In this document: piece by piece, positions 1 to 64,000 of the stretch
How positions within the stretch are numbered: the first letter of the stretch is position 1
Layout of the letters: each line of letters starts with the position of its first letter
NCBI GenBank assembly: GCA_943789455.1
Contig: CALSUE010000008.1
Coordinates: 11,907-75,906 of the forward strand
Direction of reading: 5' to 3'
From: an uncultured Flavobacteriaceae bacterium
GTDB lineage: Bacteria > Bacteroidota > Bacteroidia > Flavobacteriales > Flavobacteriaceae
DNA: 64,000 nt
Made by a program: the position numbers and the translations under genes
Notes under the pieces: generated by a model
Seen by the model: the letters and a program-made list of their open reading frames with translations, nothing else
The model's database searches: none
What the model was told of the DNA's origin: nothing

Positions 1-448
1 CTCCAAAATTAATAATTTTGCCGCTGTCTTTTAGTTTAGAGACAGCAGCTGCAATCTCATTTGGATGCATTAATGGGCTTGGTCGATGTAATAATAATAA
101 ATCTATATAATCTGTTTGTAAATCTTTTAATGACTTTTCTACACTCCAGATTATATATTCTTTTGAGTAATTGTAATGTTTTATTTTATTGTCTCTTGTC
201 CCTCCATCGTGTTGAATTCCACATTTAGAAATGAGTTGAATTTTTTCTCTCTCTACGTTACTTTTTAAAAAAGCTTTGCCAAACTCATACTCCGTTGTAT
301 ATTCTCCATAAATGTCTGCGTGGTCAAAAGTGGTAATACCTGATTCTAAGGTAATATTTATTTGGGAAATCATTTCTTGAGTAGAAAATTGTCTTCCCCA
401 TGCTCCCCAGGACATGCATCCTGCTATAATTTTTGAATACCTACTCAT
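1..448 (-). CDS. Aldo/keto reductase (YdhF-like), 3' end runs off the window
   Basis: Not in ORF track. Manual translation from ATG at 448: MSRYSKIIAGCMSWGAWG...GITTFDHADIYGEYTTEYEFGKA, with the AKR FDxAxxYG motif. Starts immediately after the SDR stop codon. Confidence 0.9.
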   Translation of the reverse strand, partial: MSRYSKIIAGCMSWGAWGRQFSTQEMISQINITLESGITTFDHADIYGEYTTEYEFGKAFLKSNVEREKIQLISKCGIQHDGGTRDNKIKHYNYSKEYIIWSVEKSLKDLQTDYIDLLLLHRPSPLMHPNEIAAAVSKLKDSGKIINFG

Positions 449-1210
449 TTATTTTTTATTTATCATCGTTGCACTAACTTGAGCAGAAGGATATACAACC
501 AAATCTTCAATATTAATATGATAAGGTCTGGTGATTACAAAATGGATAATTTCGGCAATGTCTTCTGGCTGTAGTGCTTTATATCCCTGATATACTTTTT
601 TTGCTCTTTCTGTATCCCCTTTAAAACGAACATCTGAAAATGCCGTTTCTACAAGCCCAGGATGTATGGCGCTAACACGAATGTTATAGTTGTTTAAGTC
701 CATTCTCATTCCTTTATTAATGGCTTCTACTGCAGACTTAGATGCACAATAAACATTACCGTTAGGATATACTTCTTTTCCTGCTGTTGAGCCAATATTA
801 ACAATAAATCCAGTGTTTCTTTGAATCATTGTTGGCAAGATTGCTCTTGAAACGTATAGCAGCCCTTTTACATTAATATCTAGCATGGCATCCCAATCAT
901 CTGTATCACCATCTTGTATGAAACTTAATCCGTGCGCATTCCCTGCGTTATTTATTAATACATCAATATTTCTAAAATTCTCGGGTAGATTTTCTATAGT
1001 GTTAAAGACATCATTTTTATTTCTAACATCAAATTGGAGTGCAATTACATCGGTTAGTTTCCCTAAAGATTTTTCTAAATTTTGTAATTGCTCCTTGTTT
1101 CTGCCACAAAGAATTAATCTATAATTGTGTTGTGCTAAAAATATTGCAGTTGCTTTTCCTATTCCTGAGGTAGCTCCTGTGATGAACACCGTTAAATTCA
1201 TAAAATTCAT
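449..1210 (-). CDS. SDR oxidoreductase, YdfG-like NADP-dependent 3-hydroxy acid dehydrogenase
   Basis: TGATSGIG, NNAG and YCASK motifs. Alternative start at 1201. Confidence 0.85.
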   Translation of the reverse strand: MNFMNLTVFITGATSGIGKATAIFLAQHNYRLILCGRNKEQLQNLEKSLGKLTDVIALQFDVRNKNDVFNTIENLPENFRNIDVLINNAGNAHGLSFIQDGDTDDWDAMLDINVKGLLYVSRAILPTMIQRNTGFIVNIGSTAGKEVYPNGNVYCASKSAVEAINKGMRMDLNNYNIRVSAIHPGLVETAFSDVRFKGDTERAKKVYQGYKALQPEDIAEIIHFVITRPYHINIEDLVVYPSAQVSATMINKK

Positions 1211-1280
1211 TTTTTTAAAGATAATTGATTTTCATGATATATAACACATGAAAAATGTTATAGTATTTTATAAGACATGA

Positions 1281-1305
1281 AAAAACCGCTCTACCTCTAG
1301 AGCGG
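1281..1305 (-). terminator. Intrinsic terminator of the lipoprotein gene
   Basis: CCGCTCTA-4nt-TAGAGCGG stem followed by a U-tract on the minus strand. Confidence 0.85.
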
Positions 1306-1363
1306 CTTCCCTCTTGTTGATTATAAAGTATAATCAACTAAGAATCAACTAACCAAAACGTTA

Positions 1364-2278
1364 TTATGAATTAAATTTCTTTTTCTTTTTTCTTATAATC
1401 TTAGTACGTTTTCTATCTTTATTATTTATCTCTAATTTGGATTTATCACCATTTCTCAAAAACTGAATAAAGCCTCTTCCTGTAAACTCATATGTTGTTT
1501 GAGAACTAATATGAAATAGATTAACTACTTGGTCATTAACAACAGTTAGTTCAAATTCTTCAAAATCTCCAAACTCATAATTAAGTGTTAGGATTTTTAA
1601 ATTATCAAAACCATCAACGTCAAACACCTCATAACTCCCGGAAAAATCCCATATTAAATTATCAACATTTGTGCCAAACGAATCTTGAGATGAATAAAAT
1701 GTAGTATTATTTTCTTGTGTGAATTGTAAATAATGCTCTTCATCAAATGGGTTTGGAGTGCCTGTTAGACTAATGTCTGTCCTTTCCCAGGCAGTATATT
1801 CTTGCATAAAATACTCTATATTATCATAAAACAACATATCATAATCAAATTCATCTCGTTGATAACCAACAAGTAAGTAACTAACATTTTGTTGTGTGTC
1901 ATAAATTCTAACTTCATTCATAGATAATTGAAGTACATCAAAAATATATCTTCCGTCTAGATCATGAATTGTTTCAAGATAAATTCCAAAACTATCATAA
2001 TTACCTACTGAAATACCAAGACCGTTACCGGTAAAACCAATATCTGCAATATTATTGTTAGCATAAATATTGCCATTATTAAATGACAAAGTAAAGGCCT
2101 TAGAAACAAAAGGGACATCTCCATTTCCCATAGTTTGGTGAATGTCTACGTACCATAAATCATAGCTAGACATCAATTCTCCTAAAGTAATTGAACCTTC
2201 TAAAGGCTCTTCTTGAGAACAAGAACTTAAAAAAACAGTGCTTACTAGGATCGCTAAAAATAGTTTGAAGGTTTTCAT
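1364..2278 (-). CDS. Conserved hypothetical lipoprotein, probably two beta-rich domains
   Basis: Signal peptide with LSSC lipobox, acidic residues after the Cys, acidic body and a basic C-terminal tail. Confidence 0.75.
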   Translation of the reverse strand: MKTFKLFLAILVSTVFLSSCSQEEPLEGSITLGELMSSYDLWYVDIHQTMGNGDVPFVSKAFTLSFNNGNIYANNNIADIGFTGNGLGISVGNYDSFGIYLETIHDLDGRYIFDVLQLSMNEVRIYDTQQNVSYLLVGYQRDEFDYDMLFYDNIEYFMQEYTAWERTDISLTGTPNPFDEEHYLQFTQENNTTFYSSQDSFGTNVDNLIWDFSGSYEVFDVDGFDNLKILTLNYEFGDFEEFELTVVNDQVVNLFHISSQTTYEFTGRGFIQFLRNGDKSKLEINNKDRKRTKIIRKKKKKFNS

Positions 2279-2326
2279 GAGTAATATGTTGTTAGTTATT
2301 CTTAAAATTTATTTCAAATTGTATGC

Positions 2327-2334
2327 CAAAATTA
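2327..2334 (-). promoter_or_regulatory. Bacteroidetes sigma-A -7 box for the lipoprotein gene
   Basis: TAATTTTG matches TAnnTTTG, about 50 nt upstream of the start. Confidence 0.55.
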
Positions 2335-2350
2335 GAAAAAAATAAAAAAA

Positions 2351-2383
2351 TAAAAAAGCGCATCATATAGATGCGCTTTTTTA
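2351..2383 (-). terminator. Terminator of the atp operon
   Basis: TAAAAAAGCGCATC-ATATA-GATGCGCTTTTTTA perfect inverted repeat just after atpG. Confidence 0.9.
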
Positions 2384-2399
2384 TACTGAAATATTGTAT

Positions 2400-3260
2400 T
2401 TAATTTTTCAAGGCTTCTGCTCCTCCAACGATCTCTAAAATTTCATTAGTAATAGCTGCTTGTCTTGCTTTGTTATATGTTAACTTTAATTCGTCACGTA
2501 ATTCCGTAGCGTTATCTGTTGCTTTGTGCATTGCGGTCATTCTAGCCCCATGTTCTGCGGCGAAACTGTCTCTAACAGCCTTATACAATTGGGTCTTTAA
2601 AGACTTAGGAATCAATTCCAAAACAATCTTTTCCTTGGACGGTTCAAAGATATAATCAGCAGATGCATTGGCGTCTCCTTCTACTGGTTTAATAGGCAAG
2701 AATTGCTCTACTTGAGGAATTTGAGTCGCTGCATTTTTAAATCTGTTGTAAATAATTTCTATTTTGTCATAGGTTCCATCTGCATACAACTTCATGATTT
2801 TTTCAGCAACTTCTGCAACGAAATCAAACGTAAGGTTGTCAAAGATGTCATTTCTAGCATCAATGACTGAATATGATTTTGATAAAATATCATTTCCTTT
2901 TTTACCAATAGTCAATAAATCTACATCAACGTCTTGGTAATTGGCTGCAATGTTTTGAGTAGTCTCTTTAATTACAGAAGAATTAAATCCACCACACAAT
3001 CCTCTATTTGAAGTTACAACAACCAATAGTACTTTAGAAACTTCTCTTTGCTTAGAATACGCACCACCAGCATCACTATCTAATGTTGCGCTCAAATTTT
3101 GTAATAGCTCTGTTAGTTTTGAAGAATAAGGGCGCATCGCTGTGATGGCATCTTGTGCCTTTTTTAACTTTGCAGCAGAAACCATTTTCATGGCACTGGT
3201 AATCTGCATCGTAGACCCGATGGACGCTATTCTATTACGTATTTCTTTTAAGTTTGCCAT
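2400..3260 (-). CDS. atpG: ATP synthase F1 gamma subunit
   Basis: ITSAMKMVSAAKL, RGLCGGFN, ARMTAM, RQAAITNEILEI motifs. Confidence 0.99.
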   Translation of the reverse strand: MANLKEIRNRIASIGSTMQITSAMKMVSAAKLKKAQDAITAMRPYSSKLTELLQNLSATLDSDAGGAYSKQREVSKVLLVVVTSNRGLCGGFNSSVIKETTQNIAANYQDVDVDLLTIGKKGNDILSKSYSVIDARNDIFDNLTFDFVAEVAEKIMKLYADGTYDKIEIIYNRFKNAATQIPQVEQFLPIKPVEGDANASADYIFEPSKEKIVLELIPKSLKTQLYKAVRDSFAAEHGARMTAMHKATDNATELRDELKLTYNKARQAAITNEILEIVGGAEALKN

Positions 3261-3285
3261 TTCTAAATCTTTAAGCGTTTAGTAT

Positions 3286-4863
3286 TTAAGCAAATTTTGC
3301 TGTGATTTCTTTTGCTGCACTTTCTAGTGTTGCAATTACTTTGTCTGTTAACTTTCCTGATTTTAAAACCTCTAAAGCGTCTCTATGCTTTGCATTTAAA
3401 TAATCTATGTAATCTCTTTCAAATTCTTTCACTTTCTTTACAGGAACATCCTTTAACAAGTTCTTAGAACCTGCATAAATAATAGCTACTTGATCTTCTA
3501 CTGTGTAAGGATCATTCTGTGCTTGCTTTAAAATTTCAACATTACGTTGTCCTTTAGAAATTACACTCATTGTTGCAGCATCTAAATCTGATCCAAACTT
3601 TGCGAAAGCTTCTAATTCACGAAACTGTGCTTGATCTAATTTTAATGTTCCAGATACTTTTTTCATTGATTTAATCTGAGCATTTCCACCAACACGAGAT
3701 ACAGAAATACCTACATTAATTGCTGGACGAACACCTGAGTTAAATAAATCTCCATCTAAGAAGATTTGGCCATCTGTAATAGAAATTACATTGGTTGGAA
3801 TATAAGCTGATACATCTCCTGCTTGAGTTTCAATGATAGGTAATGCTGTTAAAGAACCCCCACCTTTTACAATTGACTTTAAGGTGTCTGGTAAATCGTT
3901 CATTTCGCTAGCAATCTTATCATCATTGATCACTTTTGCCGCTCTTTCTAATAATCTAGAGTGAAGGTAAAAAACGTCTCCTGGATATGCTTCACGTCCT
4001 GGAGGTCTTCTTAATAATAAAGAAATTTCACGATACGCAACTGCTTGCTTAGATAGATCATCATAAATGATTAGCGCTGGTCTACCAGTATCTCTAAAAT
4101 ATTCTCCAATTGCTGCTCCTGCAAATGGTGCATATACTTGCATTGCTGCAGGATCTGAAGCGTTTGCGGCAACTATTGTTGTGTAAGCTAAAGCGCCTCT
4201 TTCTTCTAACATGTTTGCAATTCCTGCAACAGTAGATGCTTTTTGACCAATAGCCACATAGATACAGTACACTGGCTGTCCTGCATCATAAAATTCTTTT
4301 TGATTTAAGATGGTGTCTAACGCTACAGTAGATTTTCCTGTTTGACGGTCTCCAATGATTAACTCACGCTGACCTCTTCCAACCGGAATCATAGCATCGA
4401 TAGATTTAATCCCTGTTTGTAATGGCTCTGTTACTGGCTCACGATAAATAACCCCTGGAGCTCTTCGCTCTAATGGCATTTCGTATGTCTTACCTTCGAT
4501 AGGCCCTTTACCATCGATTGGATTTCCTAAAGTATCAACAACTCTTCCAACAATTCCTTCACCTGCTCTTAAAGACGCAATTCTTTCAGTACGCTTTACT
4601 GTTGATCCTTCTTTAATAGAAGTTGAAGCTCCTAGTAAAACAACTCCAACATTGTCTTCTTCAAGGTTTAATACAATTCCTTCTAGTCCGTTTTCAAACT
4701 CAACTAATTCACCATATTGAACATTAGATAACCCGTAAACACGAGCAATACCATCTCCAACCTGTAGAACACTTCCTACTTCCGCTAATGATGCATTTGC
4801 GTCAAAATTTGTTAATTGTTGTTTTAAAATTGCTGAAACTTCAGCTGGTTTAATTGCTGCCAT
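3286..4863 (-). CDS. atpA: ATP synthase F1 alpha subunit
   Basis: GDRQTGKS P-loop, [20 protein letters not shown]. Confidence 0.99.
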
Positions 4864-4884
4864 CTTTTAGATTTTGATGTAGAT

Positions 4885-5442
4885 TTAAATTTTTGGAATA
4901 TAATGACTGTTGTCAAATTCCTTTCTTAATTCATTTAAGTGATTAGAGATACTTGCGTCATATTGCACATCTCCAACCCGTAAAATAAACCCCCCTAAAA
5001 TAGATGGATTTACAATATTTTCTAAGCTAGCTTTATTATTAGTTAGTTCAACAATTTTTTCCATTACCTTAGTTTCTAATTCTGTTGTTAATGGAATTGC
5101 TGTAGTAACTTTTGCTACCTGGATACTCTTTGAATAGTCATATATGATTGAATATTGTTTGGCTATAGATAGCAACATACTCATTCGTTTATTTTCTTGT
5201 AACAAATCAAAAATTCCTAAAGAAATAGCATGTATTTTATTAGAAAATATTTTGATTAGAGCATTTTTCTTGTCAGAAGACTTGATTACTGGGCTTTTTA
5301 GCATAATTCCCAAATCAAGATTTTCAGAAATAGTGGATGCAATTAACTGCATATCTGCATGTACTTCTGTCTCAGCCGATTTCTCTTTGGCTAAATTCAA
5401 AATGGCTTTTGCGTAACGTAATGCGGGTCTTGCGTCTTTCAT
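4885..5442 (-). CDS. atpH: ATP synthase F1 delta subunit
   Basis: ALRYAKA N-terminus, ILGGFILRVGD C-terminus, operon position. Confidence 0.97.
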   Translation of the reverse strand: MKDARPALRYAKAILNLAKEKSAETEVHADMQLIASTISENLDLGIMLKSPVIKSSDKKNALIKIFSNKIHAISLGIFDLLQENKRMSMLLSIAKQYSIIYDYSKSIQVAKVTTAIPLTTELETKVMEKIVELTNNKASLENIVNPSILGGFILRVGDVQYDASISNHLNELRKEFDNSHYIPKI

Positions 5443-5446
5443 TCTT

Positions 5447-5947
5447 TTACTTTAAAGTAACTTCTTTTAAAATCCCTTCAACTAATTTTAGTTGATCTTC
5501 TTTGGAAGTTAATTCTTTTTTAATCACTGTTTCTGCTATACCTATAGACAATTCAGCAACTTGCTTTTTTAATTCTGCTAATGCCGCTTGTTTCTCTTGT
5601 TCTATAGATGCTTGTGCGTTTTCAATGAGCTTAGAGGTTACTTCTTTTGCCTCTTCTTTTGCATCAGAAATCATTTTATCTTTAATCTCTCGTGCATCTT
5701 TCATTAATGCATCTCTCTCTGCTCTAGCATCTTTTAATAATTGCTCGTTGCTAGCATTTAAGTTTTGCATTTCTTTTTTAGCATCCTCTGCTGATGCTAA
5801 AGCATTTTTAATTCCGTCTTCTCTTTCATTAACAGAATCAAGTATTGGTTTCCAAGCAAACTTTTTTAATAAAAGAACCAATCCTACAAAAAGAACCAGT
5901 TGCCAGAAAAACAATCCAACAGAAAAATCTCCGATTAATTTATCCAT
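5447..5947 (-). CDS. atpF: ATP synthase F0 subunit b
   Basis: N-terminal TM, KFAWKPIL, long coiled coil. Confidence 0.97.
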   Translation of the reverse strand: MDKLIGDFSVGLFFWQLVLFVGLVLLLKKFAWKPILDSVNEREDGIKNALASAEDAKKEMQNLNASNEQLLKDARAERDALMKDAREIKDKMISDAKEEAKEVTSKLIENAQASIEQEKQAALAELKKQVAELSIGIAETVIKKELTSKEDQLKLVEGILKEVTLK

Positions 5948-5989
5948 AATATCTAATGTATACTGTTTTTAAATATTTTTGTTTAATGT

Positions 5990-6028
5990 GAGTAAAAAGT
6001 CATAGCCAACCGCTATGACGTTTTACTC
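5990..6028 (-). terminator. Internal hairpin / partial terminator between atpE and atpF
   Basis: 17-bp arms with one mismatch (GAGTAAAA.GTCATAGC), 5-nt loop; on the transcribed strand the GC core is followed by UUUUU. Confidence 0.7.
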
Positions 6029-6040
6029 TAAAATGTTAGC

Positions 6041-6241
<201 letters not shown>

Positions 6242-6275
6242 TTAAAATTAAAAAATTCTTTTTGATGATCTCAAC

Positions 6276-7376
6276 TTAATGATGATCGTGTTCTTCTACT
6301 GCCGACCCAAAATAAAGGGCAGACAACATTGTGAAAATATAGGCTTGCAAAGCCGCTACTAATAATTCTAATATTCCTAACACCATGGCCAATAAAAATG
6401 ACAATGACCCGCCCAACCAATTTTGAGCAATAAAAATCATTCCTAAAATACTCATCAATACGATGTGACCTGCGGTAATGTTTGCATACAAACGAATCAT
6501 TAAAGAAAATGGCTTGATAAAAGTTCCTAACAATTCAATTGGCATTAAGATAAATTTCATAGGTGTAGGAACTCCTGGCATCCAAAAAATATGTTTCCAA
6601 TAATCTTTTTTAGCCGTGGCAGTTGTAATGATGTAGGTAATGATTGCCAAACAAAATGTAATGGCTATGTTGTTGGTAACATTTATACCCAAAGGTGTTA
6701 AGCCTAAAAGGTTAATGATCCATATAAAGAAAAACACCGTTAGCAAATAACTCATGTATCTCTTATAATGCTTTTCTCCAATATTTGGTCTAGCGATATC
6801 GTCTCGAATGTAAATCACTAATGGTTCTAATAAACGACCCATTCCTTTAGGCATAGACTCGTTGTTTTTGTAAGCCTTCGCCATACGACTAAACATAAAA
6901 AACATGAGTAAGCCAACCATCATCACTGTAAAGACATTTTTTGTGATAGAAAAGTCTAAGGGCTTACTATTTGTTGCGTGATGATCTGCATCATAGGTTA
7001 TGGTTCCTGCAGCATCTGTTTTATAAATTTTACCGTGATCTAACTTGTAATAATTTTCTCCAGATTTTGCAATGGTTTCACCGTGGTGAAACTTTGAAGA
7101 CATAAAAACGTTTAATCCATTATCCCATAAAATAACCGGCAAAGGAAATCCAAAATAAACATGCTCACCATCATCGCTTGTGTAAGAAAACAAGCTAAAA
7201 TCATGTGAATCTAATAGGTGATGAGGAATGTACTCTTCTACTTCTTTTTCTCTTTGCTCTTTTGTTTTTTCAGTCAAATGAGCTTTTTCTTCTTCTGATT
7301 TATCTATTGCAAAAGATGCAATTGAAAATAAAAAGAATACTAGGGTTAACGCTTTTACTGTTATTTTTCTATGCAT
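6276..7376 (-). CDS. atpB: ATP synthase F0 subunit a with N-terminal signal peptide and extra domain
   Basis: KPFSLMIRLYANITAGH, LQAYIFTMLS. Confidence 0.98.
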   Translation of the reverse strand: MHRKITVKALTLVFFLFSIASFAIDKSEEEKAHLTEKTKEQREKEVEEYIPHHLLDSHDFSLFSYTSDDGEHVYFGFPLPVILWDNGLNVFMSSKFHHGETIAKSGENYYKLDHGKIYKTDAAGTITYDADHHATNSKPLDFSITKNVFTVMMVGLLMFFMFSRMAKAYKNNESMPKGMGRLLEPLVIYIRDDIARPNIGEKHYKRYMSYLLTVFFFIWIINLLGLTPLGINVTNNIAITFCLAIITYIITTATAKKDYWKHIFWMPGVPTPMKFILMPIELLGTFIKPFSLMIRLYANITAGHIVLMSILGMIFIAQNWLGGSLSFLLAMVLGILELLVAALQAYIFTMLSALYFGSAVEEHDHH

Positions 7377-7410
7377 TTCACTCTTAATAATAGTGGCTTA
7401 AAAATCGATG

Positions 7411-7418
7411 CAAATGTA
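7411..7418 (-). promoter_or_regulatory. -7 promoter box for atpB
   Basis: TACATTTG(CA), 35 nt upstream of the atpB start. Confidence 0.7.
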
Positions 7419-7493
7419 AGTCTTTATCCTAAAAAGAAAAACTATTTTAAAATTTATTTTAATAGGGTTTATCTCAGATTCAATAGGGGGCTG

Positions 7494-7880
7494 TTATTCA
7501 ATTTTGTTTAGCCATTTTGATAAACTAAAAATCTCTATTGTATGCGTAAAAAAGTAGGGAATAAAGAAAGTAAAAAATTCTGATTTAGAAATTATTCCAT
7601 CTGCATAAAATGGCCTGTATAATACTAAAAGAAAGAGTCCAAATTTAATAACACTTCCAAATAAAAATATAAACCCTAATTGATTTGTGAATTTATGTCT
7701 TAAAACAAATAACAATAAAAAAATTATGATTGCCGACACTGTATTAATGGTGTAAGAGAGCACAATGTTATCGTTCAGAATAGGGTACTCAAGAAAATTT
7801 AAAACAAACAAATGTCCAATGAAAACAATCGTTGTAATTACAAGCAATCTAATTAAAAAGTTTAAAAGTATGGGGCTCAT
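7494..7880 (-). CDS. AtpI-like four-TM membrane protein
   Basis: About 4 hydrophobic segments; position upstream of atpB. Confidence 0.65.
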   Translation of the reverse strand: MSPILLNFLIRLLVITTIVFIGHLFVLNFLEYPILNDNIVLSYTINTVSAIIIFLLLFVLRHKFTNQLGFIFLFGSVIKFGLFLLVLYRPFYADGIISKSEFFTFFIPYFFTHTIEIFSLSKWLNKIE

Positions 7881-8104
7881 TAAGAATTAATCCTATTCAA
7901 TTGTTTAATTATAAGGTATAAAGAGACTCCAACACCTGCTAGAGTGCTTACAATAGTATAAAATCTATTCCCATCATTATAGGTACCATCTAGCCATTTT
8001 CCTAAAAAAACAAAAAGGTAGATAGTTGCTCCCATTTGAAAAGCAGCGCCAGTGAGAATTAATGCGTTTTTAAGCGGTTTTTTCGGAGAGTTGTTGTTGC
8101 TCAT
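7880..8104 (-). CDS. AtpZ/AtpI family small membrane protein
   Basis: Two TMs with GKWLD loop; overlaps its neighbours. Confidence 0.75.
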   Translation of the reverse strand: MSNNNSPKKPLKNALILTGAAFQMGATIYLFVFLGKWLDGTYNDGNRFYTIVSTLAGVGVSLYLIIKQLNRINS

Positions 8105-8483
8105 TTTGGTTGAGTTCTTTTATTGCGCCTTTCATAGAACAAGATGCATTAAATGTTGCCCCTGGTTCTACAGATAATTTTCCAATAATCACATCTCCTG
8201 AAATGTTTGCTGTTGCTTTGATGGTAAGTGTTTCCTGAACAAATAAATCTCCTGAAAACTTACCTTCAATATCAGAATTTACAGCGTTAATCTTCCCTTT
8301 AACAGAACCTTCTACGCCAATAATTACACGGCCTTTAGTTTTTATATTACCCTCTAAAGTTCCGTCAATTCTGAAGTCTCCCTCAGAAGTAATATTTCCG
8401 ATAATAGCGGTATTTTTTGCAACTACATTTATTTCCATGACCTTCGGTTTTTGTATTTTTTCTTTAGTGCTGAACATAGACAT
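8070..8483 (-). CDS. Bactofilin (polymer-forming cytoskeletal protein)
   Basis: IIGNITSEGDFRIDGTLEGNI ... LSVEPGATFNASCSM beta-helix repeats. Confidence 0.92.
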   Translation of the reverse strand: MSMFSTKEKIQKPKVMEINVVAKNTAIIGNITSEGDFRIDGTLEGNIKTKGRVIIGVEGSVKGKINAVNSDIEGKFSGDLFVQETLTIKATANISGDVIIGKLSVEPGATFNASCSMKGAIKELNQNEQQQLSEKTA

Positions 8484-8485
8484 TT

Positions 8486-10705
8486 TTATTTTAGTCTTTT
8501 CATAATTTCCAAAGCTTTTTTTCCTTGCTCTGTTTGCGGATAACCTACCGCAACTTTCTCTAGTGCAGCAATATACGAATCTTTATTTTGATATTTACCA
8601 ATAGCATATGCTTTTAGTAGTTCAAATTTAGAGACTAAAATAGATCCTTCTATGAGGGTTGGAATTGTCATGTCTATAAAACAAATTGCATCTTCAAAAA
8701 AATCATCTTTGTATAGTTTATACGCTATTTCATATACTTCAGAATCTTCATCAACTTCCTTCTCTTTTGAAAGCTCAATCTCTGGGTTTAAAATAATTTT
8801 TGAAAAAGGGGAGTCTGGATATGAATTTAAAATAAAATCTTTATACTGAGTAGCTTTAGTGTTTCCAGTCAATAAATAAAGTTGATACAAATGATAATTT
8901 GCTGGCAGAATTAATTCTTTATCAGGGTTAGATACCAATAATCTTTCTAAATTTCTAGTGGCTTTTGGAGGGTTTTTAAACTGTTCTTTATAAATTAATC
9001 CTAATTCAAACAATGCAGTATTTCTATCAAAGGTCAGAGAATCTAATTCTTTAGCCGATGAAGGAACTGTTTCTAAATAGGTAGAGATTTCATAACGTGG
9101 GTTTTTAATGTTTGTAACAAGATCTTTATCTTCATTAGATGCATTAACTATAATGGATTTATCTGATATTCTCCAATTGTCTTCCAGGGGTCTGCTTCCC
9201 CAAACACGCTTAAACTCACTTTTGCCAAAACCTAAAGATTGTGTATTATAAAAATACCATTTTCCTTTTGCCTTTGTGGATTGTAGCCCTCCGCCAAAAG
9301 AACTTCCAAAAGAAATTTGATTCAGTTTTTTTTGAGCTAATTCTTCATCTTCTTTTTTAATTTTATCAATATACTCTTGAAAATACTGCTCTAATTGTTC
9401 TTTTGGTAAGGCTGCAAGAGTTAAAATACTGTCATTTTTTTGAAGGTTTTTTTCATATTTAACAAGTGATGATAAATTCTTGGCCCTTCTCTCAAATCTT
9501 TTAATTCTCAATGTGTTTTTATTATTGGCAACCTGAAGTATGCTATCATAATAAGCTCCCGAAGTAACATAATCTAGATCTTTAAAATAGATTTTTGCAA
9601 GCTGTTCATAGCTGTACGTTTTTTGTTTAGCTCCTCCATTTTTTGCGCGTAATGATTTATTATAATTAAGAACAGCCTCGTTAAGGCTATCTCTTTCTTG
9701 CTCTAAAACAGCCACTTGATAATAAATCGCATCTAAATAAGGTCTATTGTCTCTGTTTTTTATTAATTTTTTATACCGTTCTAAAATGGCCAATGAAGAG
9801 GAGTCTGAAACAGCGTTTTTAGCCAATTCTATCTCGGCGTGAATTCTAAACTTGTAAGGAGCTTGTTTGAAATTAATAAGTTTTTTAAAAACCATTGATG
9901 CTGTGTCTTTGATTTTGTCTAAACTATATAATTGCCCTAAAACAAATAGGTTTCTAGCTCTTTGAGTCTTATTCTTTGATGTTTTAGTTGCTTCCCATAG
10001 ATAGTTTCGTACTGTATTTACACTGTCTAGCTTCGCATACGCCATAGCTAACGCAGTATTAGCATCTTCCCTAATAAAATCTGGTAAATCTGGTTTTCTT
10101 AAAAGAATCTCTAGGGTTTCTATTGCCAACTCCTCATTTTCTATTCTAATATGAGCTTTTGCTCTCCAAATTTTTGTTTCATTAATTAAACTCGCGTTTG
10201 GATAATTTGCAATAATATAATTGTAGGCATCAATTGCAGGAATGAATCGCTCTGTGTAATATCTAGATTTTCCCAATAAAAGATAGGCATCGTCAATTTT
10301 TTTATTGCGCTCTTTCCCATTAATGTTCATGGAATGTTTTTGAATTGCTTTTACTGCTTTTTGTTCTGCAATATCAAAAGGAGTTAAGGCTTCTTCAGGT
10401 TCTTCTGTTTTTTTTACATCAAACCCTATTCCTGGTTCTTTAGCACCAGTTGATAAGATTGGAATTCTAAATTTAATATTTTCAAAAGATAAAGGCTCTA
10501 TAGGGAGTAATTCAAAAAAATCGTCTTCATAGTTTAAATTAATTTCATTTAACCCTTGATCAAAAGCTACACCTCCATTATATAAGATATTATACTGTGT
10601 TGTGAGTGCATTGTAGTTTCTGTTTAAAAATGCATCTTTCTTTGTACTACAAGAAACGATAAACAAAAGCACGCTTAAAAAACCTATTTTTTGACTATTT
10701 TTCAT
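8486..10705 (-). CDS. sprE: T9SS / gliding TPR lipoprotein SprE (PorW)
   Basis: IVSC lipobox, YNILYNG N-terminus, many TPR-like helices, WYFYN...GKSEFKRVWGSRPLEDNWR motif; neighbourhood with bactofilin and atp genes. Confidence 0.75.
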   Translation of the reverse strand: MKNSQKIGFLSVLLFIVSCSTKKDAFLNRNYNALTTQYNILYNGGVAFDQGLNEINLNYEDDFFELLPIEPLSFENIKFRIPILSTGAKEPGIGFDVKKTEEPEEALTPFDIAEQKAVKAIQKHSMNINGKERNKKIDDAYLLLGKSRYYTERFIPAIDAYNYIIANYPNASLINETKIWRAKAHIRIENEELAIETLEILLRKPDLPDFIREDANTALAMAYAKLDSVNTVRNYLWEATKTSKNKTQRARNLFVLGQLYSLDKIKDTASMVFKKLINFKQAPYKFRIHAEIELAKNAVSDSSSLAILERYKKLIKNRDNRPYLDAIYYQVAVLEQERDSLNEAVLNYNKSLRAKNGGAKQKTYSYEQLAKIYFKDLDYVTSGAYYDSILQVANNKNTLRIKRFERRAKNLSSLVKYEKNLQKNDSILTLAALPKEQLEQYFQEYIDKIKKEDEELAQKKLNQISFGSSFGGGLQSTKAKGKWYFYNTQSLGFGKSEFKRVWGSRPLEDNWRISDKSIIVNASNEDKDLVTNIKNPRYEISTYLETVPSSAKELDSLTFDRNTALFELGLIYKEQFKNPPKATRNLERLLVSNPDKELILPANYHLYQLYLLTGNTKATQYKDFILNSYPDSPFSKIILNPEIELSKEKEVDEDSEVYEIAYKLYKDDFFEDAICFIDMTIPTLIEGSILVSKFELLKAYAIGKYQNKDSYIAALEKVAVGYPQTEQGKKALEIMKRLK

Positions 10706-10783
10706 GGATTATAACACTGATTATTACAACAGATAATCGATAAATATATTGCAATACAGTGTGTAAAAATAGGAATTAGTTTC

Positions 10784-11479
10784 TTAAACAGAAAAATAAC
10801 GCTCTAGCTCTTTTAAGGTTTCTTGAGAAGTTTCAATGTCTTTTACCAAATGACCTTTATCTAGCACAACAATTCGCTCACAAACCTCAGTTACATGGCT
10901 TAAATCATGGCTAGAGACAAGAACGGTAACCGCTTTGTTATCGGTGAGCGTTTTTAAAATTTTCTTTAATCGTATTTGTGTTGTAGGATCTAAATTTGCG
11001 AAGGGTTCGTCTAAGATTACTACTTTTGGGCTTCCCATCATGGCAGCTATAATCCCAGCCTTTTTTTGATTTCCTTTACTTAGGGCTCTTAAATACTTTT
11101 TCTTACCTAGAACTTCGTCATTAAAAAACTCTCCAAACTGAGTTAAAAACACTTTCACATCGGCTTTATTCATACCCCTTAAATCTCCTATAAAATCAAA
11201 ATATTCATCTGGTGTTAAATACCCAATTAAAAAAGATTCGTCAATAAAAGAACCTGTAAAATTTTTCCAATCTTCACTTTGGTTTACAACAATGTCGTGA
11301 TTAGTTATTGCACCTGTAGTGGGTCTAATTAAATCTAACAACATATTAAAATATGTGGTTTTACCAGCACCATTGTTACCAACCAACCCAAAGCTTTGAC
11401 CTGTTGGGATTTCTAAAGATTCTATATTTAATACTTCTGCTTTTCCGTATTTTTTTGAAAGTTGAGTAGTCTGTATCAT
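10784..11479 (-). CDS. ABC transporter ATP-binding protein
   Basis: GNNGAGKTT, LSKGN signature variant, ILDEP, SSHD. Confidence 0.92.
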   Translation of the reverse strand: MIQTTQLSKKYGKAEVLNIESLEIPTGQSFGLVGNNGAGKTTYFNMLLDLIRPTTGAITNHDIVVNQSEDWKNFTGSFIDESFLIGYLTPDEYFDFIGDLRGMNKADVKVFLTQFGEFFNDEVLGKKKYLRALSKGNQKKAGIIAAMMGSPKVVILDEPFANLDPTTQIRLKKILKTLTDNKAVTVLVSSHDLSHVTEVCERIVVLDKGHLVKDIETSQETLKELERYFSV

Positions 11480-11486
11480 CGTTTTT

Positions 11487-12953
11487 TTAATTTTCTTGAT
11501 TAAATGCGTGAATCATTACGTATTTATTGGTAATGTATTTTTTTGTGATGGTAGCCATCAACTTTTTATGTAGAGCAATCCCAACAAAGCCCATAACCGC
11601 TATAGTTACAGTAGCAATTTCAAAACCAATTAGCCAGTTAATTAAGCCAAAAATTGCCATTGGTAAAATCATTAAAGGGATACCAATAATCCATTGAACA
11701 GCTCCCGTACCCTGAAAGTTAAAGGCTGCTTTTTCATCTAGATTTATTCTTTTTCTATTAAAAGTTCCTCCATATAGAATTACATGTGTATTAACACCTA
11801 CATTATAAATCATTGCCGCAAAATGAACTAATAATACCTTCCACCCAAAATAAACATATGGAATTCCAAGAACAAAAAGCGCCACAACACTAATTGTCAT
11901 GATGGTAAATTTTGATTTTAAATAGCGTTCGTATTTAAAGTTTTGACTCATTAACATATTATAATAACCACTATCCCAAGCAGGAATAAACTGGCCGAAA
12001 TTAATTAATAGTGTCCCTGTGGAAAAGATTCCCACCAGTACATATATAAACTCCATATCTGCATACATTGGATTAGGATAGAAAAAAAGACCGTATAATA
12101 ACCCCATGGCAATCATCCATACAGAAGATTTTGTTCGCTTATTTCTCCACATTAAACGTAAATCATTTTTTATAAACGGCGCTAGGTCTCCTAGCCTTTC
12201 AAGAAATGACAAGTCTGCTGAATTTATTTCTTTCGTTTGCTCTGAAATCAAAGCATCTAAGTAAACCTCACTTCTTAATTGTTTAAAGTTAACCATGTAT
12301 AAGCCTATTACCATACATAAAAACAAAAGAGAAAGAATTGGAGATTGATAAACAGCATCAAACCCTTGTCCTATAAAACCAGGTAAGTCAAACCAATTGA
12401 AATATTGAATGAGGTAACCAAAAATCAACAATAGCAATAAGGCAACTAAAACACTATTGTTTTTATTGACAAGAAAATTAAAGAAATTAATAGATTGAAT
12501 AATTAAAATCATAGAAGCTAACCACCCTAAAACCCCTTCAAGACTATAACCCTCTGTTATTAAAACTACAGAAAATGGAACATAAAAAAACAATCCCATA
12601 ATGTTGAAAAAAGATAATGATGATTTTATTAAAATAAAATGTACAATTTTACTTTTTTGAATTGGTAAAACCAGTAGGGGTTTAATGTTCATAACTGGCA
12701 ACTTTTGCATAAGGTATCTGAACATTAAATCAGCAACTATAACATACATTAAAAATGAGTTTACCAACACTAAAGGGTCTTGTTCAGGAAATTGTTTTTT
12801 TAAAATCCAATACCCTCCAATACCTATTAGCAAAAAACCAGCCGTAAAGTATAAGGCAAAAAAACCAATTAAAATTTTAGCTCCTACAGATTTGCTGAAA
12901 GAAGATGAACGAAAAAATTGTTTCCATTCTAGTGAAAGAAAGTGTGAGATCAT
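11487..12953 (-). CDS. Multi-TM ABC permease-like protein (DUF5687-like)
   Basis: About 12 TM segments in two similar halves; 7 bp from the ATPase gene. Confidence 0.7.
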   Translation of the reverse strand: MISHFLSLEWKQFFRSSSFSKSVGAKILIGFFALYFTAGFLLIGIGGYWILKKQFPEQDPLVLVNSFLMYVIVADLMFRYLMQKLPVMNIKPLLVLPIQKSKIVHFILIKSSLSFFNIMGLFFYVPFSVVLITEGYSLEGVLGWLASMILIIQSINFFNFLVNKNNSVLVALLLLLIFGYLIQYFNWFDLPGFIGQGFDAVYQSPILSLLFLCMVIGLYMVNFKQLRSEVYLDALISEQTKEINSADLSFLERLGDLAPFIKNDLRLMWRNKRTKSSVWMIAMGLLYGLFFYPNPMYADMEFIYVLVGIFSTGTLLINFGQFIPAWDSGYYNMLMSQNFKYERYLKSKFTIMTISVVALFVLGIPYVYFGWKVLLVHFAAMIYNVGVNTHVILYGGTFNRKRINLDEKAAFNFQGTGAVQWIIGIPLMILPMAIFGLINWLIGFEIATVTIAVMGFVGIALHKKLMATITKKYITNKYVMIHAFNQEN

Positions 12954-13012
12954 AAAATTGTTAGTTTTGTAATTAATAAGAGTCTTTGTGAGGCGATTTG
13001 TTACAAAAAAAA

Positions 13013-13372
13013 TTAAATTTCAGCTTTTAACACTTCTTTTATCAGTTTTTGCAATTCTTGTTTTGGCAAAGCGCCATTAGCCATTTGAGGTTTTTCATTC
13101 ATTGGAATGAATAACATTGAAGGAATACTTCGAATCGCAAAAGCAGCAGCTAACTCTTGCTCTGCTTCTGTATCTACTTTGTAAATGTTTATTTTACCCG
13201 CATACGCATCACTTAACTCCTCTAAAACAGGGGCGATCATCTTGCAGGGGCCACACCAATCTGCATAGAAATCTATAATAGCAGGAAGTTTTCCCTCATA
13301 AACCCAGTCTTTATTTTTCTCATAATTAAACACCTTTTCTAGAAAAGTGGTTTTTGTAAGGTTTTCAGTCAT
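13013..13372 (-). CDS. trxA: Thioredoxin
   Basis: DFYADWCGPCK, IRSIPSMLF. Confidence 0.93.
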   Translation of the reverse strand: MTENLTKTTFLEKVFNYEKNKDWVYEGKLPAIIDFYADWCGPCKMIAPVLEELSDAYAGKINIYKVDTEAEQELAAAFAIRSIPSMLFIPMNEKPQMANGALPKQELQKLIKEVLKAEI

Positions 13373-13390
13373 AATAATTTTTTTATACTA

Positions 13391-13398
13391 CAAAAGTA
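13391..13398 (-). promoter_or_regulatory. -7 promoter box for trxA
   Basis: TACTTTTG. Confidence 0.6.
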
Positions 13399-13456
13399 AT
13401 CGTTTTAATTTCATAAAAAAATATCATAATTTAGAGGTCACTAATATTACTCACCT

Positions 13457-15613
13457 ATGAAAAACCCAATTACTCTTATTATTTGTTTTGCTATGATGTT
13501 AAACGCGTGTAAAGAAAATTCTTCAGAGAGAGACCATCTTTTAAATTATCCTGAAACTGTAAAAAAACCTGTTGCAGAAAACTATTTTGAAACCGAAGTA
13601 ATAGACAACTATCGTTGGCTAGAAGATGACAGAAGTAAAGAAACGGAAGCCTGGGTAAAAGCAGAAAATGAAGTTACTTTTGATTATCTTTCTAACATCC
13701 CTTACAGAAAACAATTAAAAGATCGATTATCTGAACTGTGGAATTATGAGAAAATTAGCGCTCCTTTTACCGAAGGAGATTACACTTATTATTACAAAAA
13801 CAATGGTTTACAAAACCAATATGTAGTGTATAGAAAAAAAGATGACGCTAATGAAGAAGTTTTTTTAGACCCCAATACCTTTTCTGAAGATGCAACCACA
13901 TCCCTAAGCGGATTAACTTTTTCTAAAGATGGAAAAACGGCTGCCTATTCCATTTCAGAGGGAGGAAGCGATTGGCGTAAAATTATAGTTATTGATGTTG
14001 ATTCAAAAAAAGTTAAAGAAGATACCCTTATTGATGTGAAGTTTTCGGGTATTTCTTGGAAAGGAAATGAAGGCTTTTATTACTCAAGCTATGACAAGCC
14101 TGAAGGAAGTGAGCTTTCTGCTAAAACAGATCAACATAAATTATATTATCACAAACTTGGAACCTCTCAAAAAAATGATGCGGTAATTTTTGGGGCAACT
14201 ACAGCGCAAAAACACAGATATGTTGGTGGTTCATTAACTGAGGATGACCGATATTTAATCATTTCAGCCTCAACCTCTACTTCTGGAAACAAACTTTTTA
14301 TACAAGATTTAACAAAGAAAAATAGTGCTTTAATTCCTATTGTAAACAATTTTGATAGTGATACCTATGTAATTGACAACCGAGGGACTACTTTATATTT
14401 AGTGACCAATCTTAATGCGCCTAATCAAAAAATTGTAACTGTAGATGCGGCTAACCCTGCTTCTAAAAATTGGAAAGATTTTATCCCAGAGACAGCACAT
14501 GTATTAAGTGCTTCTTCTGGAGGTGGTTATTTTTTTACTGAATACATGGTAGATGCTGTTTCTAAAGTCTTGCAATATGATTTTAACGGAAATAAAATTC
14601 GTGAAATAGCATTGCCTGGTGTTGGAAATGCAGGTGGTTTTGGTGGTAAAAAAGATGCTCTTATAGATTATTTTTCATTTACCAATTACAACACTCCCTC
14701 TAGTATATATACCTTAGATATAAAAACAGGAGAAACTAAATTATATTGGAGCCCTGATATTGATTTCAACCCTAATGATTATGAGAGTAATCAAGTATTT
14801 TATCCCTCTAAAGACGGCACTAAAATTCCAATGATTATTACGCATAAAAAAGGAATGAAACTGGATGGAAAAAACCCAACGATATTATATGGGTATGGTG
14901 GATTTAATATCAGCTTAAACCCTGGTTTTAGTATTGCTAATTCCATATGGATGGAGCAGGGAGGTGTCTACGCTGTTCCAAACCTAAGAGGTGGCGGAGA
15001 ATATGGTAAAAAATGGCATGACGCAGGAACTCAAATGAAAAAACAAAATGTGTTTGATGATTTTATTACAGCTGCAGAATATTTAATAGAAAACAACTAT
15101 ACTTCTTCAGAATACTTAGCAATTAGAGGAGGTTCAAATGGTGGTTTATTGGTTGGAGCAACCATGACACAAAGACCAGATCTAATGCGCGTAGCTTTGC
15201 CCGCTGTTGGTGTTTTAGACATGCTACGGTATCATACGTTTACAGCTGGTGCTGGTTGGGCTTACGATTATGGAACCGCCGAACAAAGTGATGAAATGTT
15301 TAAGTATTTAAAAGGGTATTCTCCAGTACATAATGTCAAAAAAGGAACGGCTTACCCAGCAACACTTGTAACCACTGGAGATCATGATGACAGAGTGGTT
15401 CCTGCACATAGTTTTAAGTTTGCCGCAGAATTGCAAGACAAACAGGCTGGTAATAATCCAGTATTGATACGAATTGAAACAAATGCTGGTCACGGCGCAG
15501 GAACTCCTGTAGCAAAAACCATTGAGCAATATGCTGATATATTTGGGTTTACTTTATACAATATGGGTTTTGATAAATTGCCAAATCCTCCAAAAGCTAA
15601 ACTTAAAAGCTAA
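13457..15613 (+). CDS. Prolyl oligopeptidase (S9A), lipoprotein
   Basis: LNAC lipobox; catalytic GGSNGG, GDHDDRV, AGHGAG. Confidence 0.95.
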
Positions 15614-15638
15614 CTGATACTTTTTTCAGTATTTTTAC

Positions 15639-15674
15639 ACCGCAAAACAAGTTAAATTGTTTGCGGTTTTTTTT
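15639..15674 (+). terminator. Intrinsic terminator after the prolyl oligopeptidase
   Basis: ACCGCAAA..TTTGCGGT stem followed by T8. Confidence 0.75.
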
Positions 15675-16601
15675 ATGCTAAAAGTCTCTAACATTTCATT
15701 TCAATATGCTCCTAAAAAAGAGATATTGTCTGCTATTTCTTTCACTTTAGAAGAAGGGCAACACCTCTGTGTTATGGGGGAAAGTGGCTCGGGAAAATCT
15801 ACTTTATTAAAAGCAATTTACGGTTTGCTAGACTTAAAAAAGGGATCAATTTATTGGAAAAATCAAGAAGTTTTAGGTCCTGCTTTTCATTTGGTTCCGG
15901 GCATGAGCTTCTTTAAGTATGTGGCGCAAGATTTTGATTTAATGCCCTATACAACAGTTGCTGAAAATATTGGAAAATTTTTGTCGCGGTTTTATCCGGA
16001 AGAGAAAGCACAAAGAACCAATGAATTATTAGACGTTATAGAGATGTCTAACTTTGCAAATGAGAAAGTAAAAACCCTAAGTGGAGGACAACAACAACGC
16101 GTGGCGATTGCAAGAGCCTTGGCAAAAGAACCCGAACTTATTTTGTTAGATGAGCCTTTTGGGCAAATAGATAATTTTAAAAAAAACTCACTCCGAAGAA
16201 AGCTTTTTAGTTATCTAAAAGAGAAAAATATTTCATGTATTGTGGCAACACATGATGGAGATGACGCACTTTCTTTTGCAGACCAAATGATGGTGATTAA
16301 AAACAAAAAAGTGATTGCATTGGATTCTCCAAGAAACTTATATAAAAACCCATCTGAACATTATGTCGCGGCTTTATTTGATGATGTAAATGAACTTTAT
16401 ATAGACGGAGAGAAAAAACTGATCTATCCGCATCAAATTCAAGTTTCTAAAGATTCTTCACATAAGGCTATTGTAAAAAAAGCATTCTTCAAAGGGTCTT
16501 TTTGGTTGATTGAGGCAACATTTAATTCTCAGGTTATTTTCTTTCAAAATCCTGAAAATATCGTTTTGGGGAAAGAGATCAGTCTTTCCTTTATAGACTA
16601 A
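15675..16601 (+). CDS. Orphan ABC ATP-binding protein (FbpC/PotA-like)
   Basis: GESGSGKST, LSGGQQQR, LLDEP, ATHD. ATG at 15675 preferred over the track's TTG at 15657, which lies in the terminator. Confidence 0.85.
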   Translation: MLKVSNISFQYAPKKEILSAISFTLEEGQHLCVMGESGSGKSTLLKAIYGLLDLKKGSIYWKNQEVLGPAFHLVPGMSFFKYVAQDFDLMPYTTVAENIGKFLSRFYPEEKAQRTNELLDVIEMSNFANEKVKTLSGGQQQRVAIARALAKEPELILLDEPFGQIDNFKKNSLRRKLFSYLKEKNISCIVATHDGDDALSFADQMMVIKNKKVIALDSPRNLYKNPSEHYVAALFDDVNELYIDGEKKLIYPHQIQVSKDSSHKAIVKKAFFKGSFWLIEATFNSQVIFFQNPENIVLGKEISLSFID

Positions 16602-16613
16602 ATAATGAAGGTA

Positions 16614-17066
16614 CTATAAGACATGATCTATTGTAATTTCTTTTCCGTTCCAAGTAAAGGTGTCTTCAGCTTTTTTACCTACCAATAATTTGCCTATTGG
16701 CGAAGAGGAAGAAATGGCAAAATATACAGTTTCTTTATCTTTTAACTTTCCTGCAGAAATACTCAAAAAATAACATGTTGATGAGGTTTTTATAACAGAC
16801 CCTAAAGCAATGTTTGCTGAGGATGATAGGGTGTTAATTTTAGCTAGTGTTTGTTGCATTTGTTGAACAGCAGCTAATTGTTGCCCTGCTTTTTCCATTT
16901 CTAATTGTAACATTGCTCTGCCTGTTTCATGCTTATCTCCTGCAGAACTTTTAGTTTCTGAGCTCAATGCCTTTTGATGAGAAGAAATAATTGTCTGTAT
17001 GGTTTGAAGACGTGTATTTACAAAATCTTCACACTGTTGAAAAAGGGATTCTTTTAACGTTAACAT
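16614..17066 (-). CDS. GreA/GreB-like protein
   Basis: N-terminal coiled-coil hairpin with acidic tip (SSAGDKHETGRA); C-terminal AISSSSPIGKLLVGKKAED matches the Gre C-domain. Confidence 0.7.
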   Translation of the reverse strand: MLTLKESLFQQCEDFVNTRLQTIQTIISSHQKALSSETKSSAGDKHETGRAMLQLEMEKAGQQLAAVQQMQQTLAKINTLSSSANIALGSVIKTSSTCYFLSISAGKLKDKETVYFAISSSSPIGKLLVGKKAEDTFTWNGKEITIDHVL

Positions 17067-17069
17067 TAT

Positions 17070-17624
17070 TTAAGCCTGTAAAAATGAATACGCACCAAAC
17101 CTGCCATGGTGTGTAATTGAGCATGATGAGGTAAGAAGTGTTGTTTTATAATAATAACTAGGGGCCCCATTTTTTGATTTTTTTTGTTGAATTTCTGAAA
17201 TTTGTAATGCTGTTAATTCGTTAAGCTTGTTCTTAATCATTGTGTCAATTTGACCTGGAGATACCATTTCTGAATACGGACTCTTTTTATTTTCAAGAAC
17301 TGCAGTAGTAAAAACACAATCCTGATTTAGTGTTGTTCTTGTGTAAAAGTTTTGACCCTTGAAACTAACCACACCCTTGGAACCTCGTGTCAATTTACAT
17401 TCAAATTTTTTTGGAGCAAAAAACCGAATTTCATGGTGTTGTGTATAAATTTTGTAAGCAGCTTCCTTCATGCTCCAGAGCCTCCATACCATTTCAAAAG
17501 AATTTGATGCCTCTAGGATAAGTTGTTGCTCATCATTTGAAAACAGCTTTTCTAAAAACCCTTTTCGCTGCCAATTGCTTTGTGTTTTAGCAAGAGATAA
17601 ATCTATAATATCGTTACCAATCAA
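17070..17624 (-). CDS. 4'-phosphopantetheinyl transferase
   Basis: IGNDIID and WRLWSMKEAAYK motifs; TTG start overlapping the ACP stop. Confidence 0.92.
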   Translation of the reverse strand: MIGNDIIDLSLAKTQSNWQRKGFLEKLFSNDEQQLILEASNSFEMVWRLWSMKEAAYKIYTQHHEIRFFAPKKFECKLTRGSKGVVSFKGQNFYTRTTLNQDCVFTTAVLENKKSPYSEMVSPGQIDTMIKNKLNELTALQISEIQQKKSKNGAPSYYYKTTLLTSSCSITHHGRFGAYSFLQA

Positions 17625-17875
17625 GAGCTAGATAATTTTGTTTCAATAATGTCTAGGGCTGCTTTTACTGAAAGCATTTTTTCCATGGAATCATTATCAA
17701 TTTCAATATCAAATTCATCTTCTACATCTAAAATAACATCTACCAAATTCGCAGAATTGATTTTTAAATCGTTAATAAAATCTGTCTCTTCAGACAGGTT
17801 GTTAAATGCTTCTTCATCTTGAATATAAGGTTTTACAATTTTTTGTAGTGAGGCAATTAATTCTTCTCTAGTCAT
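17621..17875 (-). CDS. Acyl carrier protein (cluster-specific)
   Basis: Acidic 84-aa protein; DLKINSANLVDVILDVEDEFDIEI helix II, with the Ser in NS rather than DS. Confidence 0.9.
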   Translation of the reverse strand: MTREELIASLQKIVKPYIQDEEAFNNLSEETDFINDLKINSANLVDVILDVEDEFDIEIDNDSMEKMLSVKAALDIIETKLSSS

Positions 17876-17887
17876 ATATCCTTTAAT

Positions 17888-19156
17888 TTAATATTTTTTA
17901 AAAATAACACATCCATTTACATCTCCAAAGCCAAAACTTGCTTTTGCAATGATCTTTATTTTTTTTGATGTGTATTTCGTTGGTATTTTTTCTTTTGAAA
18001 TTAATTTTAAAATGTCTGGATGCACTTCTTCGCAATTAATATTTGGAAAGATAAATTGGTGTTTTAATTGCAATATTGTTGCCACATTTTCTATGGCTCC
18101 CGCAGCTGCAAGACAATGCCCAACCATAGATTTTAAAGAATTTATCATTGGAAAATTTTGCCCAGTTCTCCCTAAAGCTTTTGTCCAATTTTCTATTTCT
18201 ACAGGATCTTTTATAGTAGCAGTTAGATGCCCATTAATTGCATCTATTTCTGAAGCTGCTATGTTTGCATTTTTTATTGCATCTACAATACATTTTTGTA
18301 CGGCTTCAGAATTTGGTGCTGTCATCGTTCCGCCGTTTCGTTGTCCTCCAGAATTAATGTTTCCACCCAATACCTCGGCATAAATAGTTGCTTTTCTTTC
18401 CAAAGCACTCTCTAATGTTTCTAATACCATCGCACCAGCACCACTGCCAGGCACAAACCCTGATGCATCTGAACTCATGGGTCTAGACCCTTTTTCTGGG
18501 TTTTCGTTGTGTTTATAGGTCATCACTCGCATTGCATCAAATCCGCCCCATATATAGGCTCCATCATCACTACAACTTCCAACTAGCATTCTTTTTGCCT
18601 TTCCTGCCTGAACACGCTCAAAGCCCATGAGTAAAGCTTCTGTGCCAGTTGTACAAGCAGATGAGTTTGTGGTGACTTGATTTCCTACTCCTAGAATACC
18701 GCCCAAGTAAGCACTAATACCGCTTGCCATTGTTTGAACAACAACAGTGCTGCCTAATCTTTTTACTTTTTGATCGTCTAATTTATATACAGCCTCTCTA
18801 AATTTTTCTACTCCCGAGGTACCTGCCCCAAAGACCAATCCTGAGTCATAATCTACGGGTAAGCTTTTATCAATGTCAAAGCCTGCATCTTTCCATGCGT
18901 CTATGCCTGCAATACATCCATATAAAATTCCGGCACTATCAAATCCACGCAATTGTAGCGGTGTTAAATAGTTGTTTTTCATCTCTTCTGATACTGAAGG
19001 AATTCCTCCAATACAACAAGAAAATTTTAAATCTTGAAGTTTTTGATGAAATGTAATTCCAGATCTTCCTTCTTGAATTGCTGCTAAAAAATTATCTAAG
19101 CCAACTGCATTTGGTGCTACAACTCCCATCCCTGTAATGACAACTCTATGTTTCAT
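17888..19156 (-). CDS. Beta-ketoacyl-ACP synthase (FabF/B-like)
   Basis: VVITGMG; Cys in SSACTTG; His in NGHLTAT and GHCLAAAG; SFGFGDVN. Confidence 0.93.
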   Translation of the reverse strand: MKHRVVITGMGVVAPNAVGLDNFLAAIQEGRSGITFHQKLQDLKFSCCIGGIPSVSEEMKNNYLTPLQLRGFDSAGILYGCIAGIDAWKDAGFDIDKSLPVDYDSGLVFGAGTSGVEKFREAVYKLDDQKVKRLGSTVVVQTMASGISAYLGGILGVGNQVTTNSSACTTGTEALLMGFERVQAGKAKRMLVGSCSDDGAYIWGGFDAMRVMTYKHNENPEKGSRPMSSDASGFVPGSGAGAMVLETLESALERKATIYAEVLGGNINSGGQRNGGTMTAPNSEAVQKCIVDAIKNANIAASEIDAINGHLTATIKDPVEIENWTKALGRTGQNFPMINSLKSMVGHCLAAAGAIENVATILQLKHQFIFPNINCEEVHPDILKLISKEKIPTKYTSKKIKIIAKASFGFGDVNGCVIFKKY

Positions 19157-19598
19157 TATGCATTGATTTTAACATTCCTGAAATAGTTCCTCTACAAACC
19201 AGCTCATTTTTTTCATTAAACAATTCGACCTTACATTTTAGTTTATTAAATCTAAAATAAACTTTTTCTGAAATTACTTTTACACGTTCTTGGGGGTAAA
19301 CAGGTAAAAAGAAATCAATATGATTTGAGGTTAATGCAATTTGTGGTTTTTTTGTAGTAGAAATTTCATCTCTTAATAAGTATATTCCTAAACAAACCAC
19401 CCCAATTTGGGCCATTACTTCGGTTAAAATGACTCCAGGGGTTATTGGATTCTCTTTAAAATGACCTTGATAAAAATACTCGTCTTCTTTAAAGGTGTAA
19501 TATCCCTCGACACCGTGTTCTGATAGAGATATTACTTCATCTACAAACAAGAAGGGTGTTTGATAGGGTAAGAGCTGTATGATTTTTTTATGGTTCAA
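19146..19598 (-). CDS. 3-hydroxyacyl-ACP dehydratase (FabZ-like)
   Basis: LPYQTPFLFVD, GHFKENPITPGVILTEVMAQ; TTG start. Confidence 0.92.
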   Translation of the reverse strand: MNHKKIIQLLPYQTPFLFVDEVISLSEHGVEGYYTFKEDEYFYQGHFKENPITPGVILTEVMAQIGVVCLGIYLLRDEISTTKKPQIALTSNHIDFFLPVYPQERVKVISEKVYFRFNKLKCKVELFNEKNELVCRGTISGMLKSMHNET

Positions 19599-19603
19599 GT
19601 TGT

Positions 19604-20398
19604 TTAGCTTATGTGTTCTCCTCCATCTACAGGAATAATTGTACCATTAATCCAAGATGCTTCGTCTTTAGATAAAAGATAAACAACATTGGCAACGTCT
19701 TCTGGTACTGTTAATTTATGAAATGGATTGCGTAATAAAGAATGTTTTTTTATTTCATCGCTGCCAGGAATCATTCTTAAAGAAGCCGTGTCTGTAACTC
19801 CTGCTTGAATGCAATTTGCTCTAATTCCGAAGGGTGCATACTCTAAAGCAATATTTCTTGTAATTGCTTCTAGCGTTACTTTTGCTGCTGAAACAGCAGC
19901 ATAATTTTTCCATGCTTTCGAGTTTCCTTCACTAGTAAAGCTGATTACTCGCGCATCATCTGAAAATAATTTAGCTTCAAAAACAGCTTTGGTCCAATCA
20001 TACAAACTAACGCCCATTGCTTGTATTGTTAATTGGAAATCATCTGTCTGTAGTGTTGGAGTAGTTTTTGAAATCATGGGTTTTAAATTTCCCTTAGCTA
20101 CGCTGTGTACAAGTGTTTTTATAGCGCCACCATTTAGTTCTTTTTCTAAATCTTCTATCAATGCAGCTCTCTTTTCTGAATGAAAAGCATCTGTGTTATA
20201 CCTAATAAAATCTACCCCTTCTTTAGTAATTTTTTTAAATTCTTTTTCTATTTCTGCTTGTTGTGATCTAGAATTTCTATGTACAATACAAATATTCATT
20301 CCATGACGAGCTAACTTTTTCGCTGTTGCTAGACCTAAGCCGCTAGAGCCTCCTAAAATTAGAGCCCATTCATTTTTATCTTTAAATTCTTTTACCAT
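19604..20398 (-). CDS. Enoyl-ACP reductase (FabL-like SDR)
   Basis: GGSSGLG; YxxxxxxK (NYAAVSAAK) typical of enoyl reductases; VDGG. Confidence 0.8.
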   Translation of the reverse strand: MVKEFKDKNEWALILGGSSGLGLATAKKLARHGMNICIVHRNSRSQQAEIEKEFKKITKEGVDFIRYNTDAFHSEKRAALIEDLEKELNGGAIKTLVHSVAKGNLKPMISKTTPTLQTDDFQLTIQAMGVSLYDWTKAVFEAKLFSDDARVISFTSEGNSKAWKNYAAVSAAKVTLEAITRNIALEYAPFGIRANCIQAGVTDTASLRMIPGSDEIKKHSLLRNPFHKLTVPEDVANVVYLLSKDEASWINGTIIPVDGGEHIS

Positions 20399-21444
20399 TC
20401 TAATAGTATTCTTTGTGCAGAAAAGCCTGGCCCAAAACTTAGCATCAGTCCTTTTTCTCCAGGTTGTCTATCTCCATCCATAAATCGCTCTAAAACATAT
20501 AGTACGGTTGCACTAGACATATTTCCATACAATCGTAAAACCTCTTTTGTGTCATCAATATTCTTCCCTAAAGATCCAAATAAATCTTCTACTGTTTGAA
20601 CAATCTTCTTGCCTCCAGGGTGAAAAATTAAATGATTTATGTCTTCAATTGTTAAATTATTCCGTTCTAAAAAAGGGTGAACTATCATTGGAAAATGATT
20701 TGATATGGTTTCTGGAACTGATTTATCTAATATCATTTGTAAGCCTGAATTTACCAATTTAAACCCCATCATATGGGTTGAATTATAAAAATGATACATC
20801 GCTTCATCTATAATTTTTGGTCCTTTATCTTCTTCGTAAGATGATAAAATAACACTTGCTGCACCGTCACCAAAAATTGCAGCACTCACAATATTTACCA
20901 TGGAAAAATCTTCTAGCTGAAATGTTGCTGTTGGAGATTCTACTGCAACCACTGCCGCTCTTTTATTTGGGTTGGCTTTTAAAAAGTTTTTTGCATAAAT
21001 AATCCCTGAAACTCCAGCTGCACAACCCATTTCTGTAACTGGAAGCCTCACAACATCTTGTTTCATTTGCAAACTATTAATTAAATAAGCGTCTACAGAA
21101 GGGATCATAATTCCCGTACAGCTGACAGTTATTATATAGTCAATATCTGTGGGTTGTAAACTTGCTTTTTCTAAAGACTTTTTTAATGATTGTTCTGCCA
21201 AGGCTGTTACCTCTCTAGCATAGATATTGTTTTTTTCTTCAAAAGACGAATTTAAAAAAACCTCTTCTGCATCCATAATAGAATACCGCCTATCTACACC
21301 AGCCCCTTCAAAAAGTTTTAATACTTTTCGTTGAAACCTTTTTTCCTGACCTTGCATCCATAATTTCACAAATGGAATAATGTCTTTAGTTTCTCTAGTA
21401 TGTTTTGGTAGCTGTTTCGCTACAGATAATATTTTTACATTCAT
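20392..21444 (-). CDS. Type III polyketide synthase
   Basis: Catalytic triad MGCAAG / FHPGG / YGNMSSATVL; FGDGAA; SFGPG. Confidence 0.96.
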   Translation of the reverse strand: MNVKILSVAKQLPKHTRETKDIIPFVKLWMQGQEKRFQRKVLKLFEGAGVDRRYSIMDAEEVFLNSSFEEKNNIYAREVTALAEQSLKKSLEKASLQPTDIDYIITVSCTGIMIPSVDAYLINSLQMKQDVVRLPVTEMGCAAGVSGIIYAKNFLKANPNKRAAVVAVESPTATFQLEDFSMVNIVSAAIFGDGAASVILSSYEEDKGPKIIDEAMYHFYNSTHMMGFKLVNSGLQMILDKSVPETISNHFPMIVHPFLERNNLTIEDINHLIFHPGGKKIVQTVEDLFGSLGKNIDDTKEVLRLYGNMSSATVLYVLERFMDGDRQPGEKGLMLSFGPGFSAQRILLEW

Positions 21445-21472
21445 ATTATGAACTTTATAAGCAAAAATTCTT

Positions 21473-22195
21473 TTAATAAATCGTTTCTTTTTTCAACAGC
21501 CACAAGTAGCGAAAGGCCCATTTCCATTGAATTGAAAAACTTACATCTGCTTTTGTTAAGATCGTTTCTAATTCTTTTCTTTTAAAGGCTCTCAAAACAG
21601 AAGTTAAGCCGTCTTCTCTTACCATCTTGTTTTTAATAAATAATCCAATCAGTCTAAAAAGATAATACGCCATTTTATGCCTGTGTAAATCATTCACAAC
21701 AACACCAATTGATGCTTTTTGAACCGTCGATTTTAAAAAGGGTATCAAATCGTCGGTTTTAAAATGATGTAAAAACAAAGTGCATAAAACCACGTCAAAA
21801 TTTTGCTTTTTAAAATCTTGAGAAAAAATATCTATTGTGTCAAAACTTAATTCTGAATAGTCTTTAGAAAGCTCTCTAGCATACTCTATGGCAGCAGGAT
21901 TTGCATCAACCCCTAATAAGTTAAACTTATACTTATTTTTTCTACCAAACTTTGCAACATCTCTTAGGATATCTCCATGACCGCAGCCTAAATCTATAAT
22001 TGTAATTGTCTTCGTTTTTGTCTGTGTATCTAATAATTTTTTTAACCCTTTTATAGTTACTGAATTGCCCCCTAATAACCTGTTAATAATCTCCAATTTG
22101 TCTAATGTGTCTCTAAAATCAACTCCTTTAAGACTAAAGTCATCCATCATCTCTGTAGCTGAAGAACGGTGAGAAGTATCAACTAAAAAACTCAT
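21473..22195 (-). CDS. SAM-dependent methyltransferase of the type usually found with type III PKS
   Basis: EMMDD N-terminus, IIDLGCGHGD motif I, TLFLHHF, VNDLHR. Confidence 0.88.
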   Translation of the reverse strand: MSFLVDTSHRSSATEMMDDFSLKGVDFRDTLDKLEIINRLLGGNSVTIKGLKKLLDTQTKTKTITIIDLGCGHGDILRDVAKFGRKNKYKFNLLGVDANPAAIEYARELSKDYSELSFDTIDIFSQDFKKQNFDVVLCTLFLHHFKTDDLIPFLKSTVQKASIGVVVNDLHRHKMAYYLFRLIGLFIKNKMVREDGLTSVLRAFKRKELETILTKADVSFSIQWKWAFRYLWLLKKETIY

Positions 22196-23328
22196 AGTGG
22201 TTGTAACTGTTTTCCATGGGTAAATTTGATCATTTTAGGCAATAATGAAGGTATTCTTTTTAAAATTGAATATGCTATTTGAGAAAGCATTTGATTTCTA
22301 AACAACCAAGCAACAAAATGACCTGTTTTTAACCGTATTTTAAATTCTTTATTCCAATCTCTAATATACTGTTTTTCTAGAGCTGCTCTGGTTTTTATTT
22401 CGCCATTTAAGAATTGAAGTATTCGTATACTTGCCAATCGAGCGCTAGAAATAGCCATACCCATACCATTTCCACACAAGGGATGTATCATTCCGGCAGT
22501 ATCTCCACACATGATAATGTGATCTTCCACTGGGGTTTTTGTTTGAAAAGATATTTGGCTAATGGATAACGGTTGTTTAAAAATTGGGGTTGTTTCTTTA
22601 AATAATTTTCTAAGATATTCATTTTTAAAAACAACTTGATTTTGAAAATCTGTAATCGTTTTATGTTTTTTAAACAAACGGTATTCTGTAATATAACACA
22701 GGTTAATGGCGTTATTTTCAACTTTAGACACCCCGCAGTAGCCACCTTCAAAGTTATGTAAAGCAACTAAATCTTCCGGAAAGACTCCTTTTACATGAAT
22801 TTTTACGGCCAAATACGGTGATTTTTTTTGAAAAAATTTTCGGTTCATTTTTTTATCTAGTGAAGATCTTTTTCCAAAAGCACCAACTACAACCTTGCTT
22901 TGAAATACCTTGGCGTTTTTTGTTGTAATTGTAAAAGCATCTTCTTTAAAATGAATAGCCTCTACCGAATCTTTTAAAACCTGAACACCATTCAAGCGGG
23001 CTTTGTTCACTAACAGATCATCTAAAAAATAGCGACTCATTCCAAAACCTCCTAAGGGTAATTCTCCTTTTATTAGATTACTTTTTATAGTACTTATATG
23101 AACTTTAGTGATTTTTTTAGCACCATAATTTATTGGGTGGATGCCTAATGAATTTAAATAGGGCAATACTTCGTTAGAAATGTACTCTCCACATACTTTA
23201 TGTTTTGGATATTCGTTCTTTTCAACTAATAAAACCTGTTTGTTCTGTTTAGATAAATGAATAGCGCTTGTTAGCCCTGCCAAACCTCCTCCTACTATAA
23301 TTACATCAAATGCTCGTCTTTTTTTCAA
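22192..23328 (-). CDS. FAD-dependent oxidoreductase (geranylgeranyl-reductase / aromatic hydroxylase-like)
   Basis: GGGLAG, KVCGEYIS, GDTAGMIHPLCGNGMGMA; TTG start. Confidence 0.88.
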   Translation of the reverse strand: MKKRRAFDVIIVGGGLAGLTSAIHLSKQNKQVLLVEKNEYPKHKVCGEYISNEVLPYLNSLGIHPINYGAKKITKVHISTIKSNLIKGELPLGGFGMSRYFLDDLLVNKARLNGVQVLKDSVEAIHFKEDAFTITTKNAKVFQSKVVVGAFGKRSSLDKKMNRKFFQKKSPYLAVKIHVKGVFPEDLVALHNFEGGYCGVSKVENNAINLCYITEYRLFKKHKTITDFQNQVVFKNEYLRKLFKETTPIFKQPLSISQISFQTKTPVEDHIIMCGDTAGMIHPLCGNGMGMAISSARLASIRILQFLNGEIKTRAALEKQYIRDWNKEFKIRLKTGHFVAWLFRNQMLSQIAYSILKRIPSLLPKMIKFTHGKQLQPL

Positions 23329-23331
23329 TTG

Positions 23332-23865
23332 TTATTTAGTAGCAGAATACTCTACTTGAATTTTTACATTATTAGACAAAATAAAACTTCTATTTCCAAT
23401 ATCAAAGTTTTTACGATTTATCAGCATTGAAGCTTTTAATATTAGTCTTGAATTGTCTTCAAAAACTTCTAAGGGAATCTCCTCCTTCTTGGTAATTCCT
23501 TTGATACTTAACTCTGCAAAAAGAGTAATGTTACCATTCGTGTCCTTTGTAAGTTTAGAGGATTTAAGTGTGATTTTTTCATGATTTAAAGCATCAAAAT
23601 AATCTGTTTCTAATACGTGGTTATCTCTTGCTTCTATGCCTGTAAAAATAGAATTTACCATAATAGTCGCATTCAAATAGCTATTAGATAAATCTTTGGT
23701 GTCTAGATTTGTGTTTACATCTATGGTTTTAAAGCCACCATCTACAGTGAGTCCGAAATTTTTAATTTTAAATGAAACACGGGTTTGTTCTTTATCTTGA
23801 ATCCATTCTTGAGAGAATAGGTTCATGGTAATTAAAATCAATAATAGGGGTAGTTTTTTGAACAT
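23332..23865 (-). CDS. YceI family polyisoprenoid/lipid-binding protein, secreted
   Basis: Signal peptide; VSFKIKNFGLTVDGGF, SIFTGIEARDNH, INRKNFDIG. Confidence 0.85.
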   Translation of the reverse strand: MFKKLPLLLILITMNLFSQEWIQDKEQTRVSFKIKNFGLTVDGGFKTIDVNTNLDTKDLSNSYLNATIMVNSIFTGIEARDNHVLETDYFDALNHEKITLKSSKLTKDTNGNITLFAELSIKGITKKEEIPLEVFEDNSRLILKASMLINRKNFDIGNRSFILSNNVKIQVEYSATK

Positions 23866-23884
23866 TTCTTAAAGTAATTTTAAT

Positions 23885-24994
23885 TTAATCAAGCAAATCC
23901 GCTAACTCTTTTCCGACTAATGAACCGATAGCAACACCCATGCCACCCAAACGGATTCCGCAGTAAGTATGCTCTGATAGTTGTTTTACAATAGGTTTTT
24001 TCTGATTTCCAACTCCCATAATTCCACTCCAGCGGTGTGTAATTTCAAACTCATTATTTGGTAAAATAATTGTTTTTAAAAGTGATTCTAACTTATTTTG
24101 AATACGGTTGGTTTGACCAAATTGAGTAGTTTCTTCTGTTTTAAAATCTAAATTCCTTCCACCTCCTAATAATATTCTATTGTCAATATTTCTAAAATAG
24201 TAATAGCCTTCATCTAAGTGAAACGTTCCTTTAATGTGTAAATCTTTTATGGGGGAAGTAATCAATACTTGAGCTCTTGCTGGAGCTATATTTTCGTCTA
24301 GAAGTTTTTTTGAAAAACCATTGGTTGCAAAAAATAATTTAGATGCTGAAACCTCCCCTTGATTTGTTGTAATGTTTATTTGATTGGCCTCTTCAGAAAA
24401 GTCTAAAACAGTCGTGTTATTTATGACCTTGACCCCCTTTTCATATGCTGTTTTTAACAGCTGTGAAATCATTTTACCTGCATCTATCTGAGCTTCAAAT
24501 TTATTAACCAGGTAGGATGGAACCGTATTTTGAAAATTAAATTTATTTTGAGCCGTAGAAAACACATTAGCATTAAAAAGAGGAAATAATAATTGATTTA
24601 ACTCCTCTGTTTTGTTTTTGCATGCTTCAAATAAAGTTTCATTAAAAAACAATTCGTATCCACCGTGTTGTTGGTAATCAATATTCTTATCTCCTAATAG
24701 GTTTCTAAGAATTTGTAAGCCCTCCCATCTCTTTTTTACCAACTGAAAAACCTCTTGCTTTGAGTGAGTCTTTAGATCGCTTAATAGTTCTGAGGTACTG
24801 CCAAAACAAGCAAAACCAGCGTTTTTTGTACTTGCGCCTTGTGGCAATAAACCCTTTTCTAAAACTAAAACTTTTGATTTTGGAAAACGTTCTTTTAAAT
24901 GAATTGCACAACTTAAACCAACTATTCCACTTCCAACAACAACAAAATCATTGTTAGCAAACCACTCTTTATATTCCCAATAACTGTAATTCAT
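23885..24994 (-). CDS. FAD-dependent oxidoreductase, DAO/PuuB-like
   Basis: GSGIVG, GASTKNAG, WSGIMG, GGMGVAIG. Confidence 0.85.
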   Translation of the reverse strand: MNYSYWEYKEWFANNDFVVVGSGIVGLSCAIHLKERFPKSKVLVLEKGLLPQGASTKNAGFACFGSTSELLSDLKTHSKQEVFQLVKKRWEGLQILRNLLGDKNIDYQQHGGYELFFNETLFEACKNKTEELNQLLFPLFNANVFSTAQNKFNFQNTVPSYLVNKFEAQIDAGKMISQLLKTAYEKGVKVINNTTVLDFSEEANQINITTNQGEVSASKLFFATNGFSKKLLDENIAPARAQVLITSPIKDLHIKGTFHLDEGYYYFRNIDNRILLGGGRNLDFKTEETTQFGQTNRIQNKLESLLKTIILPNNEFEITHRWSGIMGVGNQKKPIVKQLSEHTYCGIRLGGMGVAIGSLVGKELADLLD

Positions 24995-25443
24995 TATATT
25001 AATTTTTCAAAGCAATTACTGTCATCCATTTGGGCATACTGACCGTAATTTGGAATGCTTTTATATCCAGATTTTTTATAAAAGTTTATTGCTGCTACTT
25101 GGTTATTTCCTGTCTCTAAGATACATTTTATAAATCCTTTTTCTGAGGCCCAATCTTCAAGGGAGTTTAAAATAGAACTGGCAATTTTAGTGCCTCTGTG
25201 TTCTTTTTTTACATACATCCTTTTTACTTCAACAGTATTTACATCAAACGCTCTAAAAGCTCCACAACCAATAGCATTTTTTCCTTGGTAAGCAATTACT
25301 ACATTTTTTATTTTTTCCAAAGTATTGAACTGGTTGTAAAACTCATGATCATCTCCATCTGTTATCTTTAAATAAGCATCTAACTCAAATATTAATCCTC
25401 TGAAATCAGTATTCTTACTATTTGTTCTGATGATATTTATCAT
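24994..25443 (-). CDS. GNAT acetyltransferase
   Basis: VEVKRMYVKKEHRG, LETGNNQVAAINFY. Confidence 0.88.
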   Translation of the reverse strand: MINIIRTNSKNTDFRGLIFELDAYLKITDGDDHEFYNQFNTLEKIKNVVIAYQGKNAIGCGAFRAFDVNTVEVKRMYVKKEHRGTKIASSILNSLEDWASEKGFIKCILETGNNQVAAINFYKKSGYKSIPNYGQYAQMDDSNCFEKLI

Positions 25444-25479
25444 GTAACATGTTTATAGGTTTTGCCGTTTAATGAAAAC

Positions 25480-25487
25480 CAAAAGTA
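25480..25487 (-). promoter_or_regulatory. -7 promoter box heading the 12-gene PKS operon
   Basis: TACTTTTG in the 53-bp dinB-GNAT gap. Confidence 0.6.
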
Positions 25488-25496
25488 CATTGGTCT

Positions 25497-26579
25497 TTAA
25501 AACTCTAACTTTAACTGAACCCAAACAGGGTCTTTTTTTTCTGTGTCTAAGTTAGAAAAAGATATGCCTAATAACCTCACAGAGTTTTTAAACTTTTCTT
25601 GGTATACTAGCTCTTTTATATTATGCATGATTTCGTCTTTAGTTTGCATAAAGCTTTGAACAGTTTTACTTCTTGTTTGCTGAGTAAAATCACTGTATTT
25701 TATTTTTAAAGTGATTGTTTTCCCTTTTGTTTTTAATATCATCATCCGCTTTTCTAATTCTTCGGCTATTTTATCTAACCTCTCTAACATAAATACTTCT
25801 GAGGAAATATTTTTGGAAAAGGTTCTTTCTGCGGCAATTGACTTTCTAATTCGATTTGGTTTTACAGGACTATTATGAACACCTCTCACAATATTGTAAT
25901 AAAAATTTCCTGACTTTCCAAAGAGTTTTGTTAACTCCTCTAAAGATTTATTCTTTAAATCTAATCCTTTAAAGATGCCTAGGTTGTTCATTTTTGCTGC
26001 AGTCACCTTTCCAACGCCGTAAAATTTATTAACCGATAATTCTTCTAAAAAAAGAATTACTTCTTCGGGGTTAATTGTTTTTTGACCGTTGGGTTTATTA
26101 ATGTCTGAAGCTACTTTAGCAATAAACTTATTAATAGATATCCCTGCGGAAGCTCTCAAGTTTAATTCATTAAAAATGCGATCTCTAATTTCTTGGGCAA
26201 TTAAACTTGCTGATAGATTTCCTTTTTTATTTTCAGTAACATCTAAATAAGCTTCGTCTAATGAGAGCGGTTCCACTAAATCTGTATAGTCATTAAAAAT
26301 TTGCCTGATTTTTACTGAAATTTCTTTGTATCTAGAAAATCTTGGTTTTACAAAGATTAGATTGGGGCATTTCTTTTTTGCTAAAACACCACTCATCGCA
26401 GATCTTACGCCAAACTTTCTAGCCTCATAACTTGCTGCTGCAACAACACCTCTTTCACTACTACCGCCAACTGCAACTGGTTTTCCTATTAACTCTTTAT
26501 TGTCTAGTTGCTCAACTGATGCATAAAAAGCATCCATATCTACATGAATTATTTTTCTTAGTTTCGGTTTAGTTTCCAC
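25497..26579 (-). CDS. dinB: DNA polymerase IV
   Basis: HVDMDAFYASVE, SLDEAYLD, KIASD-type motif; GTG start. Confidence 0.97.
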   Translation of the reverse strand: METKPKLRKIIHVDMDAFYASVEQLDNKELIGKPVAVGGSSERGVVAAASYEARKFGVRSAMSGVLAKKKCPNLIFVKPRFSRYKEISVKIRQIFNDYTDLVEPLSLDEAYLDVTENKKGNLSASLIAQEIRDRIFNELNLRASAGISINKFIAKVASDINKPNGQKTINPEEVILFLEELSVNKFYGVGKVTAAKMNNLGIFKGLDLKNKSLEELTKLFGKSGNFYYNIVRGVHNSPVKPNRIRKSIAAERTFSKNISSEVFMLERLDKIAEELEKRMMILKTKGKTITLKIKYSDFTQQTRSKTVQSFMQTKDEIMHNIKELVYQEKFKNSVRLLGISFSNLDTEKKDPVWVQLKLEF

Positions 26580-26653
26580 ATAATAAAGTTACAAAAAATT
26601 GATTTTCTGAAGCAGAAAATAATGTAACTAAACAATAAACGATGCCTTTAAAA

Positions 26654-26681
26654 TAAAAAAAGCGCCACATATGGCGCTTTT
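26654..26681 (-). terminator. gdhA terminator
   Basis: AAAAGCGCCA-4nt-TGGCGCTTTT with a U-tract on the minus strand. Confidence 0.9.
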
Positions 26682-26702
26682 AATACTTTTAAAATTTAAA
26701 TG

Positions 26703-28046
26703 CTAAACGATACCCTGAGCTAGCATAGCATCTGCAACTTTTACAAAACCAGCAATGTTTGCTCCTTTTATATAATCAACGGTTCCGTCTTCGTTTTTAC
26801 CATAAACAACACACGATTCATGAATGTCTTTCATAATCTGCTTTAATTTTTCATCTACCTCTTCTCTAGTCCAACTTAAACGTAAAGAGTTTTGACTCAT
26901 CTCTAAACCAGATGTTGCCACACCTCCAGCATTTGAAGCTTTTCCGGGAGCAAATAATATTTTTGCTTTTTGAAATTCATAAATTGCTTCTGGTGTAGAA
27001 GGCATATTTGCTCCTTCTGCCACACAAATACATCCATTATCTACTAATTGTTTTGCATGTTCTCCATTTAATTCATTCTGTGTTGCACAGGGTAAAGCAA
27101 CATCACATGATACGGCCCATGGTGTTTCTCCTTTAAAAAACTTAGCATTGGGATACGCTTTTACATACTCGCTAATCCTTCCTCTTTTCACATTTTTTAA
27201 ATCCATTACATATGCTAATTTATCTGAGTCTATTCCTTCTGTATCTAAAATATACCCTGATGAATCAGAAAGAGTTACCACTTTTGCTCCTAGCTGAGTT
27301 GCTTTCTCAGTAGCGTATTGGGCAACATTTCCAGAACCTGAAACTACCACTGTTTTTCCTTTAAAAGAATCTCCTTTTGTTTGCAGCATATTTTCTGCAA
27401 AATATACATCTCCATATCCTGTAGCTTCTGGTCTAATCATAGAACCTCCCCAAGAAGCACCTTTACCCGTTAAAACACCAGTAAAAGAGTTCTTAAGTTT
27501 TTTATACATTCCAAACATAAATCCAATTTCTCTCCCACCAACTCCGATATCTCCTGCAGGAACATCTGTGTTATGACCTATATGTCTAAAAAGCTCACTC
27601 ATAAAAGCGTGGCAAAATCGCATAATTTCATTATCAGATTTACCTTTAGGATCAAAGTCTGAACCTCCTTTTCCTCCACCCATTGGCAGTGTTGTTAATG
27701 AGTTTTTGAATACTTGTTCGAAGGCTAAAAACTTTAAAATACTTGCATTAACTGTTGGGTGAAATCTAAGCCCACCTTTGTAGGGTCCTATAGCTGAATT
27801 CATTTGAACTCGATACCCTCTATTGACTTGAATCTCTCCTGAATCATCTACCCATGAAACCCTAAAAGATATTAATCTTTCTGGCTCTACCATTCTAAGT
27901 AAGATGTTTTTCCCGTGATAGATATCGTTCTTAACTATATAAGGGATAACTGTTTCTGCAACTTCTTGAACTGCTTGTAAAAATTCTGGTTCATGATGGT
28001 TTCTCAGCTTCACCAAGTCCATAAAAGCATTAATTTTTGCCTGCAT
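26703..28046 (-). CDS. gdhA: NADP-specific glutamate dehydrogenase
   Basis: GPYKGGLRFHP, GGGKGG, DVPAGDIG, GSGNVA. Confidence 0.97.
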   Translation of the reverse strand: MQAKINAFMDLVKLRNHHEPEFLQAVQEVAETVIPYIVKNDIYHGKNILLRMVEPERLISFRVSWVDDSGEIQVNRGYRVQMNSAIGPYKGGLRFHPTVNASILKFLAFEQVFKNSLTTLPMGGGKGGSDFDPKGKSDNEIMRFCHAFMSELFRHIGHNTDVPAGDIGVGGREIGFMFGMYKKLKNSFTGVLTGKGASWGGSMIRPEATGYGDVYFAENMLQTKGDSFKGKTVVVSGSGNVAQYATEKATQLGAKVVTLSDSSGYILDTEGIDSDKLAYVMDLKNVKRGRISEYVKAYPNAKFFKGETPWAVSCDVALPCATQNELNGEHAKQLVDNGCICVAEGANMPSTPEAIYEFQKAKILFAPGKASNAGGVATSGLEMSQNSLRLSWTREEVDEKLKQIMKDIHESCVVYGKNEDGTVDYIKGANIAGFVKVADAMLAQGIV

Positions 28047-28086
28047 ATTTTTGTTTTTGATTTGTTTTAACTGTTCAATTTTGCGA

Positions 28087-28094
28087 CAAAGATA
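28087..28094 (-). promoter_or_regulatory. -7 promoter box for gdhA
   Basis: TATCTTTG. Confidence 0.65.
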
Positions 28095-28220
28095 TATATT
28101 TTAAGACATCTTAATCATAGTTTTTTAGTTTTGTTTTTATCTGTAACATCAGTATTCAATCGATTTCGTGTTGATTTTTGTTTTCGACAGGAAAATGAAA
28201 CACTTTCTTTATAAAAAATG

Positions 28221-28228
28221 TAAATTTG
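28221..28228 (+). promoter_or_regulatory. -7 promoter box for pheS
   Basis: TAAATTTG. Confidence 0.65.
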
Positions 28229-28253
28229 TACAATATTTATCTGATAATAAAAT

Positions 28254-29273
28254 ATGTTAGACAAGGTTAAAGAACTTATTGAAGAAGTTCATTTATTTAA
28301 TACAACTTCAAAAACAGACATAGAGGCTTTTAGAATTAAATATCTAGGAAGTAAAGGGCTGTTAAAAGGGTTGTTTTCTGAATTTAAAAATGTTGATGCT
28401 GAATTGCGGAAAGAATTTGGACAAGCTTTAAATAATCTTAAAAAAGCTGCGGAAGATAAAGTTGTTTTTTTAAATAACACCCTGGAAGATTCTAATGGTG
28501 TAAAAAGTTTTTATGGAGACTTAACTAGGCCTTCTGAGCCAATACAATTAGGCTCAAGGCACCCAATCTCTTTGGTAAAAAACCAAATCATTGAGGTTTT
28601 TAATAGAATCGGTTTCACAGCTTCAGAGGGTCCAGAGATAGAGGACGATTGGCATAACTTTACAGCACTTAACCTTCCTGAATATCATCCCGCAAGAGAT
28701 ATGCAGGATACTTTTTTTATTGACAAAAACCCTGACACTTTATTAAGAACACACACATCATCTGTTCAGGTTCGTTATATGGAAAATAACAAACCTCCAA
28801 TAAGAACAATTTCTCCCGGAAGAGTGTTTAGAAATGAAGACATTTCTGCAAGAGCACATTGTATATTCCATCAAGTAGAGGGCTTATATATAGATACAGA
28901 TGTTTCTTTTGCTGATTTAAAGCAGACATTATTATACTTTACTAAAGAAATGTTTGGAAAATCTAAAATTCGTTTACGTCCATCTTATTTTCCATTTACA
29001 GAACCTAGCGCAGAAGTTGACATTTACTGGGGGCTAGAAACTGAAACAGATTATAAAATTACAAAAGGTACTGGTTGGTTAGAAATTATGGGTTGTGGAA
29101 TGGTAGACCCTAATGTGCTTAAAAATTGTAATATAGATCCATCTATTTACAGTGGATATGCTTTTGGAATGGGGATAGAAAGAATTGCTATGTTACTATA
29201 TCAGATTCCAGATATTAGAATGTTTTATGAAAATGATGTTCGTTTTCTTGAGCAATTTAAATCTGTACTTTAA
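28254..29273 (+). CDS. pheS: Phenylalanyl-tRNA synthetase alpha subunit
   Basis: [35 protein letters not shown]. Confidence 0.99.
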
Positions 29274-29327
29274 TTCATTTTTTGTCATACAATTCATAAA
29301 GTCAGCTCGATAACCCCAATTAATTCT

Positions 29328-29729
29328 ATGAAAAAAGACATTATAATTCCTGAAATTTCTGGTGTTGAGATGGCGATTGTGTATGAACACAACAGTGTTT
29401 ATAATACAAACGATTGGCATGTTTATCTTGTAAATAATAACGTTACTCGTCTAGAAATGGTGGTAATCGTTTCTAAAGGGTTTGGTGATAAAAAAATAAG
29501 CTCAGTCATGCGTAAAAAAATTGATGTTTTAGACGCACATTCATTTGCTAAAGTTGAGTGGATACAGCCTGATTTATTTAAGCTTACGAATCAATTTCAA
29601 GTAACTTTTTTTGTTAAAGATTGTTTATATGACAAAACGTTTACTTTCAAAGAAAATACAATAAAAGAAGGGGCTTTAAGAATGATTCCTGAACTTAAAA
29701 AGAGAGGAATCTTCGCTAAACAAGAGTAA
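29328..29729 (+). CDS. Conserved hypothetical protein (beta-rich)
   Basis: 133-aa ORF with ATG start and plausible composition; no recognised motif. Confidence 0.7.
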   Translation: MKKDIIIPEISGVEMAIVYEHNSVYNTNDWHVYLVNNNVTRLEMVVIVSKGFGDKKISSVMRKKIDVLDAHSFAKVEWIQPDLFKLTNQFQVTFFVKDCLYDKTFTFKENTIKEGALRMIPELKKRGIFAKQE

Positions 29730-29841
29730 AACTTACCTTCTTGGTTAATAATTGACAAAAAAATAATATATTTAGTTGAACCTTATTTAATTGTTCTCCT
29801 CCTCGGAAGGTGCTTTTAAACTATCTCAATTGGAAGACATT

Positions 29842-31488
29842 ATGAACCGTTTTTCTTTTTTTAACAGAGAGAATACCATAAATGAATTAAAATCAAGTGA
29901 GTTTGATTTGTTGGTTGTTGGAGGTGGTATCACGGGTGCGGGTATTGCTTTAGATGCTGCCTCTAGAGGAATGAAAGTGGCACTTGTAGAAAAAAACGAT
30001 TTTGCTTCTGGAACTAGTAGTAAGTCTACAAAATTAATTCACGGAGGATTAAGATACTTAAAACAATTTGATTTTTGGTTGGTTAAAGAAGTGGGTATGG
30101 AGCGTGCAATTGTGCATAAATTAGCACCACACCTTGTTGTCCCTGAAAAAATGATATTACCTCTTGTTGATGGAGGAACTTACGGCTCTTGGTTAACATC
30201 TGTTGGCTTAAAAGTATACGATGTTTTAGCTGCTGTTGAGGGCGAAGACAAGCGTAAAATGCTAGATCAAAAAGAAGCTTTAATAAAAGAGCCTCTTCTT
30301 CCTAAAGACATTTTAAAAGGTGCAGGTTACTATGCAGAATATCGAACAGATGATGCCCGTCTTACGTTAGAGCTTATTAAAACAGCTTTAAATTATGATG
30401 CAAAACCTATTAACTATTCAGAAGTTTTAGAATTCATATACGAAGAGAAAAGAATTGTTGGCGCAACAATAAAAGATGTCTTGGCCAATACAATTTTTAA
30501 TATTAAATCAAAATATGTTATTAATGCTACCGGCCCATGGGTAGACAGTTTGCGTTTAAAAAATCAAATAAACACCAACAAAAAACTACGATTGTCTAAA
30601 GGGGTTCACCTAGTGGTCAATTTCGATAAACTACCCGTAAAGCAATCGGTATATTTTGATATTCCTGATGGGCGAATGATGTTTGCAATACCTAGAGGTA
30701 AAAGCACATACTTTGGAACAACAGATACAAATTATCAGGGTAATAAAGATGAAGTTAAAACAGATTTGGTAGACGCCATGTATCTTATCGCTGCAGTGAA
30801 TAATATGTTTCCTGATGTATCGATCTCTATTGATGATATAAAATCTTCTTGGGCAGGTCTTCGGCCTCTAATTCATGAAGAGGGTAAACCCGCTTCTGAA
30901 TTGTCAAGAAAGGATGAAATCTTTGTAGCTAAGTCTGAATTAATTTCTATTGCTGGTGGTAAGCTAACGGGGTATCGTAAAATGGCAGAACGAATAGTTG
31001 ACTTAGTTGCCAAAAAACACCTTAGACGATTCTCTAGGGAGTTTAAAAAAACACAAACAGAACACATCGTGCTTTCTGGTGGTAAATTTGAAAATTTTGA
31101 TGATGTAAAACGTTATATTAACCTAATTAATAAGAGAATTTTTAAGGATAATTTTAGTGAAAAAGACGCCCAGTATCTTGTCTATAACTATGGAAAGCAA
31201 ACTGATGTCATTCTCAAAAAATACAATGAATTAAAGAAAGGAACACCACAAGAAAAAATGATAAAAGCAGAAGTTTGGTACACAATTCATTATGAAATGA
31301 CCTGTTCTCTTACAGACTTTTTTATACGAAGAACCGGAAGAGCATACTTTAATATAGAAAGTGTTTATAAGAACCTAACTCTTGTTTTAGATGAATTTGC
31401 TAAACATCTTTCTTGGAAAAAAGAGATCCTTAATAAAAAGAAAGAAGAGCTAAACAAGGCACTGGAATTCATTACTTCTTTTAATTAA
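29842..31488 (+). CDS. glpD: FAD-dependent glycerol-3-phosphate dehydrogenase/oxidase
   Basis: GGGITG, SGTSSKSTKLIHGGLRYL, WAGLRPL, GGKLTGYR. ATG 29842 preferred over TTG 29791. Confidence 0.92.
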   Translation: MNRFSFFNRENTINELKSSEFDLLVVGGGITGAGIALDAASRGMKVALVEKNDFASGTSSKSTKLIHGGLRYLKQFDFWLVKEVGMERAIVHKLAPHLVVPEKMILPLVDGGTYGSWLTSVGLKVYDVLAAVEGEDKRKMLDQKEALIKEPLLPKDILKGAGYYAEYRTDDARLTLELIKTALNYDAKPINYSEVLEFIYEEKRIVGATIKDVLANTIFNIKSKYVINATGPWVDSLRLKNQINTNKKLRLSKGVHLVVNFDKLPVKQSVYFDIPDGRMMFAIPRGKSTYFGTTDTNYQGNKDEVKTDLVDAMYLIAAVNNMFPDVSISIDDIKSSWAGLRPLIHEEGKPASELSRKDEIFVAKSELISIAGGKLTGYRKMAERIVDLVAKKHLRRFSREFKKTQTEHIVLSGGKFENFDDVKRYINLINKRIFKDNFSEKDAQYLVYNYGKQTDVILKKYNELKKGTPQEKMIKAEVWYTIHYEMTCSLTDFFIRRTGRAYFNIESVYKNLTLVLDEFAKHLSWKKEILNKKKEELNKALEFITSFN

Positions 31489-31489
31489 T

Positions 31490-32767
31490 TTACTCGCTTT
31501 CTTCATGTTCTTCTAAATCTTTAGTAAGATCGAGGTTTCTTAGAGTTGGGTTTAAAATCCCGGTTGTTACTACTGTTAGTAATGTCATGCTTCCGCCAAA
31601 AACAACAGCGGTAACTGTTCCCATTAATTTTGCTGTTAGCCCACTTTCAAAAGCTCCAAGCTCGTTAGATGATCCAACAAACATTGAGTTCACAGAAGAA
31701 ACTCTTCCTCGCATTTCATCTGGGGTTTTAAGTTGAAGAATCGTTTGTCTTATCACCATAGAAACACCATCTGTTACACCGCTAAAAAACAAGGCAACAA
31801 CGGAGATCCAAAATACAGAAGAAACTCCAAAAACAATGATGCAAACACCAAAACCAAAAATTGCAACTAATAGTTTTTTGCCTGCAGCTTTACTAATTGG
31901 AATATAAGCTGTTACTAACATGGTTAAAAATGAGCCAACAGATGGTGCTGCTACTAAGATTCCAAATCCTTGTGGCCCTACTTTCAAAATATCTTCAGCA
32001 AAAACAGCTAATAAGGCTATTGCTCCTCCAAATAAAACAGAAAACATGTCTAAAGTTAACGCACCTAAGATTGCTTTTGTCTTAAATACAAAATGAACAC
32101 CTTCTTTTAAACTTTGAAAAATTGGTTCTCCAATCTTTGGATTCAAGACGGGTTTTCTTTTTATTTTAAACAATACAAAAAAAGAAAAAGTAACTAAGAA
32201 AAAAATAATGCTGAGAGACCAATGAACACCAATCCAATTAATGGAAAAACCGGCAAAAGAGACTCCTAAAACACGTGCCATCTGCCACAAAGAACTGTTC
32301 CATGTTGCTGCGTTTGGATATATTTTTTTAGGAACTATTAAGGCTACTAGAGAAAAAATAATGGGGCCAAAAAAAGCGCGCAAAAAACCACCAAAAAAAA
32401 CAAATGCATATATAATGTATAAAATTATCTCTGTAGAAAGCGTGTTGCTTATTGCGTCTGATGTAATCCAAAAAAGGCCAAAACTTATTAAAGAAAAAGC
32501 AGCAATACATAATGCCAATAAATTCCTTTTTTCTTTTTGATCTACAATATGACCTGCAAATAAGGCAGTTGATAAAGCGGGAATTATTTCCATTAAGCCA
32601 ATAAGCCCAAGATATATAGGATCTCCTGTGAGTTCATAAACCTTCCACTCAATTACTATAAACTGCATAGACCATCCGAAAACTAAAGCAAAACGAACTA
32701 ATAAAAAAACTGTAAACTCTTTTATTCTTAAAGCGGCATAGGGATCGTTTTTTCTTTTTTGGACCAT
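31490..32767 (-). CDS. MFS efflux transporter (EntS/MFS_3-like)
   Basis: 12 TMs, GHIVDQKEKR loop, RGRVSSVN. Confidence 0.88.
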   Translation of the reverse strand: MVQKRKNDPYAALRIKEFTVFLLVRFALVFGWSMQFIVIEWKVYELTGDPIYLGLIGLMEIIPALSTALFAGHIVDQKEKRNLLALCIAAFSLISFGLFWITSDAISNTLSTEIILYIIYAFVFFGGFLRAFFGPIIFSLVALIVPKKIYPNAATWNSSLWQMARVLGVSFAGFSINWIGVHWSLSIIFFLVTFSFFVLFKIKRKPVLNPKIGEPIFQSLKEGVHFVFKTKAILGALTLDMFSVLFGGAIALLAVFAEDILKVGPQGFGILVAAPSVGSFLTMLVTAYIPISKAAGKKLLVAIFGFGVCIIVFGVSSVFWISVVALFFSGVTDGVSMVIRQTILQLKTPDEMRGRVSSVNSMFVGSSNELGAFESGLTAKLMGTVTAVVFGGSMTLLTVVTTGILNPTLRNLDLTKDLEEHEESE

Positions 32768-32795
32768 ATAAAGTGAATTCGATATAAATGTAAAT

Positions 32796-32825
32796 AAAAA
32801 TGAGGCTACTATGTAGCCTCATTTT
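32796..32825 (-). terminator. S8 protease terminator
   Basis: AAAAATGAGGCTAC-TAT-GTAGCCTCATTTT. Confidence 0.9.
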
Positions 32826-32858
32826 AACGTTTATAAAAACATTTGTCTTTTAAAAGAG

Positions 32859-35800
32859 TTACTTCGAAAAAATAATTCTCTTCGTTGTACTTTTGTTTCC
32901 TTGTGACACATTTAATACATATATACCGCTGGCTAGTTTTCCTGTAGCTATTGGTTCATCGAATAACGATTGATTACTTGTGTGATTAGAGCGATAAACT
33001 CTTCTACCTTGTAAATCAAATAATTCTATTTTTACGTTATCGTTTGATGTTGTCTCAAAACGAACATTGATTATACCATTCGAAGGGTTTGGATATATAG
33101 ACACATTAGATAAAGAGTAAGAATTTGTACTTAATGTGGTTGCTTCTATACTAACCTCTTGATTTGGTAACCAACCATTTAATGAGTTGGTGATATCTAC
33201 CTTAAATGAATCAGAAAATAATATGGTTTGCGTGTTTGAATATGCAATAACCCCTGCATCTACATCAGCTTGCGTAAAAGTTCCACCAATAGATAAATCT
33301 GTGCCATTTTTAGTAATTACACCCATAGTTGGCACCATAACAATAGTATAAACTTGCTGAGAAGCCGTCTCTGAGGCTGTGGTTGCTGACATGTCAGAGG
33401 TTGTAAACACAGTGCTTTGGTTTGCGCTAACTGATACGGGATTAGATGAAAACTCTGGAAGAGATGAATTTGCTTCAGCTATACAAACCGTTATGGTTGC
33501 TCCATCTAAACTTCCTGTTGTAAATGTTCCTCCATTCTGGAAAGTTTCATCATTTGCAATTAACAACCAAGTACCTAAGGCACTTTTTCCTGCAGAATTA
33601 GCTAAACTTTGTGCGGGTTTTATGTTTCCTGAAATTGCAGGGTCTGCTGTTCCGCACACCAAATCTTCACCGTTGTCATCAAATACAGCACCTGTAACAT
33701 TGGCAACTTGATCGCATACGTTTTCTAAAAGAACCGTTGTGTTAGCCCCTAAAGCTTCTGGTTCTTGAATTAGCACTTCTAGCTCTCCAATAGCAACGTG
33801 AGAAATATCTACATTAACTTTTAATCTACTTATTGTTAGATTATCTGTAATTTCTATTGGTAATGAAGCTGAAACAGAACCCCCACCACCTAAACGATCG
33901 TTATCAAAGTCTGTTGCAGTATATGTATTTGTACAATCTTCTGACCCAGCTGTTTGAAAACTATAAATTACAGGTGAAACAGCTAAACCACATTGATTTG
34001 TTGGGTTTACTCTCCAGTAGTAAATACTATTTTCAACAAGACCTGTAGCTGTAAATTTTATATCAGTTTGAGTCGATGTTGCTATAATGTTAGTAAATGA
34101 TGGATTATCAGACAATTCTATGGTATACGATTCTGCATTTATGTTTTCATTCCAAGCTAACTCAATCTCAGGGAATAAAACACCTGCTTCCTCGTTCGAG
34201 GGTGATGATAAACTCATTGGGTTATCTATAAAGTCTGGATGCACCACCCTTAACTCTACTTTTTTAGATTGTGTTTCATCACCGTTACTTGCTGTTACGC
34301 TTAATTCATACGAACCAGCGGCAACACTTTCTAAATTTGATACAGTCATAACAACGTCACCATTTTGACTTATTGAGGATGGTGAAAAAGTTGCTGTTGC
34401 TCCTGCAGGTAAATTATCAGCTGTTATCGTTGTTGTTGTAGCAATTTGTTGCGTATAATTAAAATTAAATTCTGCATCCGTTGTTGAACATTGAATAACT
34501 TCAGGATTAACACTAGATAAATTAATATCAGAAAGTGATCCTGTTACTATAAGTGAGTAGTTTTGAGAATCATTCACTAATGCTCCTTTGTGAGAAACTG
34601 TAATTATATACTCACCCGAAGCATCAGCAATCTCTATTTTTTCAAATGGATCAACTAAATTATCTCCTTGTTCATTCGTGTTTACAGAGGTTAATCTCCA
34701 AGGTAAATATTCTGTTGTTTCACCATCTATAACTTGTGAAACTCGAATATCTAAATCATTAACTAAAGCAGGAGTTGCATCATTTACGGTATTATTTTGT
34801 TCTCCAGCAACATCTGTCCATGAAATTGAAGCCACTAATGGATTTTCTCCGTCTGACTTAATATTCATGGTAAAGGTGTCTTCATTGTCTAAAGTTTTTT
34901 CTTTTATAACACTCTGAAAACCAACTTTATCAATGGTCTCTACAGCAGACTTTACATTTAATAAACCCCAACCTGTAGTAGCATCTGGTCCAATAAGTGT
35001 TTGAGATGAAGCGTTCGAGTTATCAGGTGTAATATCATCAGCCGTGTGAAGCGCTAGGCCTTTTAGTGTAGCACCTAACATAAAAGAACCATTTACATTG
35101 CTGTAGTGTTGTTGAACCAACAATAATGAACCCATTACATTTGGTCCAGACATAGAAGTTCCTGAATAATTTCCGTAGCCATTACTACTACCCACTGAAG
35201 AGATAACGCCCGATCCGTTTCCGGTAATATCTGGCTTCACTCTTAAATCATCTGTTGGGCCTTCAGAACTCCCATTATTTCTATTCATAGAAATTAAGTT
35301 TCCGTCAGCATCGATTACAGCATCTTGACCATTAGCAACAGATAAATTATTTTTAGCCGTATTCATTCCAGTTAACTTGTCAAACTGTGAATTTCCTTCT
35401 AGAGGATCTGTGTTTGATGAATTATTTCCACCATCATTTCCGGCTGAAACCACCTGAAGATAATAGGGTGCATTGTACATGATGGCATCAAACTCTTTTG
35501 CATCAAAACCGTATATACCCGCACCATTTTGAACGTTACTTAGAGGATACCCATAAGAGTGGTTAGAAAGCAACATTCCGTCTGAAGCTGCTGCTGCACC
35601 TTCAGGAATATCTTGACTCCAACGATAAGACACCCCTTTTGCTTGTGGCGCCATTCCTTTTGCTTCAGGATTAACACCTGAGGCTAAAATAGTACCTGTA
35701 ACATGAGTTCCGTGGTCACTGAATTGATTTTCATCATCCCCTATAATAACTCTATCATCACCTCCAGGCCCGTCAAACTCTTGGTGTTCGGTGTATACCC

Positions 35801-36218
35801 AGCCACCATCCCAAACATAAGCTGTCATGTTTTGACCTTCTAGTTCTAAACCTAAACTACCTCCAATATTAAGGTGGTTAACTCTAGTTGAAATTGCTGC
35901 GTTTTGATTAAAAGTTTTGTAATAGATAGGCCTGTTATCTTCAGAAACCTTCATTAATTCATATAAAGATCCATTTTCAATATATGTTATCGCCCAACCC
36001 TTAAGAGACGCCATCTCTAAAGCTTTCTCTTTTGCCTCTACTTGAATTAACCTTGAAGATTCTTCAATGTTTTTTAATTCTTGTGTGTTGTTTGCTTTTT
36101 TAATTTCTACTATTTGTTCTTCTGTTTGAGAAAAAACAAAGTTAGCTGATAACAATAAGGAAAAAACTGCTAATTTTTTTAAGTAATTTTTTTTCATTTC
36201 TTTTAAGTTTTTTATCAA
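32859..36218 (-). CDS. Secreted subtilisin-like S8 protease with Ig/FN3, P-domain, cadherin-like repeat and T9SS type A CTD
   Basis: Triad VWDGG / HGTHVTG / GTSM; FTQADVDAG cadherin-like motif; IYPNPS...GIYVLNVSQG CTD. Confidence 0.93.
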   Translation of the reverse strand: MIKNLKEMKKNYLKKLAVFSLLLSANFVFSQTEEQIVEIKKANNTQELKNIEESSRLIQVEAKEKALEMASLKGWAITYIENGSLYELMKVSEDNRPIYYKTFNQNAAISTRVNHLNIGGSLGLELEGQNMTAYVWDGGWVYTEHQEFDGPGGDDRVIIGDDENQFSDHGTHVTGTILASGVNPEAKGMAPQAKGVSYRWSQDIPEGAAAASDGMLLSNHSYGYPLSNVQNGAGIYGFDAKEFDAIMYNAPYYLQVVSAGNDGGNNSSNTDPLEGNSQFDKLTGMNTAKNNLSVANGQDAVIDADGNLISMNRNNGSSEGPTDDLRVKPDITGNGSGVISSVGSSNGYGNYSGTSMSGPNVMGSLLLVQQHYSNVNGSFMLGATLKGLALHTADDITPDNSNASSQTLIGPDATTGWGLLNVKSAVETIDKVGFQSVIKEKTLDNEDTFTMNIKSDGENPLVASISWTDVAGEQNNTVNDATPALVNDLDIRVSQVIDGETTEYLPWRLTSVNTNEQGDNLVDPFEKIEIADASGEYIITVSHKGALVNDSQNYSLIVTGSLSDINLSSVNPEVIQCSTTDAEFNFNYTQQIATTTTITADNLPAGATATFSPSSISQNGDVVMTVSNLESVAAGSYELSVTASNGDETQSKKVELRVVHPDFIDNPMSLSSPSNEEAGVLFPEIELAWNENINAESYTIELSDNPSFTNIIATSTQTDIKFTATGLVENSIYYWRVNPTNQCGLAVSPVIYSFQTAGSEDCTNTYTATDFDNDRLGGGGSVSASLPIEITDNLTISRLKVNVDISHVAIGELEVLIQEPEALGANTTVLLENVCDQVANVTGAVFDDNGEDLVCGTADPAISGNIKPAQSLANSAGKSALGTWLLIANDETFQNGGTFTTGSLDGATITVCIAEANSSLPEFSSNPVSVSANQSTVFTTSDMSATTASETASQQVYTIVMVPTMGVITKNGTDLSIGGTFTQADVDAGVIAYSNTQTILFSDSFKVDITNSLNGWLPNQEVSIEATTLSTNSYSLSNVSIYPNPSNGIINVRFETTSNDNVKIELFDLQGRRVYRSNHTSNQSLFDEPIATGKLASGIYVLNVSQGNKSTTKRIIFSK

Positions 36219-36338
36219 TTCACTTTTAAATTATTAGTTGCTAAATGCAACTAACTAGGGGTGAGCACATTATCTTTTTTTTTGAGTAGCGAATATAACA
36301 CTTTGATTCCTATTATTTTAATTTTTAACATTTCAGCT

Positions 36339-36995
36339 TTATTTCTTCATATCCATTAGAATAGCAAATGTTTGATTAATATCTTCCTCTTTTACAACAA
36401 TTGTCATTTCATTTGTTGTTGATATTATTTCTTGAAGTGAGATATCTGCCCACGCTAATTGTTTTAAAATAAAATAATAGAAACCTGATTGCTCCAAGTT
36501 ACCTTCTGGTAATTTTATCGTTATAGATGCAAGGTTTTCTACATTGTGAATTAATCTCTCATGAGTAAAAAAATCTTTAATGAAGGGCTTTAGGCGTTGG
36601 CTTATTACAATATTTGTTTCAAAAATACCTGTTGAAACAGTGATAAAAGAATCATTATTATCTGCTGCAACTGTTAAAATTTTAGCAATTTCCTTTAAAA
36701 GTGATTTTGTGTTTTTATACGTATAATCACTAAGATCTGACCGAACAATAAAATCTCCTAAAGAATGTGTAAATTTTCTGATATTCTTTCGTATTCTTAG
36801 TTCGCTTGCAGGTGAAATTCTGTTAATTGCCATCATTACTGCTCCAACTTTGACCTGTTTTTTTAACATTTTATCTACTTCAGGTAGTATAATTCTAGCT
36901 AAAGAAGAAACGTTTATTAACTTTTCATTAAGTGCCTCCTCAATAAAAGGTGTTTTTCGAATAATACTTTCAACCGATTCCTGTATTGTTTTCAT
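36339..36995 (-). CDS. Helical N-domain plus C-terminal ACT-like domain protein, often labelled 'aspartate kinase'; putative regulator
   Basis: LINVSSLAR motif; C-terminal DISLQEIISTTNEMTIVVKEEDINQTFAIL is ACT-like; no amino-acid-kinase domain. ATG at 36995 preferred. Confidence 0.7.
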   Translation of the reverse strand: MKTIQESVESIIRKTPFIEEALNEKLINVSSLARIILPEVDKMLKKQVKVGAVMMAINRISPASELRIRKNIRKFTHSLGDFIVRSDLSDYTYKNTKSLLKEIAKILTVAADNNDSFITVSTGIFETNIVISQRLKPFIKDFFTHERLIHNVENLASITIKLPEGNLEQSGFYYFILKQLAWADISLQEIISTTNEMTIVVKEEDINQTFAILMDMKK

Positions 36996-36998
36996 AAA

Positions 36999-37035
36999 TG
37001 TTGTATTTGCAACAAATTGTTGTATTTGCAACAAA
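36999..37035. repeat. Perfect tandem 18-bp repeat, each unit palindromic (TGTTG-N6-CAACA); candidate operator
   Basis: TGTTGTATTTGCAACAAA at 36999-37016 and 37018-37035. Confidence 0.85.
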
Positions 37036-37039
37036 GGTA
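37032..37039 (-). promoter_or_regulatory. -7 promoter box for the ACT-domain gene
   Basis: TACCTTTG, overlapping the distal repeat unit. Confidence 0.65.
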
Positions 37040-37087
37040 ATAAATTAAAGGTGTAATGTTACTAAGTTTCCGAAGAAGAAAATCGTG

Positions 37088-38083
37088 TTAATCTAAGAGC
37101 TCTGTTAACTTTGTAAAGATTGTTTTAGCGTCTTTACCTTGATAAAGAACAGCGTATACAGCGTCAATTATAGGGGTTGTTGTCCCGTTTTGTTCTTTTA
37201 TTTTGTAGGCGCTTTCTGAAGCATAATAACCCTCTGCCACCATGCTCATTTCAAACATTGCAGACTTCACAGTGTAACCTTTACCAATCATGTTACCAAA
37301 CATTCTATTTCTACTAAAAGTAGAATACCCTGTTACTAATAAATCCCCTAAATAAGCAGAATTATTAATGTTTCGATTCATTTGATGAACTTTACGAATA
37401 AAACGATTCATTTCACGTATGGAGTTGCTCATTAAAACAGACTGAAAGTTATCACCATAACCCAAGCCGTGTGATATACCAGCGGCTATTGCAAAAATAT
37501 TTTTTAACATTGCGGCATATTCTGTGCCTATAATGTCATCTGATATTTTTGTTCTAATGTATCTACTTTTTAAAAAACTTCCTATTTGAGTTGCTTTATC
37601 CTCATCTTGACACGCTATTGTTAAGTATGAAAGTCGTTCCATAGCCACCTCTTCCGCATGGCAAGGACCTGTTATTACTCCAATATTTTTGTATGGAATA
37701 TTGTGTTTTTCGTAAAAATGCTCCCCTACAATCAAACCTGATTCTGGAACGATTCCTTTAATTGCTGAAAAAATTATTTTATGCTCTAAACTCTGTGTTA
37801 ACTTTTCAAGCTCTAAGGTTAAAAAAGCGGAAGGAATTGCAAAAATTAATATATCATAATTAGACACAACCTCATTAATATCGTTTGAGAGATCTAATTG
37901 AGATGGATGAAGTTCAGCAGAACTCAAATAGTTAGGGTTGTGTTTATTTAATTTAATATGTTCTGAGGCGTAGACACTTCGCATATACCAACCTACAGTT
38001 ACTAAGTTTTCAGAAAGCATTTTAACAATGGCTGTTGCCCAGCTACCCCCTCCTAAAACTGCAATTTTTGGTTGATCTTTCAT
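37088..38083 (-). CDS. gpsA: NAD(P)H-dependent glycerol-3-phosphate dehydrogenase
   Basis: GGGSWATA, GPCHAEEV, LKNIFAIAAG, GDLLVT..SRN. Start MKDQPK at 38083, because a -7 box lies at 38105-38112. Confidence 0.96.
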   Translation of the reverse strand: MKDQPKIAVLGGGSWATAIVKMLSENLVTVGWYMRSVYASEHIKLNKHNPNYLSSAELHPSQLDLSNDINEVVSNYDILIFAIPSAFLTLELEKLTQSLEHKIIFSAIKGIVPESGLIVGEHFYEKHNIPYKNIGVITGPCHAEEVAMERLSYLTIACQDEDKATQIGSFLKSRYIRTKISDDIIGTEYAAMLKNIFAIAAGISHGLGYGDNFQSVLMSNSIREMNRFIRKVHQMNRNINNSAYLGDLLVTGYSTFSRNRMFGNMIGKGYTVKSAMFEMSMVAEGYYASESAYKIKEQNGTTTPIIDAVYAVLYQGKDAKTIFTKLTELLD

Positions 38084-38151
38084 TATTATAAACATTTTAA
38101 AACCCAAAAGTAATAATTCTAAAATCTAATATGAAAGCTGTAGTGATTTAT

Positions 38152-38159
38152 TATATTTG
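38152..38159 (+). promoter_or_regulatory. -7 promoter box for dut, divergent from the gpsA box at 38105-38112
   Basis: TATATTTG; the gpsA box is TACTTTTG on the minus strand. Confidence 0.65.
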
Positions 38160-38178
38160 TTTATAACAATATAAAATA

Positions 38179-38610
38179 ATGGAAGTTCACATCATAAATA
38201 AATCTAAACACGAATTGCCTTCATATGAAACCCTTCTTTCTGCAGGGATGGATATTAGAGCAAACATAAGTGAATCTATAATTTTAAACCCTTTAGAAAG
38301 AGCAATTATAAAAACAGGTTTGTTTATGTCGTTGCCTAGGGGTTTAGAGGCTCAAGTAAGACCACGAAGTGGTCTTGCTGCTAAAAAAGGAATTACTGTT
38401 TTGAATAGTCCTGGAACAATAGATGCTGATTATAGAGGTGAGGTTGGTGTTATATTAATAAACTTATCTCAGGATTGTTTTACAGTAAATAATGGTGATC
38501 GCATTGCGCAGTTAGTAATTGCAAGACATGAACAAATTAAATGGACAGAAGTAACTGTATTAGATGAAACTGACCGTGGTGAAGGAGGGTTTGGAAGTAC
38601 TGGTGTTTGA
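38179..38610 (+). CDS. dut: dUTP pyrophosphatase
   Basis: [34 protein letters not shown]. Confidence 0.99.
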
Positions 38611-38614
38611 AGAC

Positions 38615-38642
38615 AAAAACCCATTAGTAAACTAACGGGTTT
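38615..38642. terminator. Bidirectional terminator between dut and recA
   Basis: AAACCCATTAG-TAAA-CTAACGGGTTT with one mismatch. Confidence 0.7.
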
Positions 38643-38669
38643 CTGTGAATAAAAAAACACTTTTTATAG

Positions 38670-39674
38670 CTATTGGTTATCTATAGCTTCTTTAATTTTT
38701 CCTTCTAATTCTTCTGCTAAATCAGGGTTGTCTTTTATTAAAGACTTAACCGCATCTCTTCCTTGACCTAATTTAGTTTCACCATAACTAAACCAAGAAC
38801 CGCTTTTCTTTACAATCCCTAATTCAACACCAATATCAAGAACCTCTCCAACTTTGGAAATCCCTTCACCATACATAATATCAAATTCAGCAATTTGAAA
38901 AGGTGGTGCAACCTTATTCTTAACTACTTTAACTTTTGTTTGATTTCCAATGACTCTATCACCATCTTTTATTTGTGTTCTTCTTCTAATATCTAATCGA
39001 ACAGAGGCGTAAAACTTTAAGGCATTACCTCCGGTTGTTGTTTCTGGGTTCCCAAACATTACACCTATTTTTTCACGTAATTGATTGATAAAAATAACGG
39101 TACATTTAGTTTTACTAATTGTTCCTGTTAATTTACGTAGTGCTTGAGACATTAGACGCGCATGAAGTCCCATTTTTGAGTCTCCCATCTCTCCTTCAAT
39201 TTCAGACTTTGGAGTTAAAGCAGCTACTGAATCTATAACAACAATATCAATAGCTCCTGAGCGAATTAAATTATCTGCAATTTCTAACGCTTGCTCTCCG
39301 TGATCTGGCTGTGATATTATTAGATTATCAATATCTATACCAAGATTTGCGGCATAAAAACGATCAAAAGCGTGCTCAGCATCTATAAAAGCAGCAATAC
39401 CTCCTGCTTTTTGTGCTTCAGCAATTGCATGAAGAGTAAGTGTAGTCTTACCTGAAGATTCCGGACCATAAATTTCTATAACCCTCCCTCTTGGATATCC
39501 TCCAACACCGAGCGCTAAATCTAAACCCAAAGAACCAGACGAAATTGCTTCTACTTCTTCTACAACACTATCTCCCATTTTCATAACAGATCCTTTTCCA
39601 TAGGTTTTATCTAACTTATCTAAGGTTAACTGAAGGGCTTTAAGTTTTGCTTGTTTTTCTTTATCTGCTGCCAT
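38670..39674 (-). CDS. recA: Recombinase A
   Basis: [32 protein letters not shown]. Confidence 0.99.
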
Positions 39675-39781
39675 AAATACTGATTATTTAATTTTTAAAA
39701 AGTACGACAAGGTACAAAATTTGATTAGCAATTATAAATGAAAAAAGATTATTTTTGGATGATTTTATAGCCTCTTTTTTT

Positions 39782-40348
39782 ATGGACATCCACCAACATT
39801 TTATTTTTCATAAACCTTACGGAACAATATCACAATTTGTAAATCCTCACAAAAGACAAAAAAAATTATTAGGAGCATTTTTTAATTTTCCTGATAAAAC
39901 AATGGCAATTGGTAGACTGGATGTAAACTCTGAAGGACTTCTTTTATTAACAACTAACGGTAAGGTAAGTGAAGAAATAAGAAGTAAAAAAGTAGAAAAA
40001 GAATATTATGTTCAACTAGATGGTTGTATTACACAAGAAGATATTAATATTTTAAAAAGTGGTGTAATTATTGGATTTAAAGGGGAGAAATATACGACTA
40101 AGCCCTGTAAATCTTCTTTAATACCTGTTCCAAATTTTAAAGATAGAACACAAAAAATTAGAGATGAAAGGCATGGGCCAACAAGCTGGATCTCTATTAC
40201 TTTAAAAGAAGGTAAATTTAGACAAGTAAGAAAAATGACAGCAGCTGTTGGTTTTCCTACATTACGATTAATAAGAATCAGAGTAGGATCTATTCTATTA
40301 AAAAATTTAAAACTTGGTGAAGTTAAAGAAGTACCTAGTTTCTTTTAA
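39782..40348 (+). CDS. rluE: rRNA pseudouridine synthase (RluE-like)
   Basis: GRLDVNSEGLLLLT, EGKFRQVRKMTAAVGFPTLRLIR. ATG 39782 preferred. Confidence 0.8.
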   Translation: MDIHQHFIFHKPYGTISQFVNPHKRQKKLLGAFFNFPDKTMAIGRLDVNSEGLLLLTTNGKVSEEIRSKKVEKEYYVQLDGCITQEDINILKSGVIIGFKGEKYTTKPCKSSLIPVPNFKDRTQKIRDERHGPTSWISITLKEGKFRQVRKMTAAVGFPTLRLIRIRVGSILLKNLKLGEVKEVPSFF

Positions 40349-40785
40349 GTTTTAAGCATTTTAATATGAGGAATACCGTCTTCTAAATATTCTTCTCCTA
40401 CTCGAATAAAGCCTAATGAATTATAAAATTTAGTAAGATATGATTGTGCAGAGATAAGAATAGTGTTTTGTTGGAAATTATTTTCTATAAATTGTATAGA
40501 ATTTACAACTAACTTATATCCATATTGAAATTTTCTAAATTCTTTTTTTACAACGATTCTTCCAATACTTGATTCTAAAAAATAATCACCGGGTTTAAAT
40601 ATTCTTGCATATGCTACTATTTTAGTATCTAAAACACCTAACACATGATACGCATCTAAGTCTTTATTATCAAGATCTTGATAAACACAATCTTGCTCTA
40701 CTACAAAAACTTCAGCTCTAAGTTGTAAGATGACATACAACTCCTGGATTGATAATTCATTAAACCTTTTAATAGTAAAGATCAT
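40345..40785 (-). CDS. elaA: ElaA-like GNAT acetyltransferase
   Basis: LRAEVFVVEQDCVYQDLD, ISAQSYL, EDGIPHIKM. Confidence 0.88.
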   Translation of the reverse strand: MIFTIKRFNELSIQELYVILQLRAEVFVVEQDCVYQDLDNKDLDAYHVLGVLDTKIVAYARIFKPGDYFLESSIGRIVVKKEFRKFQYGYKLVVNSIQFIENNFQQNTILISAQSYLTKFYNSLGFIRVGEEYLEDGIPHIKMLKT

Positions 40786-40787
40786 AT

Positions 40788-41219
40788 TTAACAAGCTGGT
40801 ATTTTATTAACCCTATTTTGATGTCTTCCTCCTTCAAAATCTGTTTCTAAAAATGTTTCTACCATTTTTAATGCTTGAGGAATTGATGTATATCTTGCTG
40901 GGATACATAAAATATTAGCATTATTATGTTGTCTAATTAAGGCCACAATTTCTTTAGACCAACATAAACCTGCTCTTACTTCTTTGTATTTATTTGCGGT
41001 CATAGCAACACCATTAGCGCTCCCACATAATAATATTCCATAGTGTGCTTTATTTAAAACAACATCTTTTGCTACCGGATGTACAAAATCTGGATAATCT
41101 ACACTATCGTGAGAATCAGTACCATAATTTTTAACAACTATACCTTTCGATTCTAACAATTTAATAATCTCAAATTTATATGCTGTAGCAGCATGATCAT
41201 TCCCTATAGAAATATTCAT
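40788..41219 (-). CDS. rpiB: Ribose-5-phosphate isomerase B
   Basis: GNDHA, DYPDF, CGSANG, HNNAN, FEGGRH. Confidence 0.96.
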   Translation of the reverse strand: MNISIGNDHAATAYKFEIIKLLESKGIVVKNYGTDSHDSVDYPDFVHPVAKDVVLNKAHYGILLCGSANGVAMTANKYKEVRAGLCWSKEIVALIRQHNNANILCIPARYTSIPQALKMVETFLETDFEGGRHQNRVNKIPAC

Positions 41220-41747
41220 AATAAGTTGGTTTTTATGCTTTTAATAGCAACAAAAATACAAATACATATGGTTATCAACAGGTTTAAAAAGTAATTTTAT
41301 ATTTTAATTAATAACTACTTATTTATTAGTTAGTTAACATCATTTTTATAATTGTTTAAAAGTATAGGTAAGTTTTAAAAAATAGATTTGATTTATCCAT
41401 TTTTATTTACAATACATATTCATTTATCACATACACAATAAAAACTATTATTTTTTAATTACTTCTTATAAACATTATTTACCTATAATTTTTATACTTA
41501 TTAACTTTTATTTAATTAAAAAAAAGCTGTTTATAGTTGTTTATAAGTAGTGTTAATAAATAGTATTTTTCTTTATTTTAAAGGAAAAAATATATAATAA
41601 AATGTGTATTATTTTTAATAAATAACAAATCAAAAAAAAAAACAAGTTTTCTCTATTAACTATTCACATGCTATTATAACTAACAAATGTTTTAATTTTA
41701 AATTAAAAAAAAAGTAATTATAATATAGATTGTTAATAAAGTTATCT
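41220..41747. other. Candidate replication origin (oriC)
   Basis: 528-bp non-coding gap with very few G/C bases. DnaA-box-like nonamers: TTATCAACA 41272, TTATAAACA 41466, TTATTAACT 41498, CTATTCACA 41660; on the minus strand CTATAAACA 41528, TTATAAACA 41538, TTATTAACA 41551 and 41731. parS sites lie about 12 kb away. Confidence 0.7.
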
Positions 41748-42677
41748 TCAATTAATTACAAATTGAATTGCTTCTTGAAAAATAGTTACTTTTAAAGAAC
41801 CATACCCTATTATTTCACCATCTGCTTCAATAATTGATTCACAATTATTTGTAATTGTTATTTCTTTAGTTTTATAAGTAACTACTTTTTTATGATATAC
41901 AATGTTTCCATTATATAATTTAGGAAGATTAAAAAGTAAATCTAGAATTGAAAAATTTTTAACAATAGTAATATCTAGTAAACCATCTATTGGATTTGGT
42001 TTTTTTGTAATTCTTAAACCTCCTCCTGAATATTTACAGATTCCAAATACAATCATTAAACATTGCTCATGAATTGTTTCTGATTTACTAGTAATACTGT
42101 ATTTTTTTGTATTGTAAGAGAATAAACTATATAATCCACTTAATAAAAATGCTATAGATCCTACCTTTTTTAAATACTTTAAGTTTTTAACAACATAACC
42201 GTCGTATCCTATTCCTGCTAGATTATTAAAATATTCTTTCTTTCCATTTAATAATGTTATACAGCCTATATCTTGTAAAATTGTAGTATTTTTTTTAATT
42301 ATTTCAATTGATTTTTCAATAGAATTAGGAATATTATATGTTTTTATCCAATCATTACCTGTGCCTATCGGAATTATACCAAGTTTAATTTTAGATGTTT
42401 TTATATATTTTTGCATCATTATTCCGTTTACAATATGATGTAAAGTTCCATCACCTCCAACAGAAATAATATTTCTATACCCTTTTTTTATACCCTCTTT
42501 AGTAAGTATAACTTCATGTTTCGTATATTCAGTAAAAGCATAAGAATATTGAATATTATTTAATTTTAGTAAATATTGAATTTTATTCCACGATTTTTTA
42601 AAATTCTTATTTCCAGCGAAAGGGTTAATAATTAAATACCATTTATGTATCTCAACAGGTTGGTTCAAATCATACAT
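41748..42677 (-). CDS. Diacylglycerol/lipid kinase (YegS/DAGK family)
   Basis: NPFAG, GGDGTLH, PIGTGNDW, EADGE. Confidence 0.93.
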   Translation of the reverse strand: MYDLNQPVEIHKWYLIINPFAGNKNFKKSWNKIQYLLKLNNIQYSYAFTEYTKHEVILTKEGIKKGYRNIISVGGDGTLHHIVNGIMMQKYIKTSKIKLGIIPIGTGNDWIKTYNIPNSIEKSIEIIKKNTTILQDIGCITLLNGKKEYFNNLAGIGYDGYVVKNLKYLKKVGSIAFLLSGLYSLFSYNTKKYSITSKSETIHEQCLMIVFGICKYSGGGLRITKKPNPIDGLLDITIVKNFSILDLLFNLPKLYNGNIVYHKKVVTYKTKEITITNNCESIIEADGEIIGYGSLKVTIFQEAIQFVIN

Positions 42678-42753
42678 AAAAATTAAATTAATAAGCTATT
42701 AAAATGATAAAAAATAAGTACTTTACTAAATATAATAAAATAAAGAAAGTAGT

Positions 42754-44949
42754 ATGAGTAGAAAGAAAAAAATCTACAAGAAGAAAGGTAGTGTTATTAA
42801 AAATTTAACAAGAGATATTTTTAAAATATTTAATAATGATAGCTCTAAATATTATAATTATAAACAAATCGCTAGTAAACTAGGAGTTACAAATCCAGAT
42901 GGTAAAACACAGATACTTAAAAAACTAGCCGAATTAAAAGAAACAAAAAAAATAAAGGAAGTTGATAGAGGAAAATATCAAATTATTATCGATAAAAAAT
43001 ATCACATTGGTACTTTAGATATTACTTCAAATGGTAATGGATATTTTATATCAGATGATTTTGAAAAAGATATTTTTATTCCTTCTAATAATTTAGGAAA
43101 AGGCTTACAGAATGATACAGTAAAAGCTTATGTATATAAAAGAAATCGTAGCAATAAACTAGAGGCAGACATCATAGAAATTATAGAAAGAGATAAAACT
43201 ACTTTTGTAGGTGTACTTCAAATGAGTAAAAACTTTGGTTTTGTATTATGTGATAATCAAAAAATGTATGCAGATATTTTTATTTCTAAAGCAAGAGTAA
43301 ATGGTGCTGAACACGGAGATAAAGTTCAAGTAAATATAACCGATTGGCCAGAAAACTCAAAAAATCCTTTTGGTAAAATAACACAAGTTTTAGGTAAGCC
43401 AGGAGATCATAATACTGAAATACATTCTATTTTATTAGAATATGGTTTACCTTATAAATTTGATCAAGAAGTTGAAAAAGATGCAGGTAGTTTGTCATTA
43501 GAAATTACAAAAGAAGAGATTTCTAAAAGAAGAGATATGCGGGCGGATTTAACCTTTACAATTGATCCTAAAGATGCTAAAGATTTTGATGATGCTTTAT
43601 CTTTTACGAAGTTAGAAAACGGAAATTATGAAATAGGTATTCATATTGCTGATGTTTCTCATTATGTTCAACCAAATACTATTTTAGATAAAGAAGCATA
43701 TAATAGAGCAACATCTGTATATTTAGTAGATAGAGTTGTTCCTATGTTACCTGAAATCTTATCTAATGGTGCATGTTCTTTGAGACCTAATGAAGAAAAA
43801 CTAACTTTTTCAGCTGTTTTTGAGATTAATGAAAATGCTCAGATTTTAAATGAATGGTTTGGAAGAACGGTTACTTATTCTGATAAACGATTTGCTTATG
43901 AAGAAGCACAGGTTATTATAGAAACAGAGAAAAATTTTATACCTGACAATACTTCTATAACAAATGAATCTTATTATGTTCCTGATACTATAGTTGAAGC
44001 TACACTAAAGTTGAATGCATTAGCAAAAATTCTTAGAAAGAAAAGGATGAAAGAAGGGGCAATATCTTTTGATAGAGTTGAGGTTAAGTTTAATTTAGAT
44101 GAGAATGCAAATCCAACAGGTGTATTTTTTAAAGAATCAAAAGACGCTAATAAGTTAATAGAAGAGTTTATGCTATTAGCAAATAGAAAAGTTGCTGAAT
44201 TTATAGGTAAAGAAAAAAGTAAACCAACCAATAAAACTTTTATATATAGAGTTCATGATGAGCCAGACATAGAAAAACTAGCAGCTTTACAAAATATAGT
44301 TTATAATTTTGGTTATAAGATGAACACACTTACTAGAGAGAGTACAACAGAAAGTTTAAATAAATTATTAAATGATGTTCATGGTAAGCCAGAGTCTAAT
44401 ATGATAGAAACCTTAGCAATTAGAACAATGAGTAAAGCTGTTTATACAACCAATAATATTGGTCATTATGGATTAGCTTTTGATTATTATTCTCATTTTA
44501 CATCTCCAATTCGTCGTTATCCAGATGTTATGACACATCGTTTATTACAGTATTATTTAGAGGGAGGTAAATCTCCAAATCAAGATGATTATGAAACTAA
44601 ATGTAAACACTCATCTAAACAAGAGGAATTAGCATCTAAAGCTGAAAGACAGTCTATAAAGTATATGCAAGTAAAATATATGCAAGATCATAAAGATGAA
44701 GAATTTTCTGGAGTTATATCAGGTGTTACAGAATGGGGAATTTATGTTGAAATTACTTCAAATAAATGTGAAGGTATGGTAAGAATAAGAGATATAAAAA
44801 GTGATTATTATATTTTCGATGAAAAACAATTTGCTATTATTGGTCAATCTACTAAGCACGTCTATCAGTTAGGAGATTTTGTTACGGTAAAAGTTAAACA
44901 TACAGATTTAGAAAGAAAACATTTAGATTTTACTCTTATAGAGCAATAG
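42754..44949 (+). CDS. rnr: Ribonuclease R
   Basis: TIDPKDAKDFDDA, HFTSPIRRYPD, C-terminal S1 domain. Confidence 0.97.
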   Translation: MSRKKKIYKKKGSVIKNLTRDIFKIFNNDSSKYYNYKQIASKLGVTNPDGKTQILKKLAELKETKKIKEVDRGKYQIIIDKKYHIGTLDITSNGNGYFISDDFEKDIFIPSNNLGKGLQNDTVKAYVYKRNRSNKLEADIIEIIERDKTTFVGVLQMSKNFGFVLCDNQKMYADIFISKARVNGAEHGDKVQVNITDWPENSKNPFGKITQVLGKPGDHNTEIHSILLEYGLPYKFDQEVEKDAGSLSLEITKEEISKRRDMRADLTFTIDPKDAKDFDDALSFTKLENGNYEIGIHIADVSHYVQPNTILDKEAYNRATSVYLVDRVVPMLPEILSNGACSLRPNEEKLTFSAVFEINENAQILNEWFGRTVTYSDKRFAYEEAQVIIETEKNFIPDNTSITNESYYVPDTIVEATLKLNALAKILRKKRMKEGAISFDRVEVKFNLDENANPTGVFFKESKDANKLIEEFMLLANRKVAEFIGKEKSKPTNKTFIYRVHDEPDIEKLAALQNIVYNFGYKMNTLTRESTTESLNKLLNDVHGKPESNMIETLAIRTMSKAVYTTNNIGHYGLAFDYYSHFTSPIRRYPDVMTHRLLQYYLEGGKSPNQDDYETKCKHSSKQEELASKAERQSIKYMQVKYMQDHKDEEFSGVISGVTEWGIYVEITSNKCEGMVRIRDIKSDYYIFDEKQFAIIGQSTKHVYQLGDFVTVKVKHTDLERKHLDFTLIEQ

Positions 44950-45023
44950 AATTATTTTTTTTTAGTTATTTAATTAAGTAAAATTTTTAAAAATTGTAAT
45001 AATTTATATCTTGTAGCTAAAAA

Positions 45024-45701
45024 ATGAAAAATAGTATAATTACATTTCTTTTAATTACGAGCATTTCTTCGTTTTCTCAAAAAATCATCACAAAAAAAAT
45101 AGAAGATTTTTATAAAATTAAAGTTTACAATGGAATACGCCTTGAATTACTTCAATCTAATGAAAGTAAATTAGAAATTTCAGGAGACAAAGCAGATAAA
45201 ATTAAAATTAAGAATACAGAGGGTATCTTAAGAATTAGTTTGCGTTTTCCTGAGTTACTAGCGGGCGATAAAGTTAATGTTAAGTTGTTTTACAATAAAG
45301 ACATTCAAACTATAGATGGAAATGAGGGTTCAAAAATAATAGGAAAAGCAATTAATCAAACACATTTAGAGGTAAAGGCTCAAGAAGGAGCCTCTATAAA
45401 GTTAGATATTAAAACAAAACACTTAAAAGTTAAATCAGTAACGGGTGGTGTTATAGATCTTACGGGTACATCAAAAAATCAAGATATTGAACTTGATTTA
45501 TATGGGGTATATCATGGATACAATCTTTTTACTTCAAACAGTAGTACAGTAAAAGCGGGAACAGGTTCAAAAGCAGAGGTCTATGCTGGTGAAACCTTAT
45601 TCGCGAAAGTTAGCTTCGGTGGCTCAATTCTATATAAAGGAAAGCCAGAAGTTATCAAAAATAAAAAGATGGCAGGAGGAATTATAAAACAAATGAATTA
45701 A
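45024..45701 (+). CDS. Head GIN domain / DUF2807 beta-helix protein, secreted
   Basis: Signal peptide; repeated GS/GA beta-solenoid segments ending ILYKGKP. Confidence 0.75.
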   Translation: MKNSIITFLLITSISSFSQKIITKKIEDFYKIKVYNGIRLELLQSNESKLEISGDKADKIKIKNTEGILRISLRFPELLAGDKVNVKLFYNKDIQTIDGNEGSKIIGKAINQTHLEVKAQEGASIKLDIKTKHLKVKSVTGGVIDLTGTSKNQDIELDLYGVYHGYNLFTSNSSTVKAGTGSKAEVYAGETLFAKVSFGGSILYKGKPEVIKNKKMAGGIIKQMN

Positions 45702-45719
45702 TTCATTGAAACGTTTTTG

Positions 45720-45727
45720 TATATTTG
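45720..45727 (+). promoter_or_regulatory. -7 promoter box for tatA
   Basis: TATATTTG. Confidence 0.6.
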
Positions 45728-45746
45728 TATATCAAAATTTAAATAA

Positions 45747-45941
45747 ATGACTTTAAATATTTTTTTATTAGGAATGCCAAGCCCTCTTTCTATGGCTCTT
45801 ATTGTTGGGGCATTATTACTTTTATTTGGAGGAAAAAAAATACCTGAATTAATGAAAGGTATTGGTGGCGGTATTAAAGAGTTTAAAAAAGCTTCAAAGG
45901 ACGATAAAAAGAACGAAGAAAAAATAGAAGAAAAGAAATAA
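45747..45941 (+). CDS. tatA: Twin-arginine translocase TatA
   Basis: [26 protein letters not shown]. Confidence 0.93.
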
Positions 45942-45946
45942 AATAT

Positions 45947-45981
45947 AAAAAAAACCTAAGTTATTTACTTAGGTTTTTTTT
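45947..45981. terminator. Bidirectional terminator between tatA and the YbjQ gene
   Basis: A8-CCTAAG-7nt-CTTAGG-T8. Confidence 0.85.
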
Positions 45982-46297
45982 ATAGCTTTACTGCAGTTCC
46001 AGAAGCAGTTACCATTAACATTCCTCCTCTATTACCAACAGTTTCGTAATCTAAATCAATACCTATAACAGCATCTGCATTTAACTTCTCGGCATTTTCT
46101 GTCATCTCTTTTAAAGCAGTGTTTTTTGCCTCTCTAAGAACTTTTTCATAAGAACTTGATCGCCCTCCAACAATATCTCTTATACTTGCAAACACATCTT
46201 TAACAATATTAGCACCTATAATTGTTTCACCAGTAACAATTCCTAAATAGTCTTTTACAGGTTTACCATCAACATTGTTTGTTGTAGATAATATCAT
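45980..46297 (-). CDS. ybjQ: YbjQ / UPF0145 family protein
   Basis: [34 protein letters not shown]. Confidence 0.9.
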
Positions 46298-47221
46298 TTA
46301 TTTATCTAATTTTTTCTTATTGTTTTTCATTGCTTCACCAATTTGATTACTCGCTGTAAAACTAGCAACCATATCATTTAACATTTGACTTCCTGCTTGA
46401 GGAGAGTTGGGTAGAAGTATTAAGTTACTATTAGTTTCTTGACCAATAGATTGAAGCGTATCATAATGTTGTGTTACTACAATTAAAGCTGAGGCTTCTT
46501 GTGAGTTGATTCCTACTTTATTTAGTACCTCAACAGACTCTTCTAACCCTCTAGCGATCTCTCTTCTCTGGTCTGCTATACCTTGCCCTTGAAGTCTTTT
46601 ACTTTCTGCTTCTGCCTTTGCTTTTTCAACAATTAAAATACGAGCAGCATCTCCTTCATATTGTGCTGCTGTTTTTTCTCTGTCTGCAGCATTAATTCTA
46701 TTCATAGCCGCTTTAACTTGTGCATCAGGGTCTATATCTGTTACTAGTGTTTTTATAATATCGTATCCGTACTCAACCATTGCATCATTTAGCTCTGCCT
46801 TTACAGCAATAGCTACGTCGTCTTTTTTTACAAATACATCGTCTAATTTCATTTTAGGAACTTCAGCTCTAACCACATCAAAAACGTAAGATGTTATTTG
46901 ATCATGAGGATAATCTAACTTATAGAAAGCATCACTTACTTTGTCTTTAATCACCTTAAATTGAACAGAAACTTTAAGTTTCACAAAAACATTATCAAGT
47001 GTTTTTGTTTCAATAATAACATCAAGTTGTTGAATTTTTAAACTTAATCTTCCTGAAATTCTTTGAACAATAGGAATTTTTACTTGTAAACCAGACTGTT
47101 TAACACTACTAAAGCGACCAAAAGTCTCAATAATAGCAGCAGTTTGTTGTTTTACAATAAAGAAAGCTCCATAAATTAGAATAAAAATTAATCCTAAAAC
47201 AATTGGTAGAAATAAGTTCAT
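46298..47221 (-). CDS. SPFH / band-7 membrane protein
   Basis: N-terminal TM, ETKTLDNVFV, AESKRLQGQGIA coiled coil. Confidence 0.92.
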   Translation of the reverse strand: MNLFLPIVLGLIFILIYGAFFIVKQQTAAIIETFGRFSSVKQSGLQVKIPIVQRISGRLSLKIQQLDVIIETKTLDNVFVKLKVSVQFKVIKDKVSDAFYKLDYPHDQITSYVFDVVRAEVPKMKLDDVFVKKDDVAIAVKAELNDAMVEYGYDIIKTLVTDIDPDAQVKAAMNRINAADREKTAAQYEGDAARILIVEKAKAEAESKRLQGQGIADQRREIARGLEESVEVLNKVGINSQEASALIVVTQHYDTLQSIGQETNSNLILLPNSPQAGSQMLNDMVASFTASNQIGEAMKNNKKKLDK

Positions 47222-47310
47222 AATTTTTTTTTAATAGTTAATAAAATAAATAAACACTGAGTTTAGTTTGTAATAATATGACGTAAAAACCTGTAAAATG
47301 TTACAACAGT

Positions 47311-47850
47311 TTACTTTCTCTTAAGGTTTTCCTTATACTTTACCCACTTTTTTTGTTGTTTTTCTGATAAGAATTCTTTTAAATCAAGATCTAATTTTTT
47401 CTCTTTATCCTCAATAACCTTTATAATAGGTTTGAAAGACTCTGTAACTTCTTTATTCGCTTTTTGAAGCGCGCTGTAATCTCTACTTTTAATCGTTTCT
47501 TTTTGAGCAGCCTCCATTTTAGATTTTCCCTCAGAAAATAAAAACGTATTGATTCTTTTAATTTGCTTTAATTCCTTGTTAAATAAATTAAAAATAGAAG
47601 TTATTTTTATAAACGCGTCAGATGATTTTTTAACGCCTATTTTTTTACTCACTTTTTCTGTATTGTAAAAAACTAAACCAACAGCTTTTTCAACATCAAT
47701 TTCAGGAACTCTTGACTGTTGCGCAGCCCTTGGTTGTCTTGGCTGCATGCTTTGCCTTCTATTGTATTGAGACCCGTAACGAGACCCGTATTGAGCTTCA
47801 GCAGTGATTGAAAATAATAGAACTACAATTAAAAGTGTTTTTTTGATCAT
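47311..47850 (-). CDS. Secreted hypothetical protein with an R/Q-rich N-terminus
   Basis: Signal peptide ending AEA-Q; helical C-terminus; overlaps the gltX stop. Confidence 0.7.
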   Translation of the reverse strand: MIKKTLLIVVLLFSITAEAQYGSRYGSQYNRRQSMQPRQPRAAQQSRVPEIDVEKAVGLVFYNTEKVSKKIGVKKSSDAFIKITSIFNLFNKELKQIKRINTFLFSEGKSKMEAAQKETIKSRDYSALQKANKEVTESFKPIIKVIEDKEKKLDLDLKEFLSEKQQKKWVKYKENLKRK

Positions 47851-49376
47851 GATATTTTTTTTATAATTGTTTTCATGCGTAAAATAGCCTCCTCTTTACC
47901 AATCATATGAATGATATCAAATAAATGAGGTCCTTTCATTTCACCAACAATAGCCAACCTAAGAGGTTGCATAACTTTACCGAACCCAATTTCTTTTGAA
48001 GAAATCCATTTTTTTGTTCTCTTTTCAACAGCTTCTGAGGAGAAATCATCTATTGACTTAAGGATTATTATTAATTCATTTATTAAGGCGCTAGTACCCT
48101 CTTTCCATTGCTTTTTCACTGCTTTTTCGTTATACTCTTCAGGGCGTTCAAAGAAATAACTACTTAACCCCCAAAAATCTTTTACAAACACAGCTCTTTC
48201 TTTTATTAACGAAACTACACTTTTTATGTAATCTATTGATGGTAAACGTTGTATGTTTTTGGTTTTTAGCACGGTTAGGTATAATTCCGCCAATTGTTTA
48301 TCCGTCTTTTTTTGGAGATATTGTTGATTAAACCATTTTGTTTTATCTAGGCTAAATTTTGCACCTGACTTACTTACTCTTGAAAGATCGAAAGAAGAAA
48401 TTAAGCCCTCTAGGGTAAAAAGCTCTTGTTCTGTTCCGGGATTCCATCCTAATAATGAAAGCATGTTTATCAAAGCATCAGGAAAATAACCACTTTCTCT
48501 GTAACCAGTAGAAACTTCCCCTGTTTCTTCGTTTGTATATTCTAAAGGAAACACAGGAAAGCCTAATTTATCTCCATCTCTTTTACTAAGTTTTCCTTTA
48601 CCTTCAGGTTTTAATATAAGAGGAAGATGGGCAAACTTTGGTGTTTCCCAGCCAAAAGCATTATATAACAAAACATGTAATGGCATTGATGGCAACCATT
48701 CTTCACCACGAATTACATGACTAATTTTCATAAGGTGATCATCCACAATATTTGCCAAATGGTACGTTGGCATCCCATCTGATTTAAAAAGAACCTTATC
48801 GTCAAGCGTATTTGAGTCTATAGTAATAACGCCTCTAATTTCATCATTTAACACTAATGTTTCATCTTGAGGGGATTTGAAACGAATTACATAATTGCTA
48901 CCCTCTTCTATCTTTTTTTTAGTTTCTTCTTTTGTTAAAACCAAAGAGTTTTTTAATCTACCCTTCTCCCTATTGTGCCAGTTATAAATAAAAGTTTTAC
49001 CAGCGGCTTCGTGTTGTTTTCTGTGAGTGTTTAATTCTTCAGAGGTGTCAAAAGCATAATATGCTTTCTCTTTTTCAATTAAAATATCTACATATTGTTT
49101 GTATAATTCTTTTCTTACAGATTGTCTGTAGGGTCCAAACTTTTCATTTTTACCAGGACCTTCGTCAAAAGGAATATTACACCAGTCCAAGGCATTGGTT
49201 ATATATTCTTCAGCATTGCTAACATATCTAGATTGGTCAGTATCTTCTATTCTTAAAATAAAAACACCATTGTTTCTTTTCGCAAATAAATAATTATATA
49301 GAGCGGTTCTTAGCCCACCAATATGGAGAGGGCCTGTTGGACTTGGGGCAAAACGAACACGAATATTAGACTTCAT
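47847..49376 (-). CDS. gltX: Glutamyl-tRNA synthetase
   Basis: RFAPSPTGPLHIGG, RGEEW, KLSKR. Confidence 0.98.
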   Translation of the reverse strand: MKSNIRVRFAPSPTGPLHIGGLRTALYNYLFAKRNNGVFILRIEDTDQSRYVSNAEEYITNALDWCNIPFDEGPGKNEKFGPYRQSVRKELYKQYVDILIEKEKAYYAFDTSEELNTHRKQHEAAGKTFIYNWHNREKGRLKNSLVLTKEETKKKIEEGSNYVIRFKSPQDETLVLNDEIRGVITIDSNTLDDKVLFKSDGMPTYHLANIVDDHLMKISHVIRGEEWLPSMPLHVLLYNAFGWETPKFAHLPLILKPEGKGKLSKRDGDKLGFPVFPLEYTNEETGEVSTGYRESGYFPDALINMLSLLGWNPGTEQELFTLEGLISSFDLSRVSKSGAKFSLDKTKWFNQQYLQKKTDKQLAELYLTVLKTKNIQRLPSIDYIKSVVSLIKERAVFVKDFWGLSSYFFERPEEYNEKAVKKQWKEGTSALINELIIILKSIDDFSSEAVEKRTKKWISSKEIGFGKVMQPLRLAIVGEMKGPHLFDIIHMIGKEEAILRMKTIIKKIS

Positions 49377-49396
49377 TAACATATATATTTAAAGCA

Positions 49397-49404
49397 CAAA
49401 TATA
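49397..49404 (-). promoter_or_regulatory. -7 promoter box for gltX
   Basis: TATATTTG. Confidence 0.65.
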
Positions 49405-49510
49405 CCTTACTAATATTAGATAAAAAAAGCAAAATGTTTTAGACTTGGGTTAAAAAAATCTTTAACATAAAATACTTCTACAGCTCTTTTTATTATCTTA
49501 TTTTTATGTA

Positions 49511-52500
49511 TTGATGAACGCTTTTTTAAACATTGAACAAAAACTATCTTTTTTCTATAAAAAGTACTATACAAATGAACTTATTAAAGGGGGTATTTTG
49601 TTTAGTTTATTTGGTGTTTTATACCTTATCTTAACGTTGTGTATAGAGTATTTTTTATGGTTAAAACCAAACTATAGAATTCTTTTACTATCGATATTTA
49701 TAGCGATTGAGTTTTTTCTTTTTTTTAAATTTATCATTATTCCAATCACCCATTTAATAAAGTTAAAAAAAGGCATCAATGAGATAGAATCTTCAAAGAT
49801 TATTGGCGCCTATTTTCCTGAGGTCCAAGATAAATTATTAAATATATTACAATTAAAAAACGAACAAAAAGAATCAGATCTTATTCTTGCTAGTATTCAA
49901 CAAAAATCAATAGATCTTCAACCTATCAAGTTCTCTAACGCAATAAATTTTAAGGAAAATTTTATTTATTTAAAGTATTTACTATTTCCAATACTGCTCT
50001 GGTTTATATTCTTTTTAACCGGAATTGATACGGGCCTGTATAATAGTTTACAACGAGTTGCCAACCCAAAAATCGTATATACTCCTCCGGCCTTATTTTC
50101 ATTTCATATGGAAACAAAAAATTTGACTGTAATTGAGGGAAGCTCACATACTGTTTCTATTTCTACTAAAGGAGGGTTTATTCCTAAAGAAGTTAAAATT
50201 ATTTATGGAGAAGAAACCTATTTTATGCAGGAAACCACAAAAGGTGTGTTTTCTTTCACGTTTACAAACGTAACAACACCTCTTTTCTTTCAGTGTTATT
50301 CAGAAAATATTTTTTCAAAAACATATGCTTTAAATCTTATAAAAACACCCTTAATTCAAAACTTAGATATTGATCTAGATTATCCGACCTACACGAAAAA
50401 AAAGGACGAAAAGATTATAAACACAGGAAATCTTATTGTCCCTGTCGGTACAAAAATAAAATGGAATGTTAATACATATGAATCAGATAGTGTTGCTTTT
50501 ACAGAAAATAAACAACGAGATTATTTTACAAGAATCTCAAAAAACAAATTCAAGTATAAAAAGGTGGCGGTTAATAATTTCGATTATCAAATAAGTGCTT
50601 CAAATAAGGAATTGCAGGATTTTGAAAAGATTTTGTATCGTTTAAAGGTTGTTAAAGACGAGTATCCGTCCATAATTACCCAATCCAATATTGATAGCGT
50701 GAGTGATGAAAACGCTCAGTTTGCAGGTCAGATTTCTGATGATTATGGAATTAAATTATTAGAAATTATTTATTATCCGCAGGATTTCCCCGCTCAAAAA
50801 AGCAGTATTTCATTGGGGGTTACTAATGCAACCACTCAAACCTTTTATTATCGATTCTCGGAAGAAACTAATTTTAAAAAAGGAGTTGATTACGAGCTCT
50901 TTTTTCAAGTCACAGATAATGACGCTATTAATGGAAATAAAACAACAAAAAGCAATACCTATAGTTATCGGCAAAAAACAAAAGAAGAGTATGCTCAAGA
51001 CCAATTAGACGGGCAAAAAGAAACAATTAATAATTTAGAAACTACCATCCAAAATCAAACCCAACAAAGTCAAACGTTTTTAAAAATTCAAGAAGAAATT
51101 AAAAAGAAAAAAGCGTTTAATTGGAGTGATAAGAAAAAAGTTGACGAGTTTATTCGTATGCAGAAGCAACATCAACAAATGATGGAAAGACAAACAGAAA
51201 AACTACAGCAGTCTTTAGAGCAGAACAAAGGAGATAAGCAAGCGTTTAAGAATAAAAAGCAACAGCTTCAAAAACGAATAGAAGAGCTTTTAGCACTAAA
51301 TAAAGAAAAAAAATTATTGGATGAACTTCAAAAAATAGCAGAAAAACTTGATAAAGAAGCATTGATTAAAAAAACGAAAGCGCTAGCCGAAAAAAACAAA
51401 CAGCAAGAAAGAAGTTTAGAGAGAATATTAGAATTAACCAAGCGTTTTTATGTTGAAGAAAAAACACTTCAAATAGCAAATAAATTAAAAACATTATCTA
51501 AAAGGCAAGACACCATTAACAATAAAGATGCTAAGGTGTTAAATGAACAGCAAAAAATTGCCGAAAAATTTGATAATATCTCTAAAGAACTAAAAAACTT
51601 AACGAATGATAATAAACAGTTAAAAAGCCCCCTAGAATTACCCACAATGTCTAAGGAAATAGAGGAGGTAAAAGCGTCTTTGATGAAAGCTAAGGAAAAG
51701 TTAAGTAATAATCAAAAACAAGATGCAAAGAAGCTTCAAAAGAAAGCATCAAAACAAATGCAACAGATGAGTCTGCTTATGCAAAAGACAATAGCGGATT
51801 TTCAACAAAACTCTATAGATGAAAATATAGATGATTTAAGAAAGATATTAGAAAACCTTATTACCTTTTCATTTAAACAAGAAGACTTACTTGTTAAGTT
51901 TAATGAGATCTCTGTTGCTCATCCTGATTTTGGAAATGAACTTAAAAACCAAAACGAATTAAAAACTTATTTTGAACACATTGACGACAGTTTGTTTGTG
52001 TTGTCTATGAGAGTTCCTCAATTAACAGCAAAAATCCAAACAGAGTTATCGAACGCTCATTTTAACCTAGATGAATCATTAGGGAATTTATCAGAAAATA
52101 AATTTGACCTTGCAGGCTCTAACCAACAGTACGTAATGACATCGGCTAATAATTTAGCAGATTTATTAAGCAGTCTCTTAAACGACATGCAAAACAACAT
52201 GGGCTCCTCGGGTAAAAAAGGAAAAGGAAGCTCATTTAGTTTACCTACATTAATTGAAAAGCAGAAAGGGCTTTCGGAACAATTAAAAGAAGGGTTAAAA
52301 AGAAAGAATGCATCTCAAAATAATAAAAAAGGAAGTGGGGGCAAGAAAGGTGGCGGAGAAGCTGAAGAGCAATCTAGTGGAGAATTGTATAAAATTTACC
52401 AACAACAAAGCCAGTTAAAAAAACAACTTGAAGAAGTATTAAATCGGACGGGTTCAGGTGATACTAAAATTAACAAAGTTTTAAAAACCATGGAGCAGTT

Positions 52501-52789
52501 GGAGCGTGATATTCTTGAAAAAGGGTTTAATTTAGAAACTATTCAAAGGATGCAGCAATTAGAATATCAATTATTAAAGCTAGACACCGCTTTTTTCAAG
52601 CAAGGAAAAGATACTAAAAGAAAATCTAATACAGGCGACTTACCTTCCAAAAGGAAACAATTAAAAGAACTACAATTCAAAAAACGGTTTTACAATCAAA
52701 TTGAGATATTAAATAGACAATCATTACCTTTGCACAAGGATTTTGAAAAGAAAGTACAAAAGTATTTTTTAAAAAAAAGTAAAGCTTGA
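49511..52789 (+). CDS. Large membrane-anchored coiled-coil protein (DUF4175-like)
   Basis: Three N-terminal TMs, beta-sandwich region (QISDDYGI), long Q/K/E-rich coiled coils, G/K-rich linkers. Confidence 0.7.
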   Translation: MMNAFLNIEQKLSFFYKKYYTNELIKGGILFSLFGVLYLILTLCIEYFLWLKPNYRILLLSIFIAIEFFLFFKFIIIPITHLIKLKKGINEIESSKIIGAYFPEVQDKLLNILQLKNEQKESDLILASIQQKSIDLQPIKFSNAINFKENFIYLKYLLFPILLWFIFFLTGIDTGLYNSLQRVANPKIVYTPPALFSFHMETKNLTVIEGSSHTVSISTKGGFIPKEVKIIYGEETYFMQETTKGVFSFTFTNVTTPLFFQCYSENIFSKTYALNLIKTPLIQNLDIDLDYPTYTKKKDEKIINTGNLIVPVGTKIKWNVNTYESDSVAFTENKQRDYFTRISKNKFKYKKVAVNNFDYQISASNKELQDFEKILYRLKVVKDEYPSIITQSNIDSVSDENAQFAGQISDDYGIKLLEIIYYPQDFPAQKSSISLGVTNATTQTFYYRFSEETNFKKGVDYELFFQVTDNDAINGNKTTKSNTYSYRQKTKEEYAQDQLDGQKETINNLETTIQNQTQQSQTFLKIQEEIKKKKAFNWSDKKKVDEFIRMQKQHQQMMERQTEKLQQSLEQNKGDKQAFKNKKQQLQKRIEELLALNKEKKLLDELQKIAEKLDKEALIKKTKALAEKNKQQERSLERILELTKRFYVEEKTLQIANKLKTLSKRQDTINNKDAKVLNEQQKIAEKFDNISKELKNLTNDNKQLKSPLELPTMSKEIEEVKASLMKAKEKLSNNQKQDAKKLQKKASKQMQQMSLLMQKTIADFQQNSIDENIDDLRKILENLITFSFKQEDLLVKFNEISVAHPDFGNELKNQNELKTYFEHIDDSLFVLSMRVPQLTAKIQTELSNAHFNLDESLGNLSENKFDLAGSNQQYVMTSANNLADLLSSLLNDMQNNMGSSGKKGKGSSFSLPTLIEKQKGLSEQLKEGLKRKNASQNNKKGSGGKKGGGEAEEQSSGELYKIYQQQSQLKKQLEEVLNRTGSGDTKINKVLKTMEQLERDILEKGFNLETIQRMQQLEYQLLKLDTAFFKQGKDTKRKSNTGDLPSKRKQLKELQFKKRFYNQIEILNRQSLPLHKDFEKKVQKYFLKKSKA

Positions 52790-53199
52790 TCACATTTAAT
52801 TACGAAACACCTTTTAACCTTAAAGACGAGCTCAAAACCGGGTCATGGATTGAACAAATAGTTGTTTCAGAAGGGTTTGTGCTTGGAGAGATTAATTATG
52901 TTTTTTGTGACGATTTGTTTCTTAACCAGATCAACAAAGAGTTTCTAAAGCATGATTCTTTAACTGATATTATAAGTTTTGATTATTGTCTTGGTAAACA
53001 AGTTAATGGAGAGATATACATATCAACTGAACGAGTTATAGAAAACGCCCAACTATTTCATGCTTCGTTTGAAAATGAACTCAACAGGGTTATGATTCAT
53101 GGTGTTTTGCATTATTTAGGTTATAAAGACAAGACAATTGAGGAAAAAAAGATAATGAGGCTTAAAGAAAATGCTTGTTTAAAAGAGTTAATGGTCTAA
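52786..53199 (+). CDS. ybeY: rRNA maturation endoribonuclease YbeY
   Basis: TDIISF, GEIYIS, HGVLHYLGYKD; TTG start overlapping the upstream TGA. Confidence 0.95.
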   Translation: MITFNYETPFNLKDELKTGSWIEQIVVSEGFVLGEINYVFCDDLFLNQINKEFLKHDSLTDIISFDYCLGKQVNGEIYISTERVIENAQLFHASFENELNRVMIHGVLHYLGYKDKTIEEKKIMRLKENACLKELMV

Positions 53200-53219
53200 T
53201 TATGAGTATTTTAACTAAA

Positions 53220-53235
53220 CGTTTCACGTGGAACC
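53220..53235. other. parS site (ParB loading)
   Basis: CGTTTCACGTGGAACC: its inner 14 nt match the parS core GTTCCACGTGAAAC read on the minus strand. Confidence 0.8.
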
Positions 53236-53238
53236 ACA

Positions 53239-55113
53239 ATGAGTTTATTTAACACAACATACGATGTAATAGTAATTGGTGGAGGTCATGCAGGTAGTGA
53301 AGCTGCCGCCGCAAGCGCTAATATGGGCGCATCAACGTTGCTTATTACAATGAATCTTCAAAATATTGCTCAAATGAGTTGTAATCCAGCTATGGGTGGA
53401 ATTGCAAAAGGGCAAATTATTCGTGAAATAGATGCGTTAGGAGGATATAGTGGAATTGTTACTGATAAAACCGCTATTCAGTTTAAAATGCTTAATAAAT
53501 CAAAAGGTCCTGCTATGTGGAGTCCACGAGCTCAATCTGATAGAATGATGTTTGCGGAAACCTGGAGAACCATGTTAGAAAATACAAGCAACCTTGACTT
53601 TTATCAAGATTCAGTTAACGGCTTGCTTTTTGAGGGGTCCAAAATTGTTGGAGTCAAAACAGTTCTTGGTCTTCATATTAAAGCCAAGTCAGTTATTGTT
53701 ACTGCAGGCACTTTTTTAAACGGCCTTATTCATATTGGTGAAAAAACTTTTGGCGGTGGAAGAGCTGGAGAAGGCTCTTCAACAGGTATAACAGAAGACC
53801 TTGTAAAAAAAGGTTTTGAATCAGGAAGAATGAAAACTGGCACTCCGCCAAGGGTAGATGGTCGGTCTTTAGATTATTCAAAAATGGAAGAGCAGCCAGG
53901 AGACGAACACACTGAAACATTCTCTTATTTAGACACTCAACCCTTAGTTAAACAGCGACCTTGTTATCTAACCCACACAAATCCAAAAGTACATGATGTG
54001 CTAAGGGGCGCTTTTGATAGGTCTCCTATGTTTAATGGCCGAATACAATCCACAGGCCCTAGATATTGCCCCTCTATAGAGGACAAAATTGATAGATTCG
54101 CCACAAAAGACAGGCATCAAGTTTTTGTAGAACCTGAAGGCTGGACAACAGTTGAAATTTATGTTAATGGCTTTTCAACCTCCATGCCTGAAGACATTCA
54201 AGATAAGGCAATTCGATTTATTCCAGGATTTGAAAATGTGAAGTTTTTTAGATATGGATATGCAATTGAATATGATTATTTCCCTCCAACACAGTTAAAA
54301 CATTCATTAGAAACCAAACTTGTTGATAATCTCTTCTTTGCCGGTCAAATTAATGGTACAACTGGCTATGAAGAAGCTGCTGCACAGGGGTTAATGGCTG
54401 GCGTCAACGCTGCTCATAAGGTTCAAGGTAAAGCCCCTTTTATACTAAAAAGAAATGAAGCTTATATTGGAGTTCTAATTGATGATTTAATAACTAAAGG
54501 AACAGAGGAGCCTTACAGGATGTTTACATCAAGAGCAGAATATCGTACTCTTTTAAGACAAGATAATGCAGATATAAGATTAACCCCCCTTGGTTTCAAA
54601 ATTGGGTTAGCTTCTAAGGATCGGTTAGAAAAAGTAAATTTAAAAATCCAAAAAACAGAAAAATTAATCAAGTTTCTACAACAAACTAGTGTTACTCAAC
54701 ACCAAATTAACCCTATTTTAACCCGTAATAAGTTATCTTTAATTAACCAATCCGTGAAACTTTATAAGATTGCTTCACGCCCACAACTTTCATTAACAGA
54801 TTTCCAAGAGCTAGACGCTCTTCAAACTTTTTTTCAGGAAGAAGGTATAGATAAAACAATTCTAGAACAAGTAGAAATTCATTTAAAATACTCTGGATAT
54901 ATTGACAAAGAACGATCTAATGCAGACAAGTTAAATAAGCTTGAAAACGTCATTATACCTCAATCCTTTAATTATAGCAAAGTCAACTCCTTATCTCATG
55001 AAGCGAAAGAAAAGCTAAGTAAGATTCAACCAACAACAATTTCACAAGCTAGTAGAATAAGCGGTGTTTCGCCAAGTGACATTTCTGTTCTATTGGTTTA
55101 TATGGGGCGGTAG
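53239..55113 (+). CDS. mnmG: tRNA uridine-5-carboxymethylaminomethyl(34) synthesis enzyme MnmG (GidA)
   Basis: GGGHAG, MSCNPAMGG, GPRYCPSIE, GQINGTTGYEEA. Confidence 0.99.
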   Translation: MSLFNTTYDVIVIGGGHAGSEAAAASANMGASTLLITMNLQNIAQMSCNPAMGGIAKGQIIREIDALGGYSGIVTDKTAIQFKMLNKSKGPAMWSPRAQSDRMMFAETWRTMLENTSNLDFYQDSVNGLLFEGSKIVGVKTVLGLHIKAKSVIVTAGTFLNGLIHIGEKTFGGGRAGEGSSTGITEDLVKKGFESGRMKTGTPPRVDGRSLDYSKMEEQPGDEHTETFSYLDTQPLVKQRPCYLTHTNPKVHDVLRGAFDRSPMFNGRIQSTGPRYCPSIEDKIDRFATKDRHQVFVEPEGWTTVEIYVNGFSTSMPEDIQDKAIRFIPGFENVKFFRYGYAIEYDYFPPTQLKHSLETKLVDNLFFAGQINGTTGYEEAAAQGLMAGVNAAHKVQGKAPFILKRNEAYIGVLIDDLITKGTEEPYRMFTSRAEYRTLLRQDNADIRLTPLGFKIGLASKDRLEKVNLKIQKTEKLIKFLQQTSVTQHQINPILTRNKLSLINQSVKLYKIASRPQLSLTDFQELDALQTFFQEEGIDKTILEQVEIHLKYSGYIDKERSNADKLNKLENVIIPQSFNYSKVNSLSHEAKEKLSKIQPTTISQASRISGVSPSDISVLLVYMGR

Positions 55114-55130
55114 TTTTTAAAAAAATCAAA

Positions 55131-55146
55131 TGTTCCCCGTGGAACA
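55131..55146. other. parS site (ParB loading)
   Basis: TGTTCCCCGTGGAACA, 15/16 match to the palindrome TGTTCCACGTGGAACA, intergenic. Confidence 0.8.
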
Positions 55147-55157
55147 CTATAATTTAT

Positions 55158-56039
55158 ATGTCACAACAAACAGACTTCTTTAAAAATTTAAAACCGTATT
55201 TGAATTGTAAAGATTATACTGTTTCAGGTGAAGAATATAGCGTTATGTTTAACGAAGAGTATAAAATGTTGGTAACAACTCCGGTTCCTAAAAACCTATT
55301 TAATTATTATAAGAGTGAGGATTATATCTCTCATACGGATTCTAAAAAAACTTTTTTTGACAAAGCATACCAAGCTGTAAAAAGCATTACTCTTAAACGT
55401 AAATTACGATTAATTAATAAAACTTCACGCCAACAAAATAGCTTATCTAGGCCAGAAAAGAGCATTTTAGACGTTGGTGCCGGGACAGGAGAGTTTTTAA
55501 AAGTTTGTGAAAATAACTCTTGGAATGTTTTTGGAACAGAGCCAAATAATGATGCTAGAAATATTGCCGCAAAAAAAGGAATTATACTTGAGGAAGATAT
55601 ATCAAAATTTTCAAACCAAAAATTTGAAATAATAACGCTTTGGCATGTACTAGAACATATAGAAAACTTATCAGAGTATATTTCAACTCTAAACACTATG
55701 CTTTCTGATTTCGGAAGACTGATTATAGCAGTACCAAATTTTAAGAGTGAGGACGCAAAGTATTATAAAGAATTCTGGGCAGCATATGACGTTCCTAGAC
55801 ATTTGTGGCATTTTTCTCAGCAATCAATTCATCGTCTTTTTTTAAAGGAGCAGATGCTGGTCGAAAAAACGATTCCTATGAAATTTGATTCTTATTATGT
55901 TTCTCTTTTAAGCGAAAAATATAAAAAAGGAAAGATCAACTATATGAGTGCTTTTTACAGGGGTTTCGTTTCAAATTGGAAAGCAAGGTCCTCTTCTGAG
56001 TATTCCTCTTTGATTTATGTTATAAAAAAGCAAAAATAG
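55158..56039 (+). CDS. Class I SAM-dependent methyltransferase
   Basis: ILDVGAGTGEFL, ITLWHVLEH, DVPRHL. Confidence 0.9.
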   Translation: MSQQTDFFKNLKPYLNCKDYTVSGEEYSVMFNEEYKMLVTTPVPKNLFNYYKSEDYISHTDSKKTFFDKAYQAVKSITLKRKLRLINKTSRQQNSLSRPEKSILDVGAGTGEFLKVCENNSWNVFGTEPNNDARNIAAKKGIILEEDISKFSNQKFEIITLWHVLEHIENLSEYISTLNTMLSDFGRLIIAVPNFKSEDAKYYKEFWAAYDVPRHLWHFSQQSIHRLFLKEQMLVEKTIPMKFDSYYVSLLSEKYKKGKINYMSAFYRGFVSNWKARSSSEYSSLIYVIKKQK

Positions 56040-56101
56040 CGTCAATAGGGTGTCTTAAGCAATCTTTTTATTTTGTTTATGGCTAAGGTGTTTAAAAAAA
56101 A

Positions 56102-56127
56102 CAAAACCTCTTAAAACAGAGGTTTTG
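56102..56127. terminator. Hairpin / terminator between convergent genes
   Basis: CAAAACCTCT-6nt-AGAGGTTTTG. Confidence 0.65.
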
Positions 56128-56177
56128 AGTCGTTTTACAATCAGGTTTTCTTATGCCTTTTCTTTCTTGTATCAGTT

Positions 56178-56576
56178 TTAACTATGCAATAGAAAAACCC
56201 CAAAAAGAGTAATGATAAAATAAACTGCCAGGGTCATCGCTCCTGCATAATCTTTTGCCAAGCGCTGACCAACAAGTAAGAAAATTAAAGCAATAGCAGA
56301 AAGCTCTACGCCTATTAACGCAATTTCTTTGAGCCCAGAAGTGTAAATCTGATAAGTACCAATCATCATAAAAATTCCCGCAACTATTTCAATGGTTAAA
56401 ATAACACCGAGTAAAAAAGGCACATTATTCCTTAAAGGAGAATCCTTAAAATGAGATTTTATAAACCCAAGATTTCCTTTCCAGTCTGTTATTTTATCAA
56501 TTCCAGATTGCATAAAAGTAACAATTAAAAAAAGTAAGATTAATATTTCTGTTGGATGGTTTGATAGAATTTTCAT
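56178..56576 (-). CDS. DoxX family membrane protein
   Basis: FMQSGIDK, four TMs, GQRLAKDYAGA. Confidence 0.8.
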   Translation of the reverse strand: MKILSNHPTEILILLFLIVTFMQSGIDKITDWKGNLGFIKSHFKDSPLRNNVPFLLGVILTIEIVAGIFMMIGTYQIYTSGLKEIALIGVELSAIALIFLLVGQRLAKDYAGAMTLAVYFIITLFGVFLLHS

Positions 56577-56707
56577 TTGCTATGTTTCGTTAGGTTTCTG
56601 TTGGCTAATTTAATGTCTTTTATTGTAACTATGAATTGTTTATAATTTGGATATTCTTTTGATAGTTTCTTTTGAGTAATAAACATAAAACCCTGAAAAT
56701 AAGTATT

Positions 56708-57658
56708 TTAAATTTTATTTGCAGAAAATTTTATTTTAATTTTAGCAACAATTGTTTGCGCTAACTTTTCCTTACTTTCCTGGGTCCATCCCCCTACATG
56801 AGGCGATAGCAAAACGTTTTCAGCTGTAATCAAATATTTAAACGCATCCGGCATTAGGTTTTTTGAAAATAGATTTTCGAATGAGGATTTCTCATATTCT
56901 AAGACATCCAATCCTGCACCCAGTATTTTCCCAGATTTTAATCCCAAAACCAAATCTTTTGTTACCACAGATCTCCCTCGAGCTGTATTGATTAACCAAA
57001 AATTCTTTGTAAAACTATTGATAAAAGAAGTATTTATCATTTTTTCTGTACGTGCTGTTTGTGGAGCATGAAGGCTTAAAACGTCTGCCTTTTCTTTCAG
57101 CTCCCCTAAAGAAACTTGTTTGCAGTTTTCATCACCAACAGAAGGTTTAATATCGTAACATAAAACCTCAACATCAAAACCACGAAGTTTTTTAGCAAAA
57201 GACTTCCCCATATTTCCATAGCCAATTATCCCGATTGTTTTCCCATCCAATTCTACCCCCCTGTTTTCCTCTCTAAGCCAGACCCCCTTTTTAACCTCTT
57301 TATCTGTTTTGTTAAGCTTATTAAAAAGTGAGAGTAGCATCCCTAATGTGTGTTCTCCCACAGCATTTCTGTTTCCTTCAGGAGCAGCGATAAGTTCAAT
57401 ATTTTTAGATTTGGCAATTCTGCAATCTATATTTTCAAGGCCTGCCCCAACCCTGCCAATAAACTTAAGTTTGTTTGCTTGTTGCAAAAAGTGTTTATCA
57501 ATAGAAAATCTACTTCTAATTATAATGCCGTCATAATTGTGAATTATCTTTTCAATTTCAATTTTAGAAGAAGTATAATCTTCATGATTTTCAAAACCAG
57601 CTGCATTAAGCTGTTCTAGTAAAGTAGGGTGATTTGTGTCTAAATGAAGAATTTTCAC
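56708..57658 (-). CDS. D-2-hydroxyacid dehydrogenase (SerA-like catalytic and NAD domains)
   Basis: GRVGAGLENID, GIIGYGNMG, INTARG, LDVLE, SPHVGG; GTG start. Confidence 0.9.
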   Translation of the reverse strand: MKILHLDTNHPTLLEQLNAAGFENHEDYTSSKIEIEKIIHNYDGIIIRSRFSIDKHFLQQANKLKFIGRVGAGLENIDCRIAKSKNIELIAAPEGNRNAVGEHTLGMLLSLFNKLNKTDKEVKKGVWLREENRGVELDGKTIGIIGYGNMGKSFAKKLRGFDVEVLCYDIKPSVGDENCKQVSLGELKEKADVLSLHAPQTARTEKMINTSFINSFTKNFWLINTARGRSVVTKDLVLGLKSGKILGAGLDVLEYEKSSFENLFSKNLMPDAFKYLITAENVLLSPHVGGWTQESKEKLAQTIVAKIKIKFSANKI

Positions 57659-57662
57659 AATC

Positions 57663-58481
57663 CTAATATTGTTCTTTTTCGCTAGGGAAATCTTTACTTT
57701 TTACATCAGTAATATAGCTTTCAAAAGCAGTAGTCATTTCTGAGTATAAATCTAGGTATCTTCTTAAAAATCTAGGGTGAAATTCATGAGTCATTCCTAG
57801 CATATCATGGGTTACTAATACCTGTCCATCAACACCACCTCCGGCGCCAATTCCAATGACAGGAATAGTAATTGATTTCGCGACTCTTTCAGCTAAAGTA
57901 GCAGGAACTTTTTCTAAAACTAAAGCAAAACAGCCTAATCTTTCGAGCATTAAGGCATCTTCTAGTAATTTTTCCGCCTCTTCTTCTTCTTTAGCCCTAA
58001 CGGTATATGTTCCAAACTTATAGATAGATTGAGGTGTTAATCCTAAATGACCCATAACAGGAATACCTGCATTAAGAATCCGTTTAATAGATTCTTTAAT
58101 TTCTTTTCCTCCTTCAACTTTTATTGAGTGCCCTCCACTTTCTTTCATGATTCTAATTGCAGAACGAAGGGCTTCTTTAGGGTCAGATTGATAGCTACCA
58201 AAAGGCAAATCTACAACCACTAAAGAACGCTCAACCGCTCTTACTACCGAGCTAGCATGATAAATCATTTCATTCAAAGTAATAGGTAAGGTTGTTTCGT
58301 GACCAGCCATTACATTTGAAGCTGAGTCTCCAACTAGAATTACATCTATTCCAGCACCATCAACAATTTTTGCCATGGTATAATCATATGCTGTTAACAT
58401 AGAAATTTTTTCTCCGTTTGCTTTCATCTCTACCAGAGATTTGGTAGTTATTCTCTTATATTGTTTTTTAGCTACAGACAT
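57663..58481 (-). CDS. panB: 3-methyl-2-oxobutanoate hydroxymethyltransferase
   Basis: [30 protein letters not shown]. Confidence 0.99.
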
Positions 58482-58647
58482 AATGGTATTAATTAGGTTT
58501 TGTAAAAGTACTAAATATCATCAGATATAAATCTAGTTTAATTTAGGCATAAAAGATCATATATTTAATTTTATAAAATGAGGGCCGTTACTAGCTGTTC
58601 AATTAACCGTTAAGGGCTATAATTAATAGAGAGGTATAAAAATAATG

Positions 58648-58655
58648 TATATTTG
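58648..58655 (+). promoter_or_regulatory. -7 promoter box for the O-methyltransferase
   Basis: TATATTTG. Confidence 0.6.
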
Positions 58656-58679
58656 ATTTTTAGAAAAAACGCTTAAAAC

Positions 58680-59321
58680 ATGAATTTTTTACCGGAAAAA
58701 ATAGATGATTATTCAGTTAATCATTCTCAAATAGAGCCGTTAATATTGCAAGAGTTAACTAAAGAGACTTGGCAAAAAATAATCAATCCAAGAATGTTAA
58801 GTGGTGCCTTTCAAGGCCGTGTTCTTTCAATGATTTCTAAGCTAGTACAACCAAAAAACATTCTAGAAATTGGCACCTATACCGGATATTCAGCAATTTG
58901 TATTGCAGAAGGCTTAACCGATGCTGGAAACATAGACACTATTGATAAAAATGAAGAGTTAGTGGATCTACAAAACAAGTATTTTGAAAAATCTGGATAT
59001 CGAAGTAAAATTTCTCAACACGTAGGCTCTGCATTAGAAATTATTCCAACTTTAAATAAAAATTTTGATTTAGTTTTTATTGATGCTGATAAATCTAATT
59101 ACAGTAATTATTTTCATTTAATTATTGATAAAATGAATAAAGGAGGGGTTATTTTATCTGATAATGTTTTATGGAGCGGAAAAGTTGTAGAGAAATTAGA
59201 TCCAAAAGATCAAGATACTAAAGCCCTTTTAGAATATAATAGATTGTTAAATACTGATAGCAGAGTTGAAACCGTTTTATTGCCGATAAGAGACGGGCTT
59301 ACCATTAGCAGGGTGTGTTAA
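58680..59321 (+). CDS. O-methyltransferase (YrrM/TrmR, caffeoyl-CoA OMT-like)
   Basis: LEIGTYTGYSA, FIDADK, DNVLWSG, RDGL. Confidence 0.9.
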   Translation: MNFLPEKIDDYSVNHSQIEPLILQELTKETWQKIINPRMLSGAFQGRVLSMISKLVQPKNILEIGTYTGYSAICIAEGLTDAGNIDTIDKNEELVDLQNKYFEKSGYRSKISQHVGSALEIIPTLNKNFDLVFIDADKSNYSNYFHLIIDKMNKGGVILSDNVLWSGKVVEKLDPKDQDTKALLEYNRLLNTDSRVETVLLPIRDGLTISRVC

Positions 59322-59387
59322 AAAAAGCAATCCATTAGAAAGGTAAGTGAGTTTTTAACGAACTTTATTTTAAAAAATTAAAAAAAA

Positions 59388-59672
59388 CTATTTAAAATTT
59401 CGTTTAATCGGACCAGTCATTTCGTCAAGACTTTCTTTTGCGTTACTAATTTCTTTTTTGATTCCCTTAGCTAAGTCGGTATCTATTCCTTGGTCTTTTG
59501 CACTTTCGTTTATTTCCTTTTTAATATCATTTGTGGCATCTTTTACTTGACGCATACCTTTACCTAGACCTTTTGCTATTTCAGGAATTTTATCGGCACC
59601 AAATACCATAACCACAATAAGAATGATAATAAAAATTTCTGGACCACCAATAAATAGAAAACTTCCTAACAT
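59388..59672 (-). CDS. TatA/TatB family translocase subunit
   Basis: GGPEI..VFGADKIPEIAKGLGKGMRQVK; -7 box TATATTTG at 59680-59687. Confidence 0.88.
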   Translation of the reverse strand: MLGSFLFIGGPEIFIIILIVVMVFGADKIPEIAKGLGKGMRQVKDATNDIKKEINESAKDQGIDTDLAKGIKKEISNAKESLDEMTGPIKRNFK

Positions 59673-59737
59673 AAGACCACAAATATAATAAAGATTGAAT
59701 ATAAAAGAACAGAATAATTATAGAACAGTTATTGCAT

Positions 59738-62347
59738 TTATTTTTTTGTTAACATGCGCTTTATTTCGTTCAATTTCATGAGTGCTTCAATAGGGGTTAG
59801 GGCATCTAAATTGGTTGTCAATATTTCTTCACGTAAGTCTTCAAGTAAAGGATCGTCTAATTGAAAGAAACTTAGTTGCATATTATCATCTTGAACATTT
59901 CTTAAGGTGTCTTTTACCTCTTCACTTGTTTGTTTTTTTTCTAATTGCTTAAGTATTTTAGAAGCTCTGTGAATTACTTGATTTGGCATTCCAGCCAATT
60001 TAGCAACATGAATTCCAAAACTGTGATTGCTTCCGCCAGCAACAAGTTTTCTTAAGAAAATAATAGTGTCTTTCAATTCTTTAACAGAAACATTATAGTT
60101 TTTAATGCGCTTAAAAGTAGTTGTCATTTCATTCAACTCATGATAATGTGTTGCAAAAAGTGTTTTTGCCTTAGAAGGGTGTTCGTGTAAATATTCTGCA
60201 ATAGCCCAAGCTATTGAAATTCCATCATAGGTTGAAGTTCCACGCCCAATTTCATCTAATAAAACTAAACTTCTTTCAGAAATATTATTAAGAATAGAGG
60301 CGGTTTCATTCATTTCTACCATAAAAGTAGATTCTCCCATAGAAATATTATCACTTGCGCCTACTCTTGTAAAGATTTTATCAACTACGCCAATTTTTGC
60401 GTTTTGAGCAGGAACATAACTACCCATTTGAGCTAATAGAACAATTAATGCTGTTTGTCTAAGAATAGCAGATTTACCAGACATATTTGGTCCAGTAATC
60501 ATAATAATTTGTTGCTGATTCCTGCTTAATACAAGATCGTTTGCAATATATTCTTCACCAATTGGGAGTTGTTTTTCTATGACAGGATGACGACCATTTT
60601 TAATTTCTATATCGGTACTTTCATCAACTACTGGACAAACATAATTATTTGAAACAGCTAAAACCGCAAAAGACAACAAACAATCTATTTTAGCAATTGT
60701 TTTTGCATTGTGTTGAATGGGCTGAACAAATTGTATAATATATTGTACTAAATCTGTAAAAAGCTGTTGCTCTAATTCTTTTATTTTTTCTTCTGCGCCT
60801 AGAATTTTTGTTTCATATTCTTTAAGCTCTTCAGTAATATACCTTTCTGCATTAACTAGGGTTTGTTTTCGAACCCATTCGTCAGGAACTTTATCCTTAT
60901 GTGTATTTCTAACCTCAATATAATACCCAAAAACATTATTAAAAGCAATTTTTAAACTTGGAATTGCTGTCCTCTCACTTTCTCTAGCAAGCATACGATC
61001 TAGATACTCCTTTCCCGAACTAGAAATTGCTCGTAAATCGTCTAATTCTTGAGAGACCCCATTAGCAATAGCCCCTCCTTTATTTATATTTACCGGGGCA
61101 TTGTCAAATAAAACGGCATCTATTTTTGAAATTATGTTAGAACAATCTAAAAATTGATTACCAAGGTTTATAATGGATTTATTTTTACTTGCTAAAGCTT
61201 TTTCCTTTATTGGTAAAACAGCGTTTAAAGAATCTTTTAATAAAACCGTTTCTCGCGGGGAAACTTTACCCGTTGCCACTTTTGAAATTAAGCGCTCTAT
61301 GTCACTGATTTGTTGTAATTGATATTGAATTGTCTCAAGGAAATCGTCATTTTCTATGCAATATTTTACCAACTCATGTCTGTAATGAATTTTGTCTACA
61401 TCCTTTAAAGGTAGCGCTAACCAACGTTTTAACAATCTCCCTCCCATAGGAGATATTGTTTTGTCGATAACATTGAGTAAAGTAACAGCGTTTAAAGAAT
61501 TTGGATGATACAGTTCTAAATTTCGAATCGTAAAACGGTCCATCCAAACATAATTATCTTCAGCAATTCTACTAATATTTTGAATGTGTTTTAACTTGTT
61601 GTGTTGTGTTTCTGACAAATAATATAAAACCGCCCCAGCGGCTATAATTCCTTCGGGCAATTCTTGAACGCCAAATCCTTTTAAAGAGTTGACATCAAAA
61701 TGAGTATTCAAAGTTTCGAATCCATACTCTTTTTGAAACACCCAATCCTCTAGGTAAAATGTATAAAAACGATCTTCAAAGAGCTCTTTAAACTTTTGTT
61801 TGTATTGTTTTTGAACCAATACTTCAGATGGACTAAAATTCTGAAGTAGCTTATCGATATACTCCTCGTTTCCCTGAGCTAACAAATATTCTCCTGTAGA
61901 AACATCTAAGAAAGAAACGCCTAGTAGTCGTTTTCCAAAATGAACAGCTGCTAAAAAATTATTAGATTTTGATTGTAGTACTTCATCATTTAATGAAACC
62001 CCCGGAGTTATTAATTCTGTAACACCACGTTTTACAATGGTTTTTGTCATTTTTGGATTCTCCAATTGATCACATATAGCTACACGCATTCCAGCTTTTA
62101 CTAATTTTGGTAAATAGGTGTTCAAAGAATGATGTGGAAATCCCGCTAAAGCTGTTTCAGTTTCACTACCAGCACCTCTTTTGGTGAGAATAATTCCTAA
62201 AACACCAGCTGCTTTTACAGCATCGTCACCAAAAGTTTCATAAAAGTCACCAACACGAAAAAGTAACATTGCATCTGGATACTTTCCTTTGATCGCATTG
62301 TATTGTTTCATTAAAGGCGTTACCTTTTTGGTGGTAGATTTTGCCAA
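59738..62347 (-). CDS. mutS: DNA mismatch repair protein MutS
   Basis: [40 protein letters not shown]; TTG start. Confidence 0.99.
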
Positions 62348-62411
62348 ATTTTAGAATTTTTCAGTTAGTTTTACTGTTGTTTGCAATAAGTGTTTAAAGA
62401 TAGAACTTTTT

Positions 62412-62939
62412 ATGAGAAAACTAAGAAATAACGAACTAGGACGAATCTCCGTTTCTACGTTTAAAAAGACGACTAAAACACCCATTATTGTAGTCCTTGA
62501 TAATATTAGAAGTTTAAATAATATTGGTTCTGTTTTTAGAACAAGCGATGCATTCTTGGTTGAGAAAATTTATCTATGTGGAATAACTGCGAAACCTCCG
62601 CATAGAGATATTCATAAAACAGCTCTAGGAGCAACTGAATCTGTTGATTGGGAGCATAAAGAGGATACATTAACTCTTGTAAAAGAATTAAGAGCTAAAG
62701 GAATTGAAGTAGCCGCGATAGAACAAGTAGAAAATAGTGTAATGTTAGACGAGTTTACTCCACGCCCCAATAACAAAATTGCCGTTGTGTTTGGAAACGA
62801 GGTAAAAGGAGTGCAACAGGAAGTTGTTTCTGCTGCAGATTATTGTGTTGAAATTCCTCAGAAAGGAACTAAACATTCTTTAAATATTTCTGTGAGTTGT
62901 GGAGTGGTTCTTTGGGATTTATTCCAAAAGTTACAGTAA
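62412..62939 (+). CDS. SpoU/TrmH family RNA methyltransferase
   Basis: VLDNIRSLNNIGSVFRT, VFGNEVKG, SLNISVS. Confidence 0.93.
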   Translation: MRKLRNNELGRISVSTFKKTTKTPIIVVLDNIRSLNNIGSVFRTSDAFLVEKIYLCGITAKPPHRDIHKTALGATESVDWEHKEDTLTLVKELRAKGIEVAAIEQVENSVMLDEFTPRPNNKIAVVFGNEVKGVQQEVVSAADYCVEIPQKGTKHSLNISVSCGVVLWDLFQKLQ

Positions 62940-62942
62940 TTT

Positions 62943-64000
62943 TTATATTCCTAGAATACTCTTAGCAATCATAAAATAAATTAAAATTCCAAAAATATCA
63001 TTACTTGTTGTAATAAATGGACCTGTAGCAATTGCGGGATCTATTCCTCTTTTGTCTAGAAATAATGGCACAAAAGTTCCTATTAATCCAGCAACAATAA
63101 TAACCGCTACAAGAGAGACTGAAATGGCTAAAGCAGTATTCACTTTACCTTCACACAACCAAACAAAACCAAATAAAAATATGGCTAGCACAATTCCGTT
63201 AAGAGCCGCCAATAACATTTCTTTTATTAATCGGCTATTAATACTTCCTTTAACATCGTCATTTGCTAATCCTTGAACAATAATTGCCGATGATTGCACA
63301 CCCACATTTCCAGCCATTGCAGCAATTAAAGGTGTAAAAAAGAATAAAACTGCATTTTCTTCAAAAGTATTTTCAAACATTTGCATAATTAAAAAGGCAC
63401 CTACCCCTCCTAAAAGCCCTAAAAACAACCAAGGCAATCGCGCTTTGGTTAGCTGTAAAATACTATCGTCGGCTTCAACATCTTGCGTTAAACCTGCAGC
63501 TAATTGATAATCTTTGTCTGCCTCTTCTTTAATAATGTCTACGATATCATCAATTGTAATTCTTCCCAATAAAACACCATTGTTATCTACAACAGGAATT
63601 GCCTCTAAATCATATTTTCGCATTTTATTAGAGACTTCATCTAGGTTGTCATGAACATTTACAAAATCAACTTTAGGGATATAAACCTCTGAAATAGCTG
63701 TTTTTGTTGAGGTTATTAGTAAGTCTTTTAAAGATAATCGCCCTTTTAACTTCTCATTATCATCTACAACATATATAGAATGAACTCTTGTTACCTCTTC
63801 CGCCTGTAATCGCATCTCTCTGACACATTTAAGAACGTTCCAGTTTTCATTAACCTTTACCAACTCTTTTGCCATTAACCCACCGGCAGAATCTTCGTCA
63901 TAGGTAAGTAGTTCCTCAATTTCTTTTACATGTTCTTCATCTTCAATTTGAGACATTACCGCCTCTTGTCTTTCCTCTGATAGTTCTCCAATAATATCCG
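62943..64000 (-). CDS. mgtE: Magnesium transporter MgtE, 5' end outside the window
   Basis: CBS pair, GRITIDD, AAMAGNVG, DPAIATGPFITTSND. The frame stays open to the window edge (DIIGELSEERQEAVMSQ). Confidence 0.97.
   Translation of the reverse strand, partial: DIIGELSEERQEAVMSQIEDEEHVKEIEELLTYDEDSAGGLMAKELVKVNENWNVLKCVREMRLQAEEVTRVHSIYVVDDNEKLKGRLSLKDLLITSTKTAISEVYIPKVDFVNVHDNLDEVSNKMRKYDLEAIPVVDNNGVLLGRITIDDIVDIIKEEADKDYQLAAGLTQDVEADDSILQLTKARLPWLFLGLLGGVGAFLIMQMFENTFEENAVLFFFTPLIAAMAGNVGVQSSAIIVQGLANDDVKGSINSRLIKEMLLAALNGIVLAIFLFGFVWLCEGKVNTALAISVSLVAVIIVAGLIGTFVPLFLDKRGIDPAIATGPFITTSNDIFGILIYFMIAKSILGI

What the first reader, a model, noticed from the sequence alone, without database searches (positions are those of the whole stretch)
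16614..25487. Orphan hybrid cluster: type III PKS with a private type II FAS-like module and tailoring enzymes
Seen: 12 same-strand genes with overlaps or gaps under 30 bp behind one -7 box, in the order GNAT, DAO-like oxidoreductase, YceI, FAD oxidoreductase, SAM methyltransferase, type III PKS, enoyl reductase, dehydratase, KS, ACP, PPTase, Gre-like. The catalytic residues I could check (PKS, KS, DH, ER) are intact. Known: PKS + methyltransferase + flavoprotein trios make alkylresorcinols and alkylquinones (Streptomyces griseus SrsABC; mycobacterial polyketide quinones act as alternative electron carriers), and Azotobacter Ars feeds its type III PKS from a dedicated type I FAS. Inference: here a dedicated type II module builds the starter, giving a flavobacterial phenolic lipid or alkylquinone distinct from the flexirubin DarAB route. 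I know of no characterised product.
Basis: partly seen in the sequence, partly recalled or inferred. Interest (0 to 1): 0.78.

Follow-up and report, generated by a model that had tools for sequence, protein, structure and literature searches.

The report
Orphan flavobacterial phenolic-lipid gene cluster

Summary
Twelve minus-strand genes (16614-25443) have gaps of -11 to +28 bp behind one TAnnTTTG box, and every domain call and catalytic residue was verified.

The type III PKS and the FAS-like genes are one inherited unit. In 301 Flavobacteriaceae genomes, 107 of 109 PKS carriers also have the special ketosynthase, and none of 192 non-carriers does.

The unit is nine genes here (17070-23865: YceI, flavoprotein, methyltransferase, PKS, FabL-type enoyl reductase, FabZ-type dehydratase, KS, ACP, PPTase), not twelve. 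A same-genus genome without the PKS has Gre-like and DAO 29 bp apart, so GNAT, DAO and Gre-like are backbone.

The universal core is seven genes. The enoyl reductase is present in only about a third of the clusters. The FAS set has no ketoreductase or acyltransferase and must borrow the housekeeping FabG and FabD.

The cluster is common, and it also occurs in Pedobacter. antiSMASH surveys already count it as "T3PKS". I found no characterised product.

The closest known systems are hidABC, srsABC and pkqABC (tailoring trio) and Azotobacter ArsABCD (FAS-to-PKS hand-off). This is a new variant of a known kind, of moderate interest.

The parts
25480..25487 (-). -7 promoter box TACTTTTG of the host operon. 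It is the only gene-proximal one for the whole 12-gene run.
24994..25443 (-). GNAT acetyltransferase. A backbone gene, not part of the cluster.
   Evidence: Pfam match. In the related loci it was seen only where dinB is also present. It is present next to DAO in the PKS-less genome L182.
23885..24994 (-). DAO-family FAD oxidoreductase. A backbone gene that forms a conserved pair with the Gre-like gene.
   Evidence: Pfam DAO at 154 bits. It lies 29 bp from Gre-like in L182, and the pair is also found in L183 and L184.
23332..23865 (-). YceI-like protein with an N-terminal signal-like sequence. First gene of the inserted block. An accessory member, proposed to bind or escort the lipid.
   Evidence: Pfam YceI at 93.7 bits. 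Absent from the empty site. Found at either end of the cluster in marine genera.
22192..23328 (-). Flavoprotein of the GG-reductase / group A monooxygenase fold. Core tailoring enzyme, proposed ring hydroxylase.
21473..22195 (-). SAM-dependent methyltransferase, PRK06202-like. Core tailoring enzyme.
20392..21444 (-). Type III polyketide synthase with triad C141/H275/N308 and a clade-invariant F228.
19604..20398 (-). FabL-type enoyl reductase (Y166-x6-K173). An accessory member, present in about one third of orthologous clusters.
19146..19598 (-). FabZ-type 3-hydroxyacyl dehydratase (H46, E60). Core member.
17888..19156 (-). Elongating ketosynthase, FabF/FabB-like (C168/H310/H347). It is 31.5% identical to the genome's housekeeping FabF. 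Core member.
17621..17875 (-). Dedicated acyl carrier protein (S41). It is 39% identical to housekeeping AcpP. Core member.
17070..17624 (-). Dedicated AcpS-type phosphopantetheinyl transferase. Last gene of the inserted block. Core member.
16614..17066 (-). Gre/Gfh1-fold protein with an invariant coiled-coil tip loop. A backbone gene, not specific to the cluster.

Best explanation
Window 17070-23865 (minus strand) is a nine-gene biosynthetic block. It sits inside an older GNAT-DAO-Gre-like operon and is transcribed from that operon's promoter. The proposed pathway runs as follows.

1. The dedicated PPTase activates the dedicated ACP.
2. Housekeeping FabD loads malonate on to that ACP.
3. The private ketosynthase condenses a fatty acyl primer from the general pool with malonyl-ACP. 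This moves the chain on to the private carrier and lengthens it.
4. Each round is completed by housekeeping FabG, the private FabZ-type dehydratase, and either the private FabL-type enoyl reductase or, in lineages without it, the housekeeping one.
5. The type III PKS takes the acyl chain from the ACP, adds malonyl-CoA units (three, by analogy) and cyclises the product to an alkylresorcinol-type ring.
6. The methyltransferase and the flavoprotein then decorate the ring. The result would be a methylated, further oxidised phenolic lipid of hydroquinone/quinone or methoxyphenol type.
7. The secreted YceI-like protein may bind or escort the lipid in the envelope.

Shown here: gene content, intact catalytic residues, co-inheritance of the two halves, the cluster boundaries, and the second-copy status of KS, ACP, DH and PPTase. 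Inferred by analogy: every chemical step, the hand-off from ACP to PKS, and the product.
For: - **Domains and catalytic residues** are confirmed.
- **Co-occurrence.** In 301 Flavobacteriaceae genomes, mostly one per genus, 109 have a PKS orthologue. Of these, 107 also have a KS orthologue, and none of the 192 non-carriers has one. Fisher p is about 1e-80.
- **Fixed gene order.** FADox-MT-PKS-(ER)-DH-KS-ACP-PPT recurs across 165 loci from Polaribacter, Tenacibaculum, Psychroserpens, Lacinutrix, Winogradskyella, Formosa, Gelidibacter, Flavobacterium and Pedobacter.
- **Co-evolution.** PKS and KS pairwise identities correlate at r = 0.92.
- **Specificity to this PKS clade.** Other Bacteroidota type III PKSs are at most 38% identical and have no KS, ACP or DH next to them. 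Some carry only the flavoprotein and methyltransferase.
- **Boundaries.** The same-genus genome G179 has Gre-like and DAO 29 bp apart, with nothing between them.
- **Housekeeping genes exist elsewhere in the genome:** acpP-fabF, fabZ, fabD, fabG and a second PPTase.
- **Long-chain or ACP-fed relatives.** The best solved relatives of the PKS are M. tuberculosis Pks11, THNS and CylI. Pks11 makes alkylpyrones (PMC6274091) and CylI receives a carrier-bound chain from type I PKSs (PMC8086630).
- **Flavoprotein fold.** The closest folds are enzymes that act on phenolic rings (PltM, Bmp2, RadH, 3HB6H, UbiI, PHBH).
- **Published precedents.** ArsA's ACP domain passes its chain to ArsB and ArsC, and germicidin synthase uses acyl-ACP starters (PMC6274091). 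Methyltransferase/oxidoreductase/PKS operons make modified alkylresorcinols (PMC10896814, PMC8086630, PMC9927152).
Against: - There is no ketoreductase, acyltransferase or thioesterase in the cluster, so the FAS set cannot run alone.
- The enoyl reductase is absent from about two thirds of orthologous clusters.
- G187 keeps FADox-MT-PKS-ER but has no private KS, ACP or DH anywhere. In G248 the halves lie 355 kb apart, with the ER on the PKS side. The PKS can therefore work without the private module, and the ER may not serve chain elongation.
- At the position I align to CHS G256 / ArsB W281, this clade has an invariant Phe, where other Bacteroidota enzymes have Trp. The type of cyclisation is therefore uncertain.
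- The flavoprotein cannot be separated by sequence or fold from GG reductases and halogenases.
- There are no metabolite or expression data.
Confidence: 0.6

Rival explanations
1. The cluster architecture is as described, but the PKS lactonises instead of performing an aldol cyclisation. The product would then be an alkylpyrone (possibly methylated), as for ArsC, Pks11/Pks18, BpsA and the Negativicutes enzyme.
For: The best solved relative is Pks11, whose PDB name is "alpha-pyrone synthesis polyketide synthase-like" and which makes methylated alkylpyrones (PMC6274091). The Trp linked to resorcinol formation in ArsB and PkqA is replaced here by Phe in all 166 orthologues (PMC6274091, PMC9927152).
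Against: Phe is still bulky, unlike the Gly of the pyrone-forming ArsC. The conserved flavoprotein-plus-methyltransferase pair is the hallmark of the resorcinol-derived Srs, Pkq and Hid pathways (PMC9927152, PMC8086630, PMC10896814). My residue equivalence is an inference from alignment and was not tested.
Confidence: 0.2
2. The KS-ACP-DH-PPTase half does not supply the PKS starter. It would make a separate lipid, or modify the chain after or beside the PKS, and be linked to the PKS only by shared regulation or a shared final product.
For: G187 has the PKS half without the KS half. In G248 the halves are 355 kb apart. No ketoreductase or acyltransferase accompanies the KS.
Against: Co-occurrence is 107 of 109 against 0 of 192. 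The gene order is fixed and translationally coupled (overlaps of 4-11 nt). Identities correlate at r = 0.92. Both halves were transferred together to Pedobacter.
Confidence: 0.1
3. The flavoprotein is not a ring hydroxylase. It would be a halogenase, or a C=C reductase of the geranylgeranyl-reductase type. The product would then be halogenated or side-chain-reduced, not quinone-like.
For: The top fold matches are the phenol and pyrrole halogenases PltA, Bmp2, FasV, RadH and PltM. The best sequence family is the GG-reductase superfamily, at 106 bits, with an invariant K-V-C-G-E motif.
Against: No WxWxIP-type halogenase motif occurs in any of 156 orthologues. The TIGR02032 score is below that model's cut-off of 158.8 bits. 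Aromatic hydroxylases score as well as the halogenases. The homologous flavoproteins of the simple PKS trios are proposed (for SrsC, reported) to oxidise or hydroxylate the ring (PMC9927152).
Confidence: 0.12
4. All twelve genes, including GNAT, DAO and Gre-like, form one pathway.
For: They share a strand, tight spacing and a single promoter box. DAO and Gre-like lie next to the cluster in many genera, although on varying sides.
Against: The order ...Gre-like, DAO, GNAT, dinB... is intact in a same-genus genome without the PKS. The DAO-Gre-like pair also occurs in G155, and in G024 it lies 2.2 Mb from the PKS. Gre-like is in 221 of 301 genomes, against 109 for the PKS. GNAT was seen only in loci that also hold dinB. 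Flavobacterium and Pedobacter clusters show none of the three within the 6-kb flanks fetched.
Confidence: 0.05

Closest known systems
hidABC (hierridin B/C, Cyanobium and other marine picocyanobacteria) and the planctomycetal mtr-fdo-t3pks operon (Gimesia maris and others)
   Same: [quoted passage not shown] The 'Saltatorellus ferox' variant also carries a lipid/isoprenoid-binding protein, as the YceI-like gene does here. Gimesia fdo shows the same K-V-C-G and G-D-x-A-G...P..G.GM motifs when the paper's sequence is read by eye.
   Different: Those operons have no KS, ACP, DH, ER or PPTase. The gene order there is MT-Ox-PKS, and here it is Ox-MT-PKS. Direct comparison was inconclusive because the only sequences available were machine-read and frameshifted. 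MT matched at 29% over 77 aa, and FADox matched only transitively through a Bacteroidota trio protein.
srsABC (Streptomyces griseus) / pkqABC (Mycobacterium smegmatis, Streptomyces sp. MNU77) alkylquinone ('polyketide quinone') operons
   Same: The logic is the same: PKS plus methyltransferase plus oxidoreductase or hydroxylase, giving an alkylresorcinol, then an alkyl-hydroquinone or quinone (PMC9927152).
   Different: These are actinobacterial and have no private FAS genes. The PKS there has Trp at the ArsB-281 position, where this clade has Phe.
Azotobacter vinelandii ArsABCD
   Same: A dedicated fatty acid synthase encoded beside type III PKSs hands its ACP-bound chain directly to the PKS (PMC6274091).
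   Different: ArsA and ArsD are multidomain type I FAS proteins, complete with all reductive domains. Here the proteins are discrete, type II-like and incomplete. Ars has two PKSs and no methyltransferase or flavoprotein.
CylI (cylindrocyclophane pathway) and germicidin synthase Gcs
   Same: Both are type III PKSs that accept carrier-protein-bound acyl chains (PMC8086630, PMC6274091). CylI is among the four best solved relatives of this PKS, at 1.5e-42.
   Different: CylI is fed by type I PKS modules. Gcs is fed by the housekeeping FAS. Neither has a private discrete KS/ACP/DH set.
Mycobacterium tuberculosis Pks11
   Same: It is the best solved sequence relative (E 1e-48, alignment covering residues 12-350), and it makes long-chain alkylpyrones (PMC6274091).
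   Different: Different cluster context. The cavity residue Trp there is Phe here.

Membership tests
Type III polyketide synthase (CHS/STS superfamily) | Chal_sti_synt N and C domains score above the Pfam cut-off | tested here: met
   70.6 and 69.7 bits against a cut-off of 27
Type III polyketide synthase (CHS/STS superfamily) | Cys-His-Asn catalytic triad | tested here: met
   C141/H275/N308 are invariant in 166 of 166 orthologues and align to the triad region of Pks11, THNS and CylI
Srs/Pkq/Hid-type phenolic-lipid operon | Type III PKS, SAM methyltransferase and FAD oxidoreductase are adjacent and co-directional | tested here: met
   22192-23328, 21473-22195 and 20392-21444, with a 4-nt overlap and a 28-nt gap. 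The trio is conserved in all complete orthologous loci.
Srs/Pkq/Hid-type phenolic-lipid operon | The methyltransferase and oxidoreductase are homologues of HidA/HidB or SrsB/SrsC | tested here: inconclusive
   They are 32-44% identical to the MT and FADox of simple Bacteroidota PKS trios. Against OCR-damaged Gimesia maris sequences, MT matched at 29% over 77 aa (E 3e-7). FADox matched only via a trio protein. No Hid, Srs or Pkq sequences were available.
Srs/Pkq/Hid-type phenolic-lipid operon | The PKS forms an alkylresorcinol | not testable with these tools
   There is only an indirect residue argument: F228 at the position inferred to equal ArsB W281
Dissociated (type II) fatty acid synthase | Elongating KS with Cys-His-His, ACP with the phosphopantetheine Ser, and FabZ/FabA dehydratase with His and Glu | tested here: met
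Dissociated (type II) fatty acid synthase | Enoyl-ACP reductase | tested here: met
   FabL-type, with Y-x6-K, and the best PDB match is 3OIC. It is met in this window only: 56 of about 165 orthologous loci have it.
Dissociated (type II) fatty acid synthase | 3-Ketoacyl-ACP reductase and malonyl-CoA:ACP transacylase are in the set | tested here: not met
   Neither is among the 12 genes. The only FabG and FabD over their cut-offs lie elsewhere, at C1:534942 and C7:103930. The set is therefore not a complete FAS.
Ars-type FAS-to-type III PKS hand-off | A dedicated FAS is encoded with, and co-inherited with, the PKS | tested here: met
   107 of 109 against 0 of 192
Ars-type FAS-to-type III PKS hand-off | The FAS is a multidomain type I protein (ArsA/ArsD) | tested here: not met
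   The proteins are discrete, of 84-422 aa
Ars-type FAS-to-type III PKS hand-off | Direct acyl transfer from the ACP to the PKS cysteine | not testable with these tools
   Needs an in vitro assay
Flavin-dependent halogenase | WxWxIP motif | tested here: not met
   0 of 156 orthologues, despite the top fold matches
Gre-factor family (GreA/GreB/Gfh1), for the 16614-17066 product | N-terminal antiparallel coiled coil plus a C-terminal globular domain | tested here: met
   pLDDT 93.6, with helices at 4-39 and 47-75 followed by a beta domain. Foldseek matches are Gfh1 3AOI_X (TM 0.68), GreA 9A7T_B and GreB 2P4V_A. The Pfam sequence score of 23 bits is below the cut-off of 26.9.

The most novel reading that the evidence does not exclude
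A discrete, partial type II FAS set (KS, ACP, DH, PPTase, with or without ER) hands a custom acyl chain directly to a type III PKS. This wiring has not been described for any characterised pathway. The product would be a new family of phenolic lipids or polyketide quinones that serves a core membrane role in about a third of Flavobacteriaceae genera, including bloom-forming Polaribacter, Formosa and Tenacibaculum. That role could be an alternative electron carrier, an antioxidant, or cold or envelope adaptation.
Probability: 0.35. Interest if true: 0.7.

Novelty: new variant of a known kind. Interest (0 to 1): 0.55.

Why it matters
The PKS is about as conserved across genera as glutamate dehydrogenase (83-86% against 84-86% between this genome and Polaribacter). 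The cluster sits in ecologically dominant marine polysaccharide degraders. Its lipid is therefore probably physiologically important, yet it is unknown. Identifying it would add a lipid class to flavobacterial membranes. It would also test whether polyketide quinones exist outside actinobacteria. And it would give a third solution for feeding type III PKSs, a private type II set, beside the type I FAS of Azotobacter and the housekeeping FAS used by germicidin synthase. For genome mining, the result fixes the true boundaries: a seven-gene core, nine genes here.

Tried and rejected
2. The search for homologous proteins with the KS returned only near-identical marine metagenome proteins (85-96% identity) and gave no wider view.
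3. The TIGR00516 acpS model finds nothing in this genome or in the Bacteroides control, so it is uninformative. Pfam PF01648 was used instead.
4. The DAO protein has no solved relative at E<=1e-8.
5. A direct comparison with the experimentally studied Gimesia maris mtr and fdo genes failed. The supplementary sequences are machine-read and carry many frameshifts.
6. The halogenase reading of the flavoprotein was considered after the fold search and set aside for lack of the WxWxIP motif.
7. Gre-like as a cluster-specific regulator was rejected. It occurs in 221 of 301 genomes and in the empty site.
8. The twelve-gene pathway was rejected.
9. antiSMASH, MIBiG, BiG-SCAPE and cblaster were not available. 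tblastn synteny tables over 187 loci stood in for them.

Full report
**1. Observation**

The window has twelve consecutive minus-strand ORFs from 25443 down to 16614. The gaps between them run from -11 to +28 bp.

A Bacteroidetes -7 box, TACTTTTG, lies at 25487-25480, 37 nt upstream of the first ORF. No other copy lies within 150 nt upstream of any of the twelve starts. At the window's motif density, about 0.04 copies would be expected in the 53-bp spacer.

The SDR carries Y166-x6-K173, and its best solved relative is B. subtilis FabL. "Enoyl reductase" is therefore correct, and ketoreductase is not.

The Gre-like call rested on 23 bits of sequence similarity. A pLDDT 93.6 model has the full Gre architecture and matches Gfh1, GreA and GreB.

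**2. Is the FAS-like set private?**

The 2.23-Mb genome also has the following housekeeping genes:
- an acpP-fabF pair on contig C5 (KS 31.5% identical, ACP 39% identical to the cluster's copies)
- fabZ on C1
- fabD on C7
- fabG on C1
- a second PPTase on C3

The cluster's KS, ACP, DH and PPTase are therefore extra, divergent copies. The KS is equally distant from FabB and FabF structures. The cluster holds no ketoreductase, no acyltransferase and no chain-length factor.

**3. Co-conservation**

The PKS has hundreds of relatives at 82-98% identity in Polaribacter, Psychroserpens, Lacinutrix, Winogradskyella, Tenacibaculum, Formosa and Gelidibacter.

In an even sample of 301 Flavobacteriaceae genomes, 109 have an orthologue of at least 56% identity. 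Of these, 107 also have the KS orthologue. None of the 192 PKS-negative genomes has it. Fisher p is about 1e-80.

Across Bacteroidota, orthologues occur only in Flavobacteriaceae and in Pedobacter, where identity is 70-72%. All other type III PKSs are at most 38% identical and have no KS, ACP or DH beside them. A few have only the flavoprotein and methyltransferase.

Pedobacter PKSs are 81-83% identical to those of freshwater Flavobacterium species, which suggests transfer of the whole cluster.

PKS and KS pairwise identities correlate at r = 0.92. Catalytic residues are conserved in essentially every orthologue.

**4. Boundaries**

The architecture count over 165 loci gives a universal core of FADox-MT-PKS-DH-KS-ACP-PPT. 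The ER is present in 56 loci, all from marine genera. YceI is found at either end of the cluster in some marine genera.

The same-genus genome G179 lacks the PKS. It has ABC(+), Gre-like, DAO, GNAT, dinB, gdh and pheS in the window's order, with Gre-like and DAO 29 bp apart. G155 shows the same DAO-Gre-like pair. In G024 the pair lies 2.2 Mb from that genome's PKS.

Gre-like is in 221 of 301 genomes. In the related loci, GNAT was seen only where dinB is also present.

The biosynthetic block here is therefore 17070-23865, nine genes. It is embedded in a pre-existing GNAT-DAO-Gre-like operon and has no promoter box of its own near its first gene.

Polaribacter has the cluster at the same site, so G179 most likely lost it.

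**5. Variants that qualify the model**

G187 has DAO-Gre-FADox-MT-PKS-ER and then nothing. It has no KS orthologue anywhere in a 99%-complete genome.

G248 has FADox-MT-PKS-ER at one place and DH-KS-ACP 355 kb away.

The PKS half can therefore stand alone, and the ER goes with the PKS half. In my sample, each complete locus of this PKS clade had the ER, the KS set, or both.

**6. Chemistry, all inferred**

The best solved relatives of the PKS are Pks11, THNS and CylI. Pks11 makes long-chain alkylpyrones (PMC6274091) and CylI receives a carrier-bound chain from type I PKSs (PMC8086630).

By my alignment, one position equals CHS G256, and hence ArsB W281 / ArsC G284. Published work identifies that residue as the resorcinol/pyrone switch (PMC6274091, PMC9927152). 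At this position the clade has an invariant Phe (166 of 166), while the other Bacteroidota enzymes sampled have Trp. Phe is bulky like Trp, which favours aldol cyclisation but does not prove it.

The flavoprotein scores best against the GG-reductase superfamily, though below that model's cut-off. It has an invariant K-V-C-G-E motif.

Its pLDDT 87.9 model is closest to phenol and pyrrole halogenases and to aromatic hydroxylases. It lacks the halogenase WxWxIP motif in all 156 orthologues. I take it to be a ring-modifying oxygenase by analogy with SrsC/PkqC (hydroxylase/oxidoreductase, PMC9927152) and HidB, with moderate confidence.

The methyltransferase matches PRK06202 at 154 bits, below its cut-off.

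**7. Literature**

antiSMASH surveys count T3PKS as about 9-11% of Flavobacteriaceae clusters but name no product (PMC7440613, PMC10734526).

The characterised relatives are:
- hidABC (PMC8086630)
- the planctomycetal operons (PMC10896814)
- srsABC and pkqABC (PMC9927152)
- ArsABCD and germicidin synthase, for ACP-borne starters (PMC6274091)

Six full-text searches found no study of the flavobacterial or Pedobacter cluster.

A direct sequence test against the Gimesia maris genes was spoiled by OCR frameshifts.

**8. Earlier notes of this scan**

These notes describe the same cluster in at least eight other genomes, with similar readings. I treated them as leads only.

One claim, a four-gene short form, I confirmed independently in G187. 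Two others, an MMPL-exporter variant and a SAR324 analogue, I did not test.

**9. Verdict**

This is a real, strongly selected and widespread cluster.

It is a new variant of a known kind. Its interest is moderate and rests on the unknown product and the untested type II-to-type III hand-off.

Noticed in passing
window 16614-17066 (-) and 23885-24994 (-); L182:9956-11541, L183:9908-11458, L184:9433-11002: A Gre/Gfh1-fold protein has an invariant coiled-coil tip loop, E-T-K-S-S-A-G-D-K-H-E-T-G-R-A-M. It forms a conserved gene pair with a DAO-family FAD oxidoreductase, independently of the PKS cluster, and is present in 221 of 301 Flavobacteriaceae genomes. NCBI names some members '3-oxoacyl-ACP synthase', which the fold contradicts. 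Its function is unknown.
   Followed up: partly
L101-L180: Pedobacter (Sphingobacteriaceae, a different order) carries the seven-gene core. Its PKS is 81-83% identical to those of freshwater Flavobacterium species. This suggests lateral transfer of the whole cluster between orders.
   Followed up: partly
record titles: Carriers are strikingly rich in cold-adapted taxa: Polaribacter, Psychroserpens, Gelidibacter, Lacinutrix, Flavobacterium frigoris, F. glaciei, F. psychrolimnae and F. frigidarium, and Pedobacter cryoconitis and P. psychrodurus. The lists are ranked by identity to the query, so this may be a sampling effect. It is a lead for a cold or membrane role.
   Followed up: no
window 20392-21444 (-), residue F228: The FAS-linked PKS clade has an invariant Phe where Pks11 and 14 of the 15 other Bacteroidota type III PKSs sampled have Trp (motif MGF instead of MGW). 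I infer this position to be the ArsB W281 / ArsC G284 cyclisation switch.
   Followed up: partly
L185 (G187:C62) and L186/L187 (G248:C1): There is a four-gene short form (FADox-MT-PKS-ER, with no private KS/ACP/DH in the genome). There is also a split form with the halves 355 kb apart. In both, the FabL-type reductase stays with the PKS half.
   Followed up: yes
window 40001-46000: G+C content drops to 0.24-0.28, against about 0.31-0.35 elsewhere in the window. An earlier first-reader note proposes an oriC at 41220-41747.
   Followed up: no
genome contig C3:56040-56255 (outside the window): This is the only other PF01648 PPTase in the genome, presumably the housekeeping one. The TIGR00516 acpS model finds nothing in this genome or in the Bacteroides thetaiotaomicron control.
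   Followed up: partly

Follow-up and report, generated by a model that had tools for sequence, protein, structure and literature searches.

Does the large AT-rich gap between rpiB and a lipid kinase gene, in a flavobacterial genome whose dnaA lies on another contig, serve as the origin of chromosome replication? A preliminary description of this DNA had proposed an origin unlinked to dnaA at exactly this place, and the present analysis bears the proposal out. On comparative sequence evidence, the gap is very probably the chromosomal oriC of this member of the Flavobacteriaceae, a relative of Polaribacter and Tenacibaculum, since its cluster of DnaA-box variants is unique in the genome and conserved across genera, and the skew minimum of three relatives falls on or near the orthologous gap. 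Throughout, the window is the whole stretch of 64,000 nucleotides analysed (G000:C8:11907-75906), taken from a draft genome of 2.23 Mb with 32% GC. As this assembly consists of 12 contigs, the origin could in principle fall in a contig gap.

At 528 bp, the gap (41220-41747) exceeds every other stretch of the window between open reading frames (ORFs) of 100 aa or more, the runner-up measuring 416 bp, and its GC content of 15% agrees with the earlier remark that it is almost devoid of G and C. Genes for RNase R, recA and mnmG lie in its vicinity. The divergent gene direction previously noted around the gap holds on the left, where the minus strand carries 33 of 40 ORFs; the right side is mixed, with 8 plus and 10 minus. 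A search of the gap against Rfam for an RNA gene returned zero matches at E <= 1, and scans for sigma-70 promoters and terminators gave scores no better than those of shuffled sequences. The rpiB ATG is preceded, at a distance of about 32 nt, by the element TATTTTTG, which fits what we take to be the Bacteroidota -7 consensus, TAnnTTTG. Since this motif is conserved upstream of rpiB, the gap would serve as an origin and as the rpiB promoter together. Elsewhere in the window, a minus-strand ORF of 1119 aa (32859-36218) lacks an equivalent at the syntenic position of the Polaribacter chromosome, and its best match in Tenacibaculum insulae is displaced by 40 kb and inverted. Such loss of synteny points to a lineage-specific insertion or a relocated gene.

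Features of the candidate origin and its surroundings (window coordinates; conservation refers to the orthologous loci discussed in the text)
Feature	Position	Strand	Remarks
rpiB, flanking gene	40788..41219	-	NCBIfam NF004051, E = 6e-47; start codon anchors box positions
Candidate oriC, whole AT-rich gap	41220..41747	.	box cluster, uniqueness, conservation, skew minimum in relatives
Probable rpiB promoter -7 element TATTTTTG	41251..41258	-	block CTGTATTTTTGT >=90% conserved
Best-conserved box TTATCAACA within GGTTATCAACAG	41272..41280	+	94% conserved; ~61 bp from rpiB ATG
Degenerate box TTTTAAACA, family consensus TTCTTAACA	41353..41361	-	TTCTTAACA in 59/66 gaps vs 2.25 expected
DnaA-box variant TTATAAACA, family consensus TTATCAACA	41466..41474	+	90% conserved; ~255 bp from rpiB ATG
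Candidate unwinding region, 53-bp AT-only	41475..41527	.	boxes point inward from both sides; putative role
Same-orientation trio: TTATTAACA 41551-41559, TTATAAACA 41538-41546, CTATAAACA 41528-41536	41528..41559	-	
Degenerate box TTATTAAAA, one mismatch	41613..41621	-	98% identity to window sequence across 65 loci
Canonical-type box CTATTCACA, C at position 6	41660..41668	+	inside >=90% conserved block
Alternative unwinding candidate	41691..41730		
DnaA-box variant TTATTAACA	41731..41739	-	~520 bp from rpiB ATG; position class kept in 53 loci
YegS/BmrU-family lipid kinase, other flank	41748..42677	-	TIGR00147, E = 1.2e-41
mnmG (gidA), usual origin indicator gene	53239..55113	+	TIGR00136, E = 5e-258; 11.5 kb from gap

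The gap is rich in variants of the DnaA box. The pattern YTATNAACA matches six times (41272+, 41466+, 41528-, 41538-, 41551- and 41731-), against 0.33 +/- 0.57 expected when the gap is shuffled locally with its dinucleotides preserved, and the count stayed below six in all 2000 shuffles. When TTATNAACA was allowed at most one mismatch, 11 sites were found vs 5.1 expected (P ~0.02), in keeping with the at least eight related nonamers reported earlier; CTATTCACA at 41660 is a twelfth site, additional to these. Genome-wide, the gap is the top YTATNAACA cluster, with six sites in 600 bp vs three for the runner-up, and the tandem-box pattern has no second occurrence in the genome. The closely spaced same-orientation trio that had been described is indeed present and is followed by a GC dinucleotide and then a T8 run; its members TTATTAACA and TTATAAACA are 94-98% conserved. 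The classical DnaA box TTATNCACA has no copy in the gap, nor in nearly all of 66 orthologous gaps, and TTATCCACA is absent from the gap as well. The previous claim that canonical boxes are missing was therefore right as regards TTATCCACA, but it overlooked the conserved CTATTCACA site, the only one in the gap with C at position 6, which lies within the block GTTATAATAG.GTGTGAATAG in an alignment of 65 loci. Apart from the cluster, two copies of TTATAAACA in opposite orientation flank the short intergenic region downstream of gpsA (window:38086-38166), 3 kb to the left of the candidate origin; this pair may be an outlying DnaA site or may have arisen by chance.

Conservation of this arrangement was followed by scanning GTDB species genomes with the kinase protein, which gave 80 loci from Polaribacter, Tenacibaculum and other Flavobacteriaceae. 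The order of kinase, AT-rich gap and rpiB is kept in about 70 of the 80, where the orthologous gaps measure 480-1100 bp, have 12-24% GC, contain 4-8 YTATNAACA sites and have essentially no TTATNCACA. All 9-mers were then counted in 66 orthologous gaps with no prior motif. The top 9-mers were TTATCAACA in 63 of the 66 gaps (1.0 expected), TTATAAACA in 64 and TTATTAACA in 60, so that unbiased counting recovers the consensus TTAT(C/A/T)AACA and, with it, the prevalence of A at position 6 that had been noticed in the window. Distances of the boxes from the rpiB ATG (~520, 463, 340, 327, 317, 255 and 61-71 bp) are near-fixed in several genera, and the box at 41466-41474 keeps its position across genera. 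In an alignment of 65 sequences, the boxes are at least 90% conserved vs 40-60% for the spacers. A second Flavobacteriaceae genus that was sampled likewise has rpiB-adjacent gaps, with 4-5 boxes carrying A at position 6 and at most one carrying C, and none of 20 non-Flavobacteriaceae genomes has an origin-like gap within 1.5 kb of rpiB. The tandem pattern TTATNAACA-N(1-5)-TTATNAACA occurs family-wide in 27 of 121 genomes vs ~19 for the reversed control and is uninformative at this level because tandem spacing is clade-specific. One contig labelled as an uncultured Acidimicrobiia MAG (L020, CAXMOR010000028.1) carries the gene for a lipid kinase of Flavobacteriaceae type that shares 58% identity with that of the window; it is probably a mis-binned contig.

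Three complete relatives place the minimum of cumulative GC skew on, or at most 20 kb from, the orthologous gap. In Polaribacter sp. HL-MS24, the minimum of a 400-kb span, at 1,116,000, coincides exactly with the gap; the skew sums to -3023 over the left 200 kb and to +4086 over the right 200 kb. Tenacibaculum insulae has its V-shaped minimum at 1,192-1,212 kb and its gap at 1,191.5 kb (sums of -4266 and +2051); the corresponding values for a single-contig genome of the same genus as ours (G184) are 863-873 kb and ~863 kb (sums of -2370 and +4676). Once gene orientation is allowed for, GC3 skew reverses its sign right at the Polaribacter gap, and in T. insulae and G184 no more than 25 kb from theirs; the T. 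insulae offset of ~25 kb matches the place of a local inversion. The distance between dnaA and the locus amounts to 32-43% of the chromosome in eight complete relatives. In the present genome, dnaA falls outside the window, as had been stated, at C1:894.7-895.2 kb (Bac_DnaA, 215.8 bits). This contig has a terminus-type skew maximum near 495-550 kb, from which dnaA is 400 kb (18% of the genome) away; this implies that ~32% of the genome separates dnaA from the origin, in line with the relatives.

Skew resolves the switch only to 10-25 kb, which leaves room for an explanation in which the gap is a non-origin DnaA locus, be it a datA- or DARS-like site of titration or reactivation or a DnaA-controlled rpiB promoter, and the true origin is another gap within ~25 kb. 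The corrected switch in T. insulae would suit this explanation, as would the fact that Ori-Finder names mnmG as the origin neighbour in other Flavobacteriaceae, this gene being 11.5 kb off here. However, the T. insulae offset matches the local inversion, the Polaribacter minimum sits exactly on the gap with the corrected sign flipping there, and no other gap of the window or the genome holds a comparable cluster. A fixed multi-box layout combined with AT-only stretches is, moreover, typical of origins. We consider a near-origin DnaA locus of this kind unlikely, and an origin within the gap itself remains by far the better account of these observations.

Skew in the draft genome needs separate treatment. 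Full-genome skew, which the preliminary description had put forward as a check, is decisive in the complete relatives only; raw GC skew on contig C8 shows no turn at the gap (the right 50 kb sum to about -450), because a turn cannot show up on so short and so rearranged a contig. Between 10 and 103 kb, C8 is colinear with a part of the Polaribacter chromosome that includes the skew minimum, and in Polaribacter too the first 50 kb on the right rise weakly (+517), the strong rise starting just past the end of C8. We calibrated a GC3-skew estimator that allows for gene orientation on C1, whose GC3 skew is +0.120 in leading-strand and -0.045 in lagging-strand genes, which gives a replication component of 0.082 and a coding component of 0.037. 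Along C8, the corrected component runs from -0.062 through -0.030 and -0.013 to the gap, and from there to -0.002 and +0.033. This change is weak (z ~1.5), and C8 is the only contig on which the component goes from negative to positive. Ordering the contigs on G184 to rebuild the skew did not succeed for the origin region, which is too rearranged, only C8 40-67 kb being colinear. Two further observations concern the region at large. Relative to Polaribacter sp. HL-MS24, this genome has an inversion that spans the origin region. In addition, up to ~100 kb from the origin, GC3 skew has an attenuated replication component, both in the window and in the 400-kb spans of the relatives; frequent origin-spanning inversions that mix the strands would produce such attenuation.

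The absence of a raw V on C8, together with a raw cumulative-skew V at ~240 kb on C3 and two to three TTWTNCACA sites at C3:242.9-243.4 kb, could be taken to mean that the active origin lies elsewhere, on C3 or in an unassembled gap, and that the rpiB gap is a relic. The C3 candidate was rejected. Its corrected component is negative along the whole contig, as for a single replichore (r = -0.052, z = -3.0 for 240-355 kb), and the raw V arises because 66 of 93 genes are on the plus strand. The V also adjoins a breakpoint (C3 ~220.5 kb, C2 ~84-87 kb) of the origin-spanning inversion relative to Polaribacter, and the C3 sites lie in or beside coding sequence with no AT-rich gap. The boxes of the rpiB gap, on the other hand, are intact and agree with the family consensus, and we judge a relic to be very improbable. 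Neither the raw skew of C8 nor the V of C3 counts against an origin in the rpiB gap.

Equally hard to sustain is the idea that the repeats bind a transcription factor or nucleoid protein that regulates rpiB and has nothing to do with DnaA: most boxes do lack the classical C at position 6 and a conserved promoter element shares the gap, but the motif is one base off the E. coli DnaA box and is given as the Maribacter DnaA box in DoriC-derived data, an array of ~12 sites over 528 bp goes far beyond the needs of a housekeeping promoter, and nothing would explain why the skew switch falls at this locus in three genomes.

If the gap is the origin, as we think very probable, DnaA would bind an ordered array of about a dozen 9-mers with the consensus TTAT(C/A/T)AACA and would, starting at the tandem boxes of like orientation, form an oligomer that extends over the AT-only DNA beside them. 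The duplex would open most likely at 41475-41527 or, alternatively, at 41691-41730, and replication would then proceed bidirectionally from the opened duplex. We infer that the first of these regions is the preferred site of unwinding. It overlaps 41484-41523, one of the two least stable 40-bp intervals (-35.9 kcal/mol), although the interval 41585-41624 is equally unstable and two more come within 0.2 kcal/mol in a gap that is 85% AT as a whole.

Basal unwinding systems (BUS) offer a further comparison. The published BUS rule (PMC8287927) comprises a box with at most two mismatches, an optional tandem box with at most four, a spacer of up to 16 nt (modal length 13 nt) and a minimum of three trios, on a defined strand, whose middle base is conserved. 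This pattern occurs at two sites in the gap. The first consists of the tandem boxes 41528-41546, the GC dinucleotide and the T-run, with a 12-nt spacer from the better box and four trios; the second consists of the box 41731-41739, a 13-nt spacer and a T-phased trio run. The box 41466-41474 is also followed downstream by a 10-nt spacer and then six trios. Control runs with the wrong base were nearly as long (3-4 vs 3-6), and the match means little because the pattern is very permissive in 85% AT DNA. The tandem same-orientation boxes, the GC dinucleotide and the four or more triplets with the required middle base resemble a Bacillus subtilis-type BUS. Unlike there, the trios here form an A/T homopolymer-like run rather than 3'-GAT-5' repeats, and the second site fits equally well.

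The E. coli oriC lies between gidA/mnmG and mioC, ~42 kb from dnaA. Like it, the present locus would combine a DnaA-box array with an AT-rich unwinding element, near mnmG and not adjacent to dnaA. It differs in having A instead of C at position 6 of the boxes, in its other flanking genes, in the distance to dnaA (about a third of the chromosome), and in lacking GATC sites and any sign of SeqA/Dam control.

Further parallels come from the phylum. The authors of the Prevotella intermedia OMA14 study, citing DoriC, state that oriC of Bacteroidetes is commonly far from dnaA. For Mariniflexile litorale KMM 9835 and Algorimicrobium bowmanii KMM 8389, Ori-Finder placed oriC near mnmG and not at dnaA, in agreement with skew. 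A DoriC-derived supplement (PMC8287927) assigns to Maribacter sp. HTCC2170 the species-specific standard box 5'-TTATCAACA-3' and lists both TTATCAACA and CTATCAACA among the BUS boxes of the predicted origins of Zobellia (galactanivorans) and Lacinutrix (sp. 5H-3-7-4); for P. gingivalis it gives TTTTCAACA. In the gap family, the repeated element that dominates, TTATCAACA or a close variant of it, matches the Maribacter motif. The same supplement gives TGTTCCACG as the species-specific box of Flavobacterium johnsoniae and Dokdonia. Set beside the TTATCAACA entries, this indicates that DoriC treats the Flavobacteriaceae non-uniformly, and some of the TGTTCCACG entries may deserve re-examination.

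Like the locus studied here, the DoriC and Ori-Finder origins of Flavobacteriaceae and other Bacteroidetes are far from dnaA, consistent with skew, close to mnmG and furnished with TTATCAACA-type boxes. They are, however, computational predictions from other genera, whereas here the neighbours are rpiB and a YegS-type kinase and fixed box positions are documented across genera. An origin distant from dnaA, the proximity of mnmG and the TTATCAACA box had thus all been recorded computationally, and the novelty of these elements is low. In this light, the preliminary description of a lineage-specific dialect of the DnaA box was correct in that the variant is real, but it overstated its novelty, as TTATCAACA is one base from the E. 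coli box and already present in DoriC-derived data.

Whether the box variant has a counterpart in the initiator was approached through DnaA itself. The protein is full-length (475 aa) and typical, and was aligned to solved DnaA structures. For domain IV of E. coli DnaA, two papers that cite the crystal structure list base-specific contacts by R399, P423, D433, H434, T435 and H439 and describe them as conserved in Firmicutes. In an alignment to B. subtilis DnaA, the protein encoded here keeps four of the six contact residues and has Ala at the positions of E. coli P423 and T435. This pair (SLA...RDHATV) is found in all five Flavobacteriaceae examined within a sample of the phylum; in the other families sampled, Lys occupies the first position, and the second is mostly Ser or Thr. 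The two alanines may explain why the boxes favour A instead of C at position 6, the relationship being a correlation only. It is conceivable, if on the whole doubtful, that the recognition code between DnaA and its box has been naturally re-tuned throughout the family, the protein and about a dozen fixed-position sites having co-evolved. If this were true, a swap of the residues could reverse the box preference.

For an uncultured marine lineage of Flavobacteriaceae, the present analysis provides an origin annotation at base level. An rpiB-adjacent origin with boxes at fixed positions would be common to Polaribacter, Tenacibaculum and their allies, and could be put to use in estimating growth rates from metagenomes (peak-to-trough ratios), in rotating assemblies and in constructing oriC plasmids. 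Furthermore, the box variant, taken together with the two substitutions on the recognition surface of DnaA, offers a cheap and testable case of possible co-evolution between an initiator and its origin.
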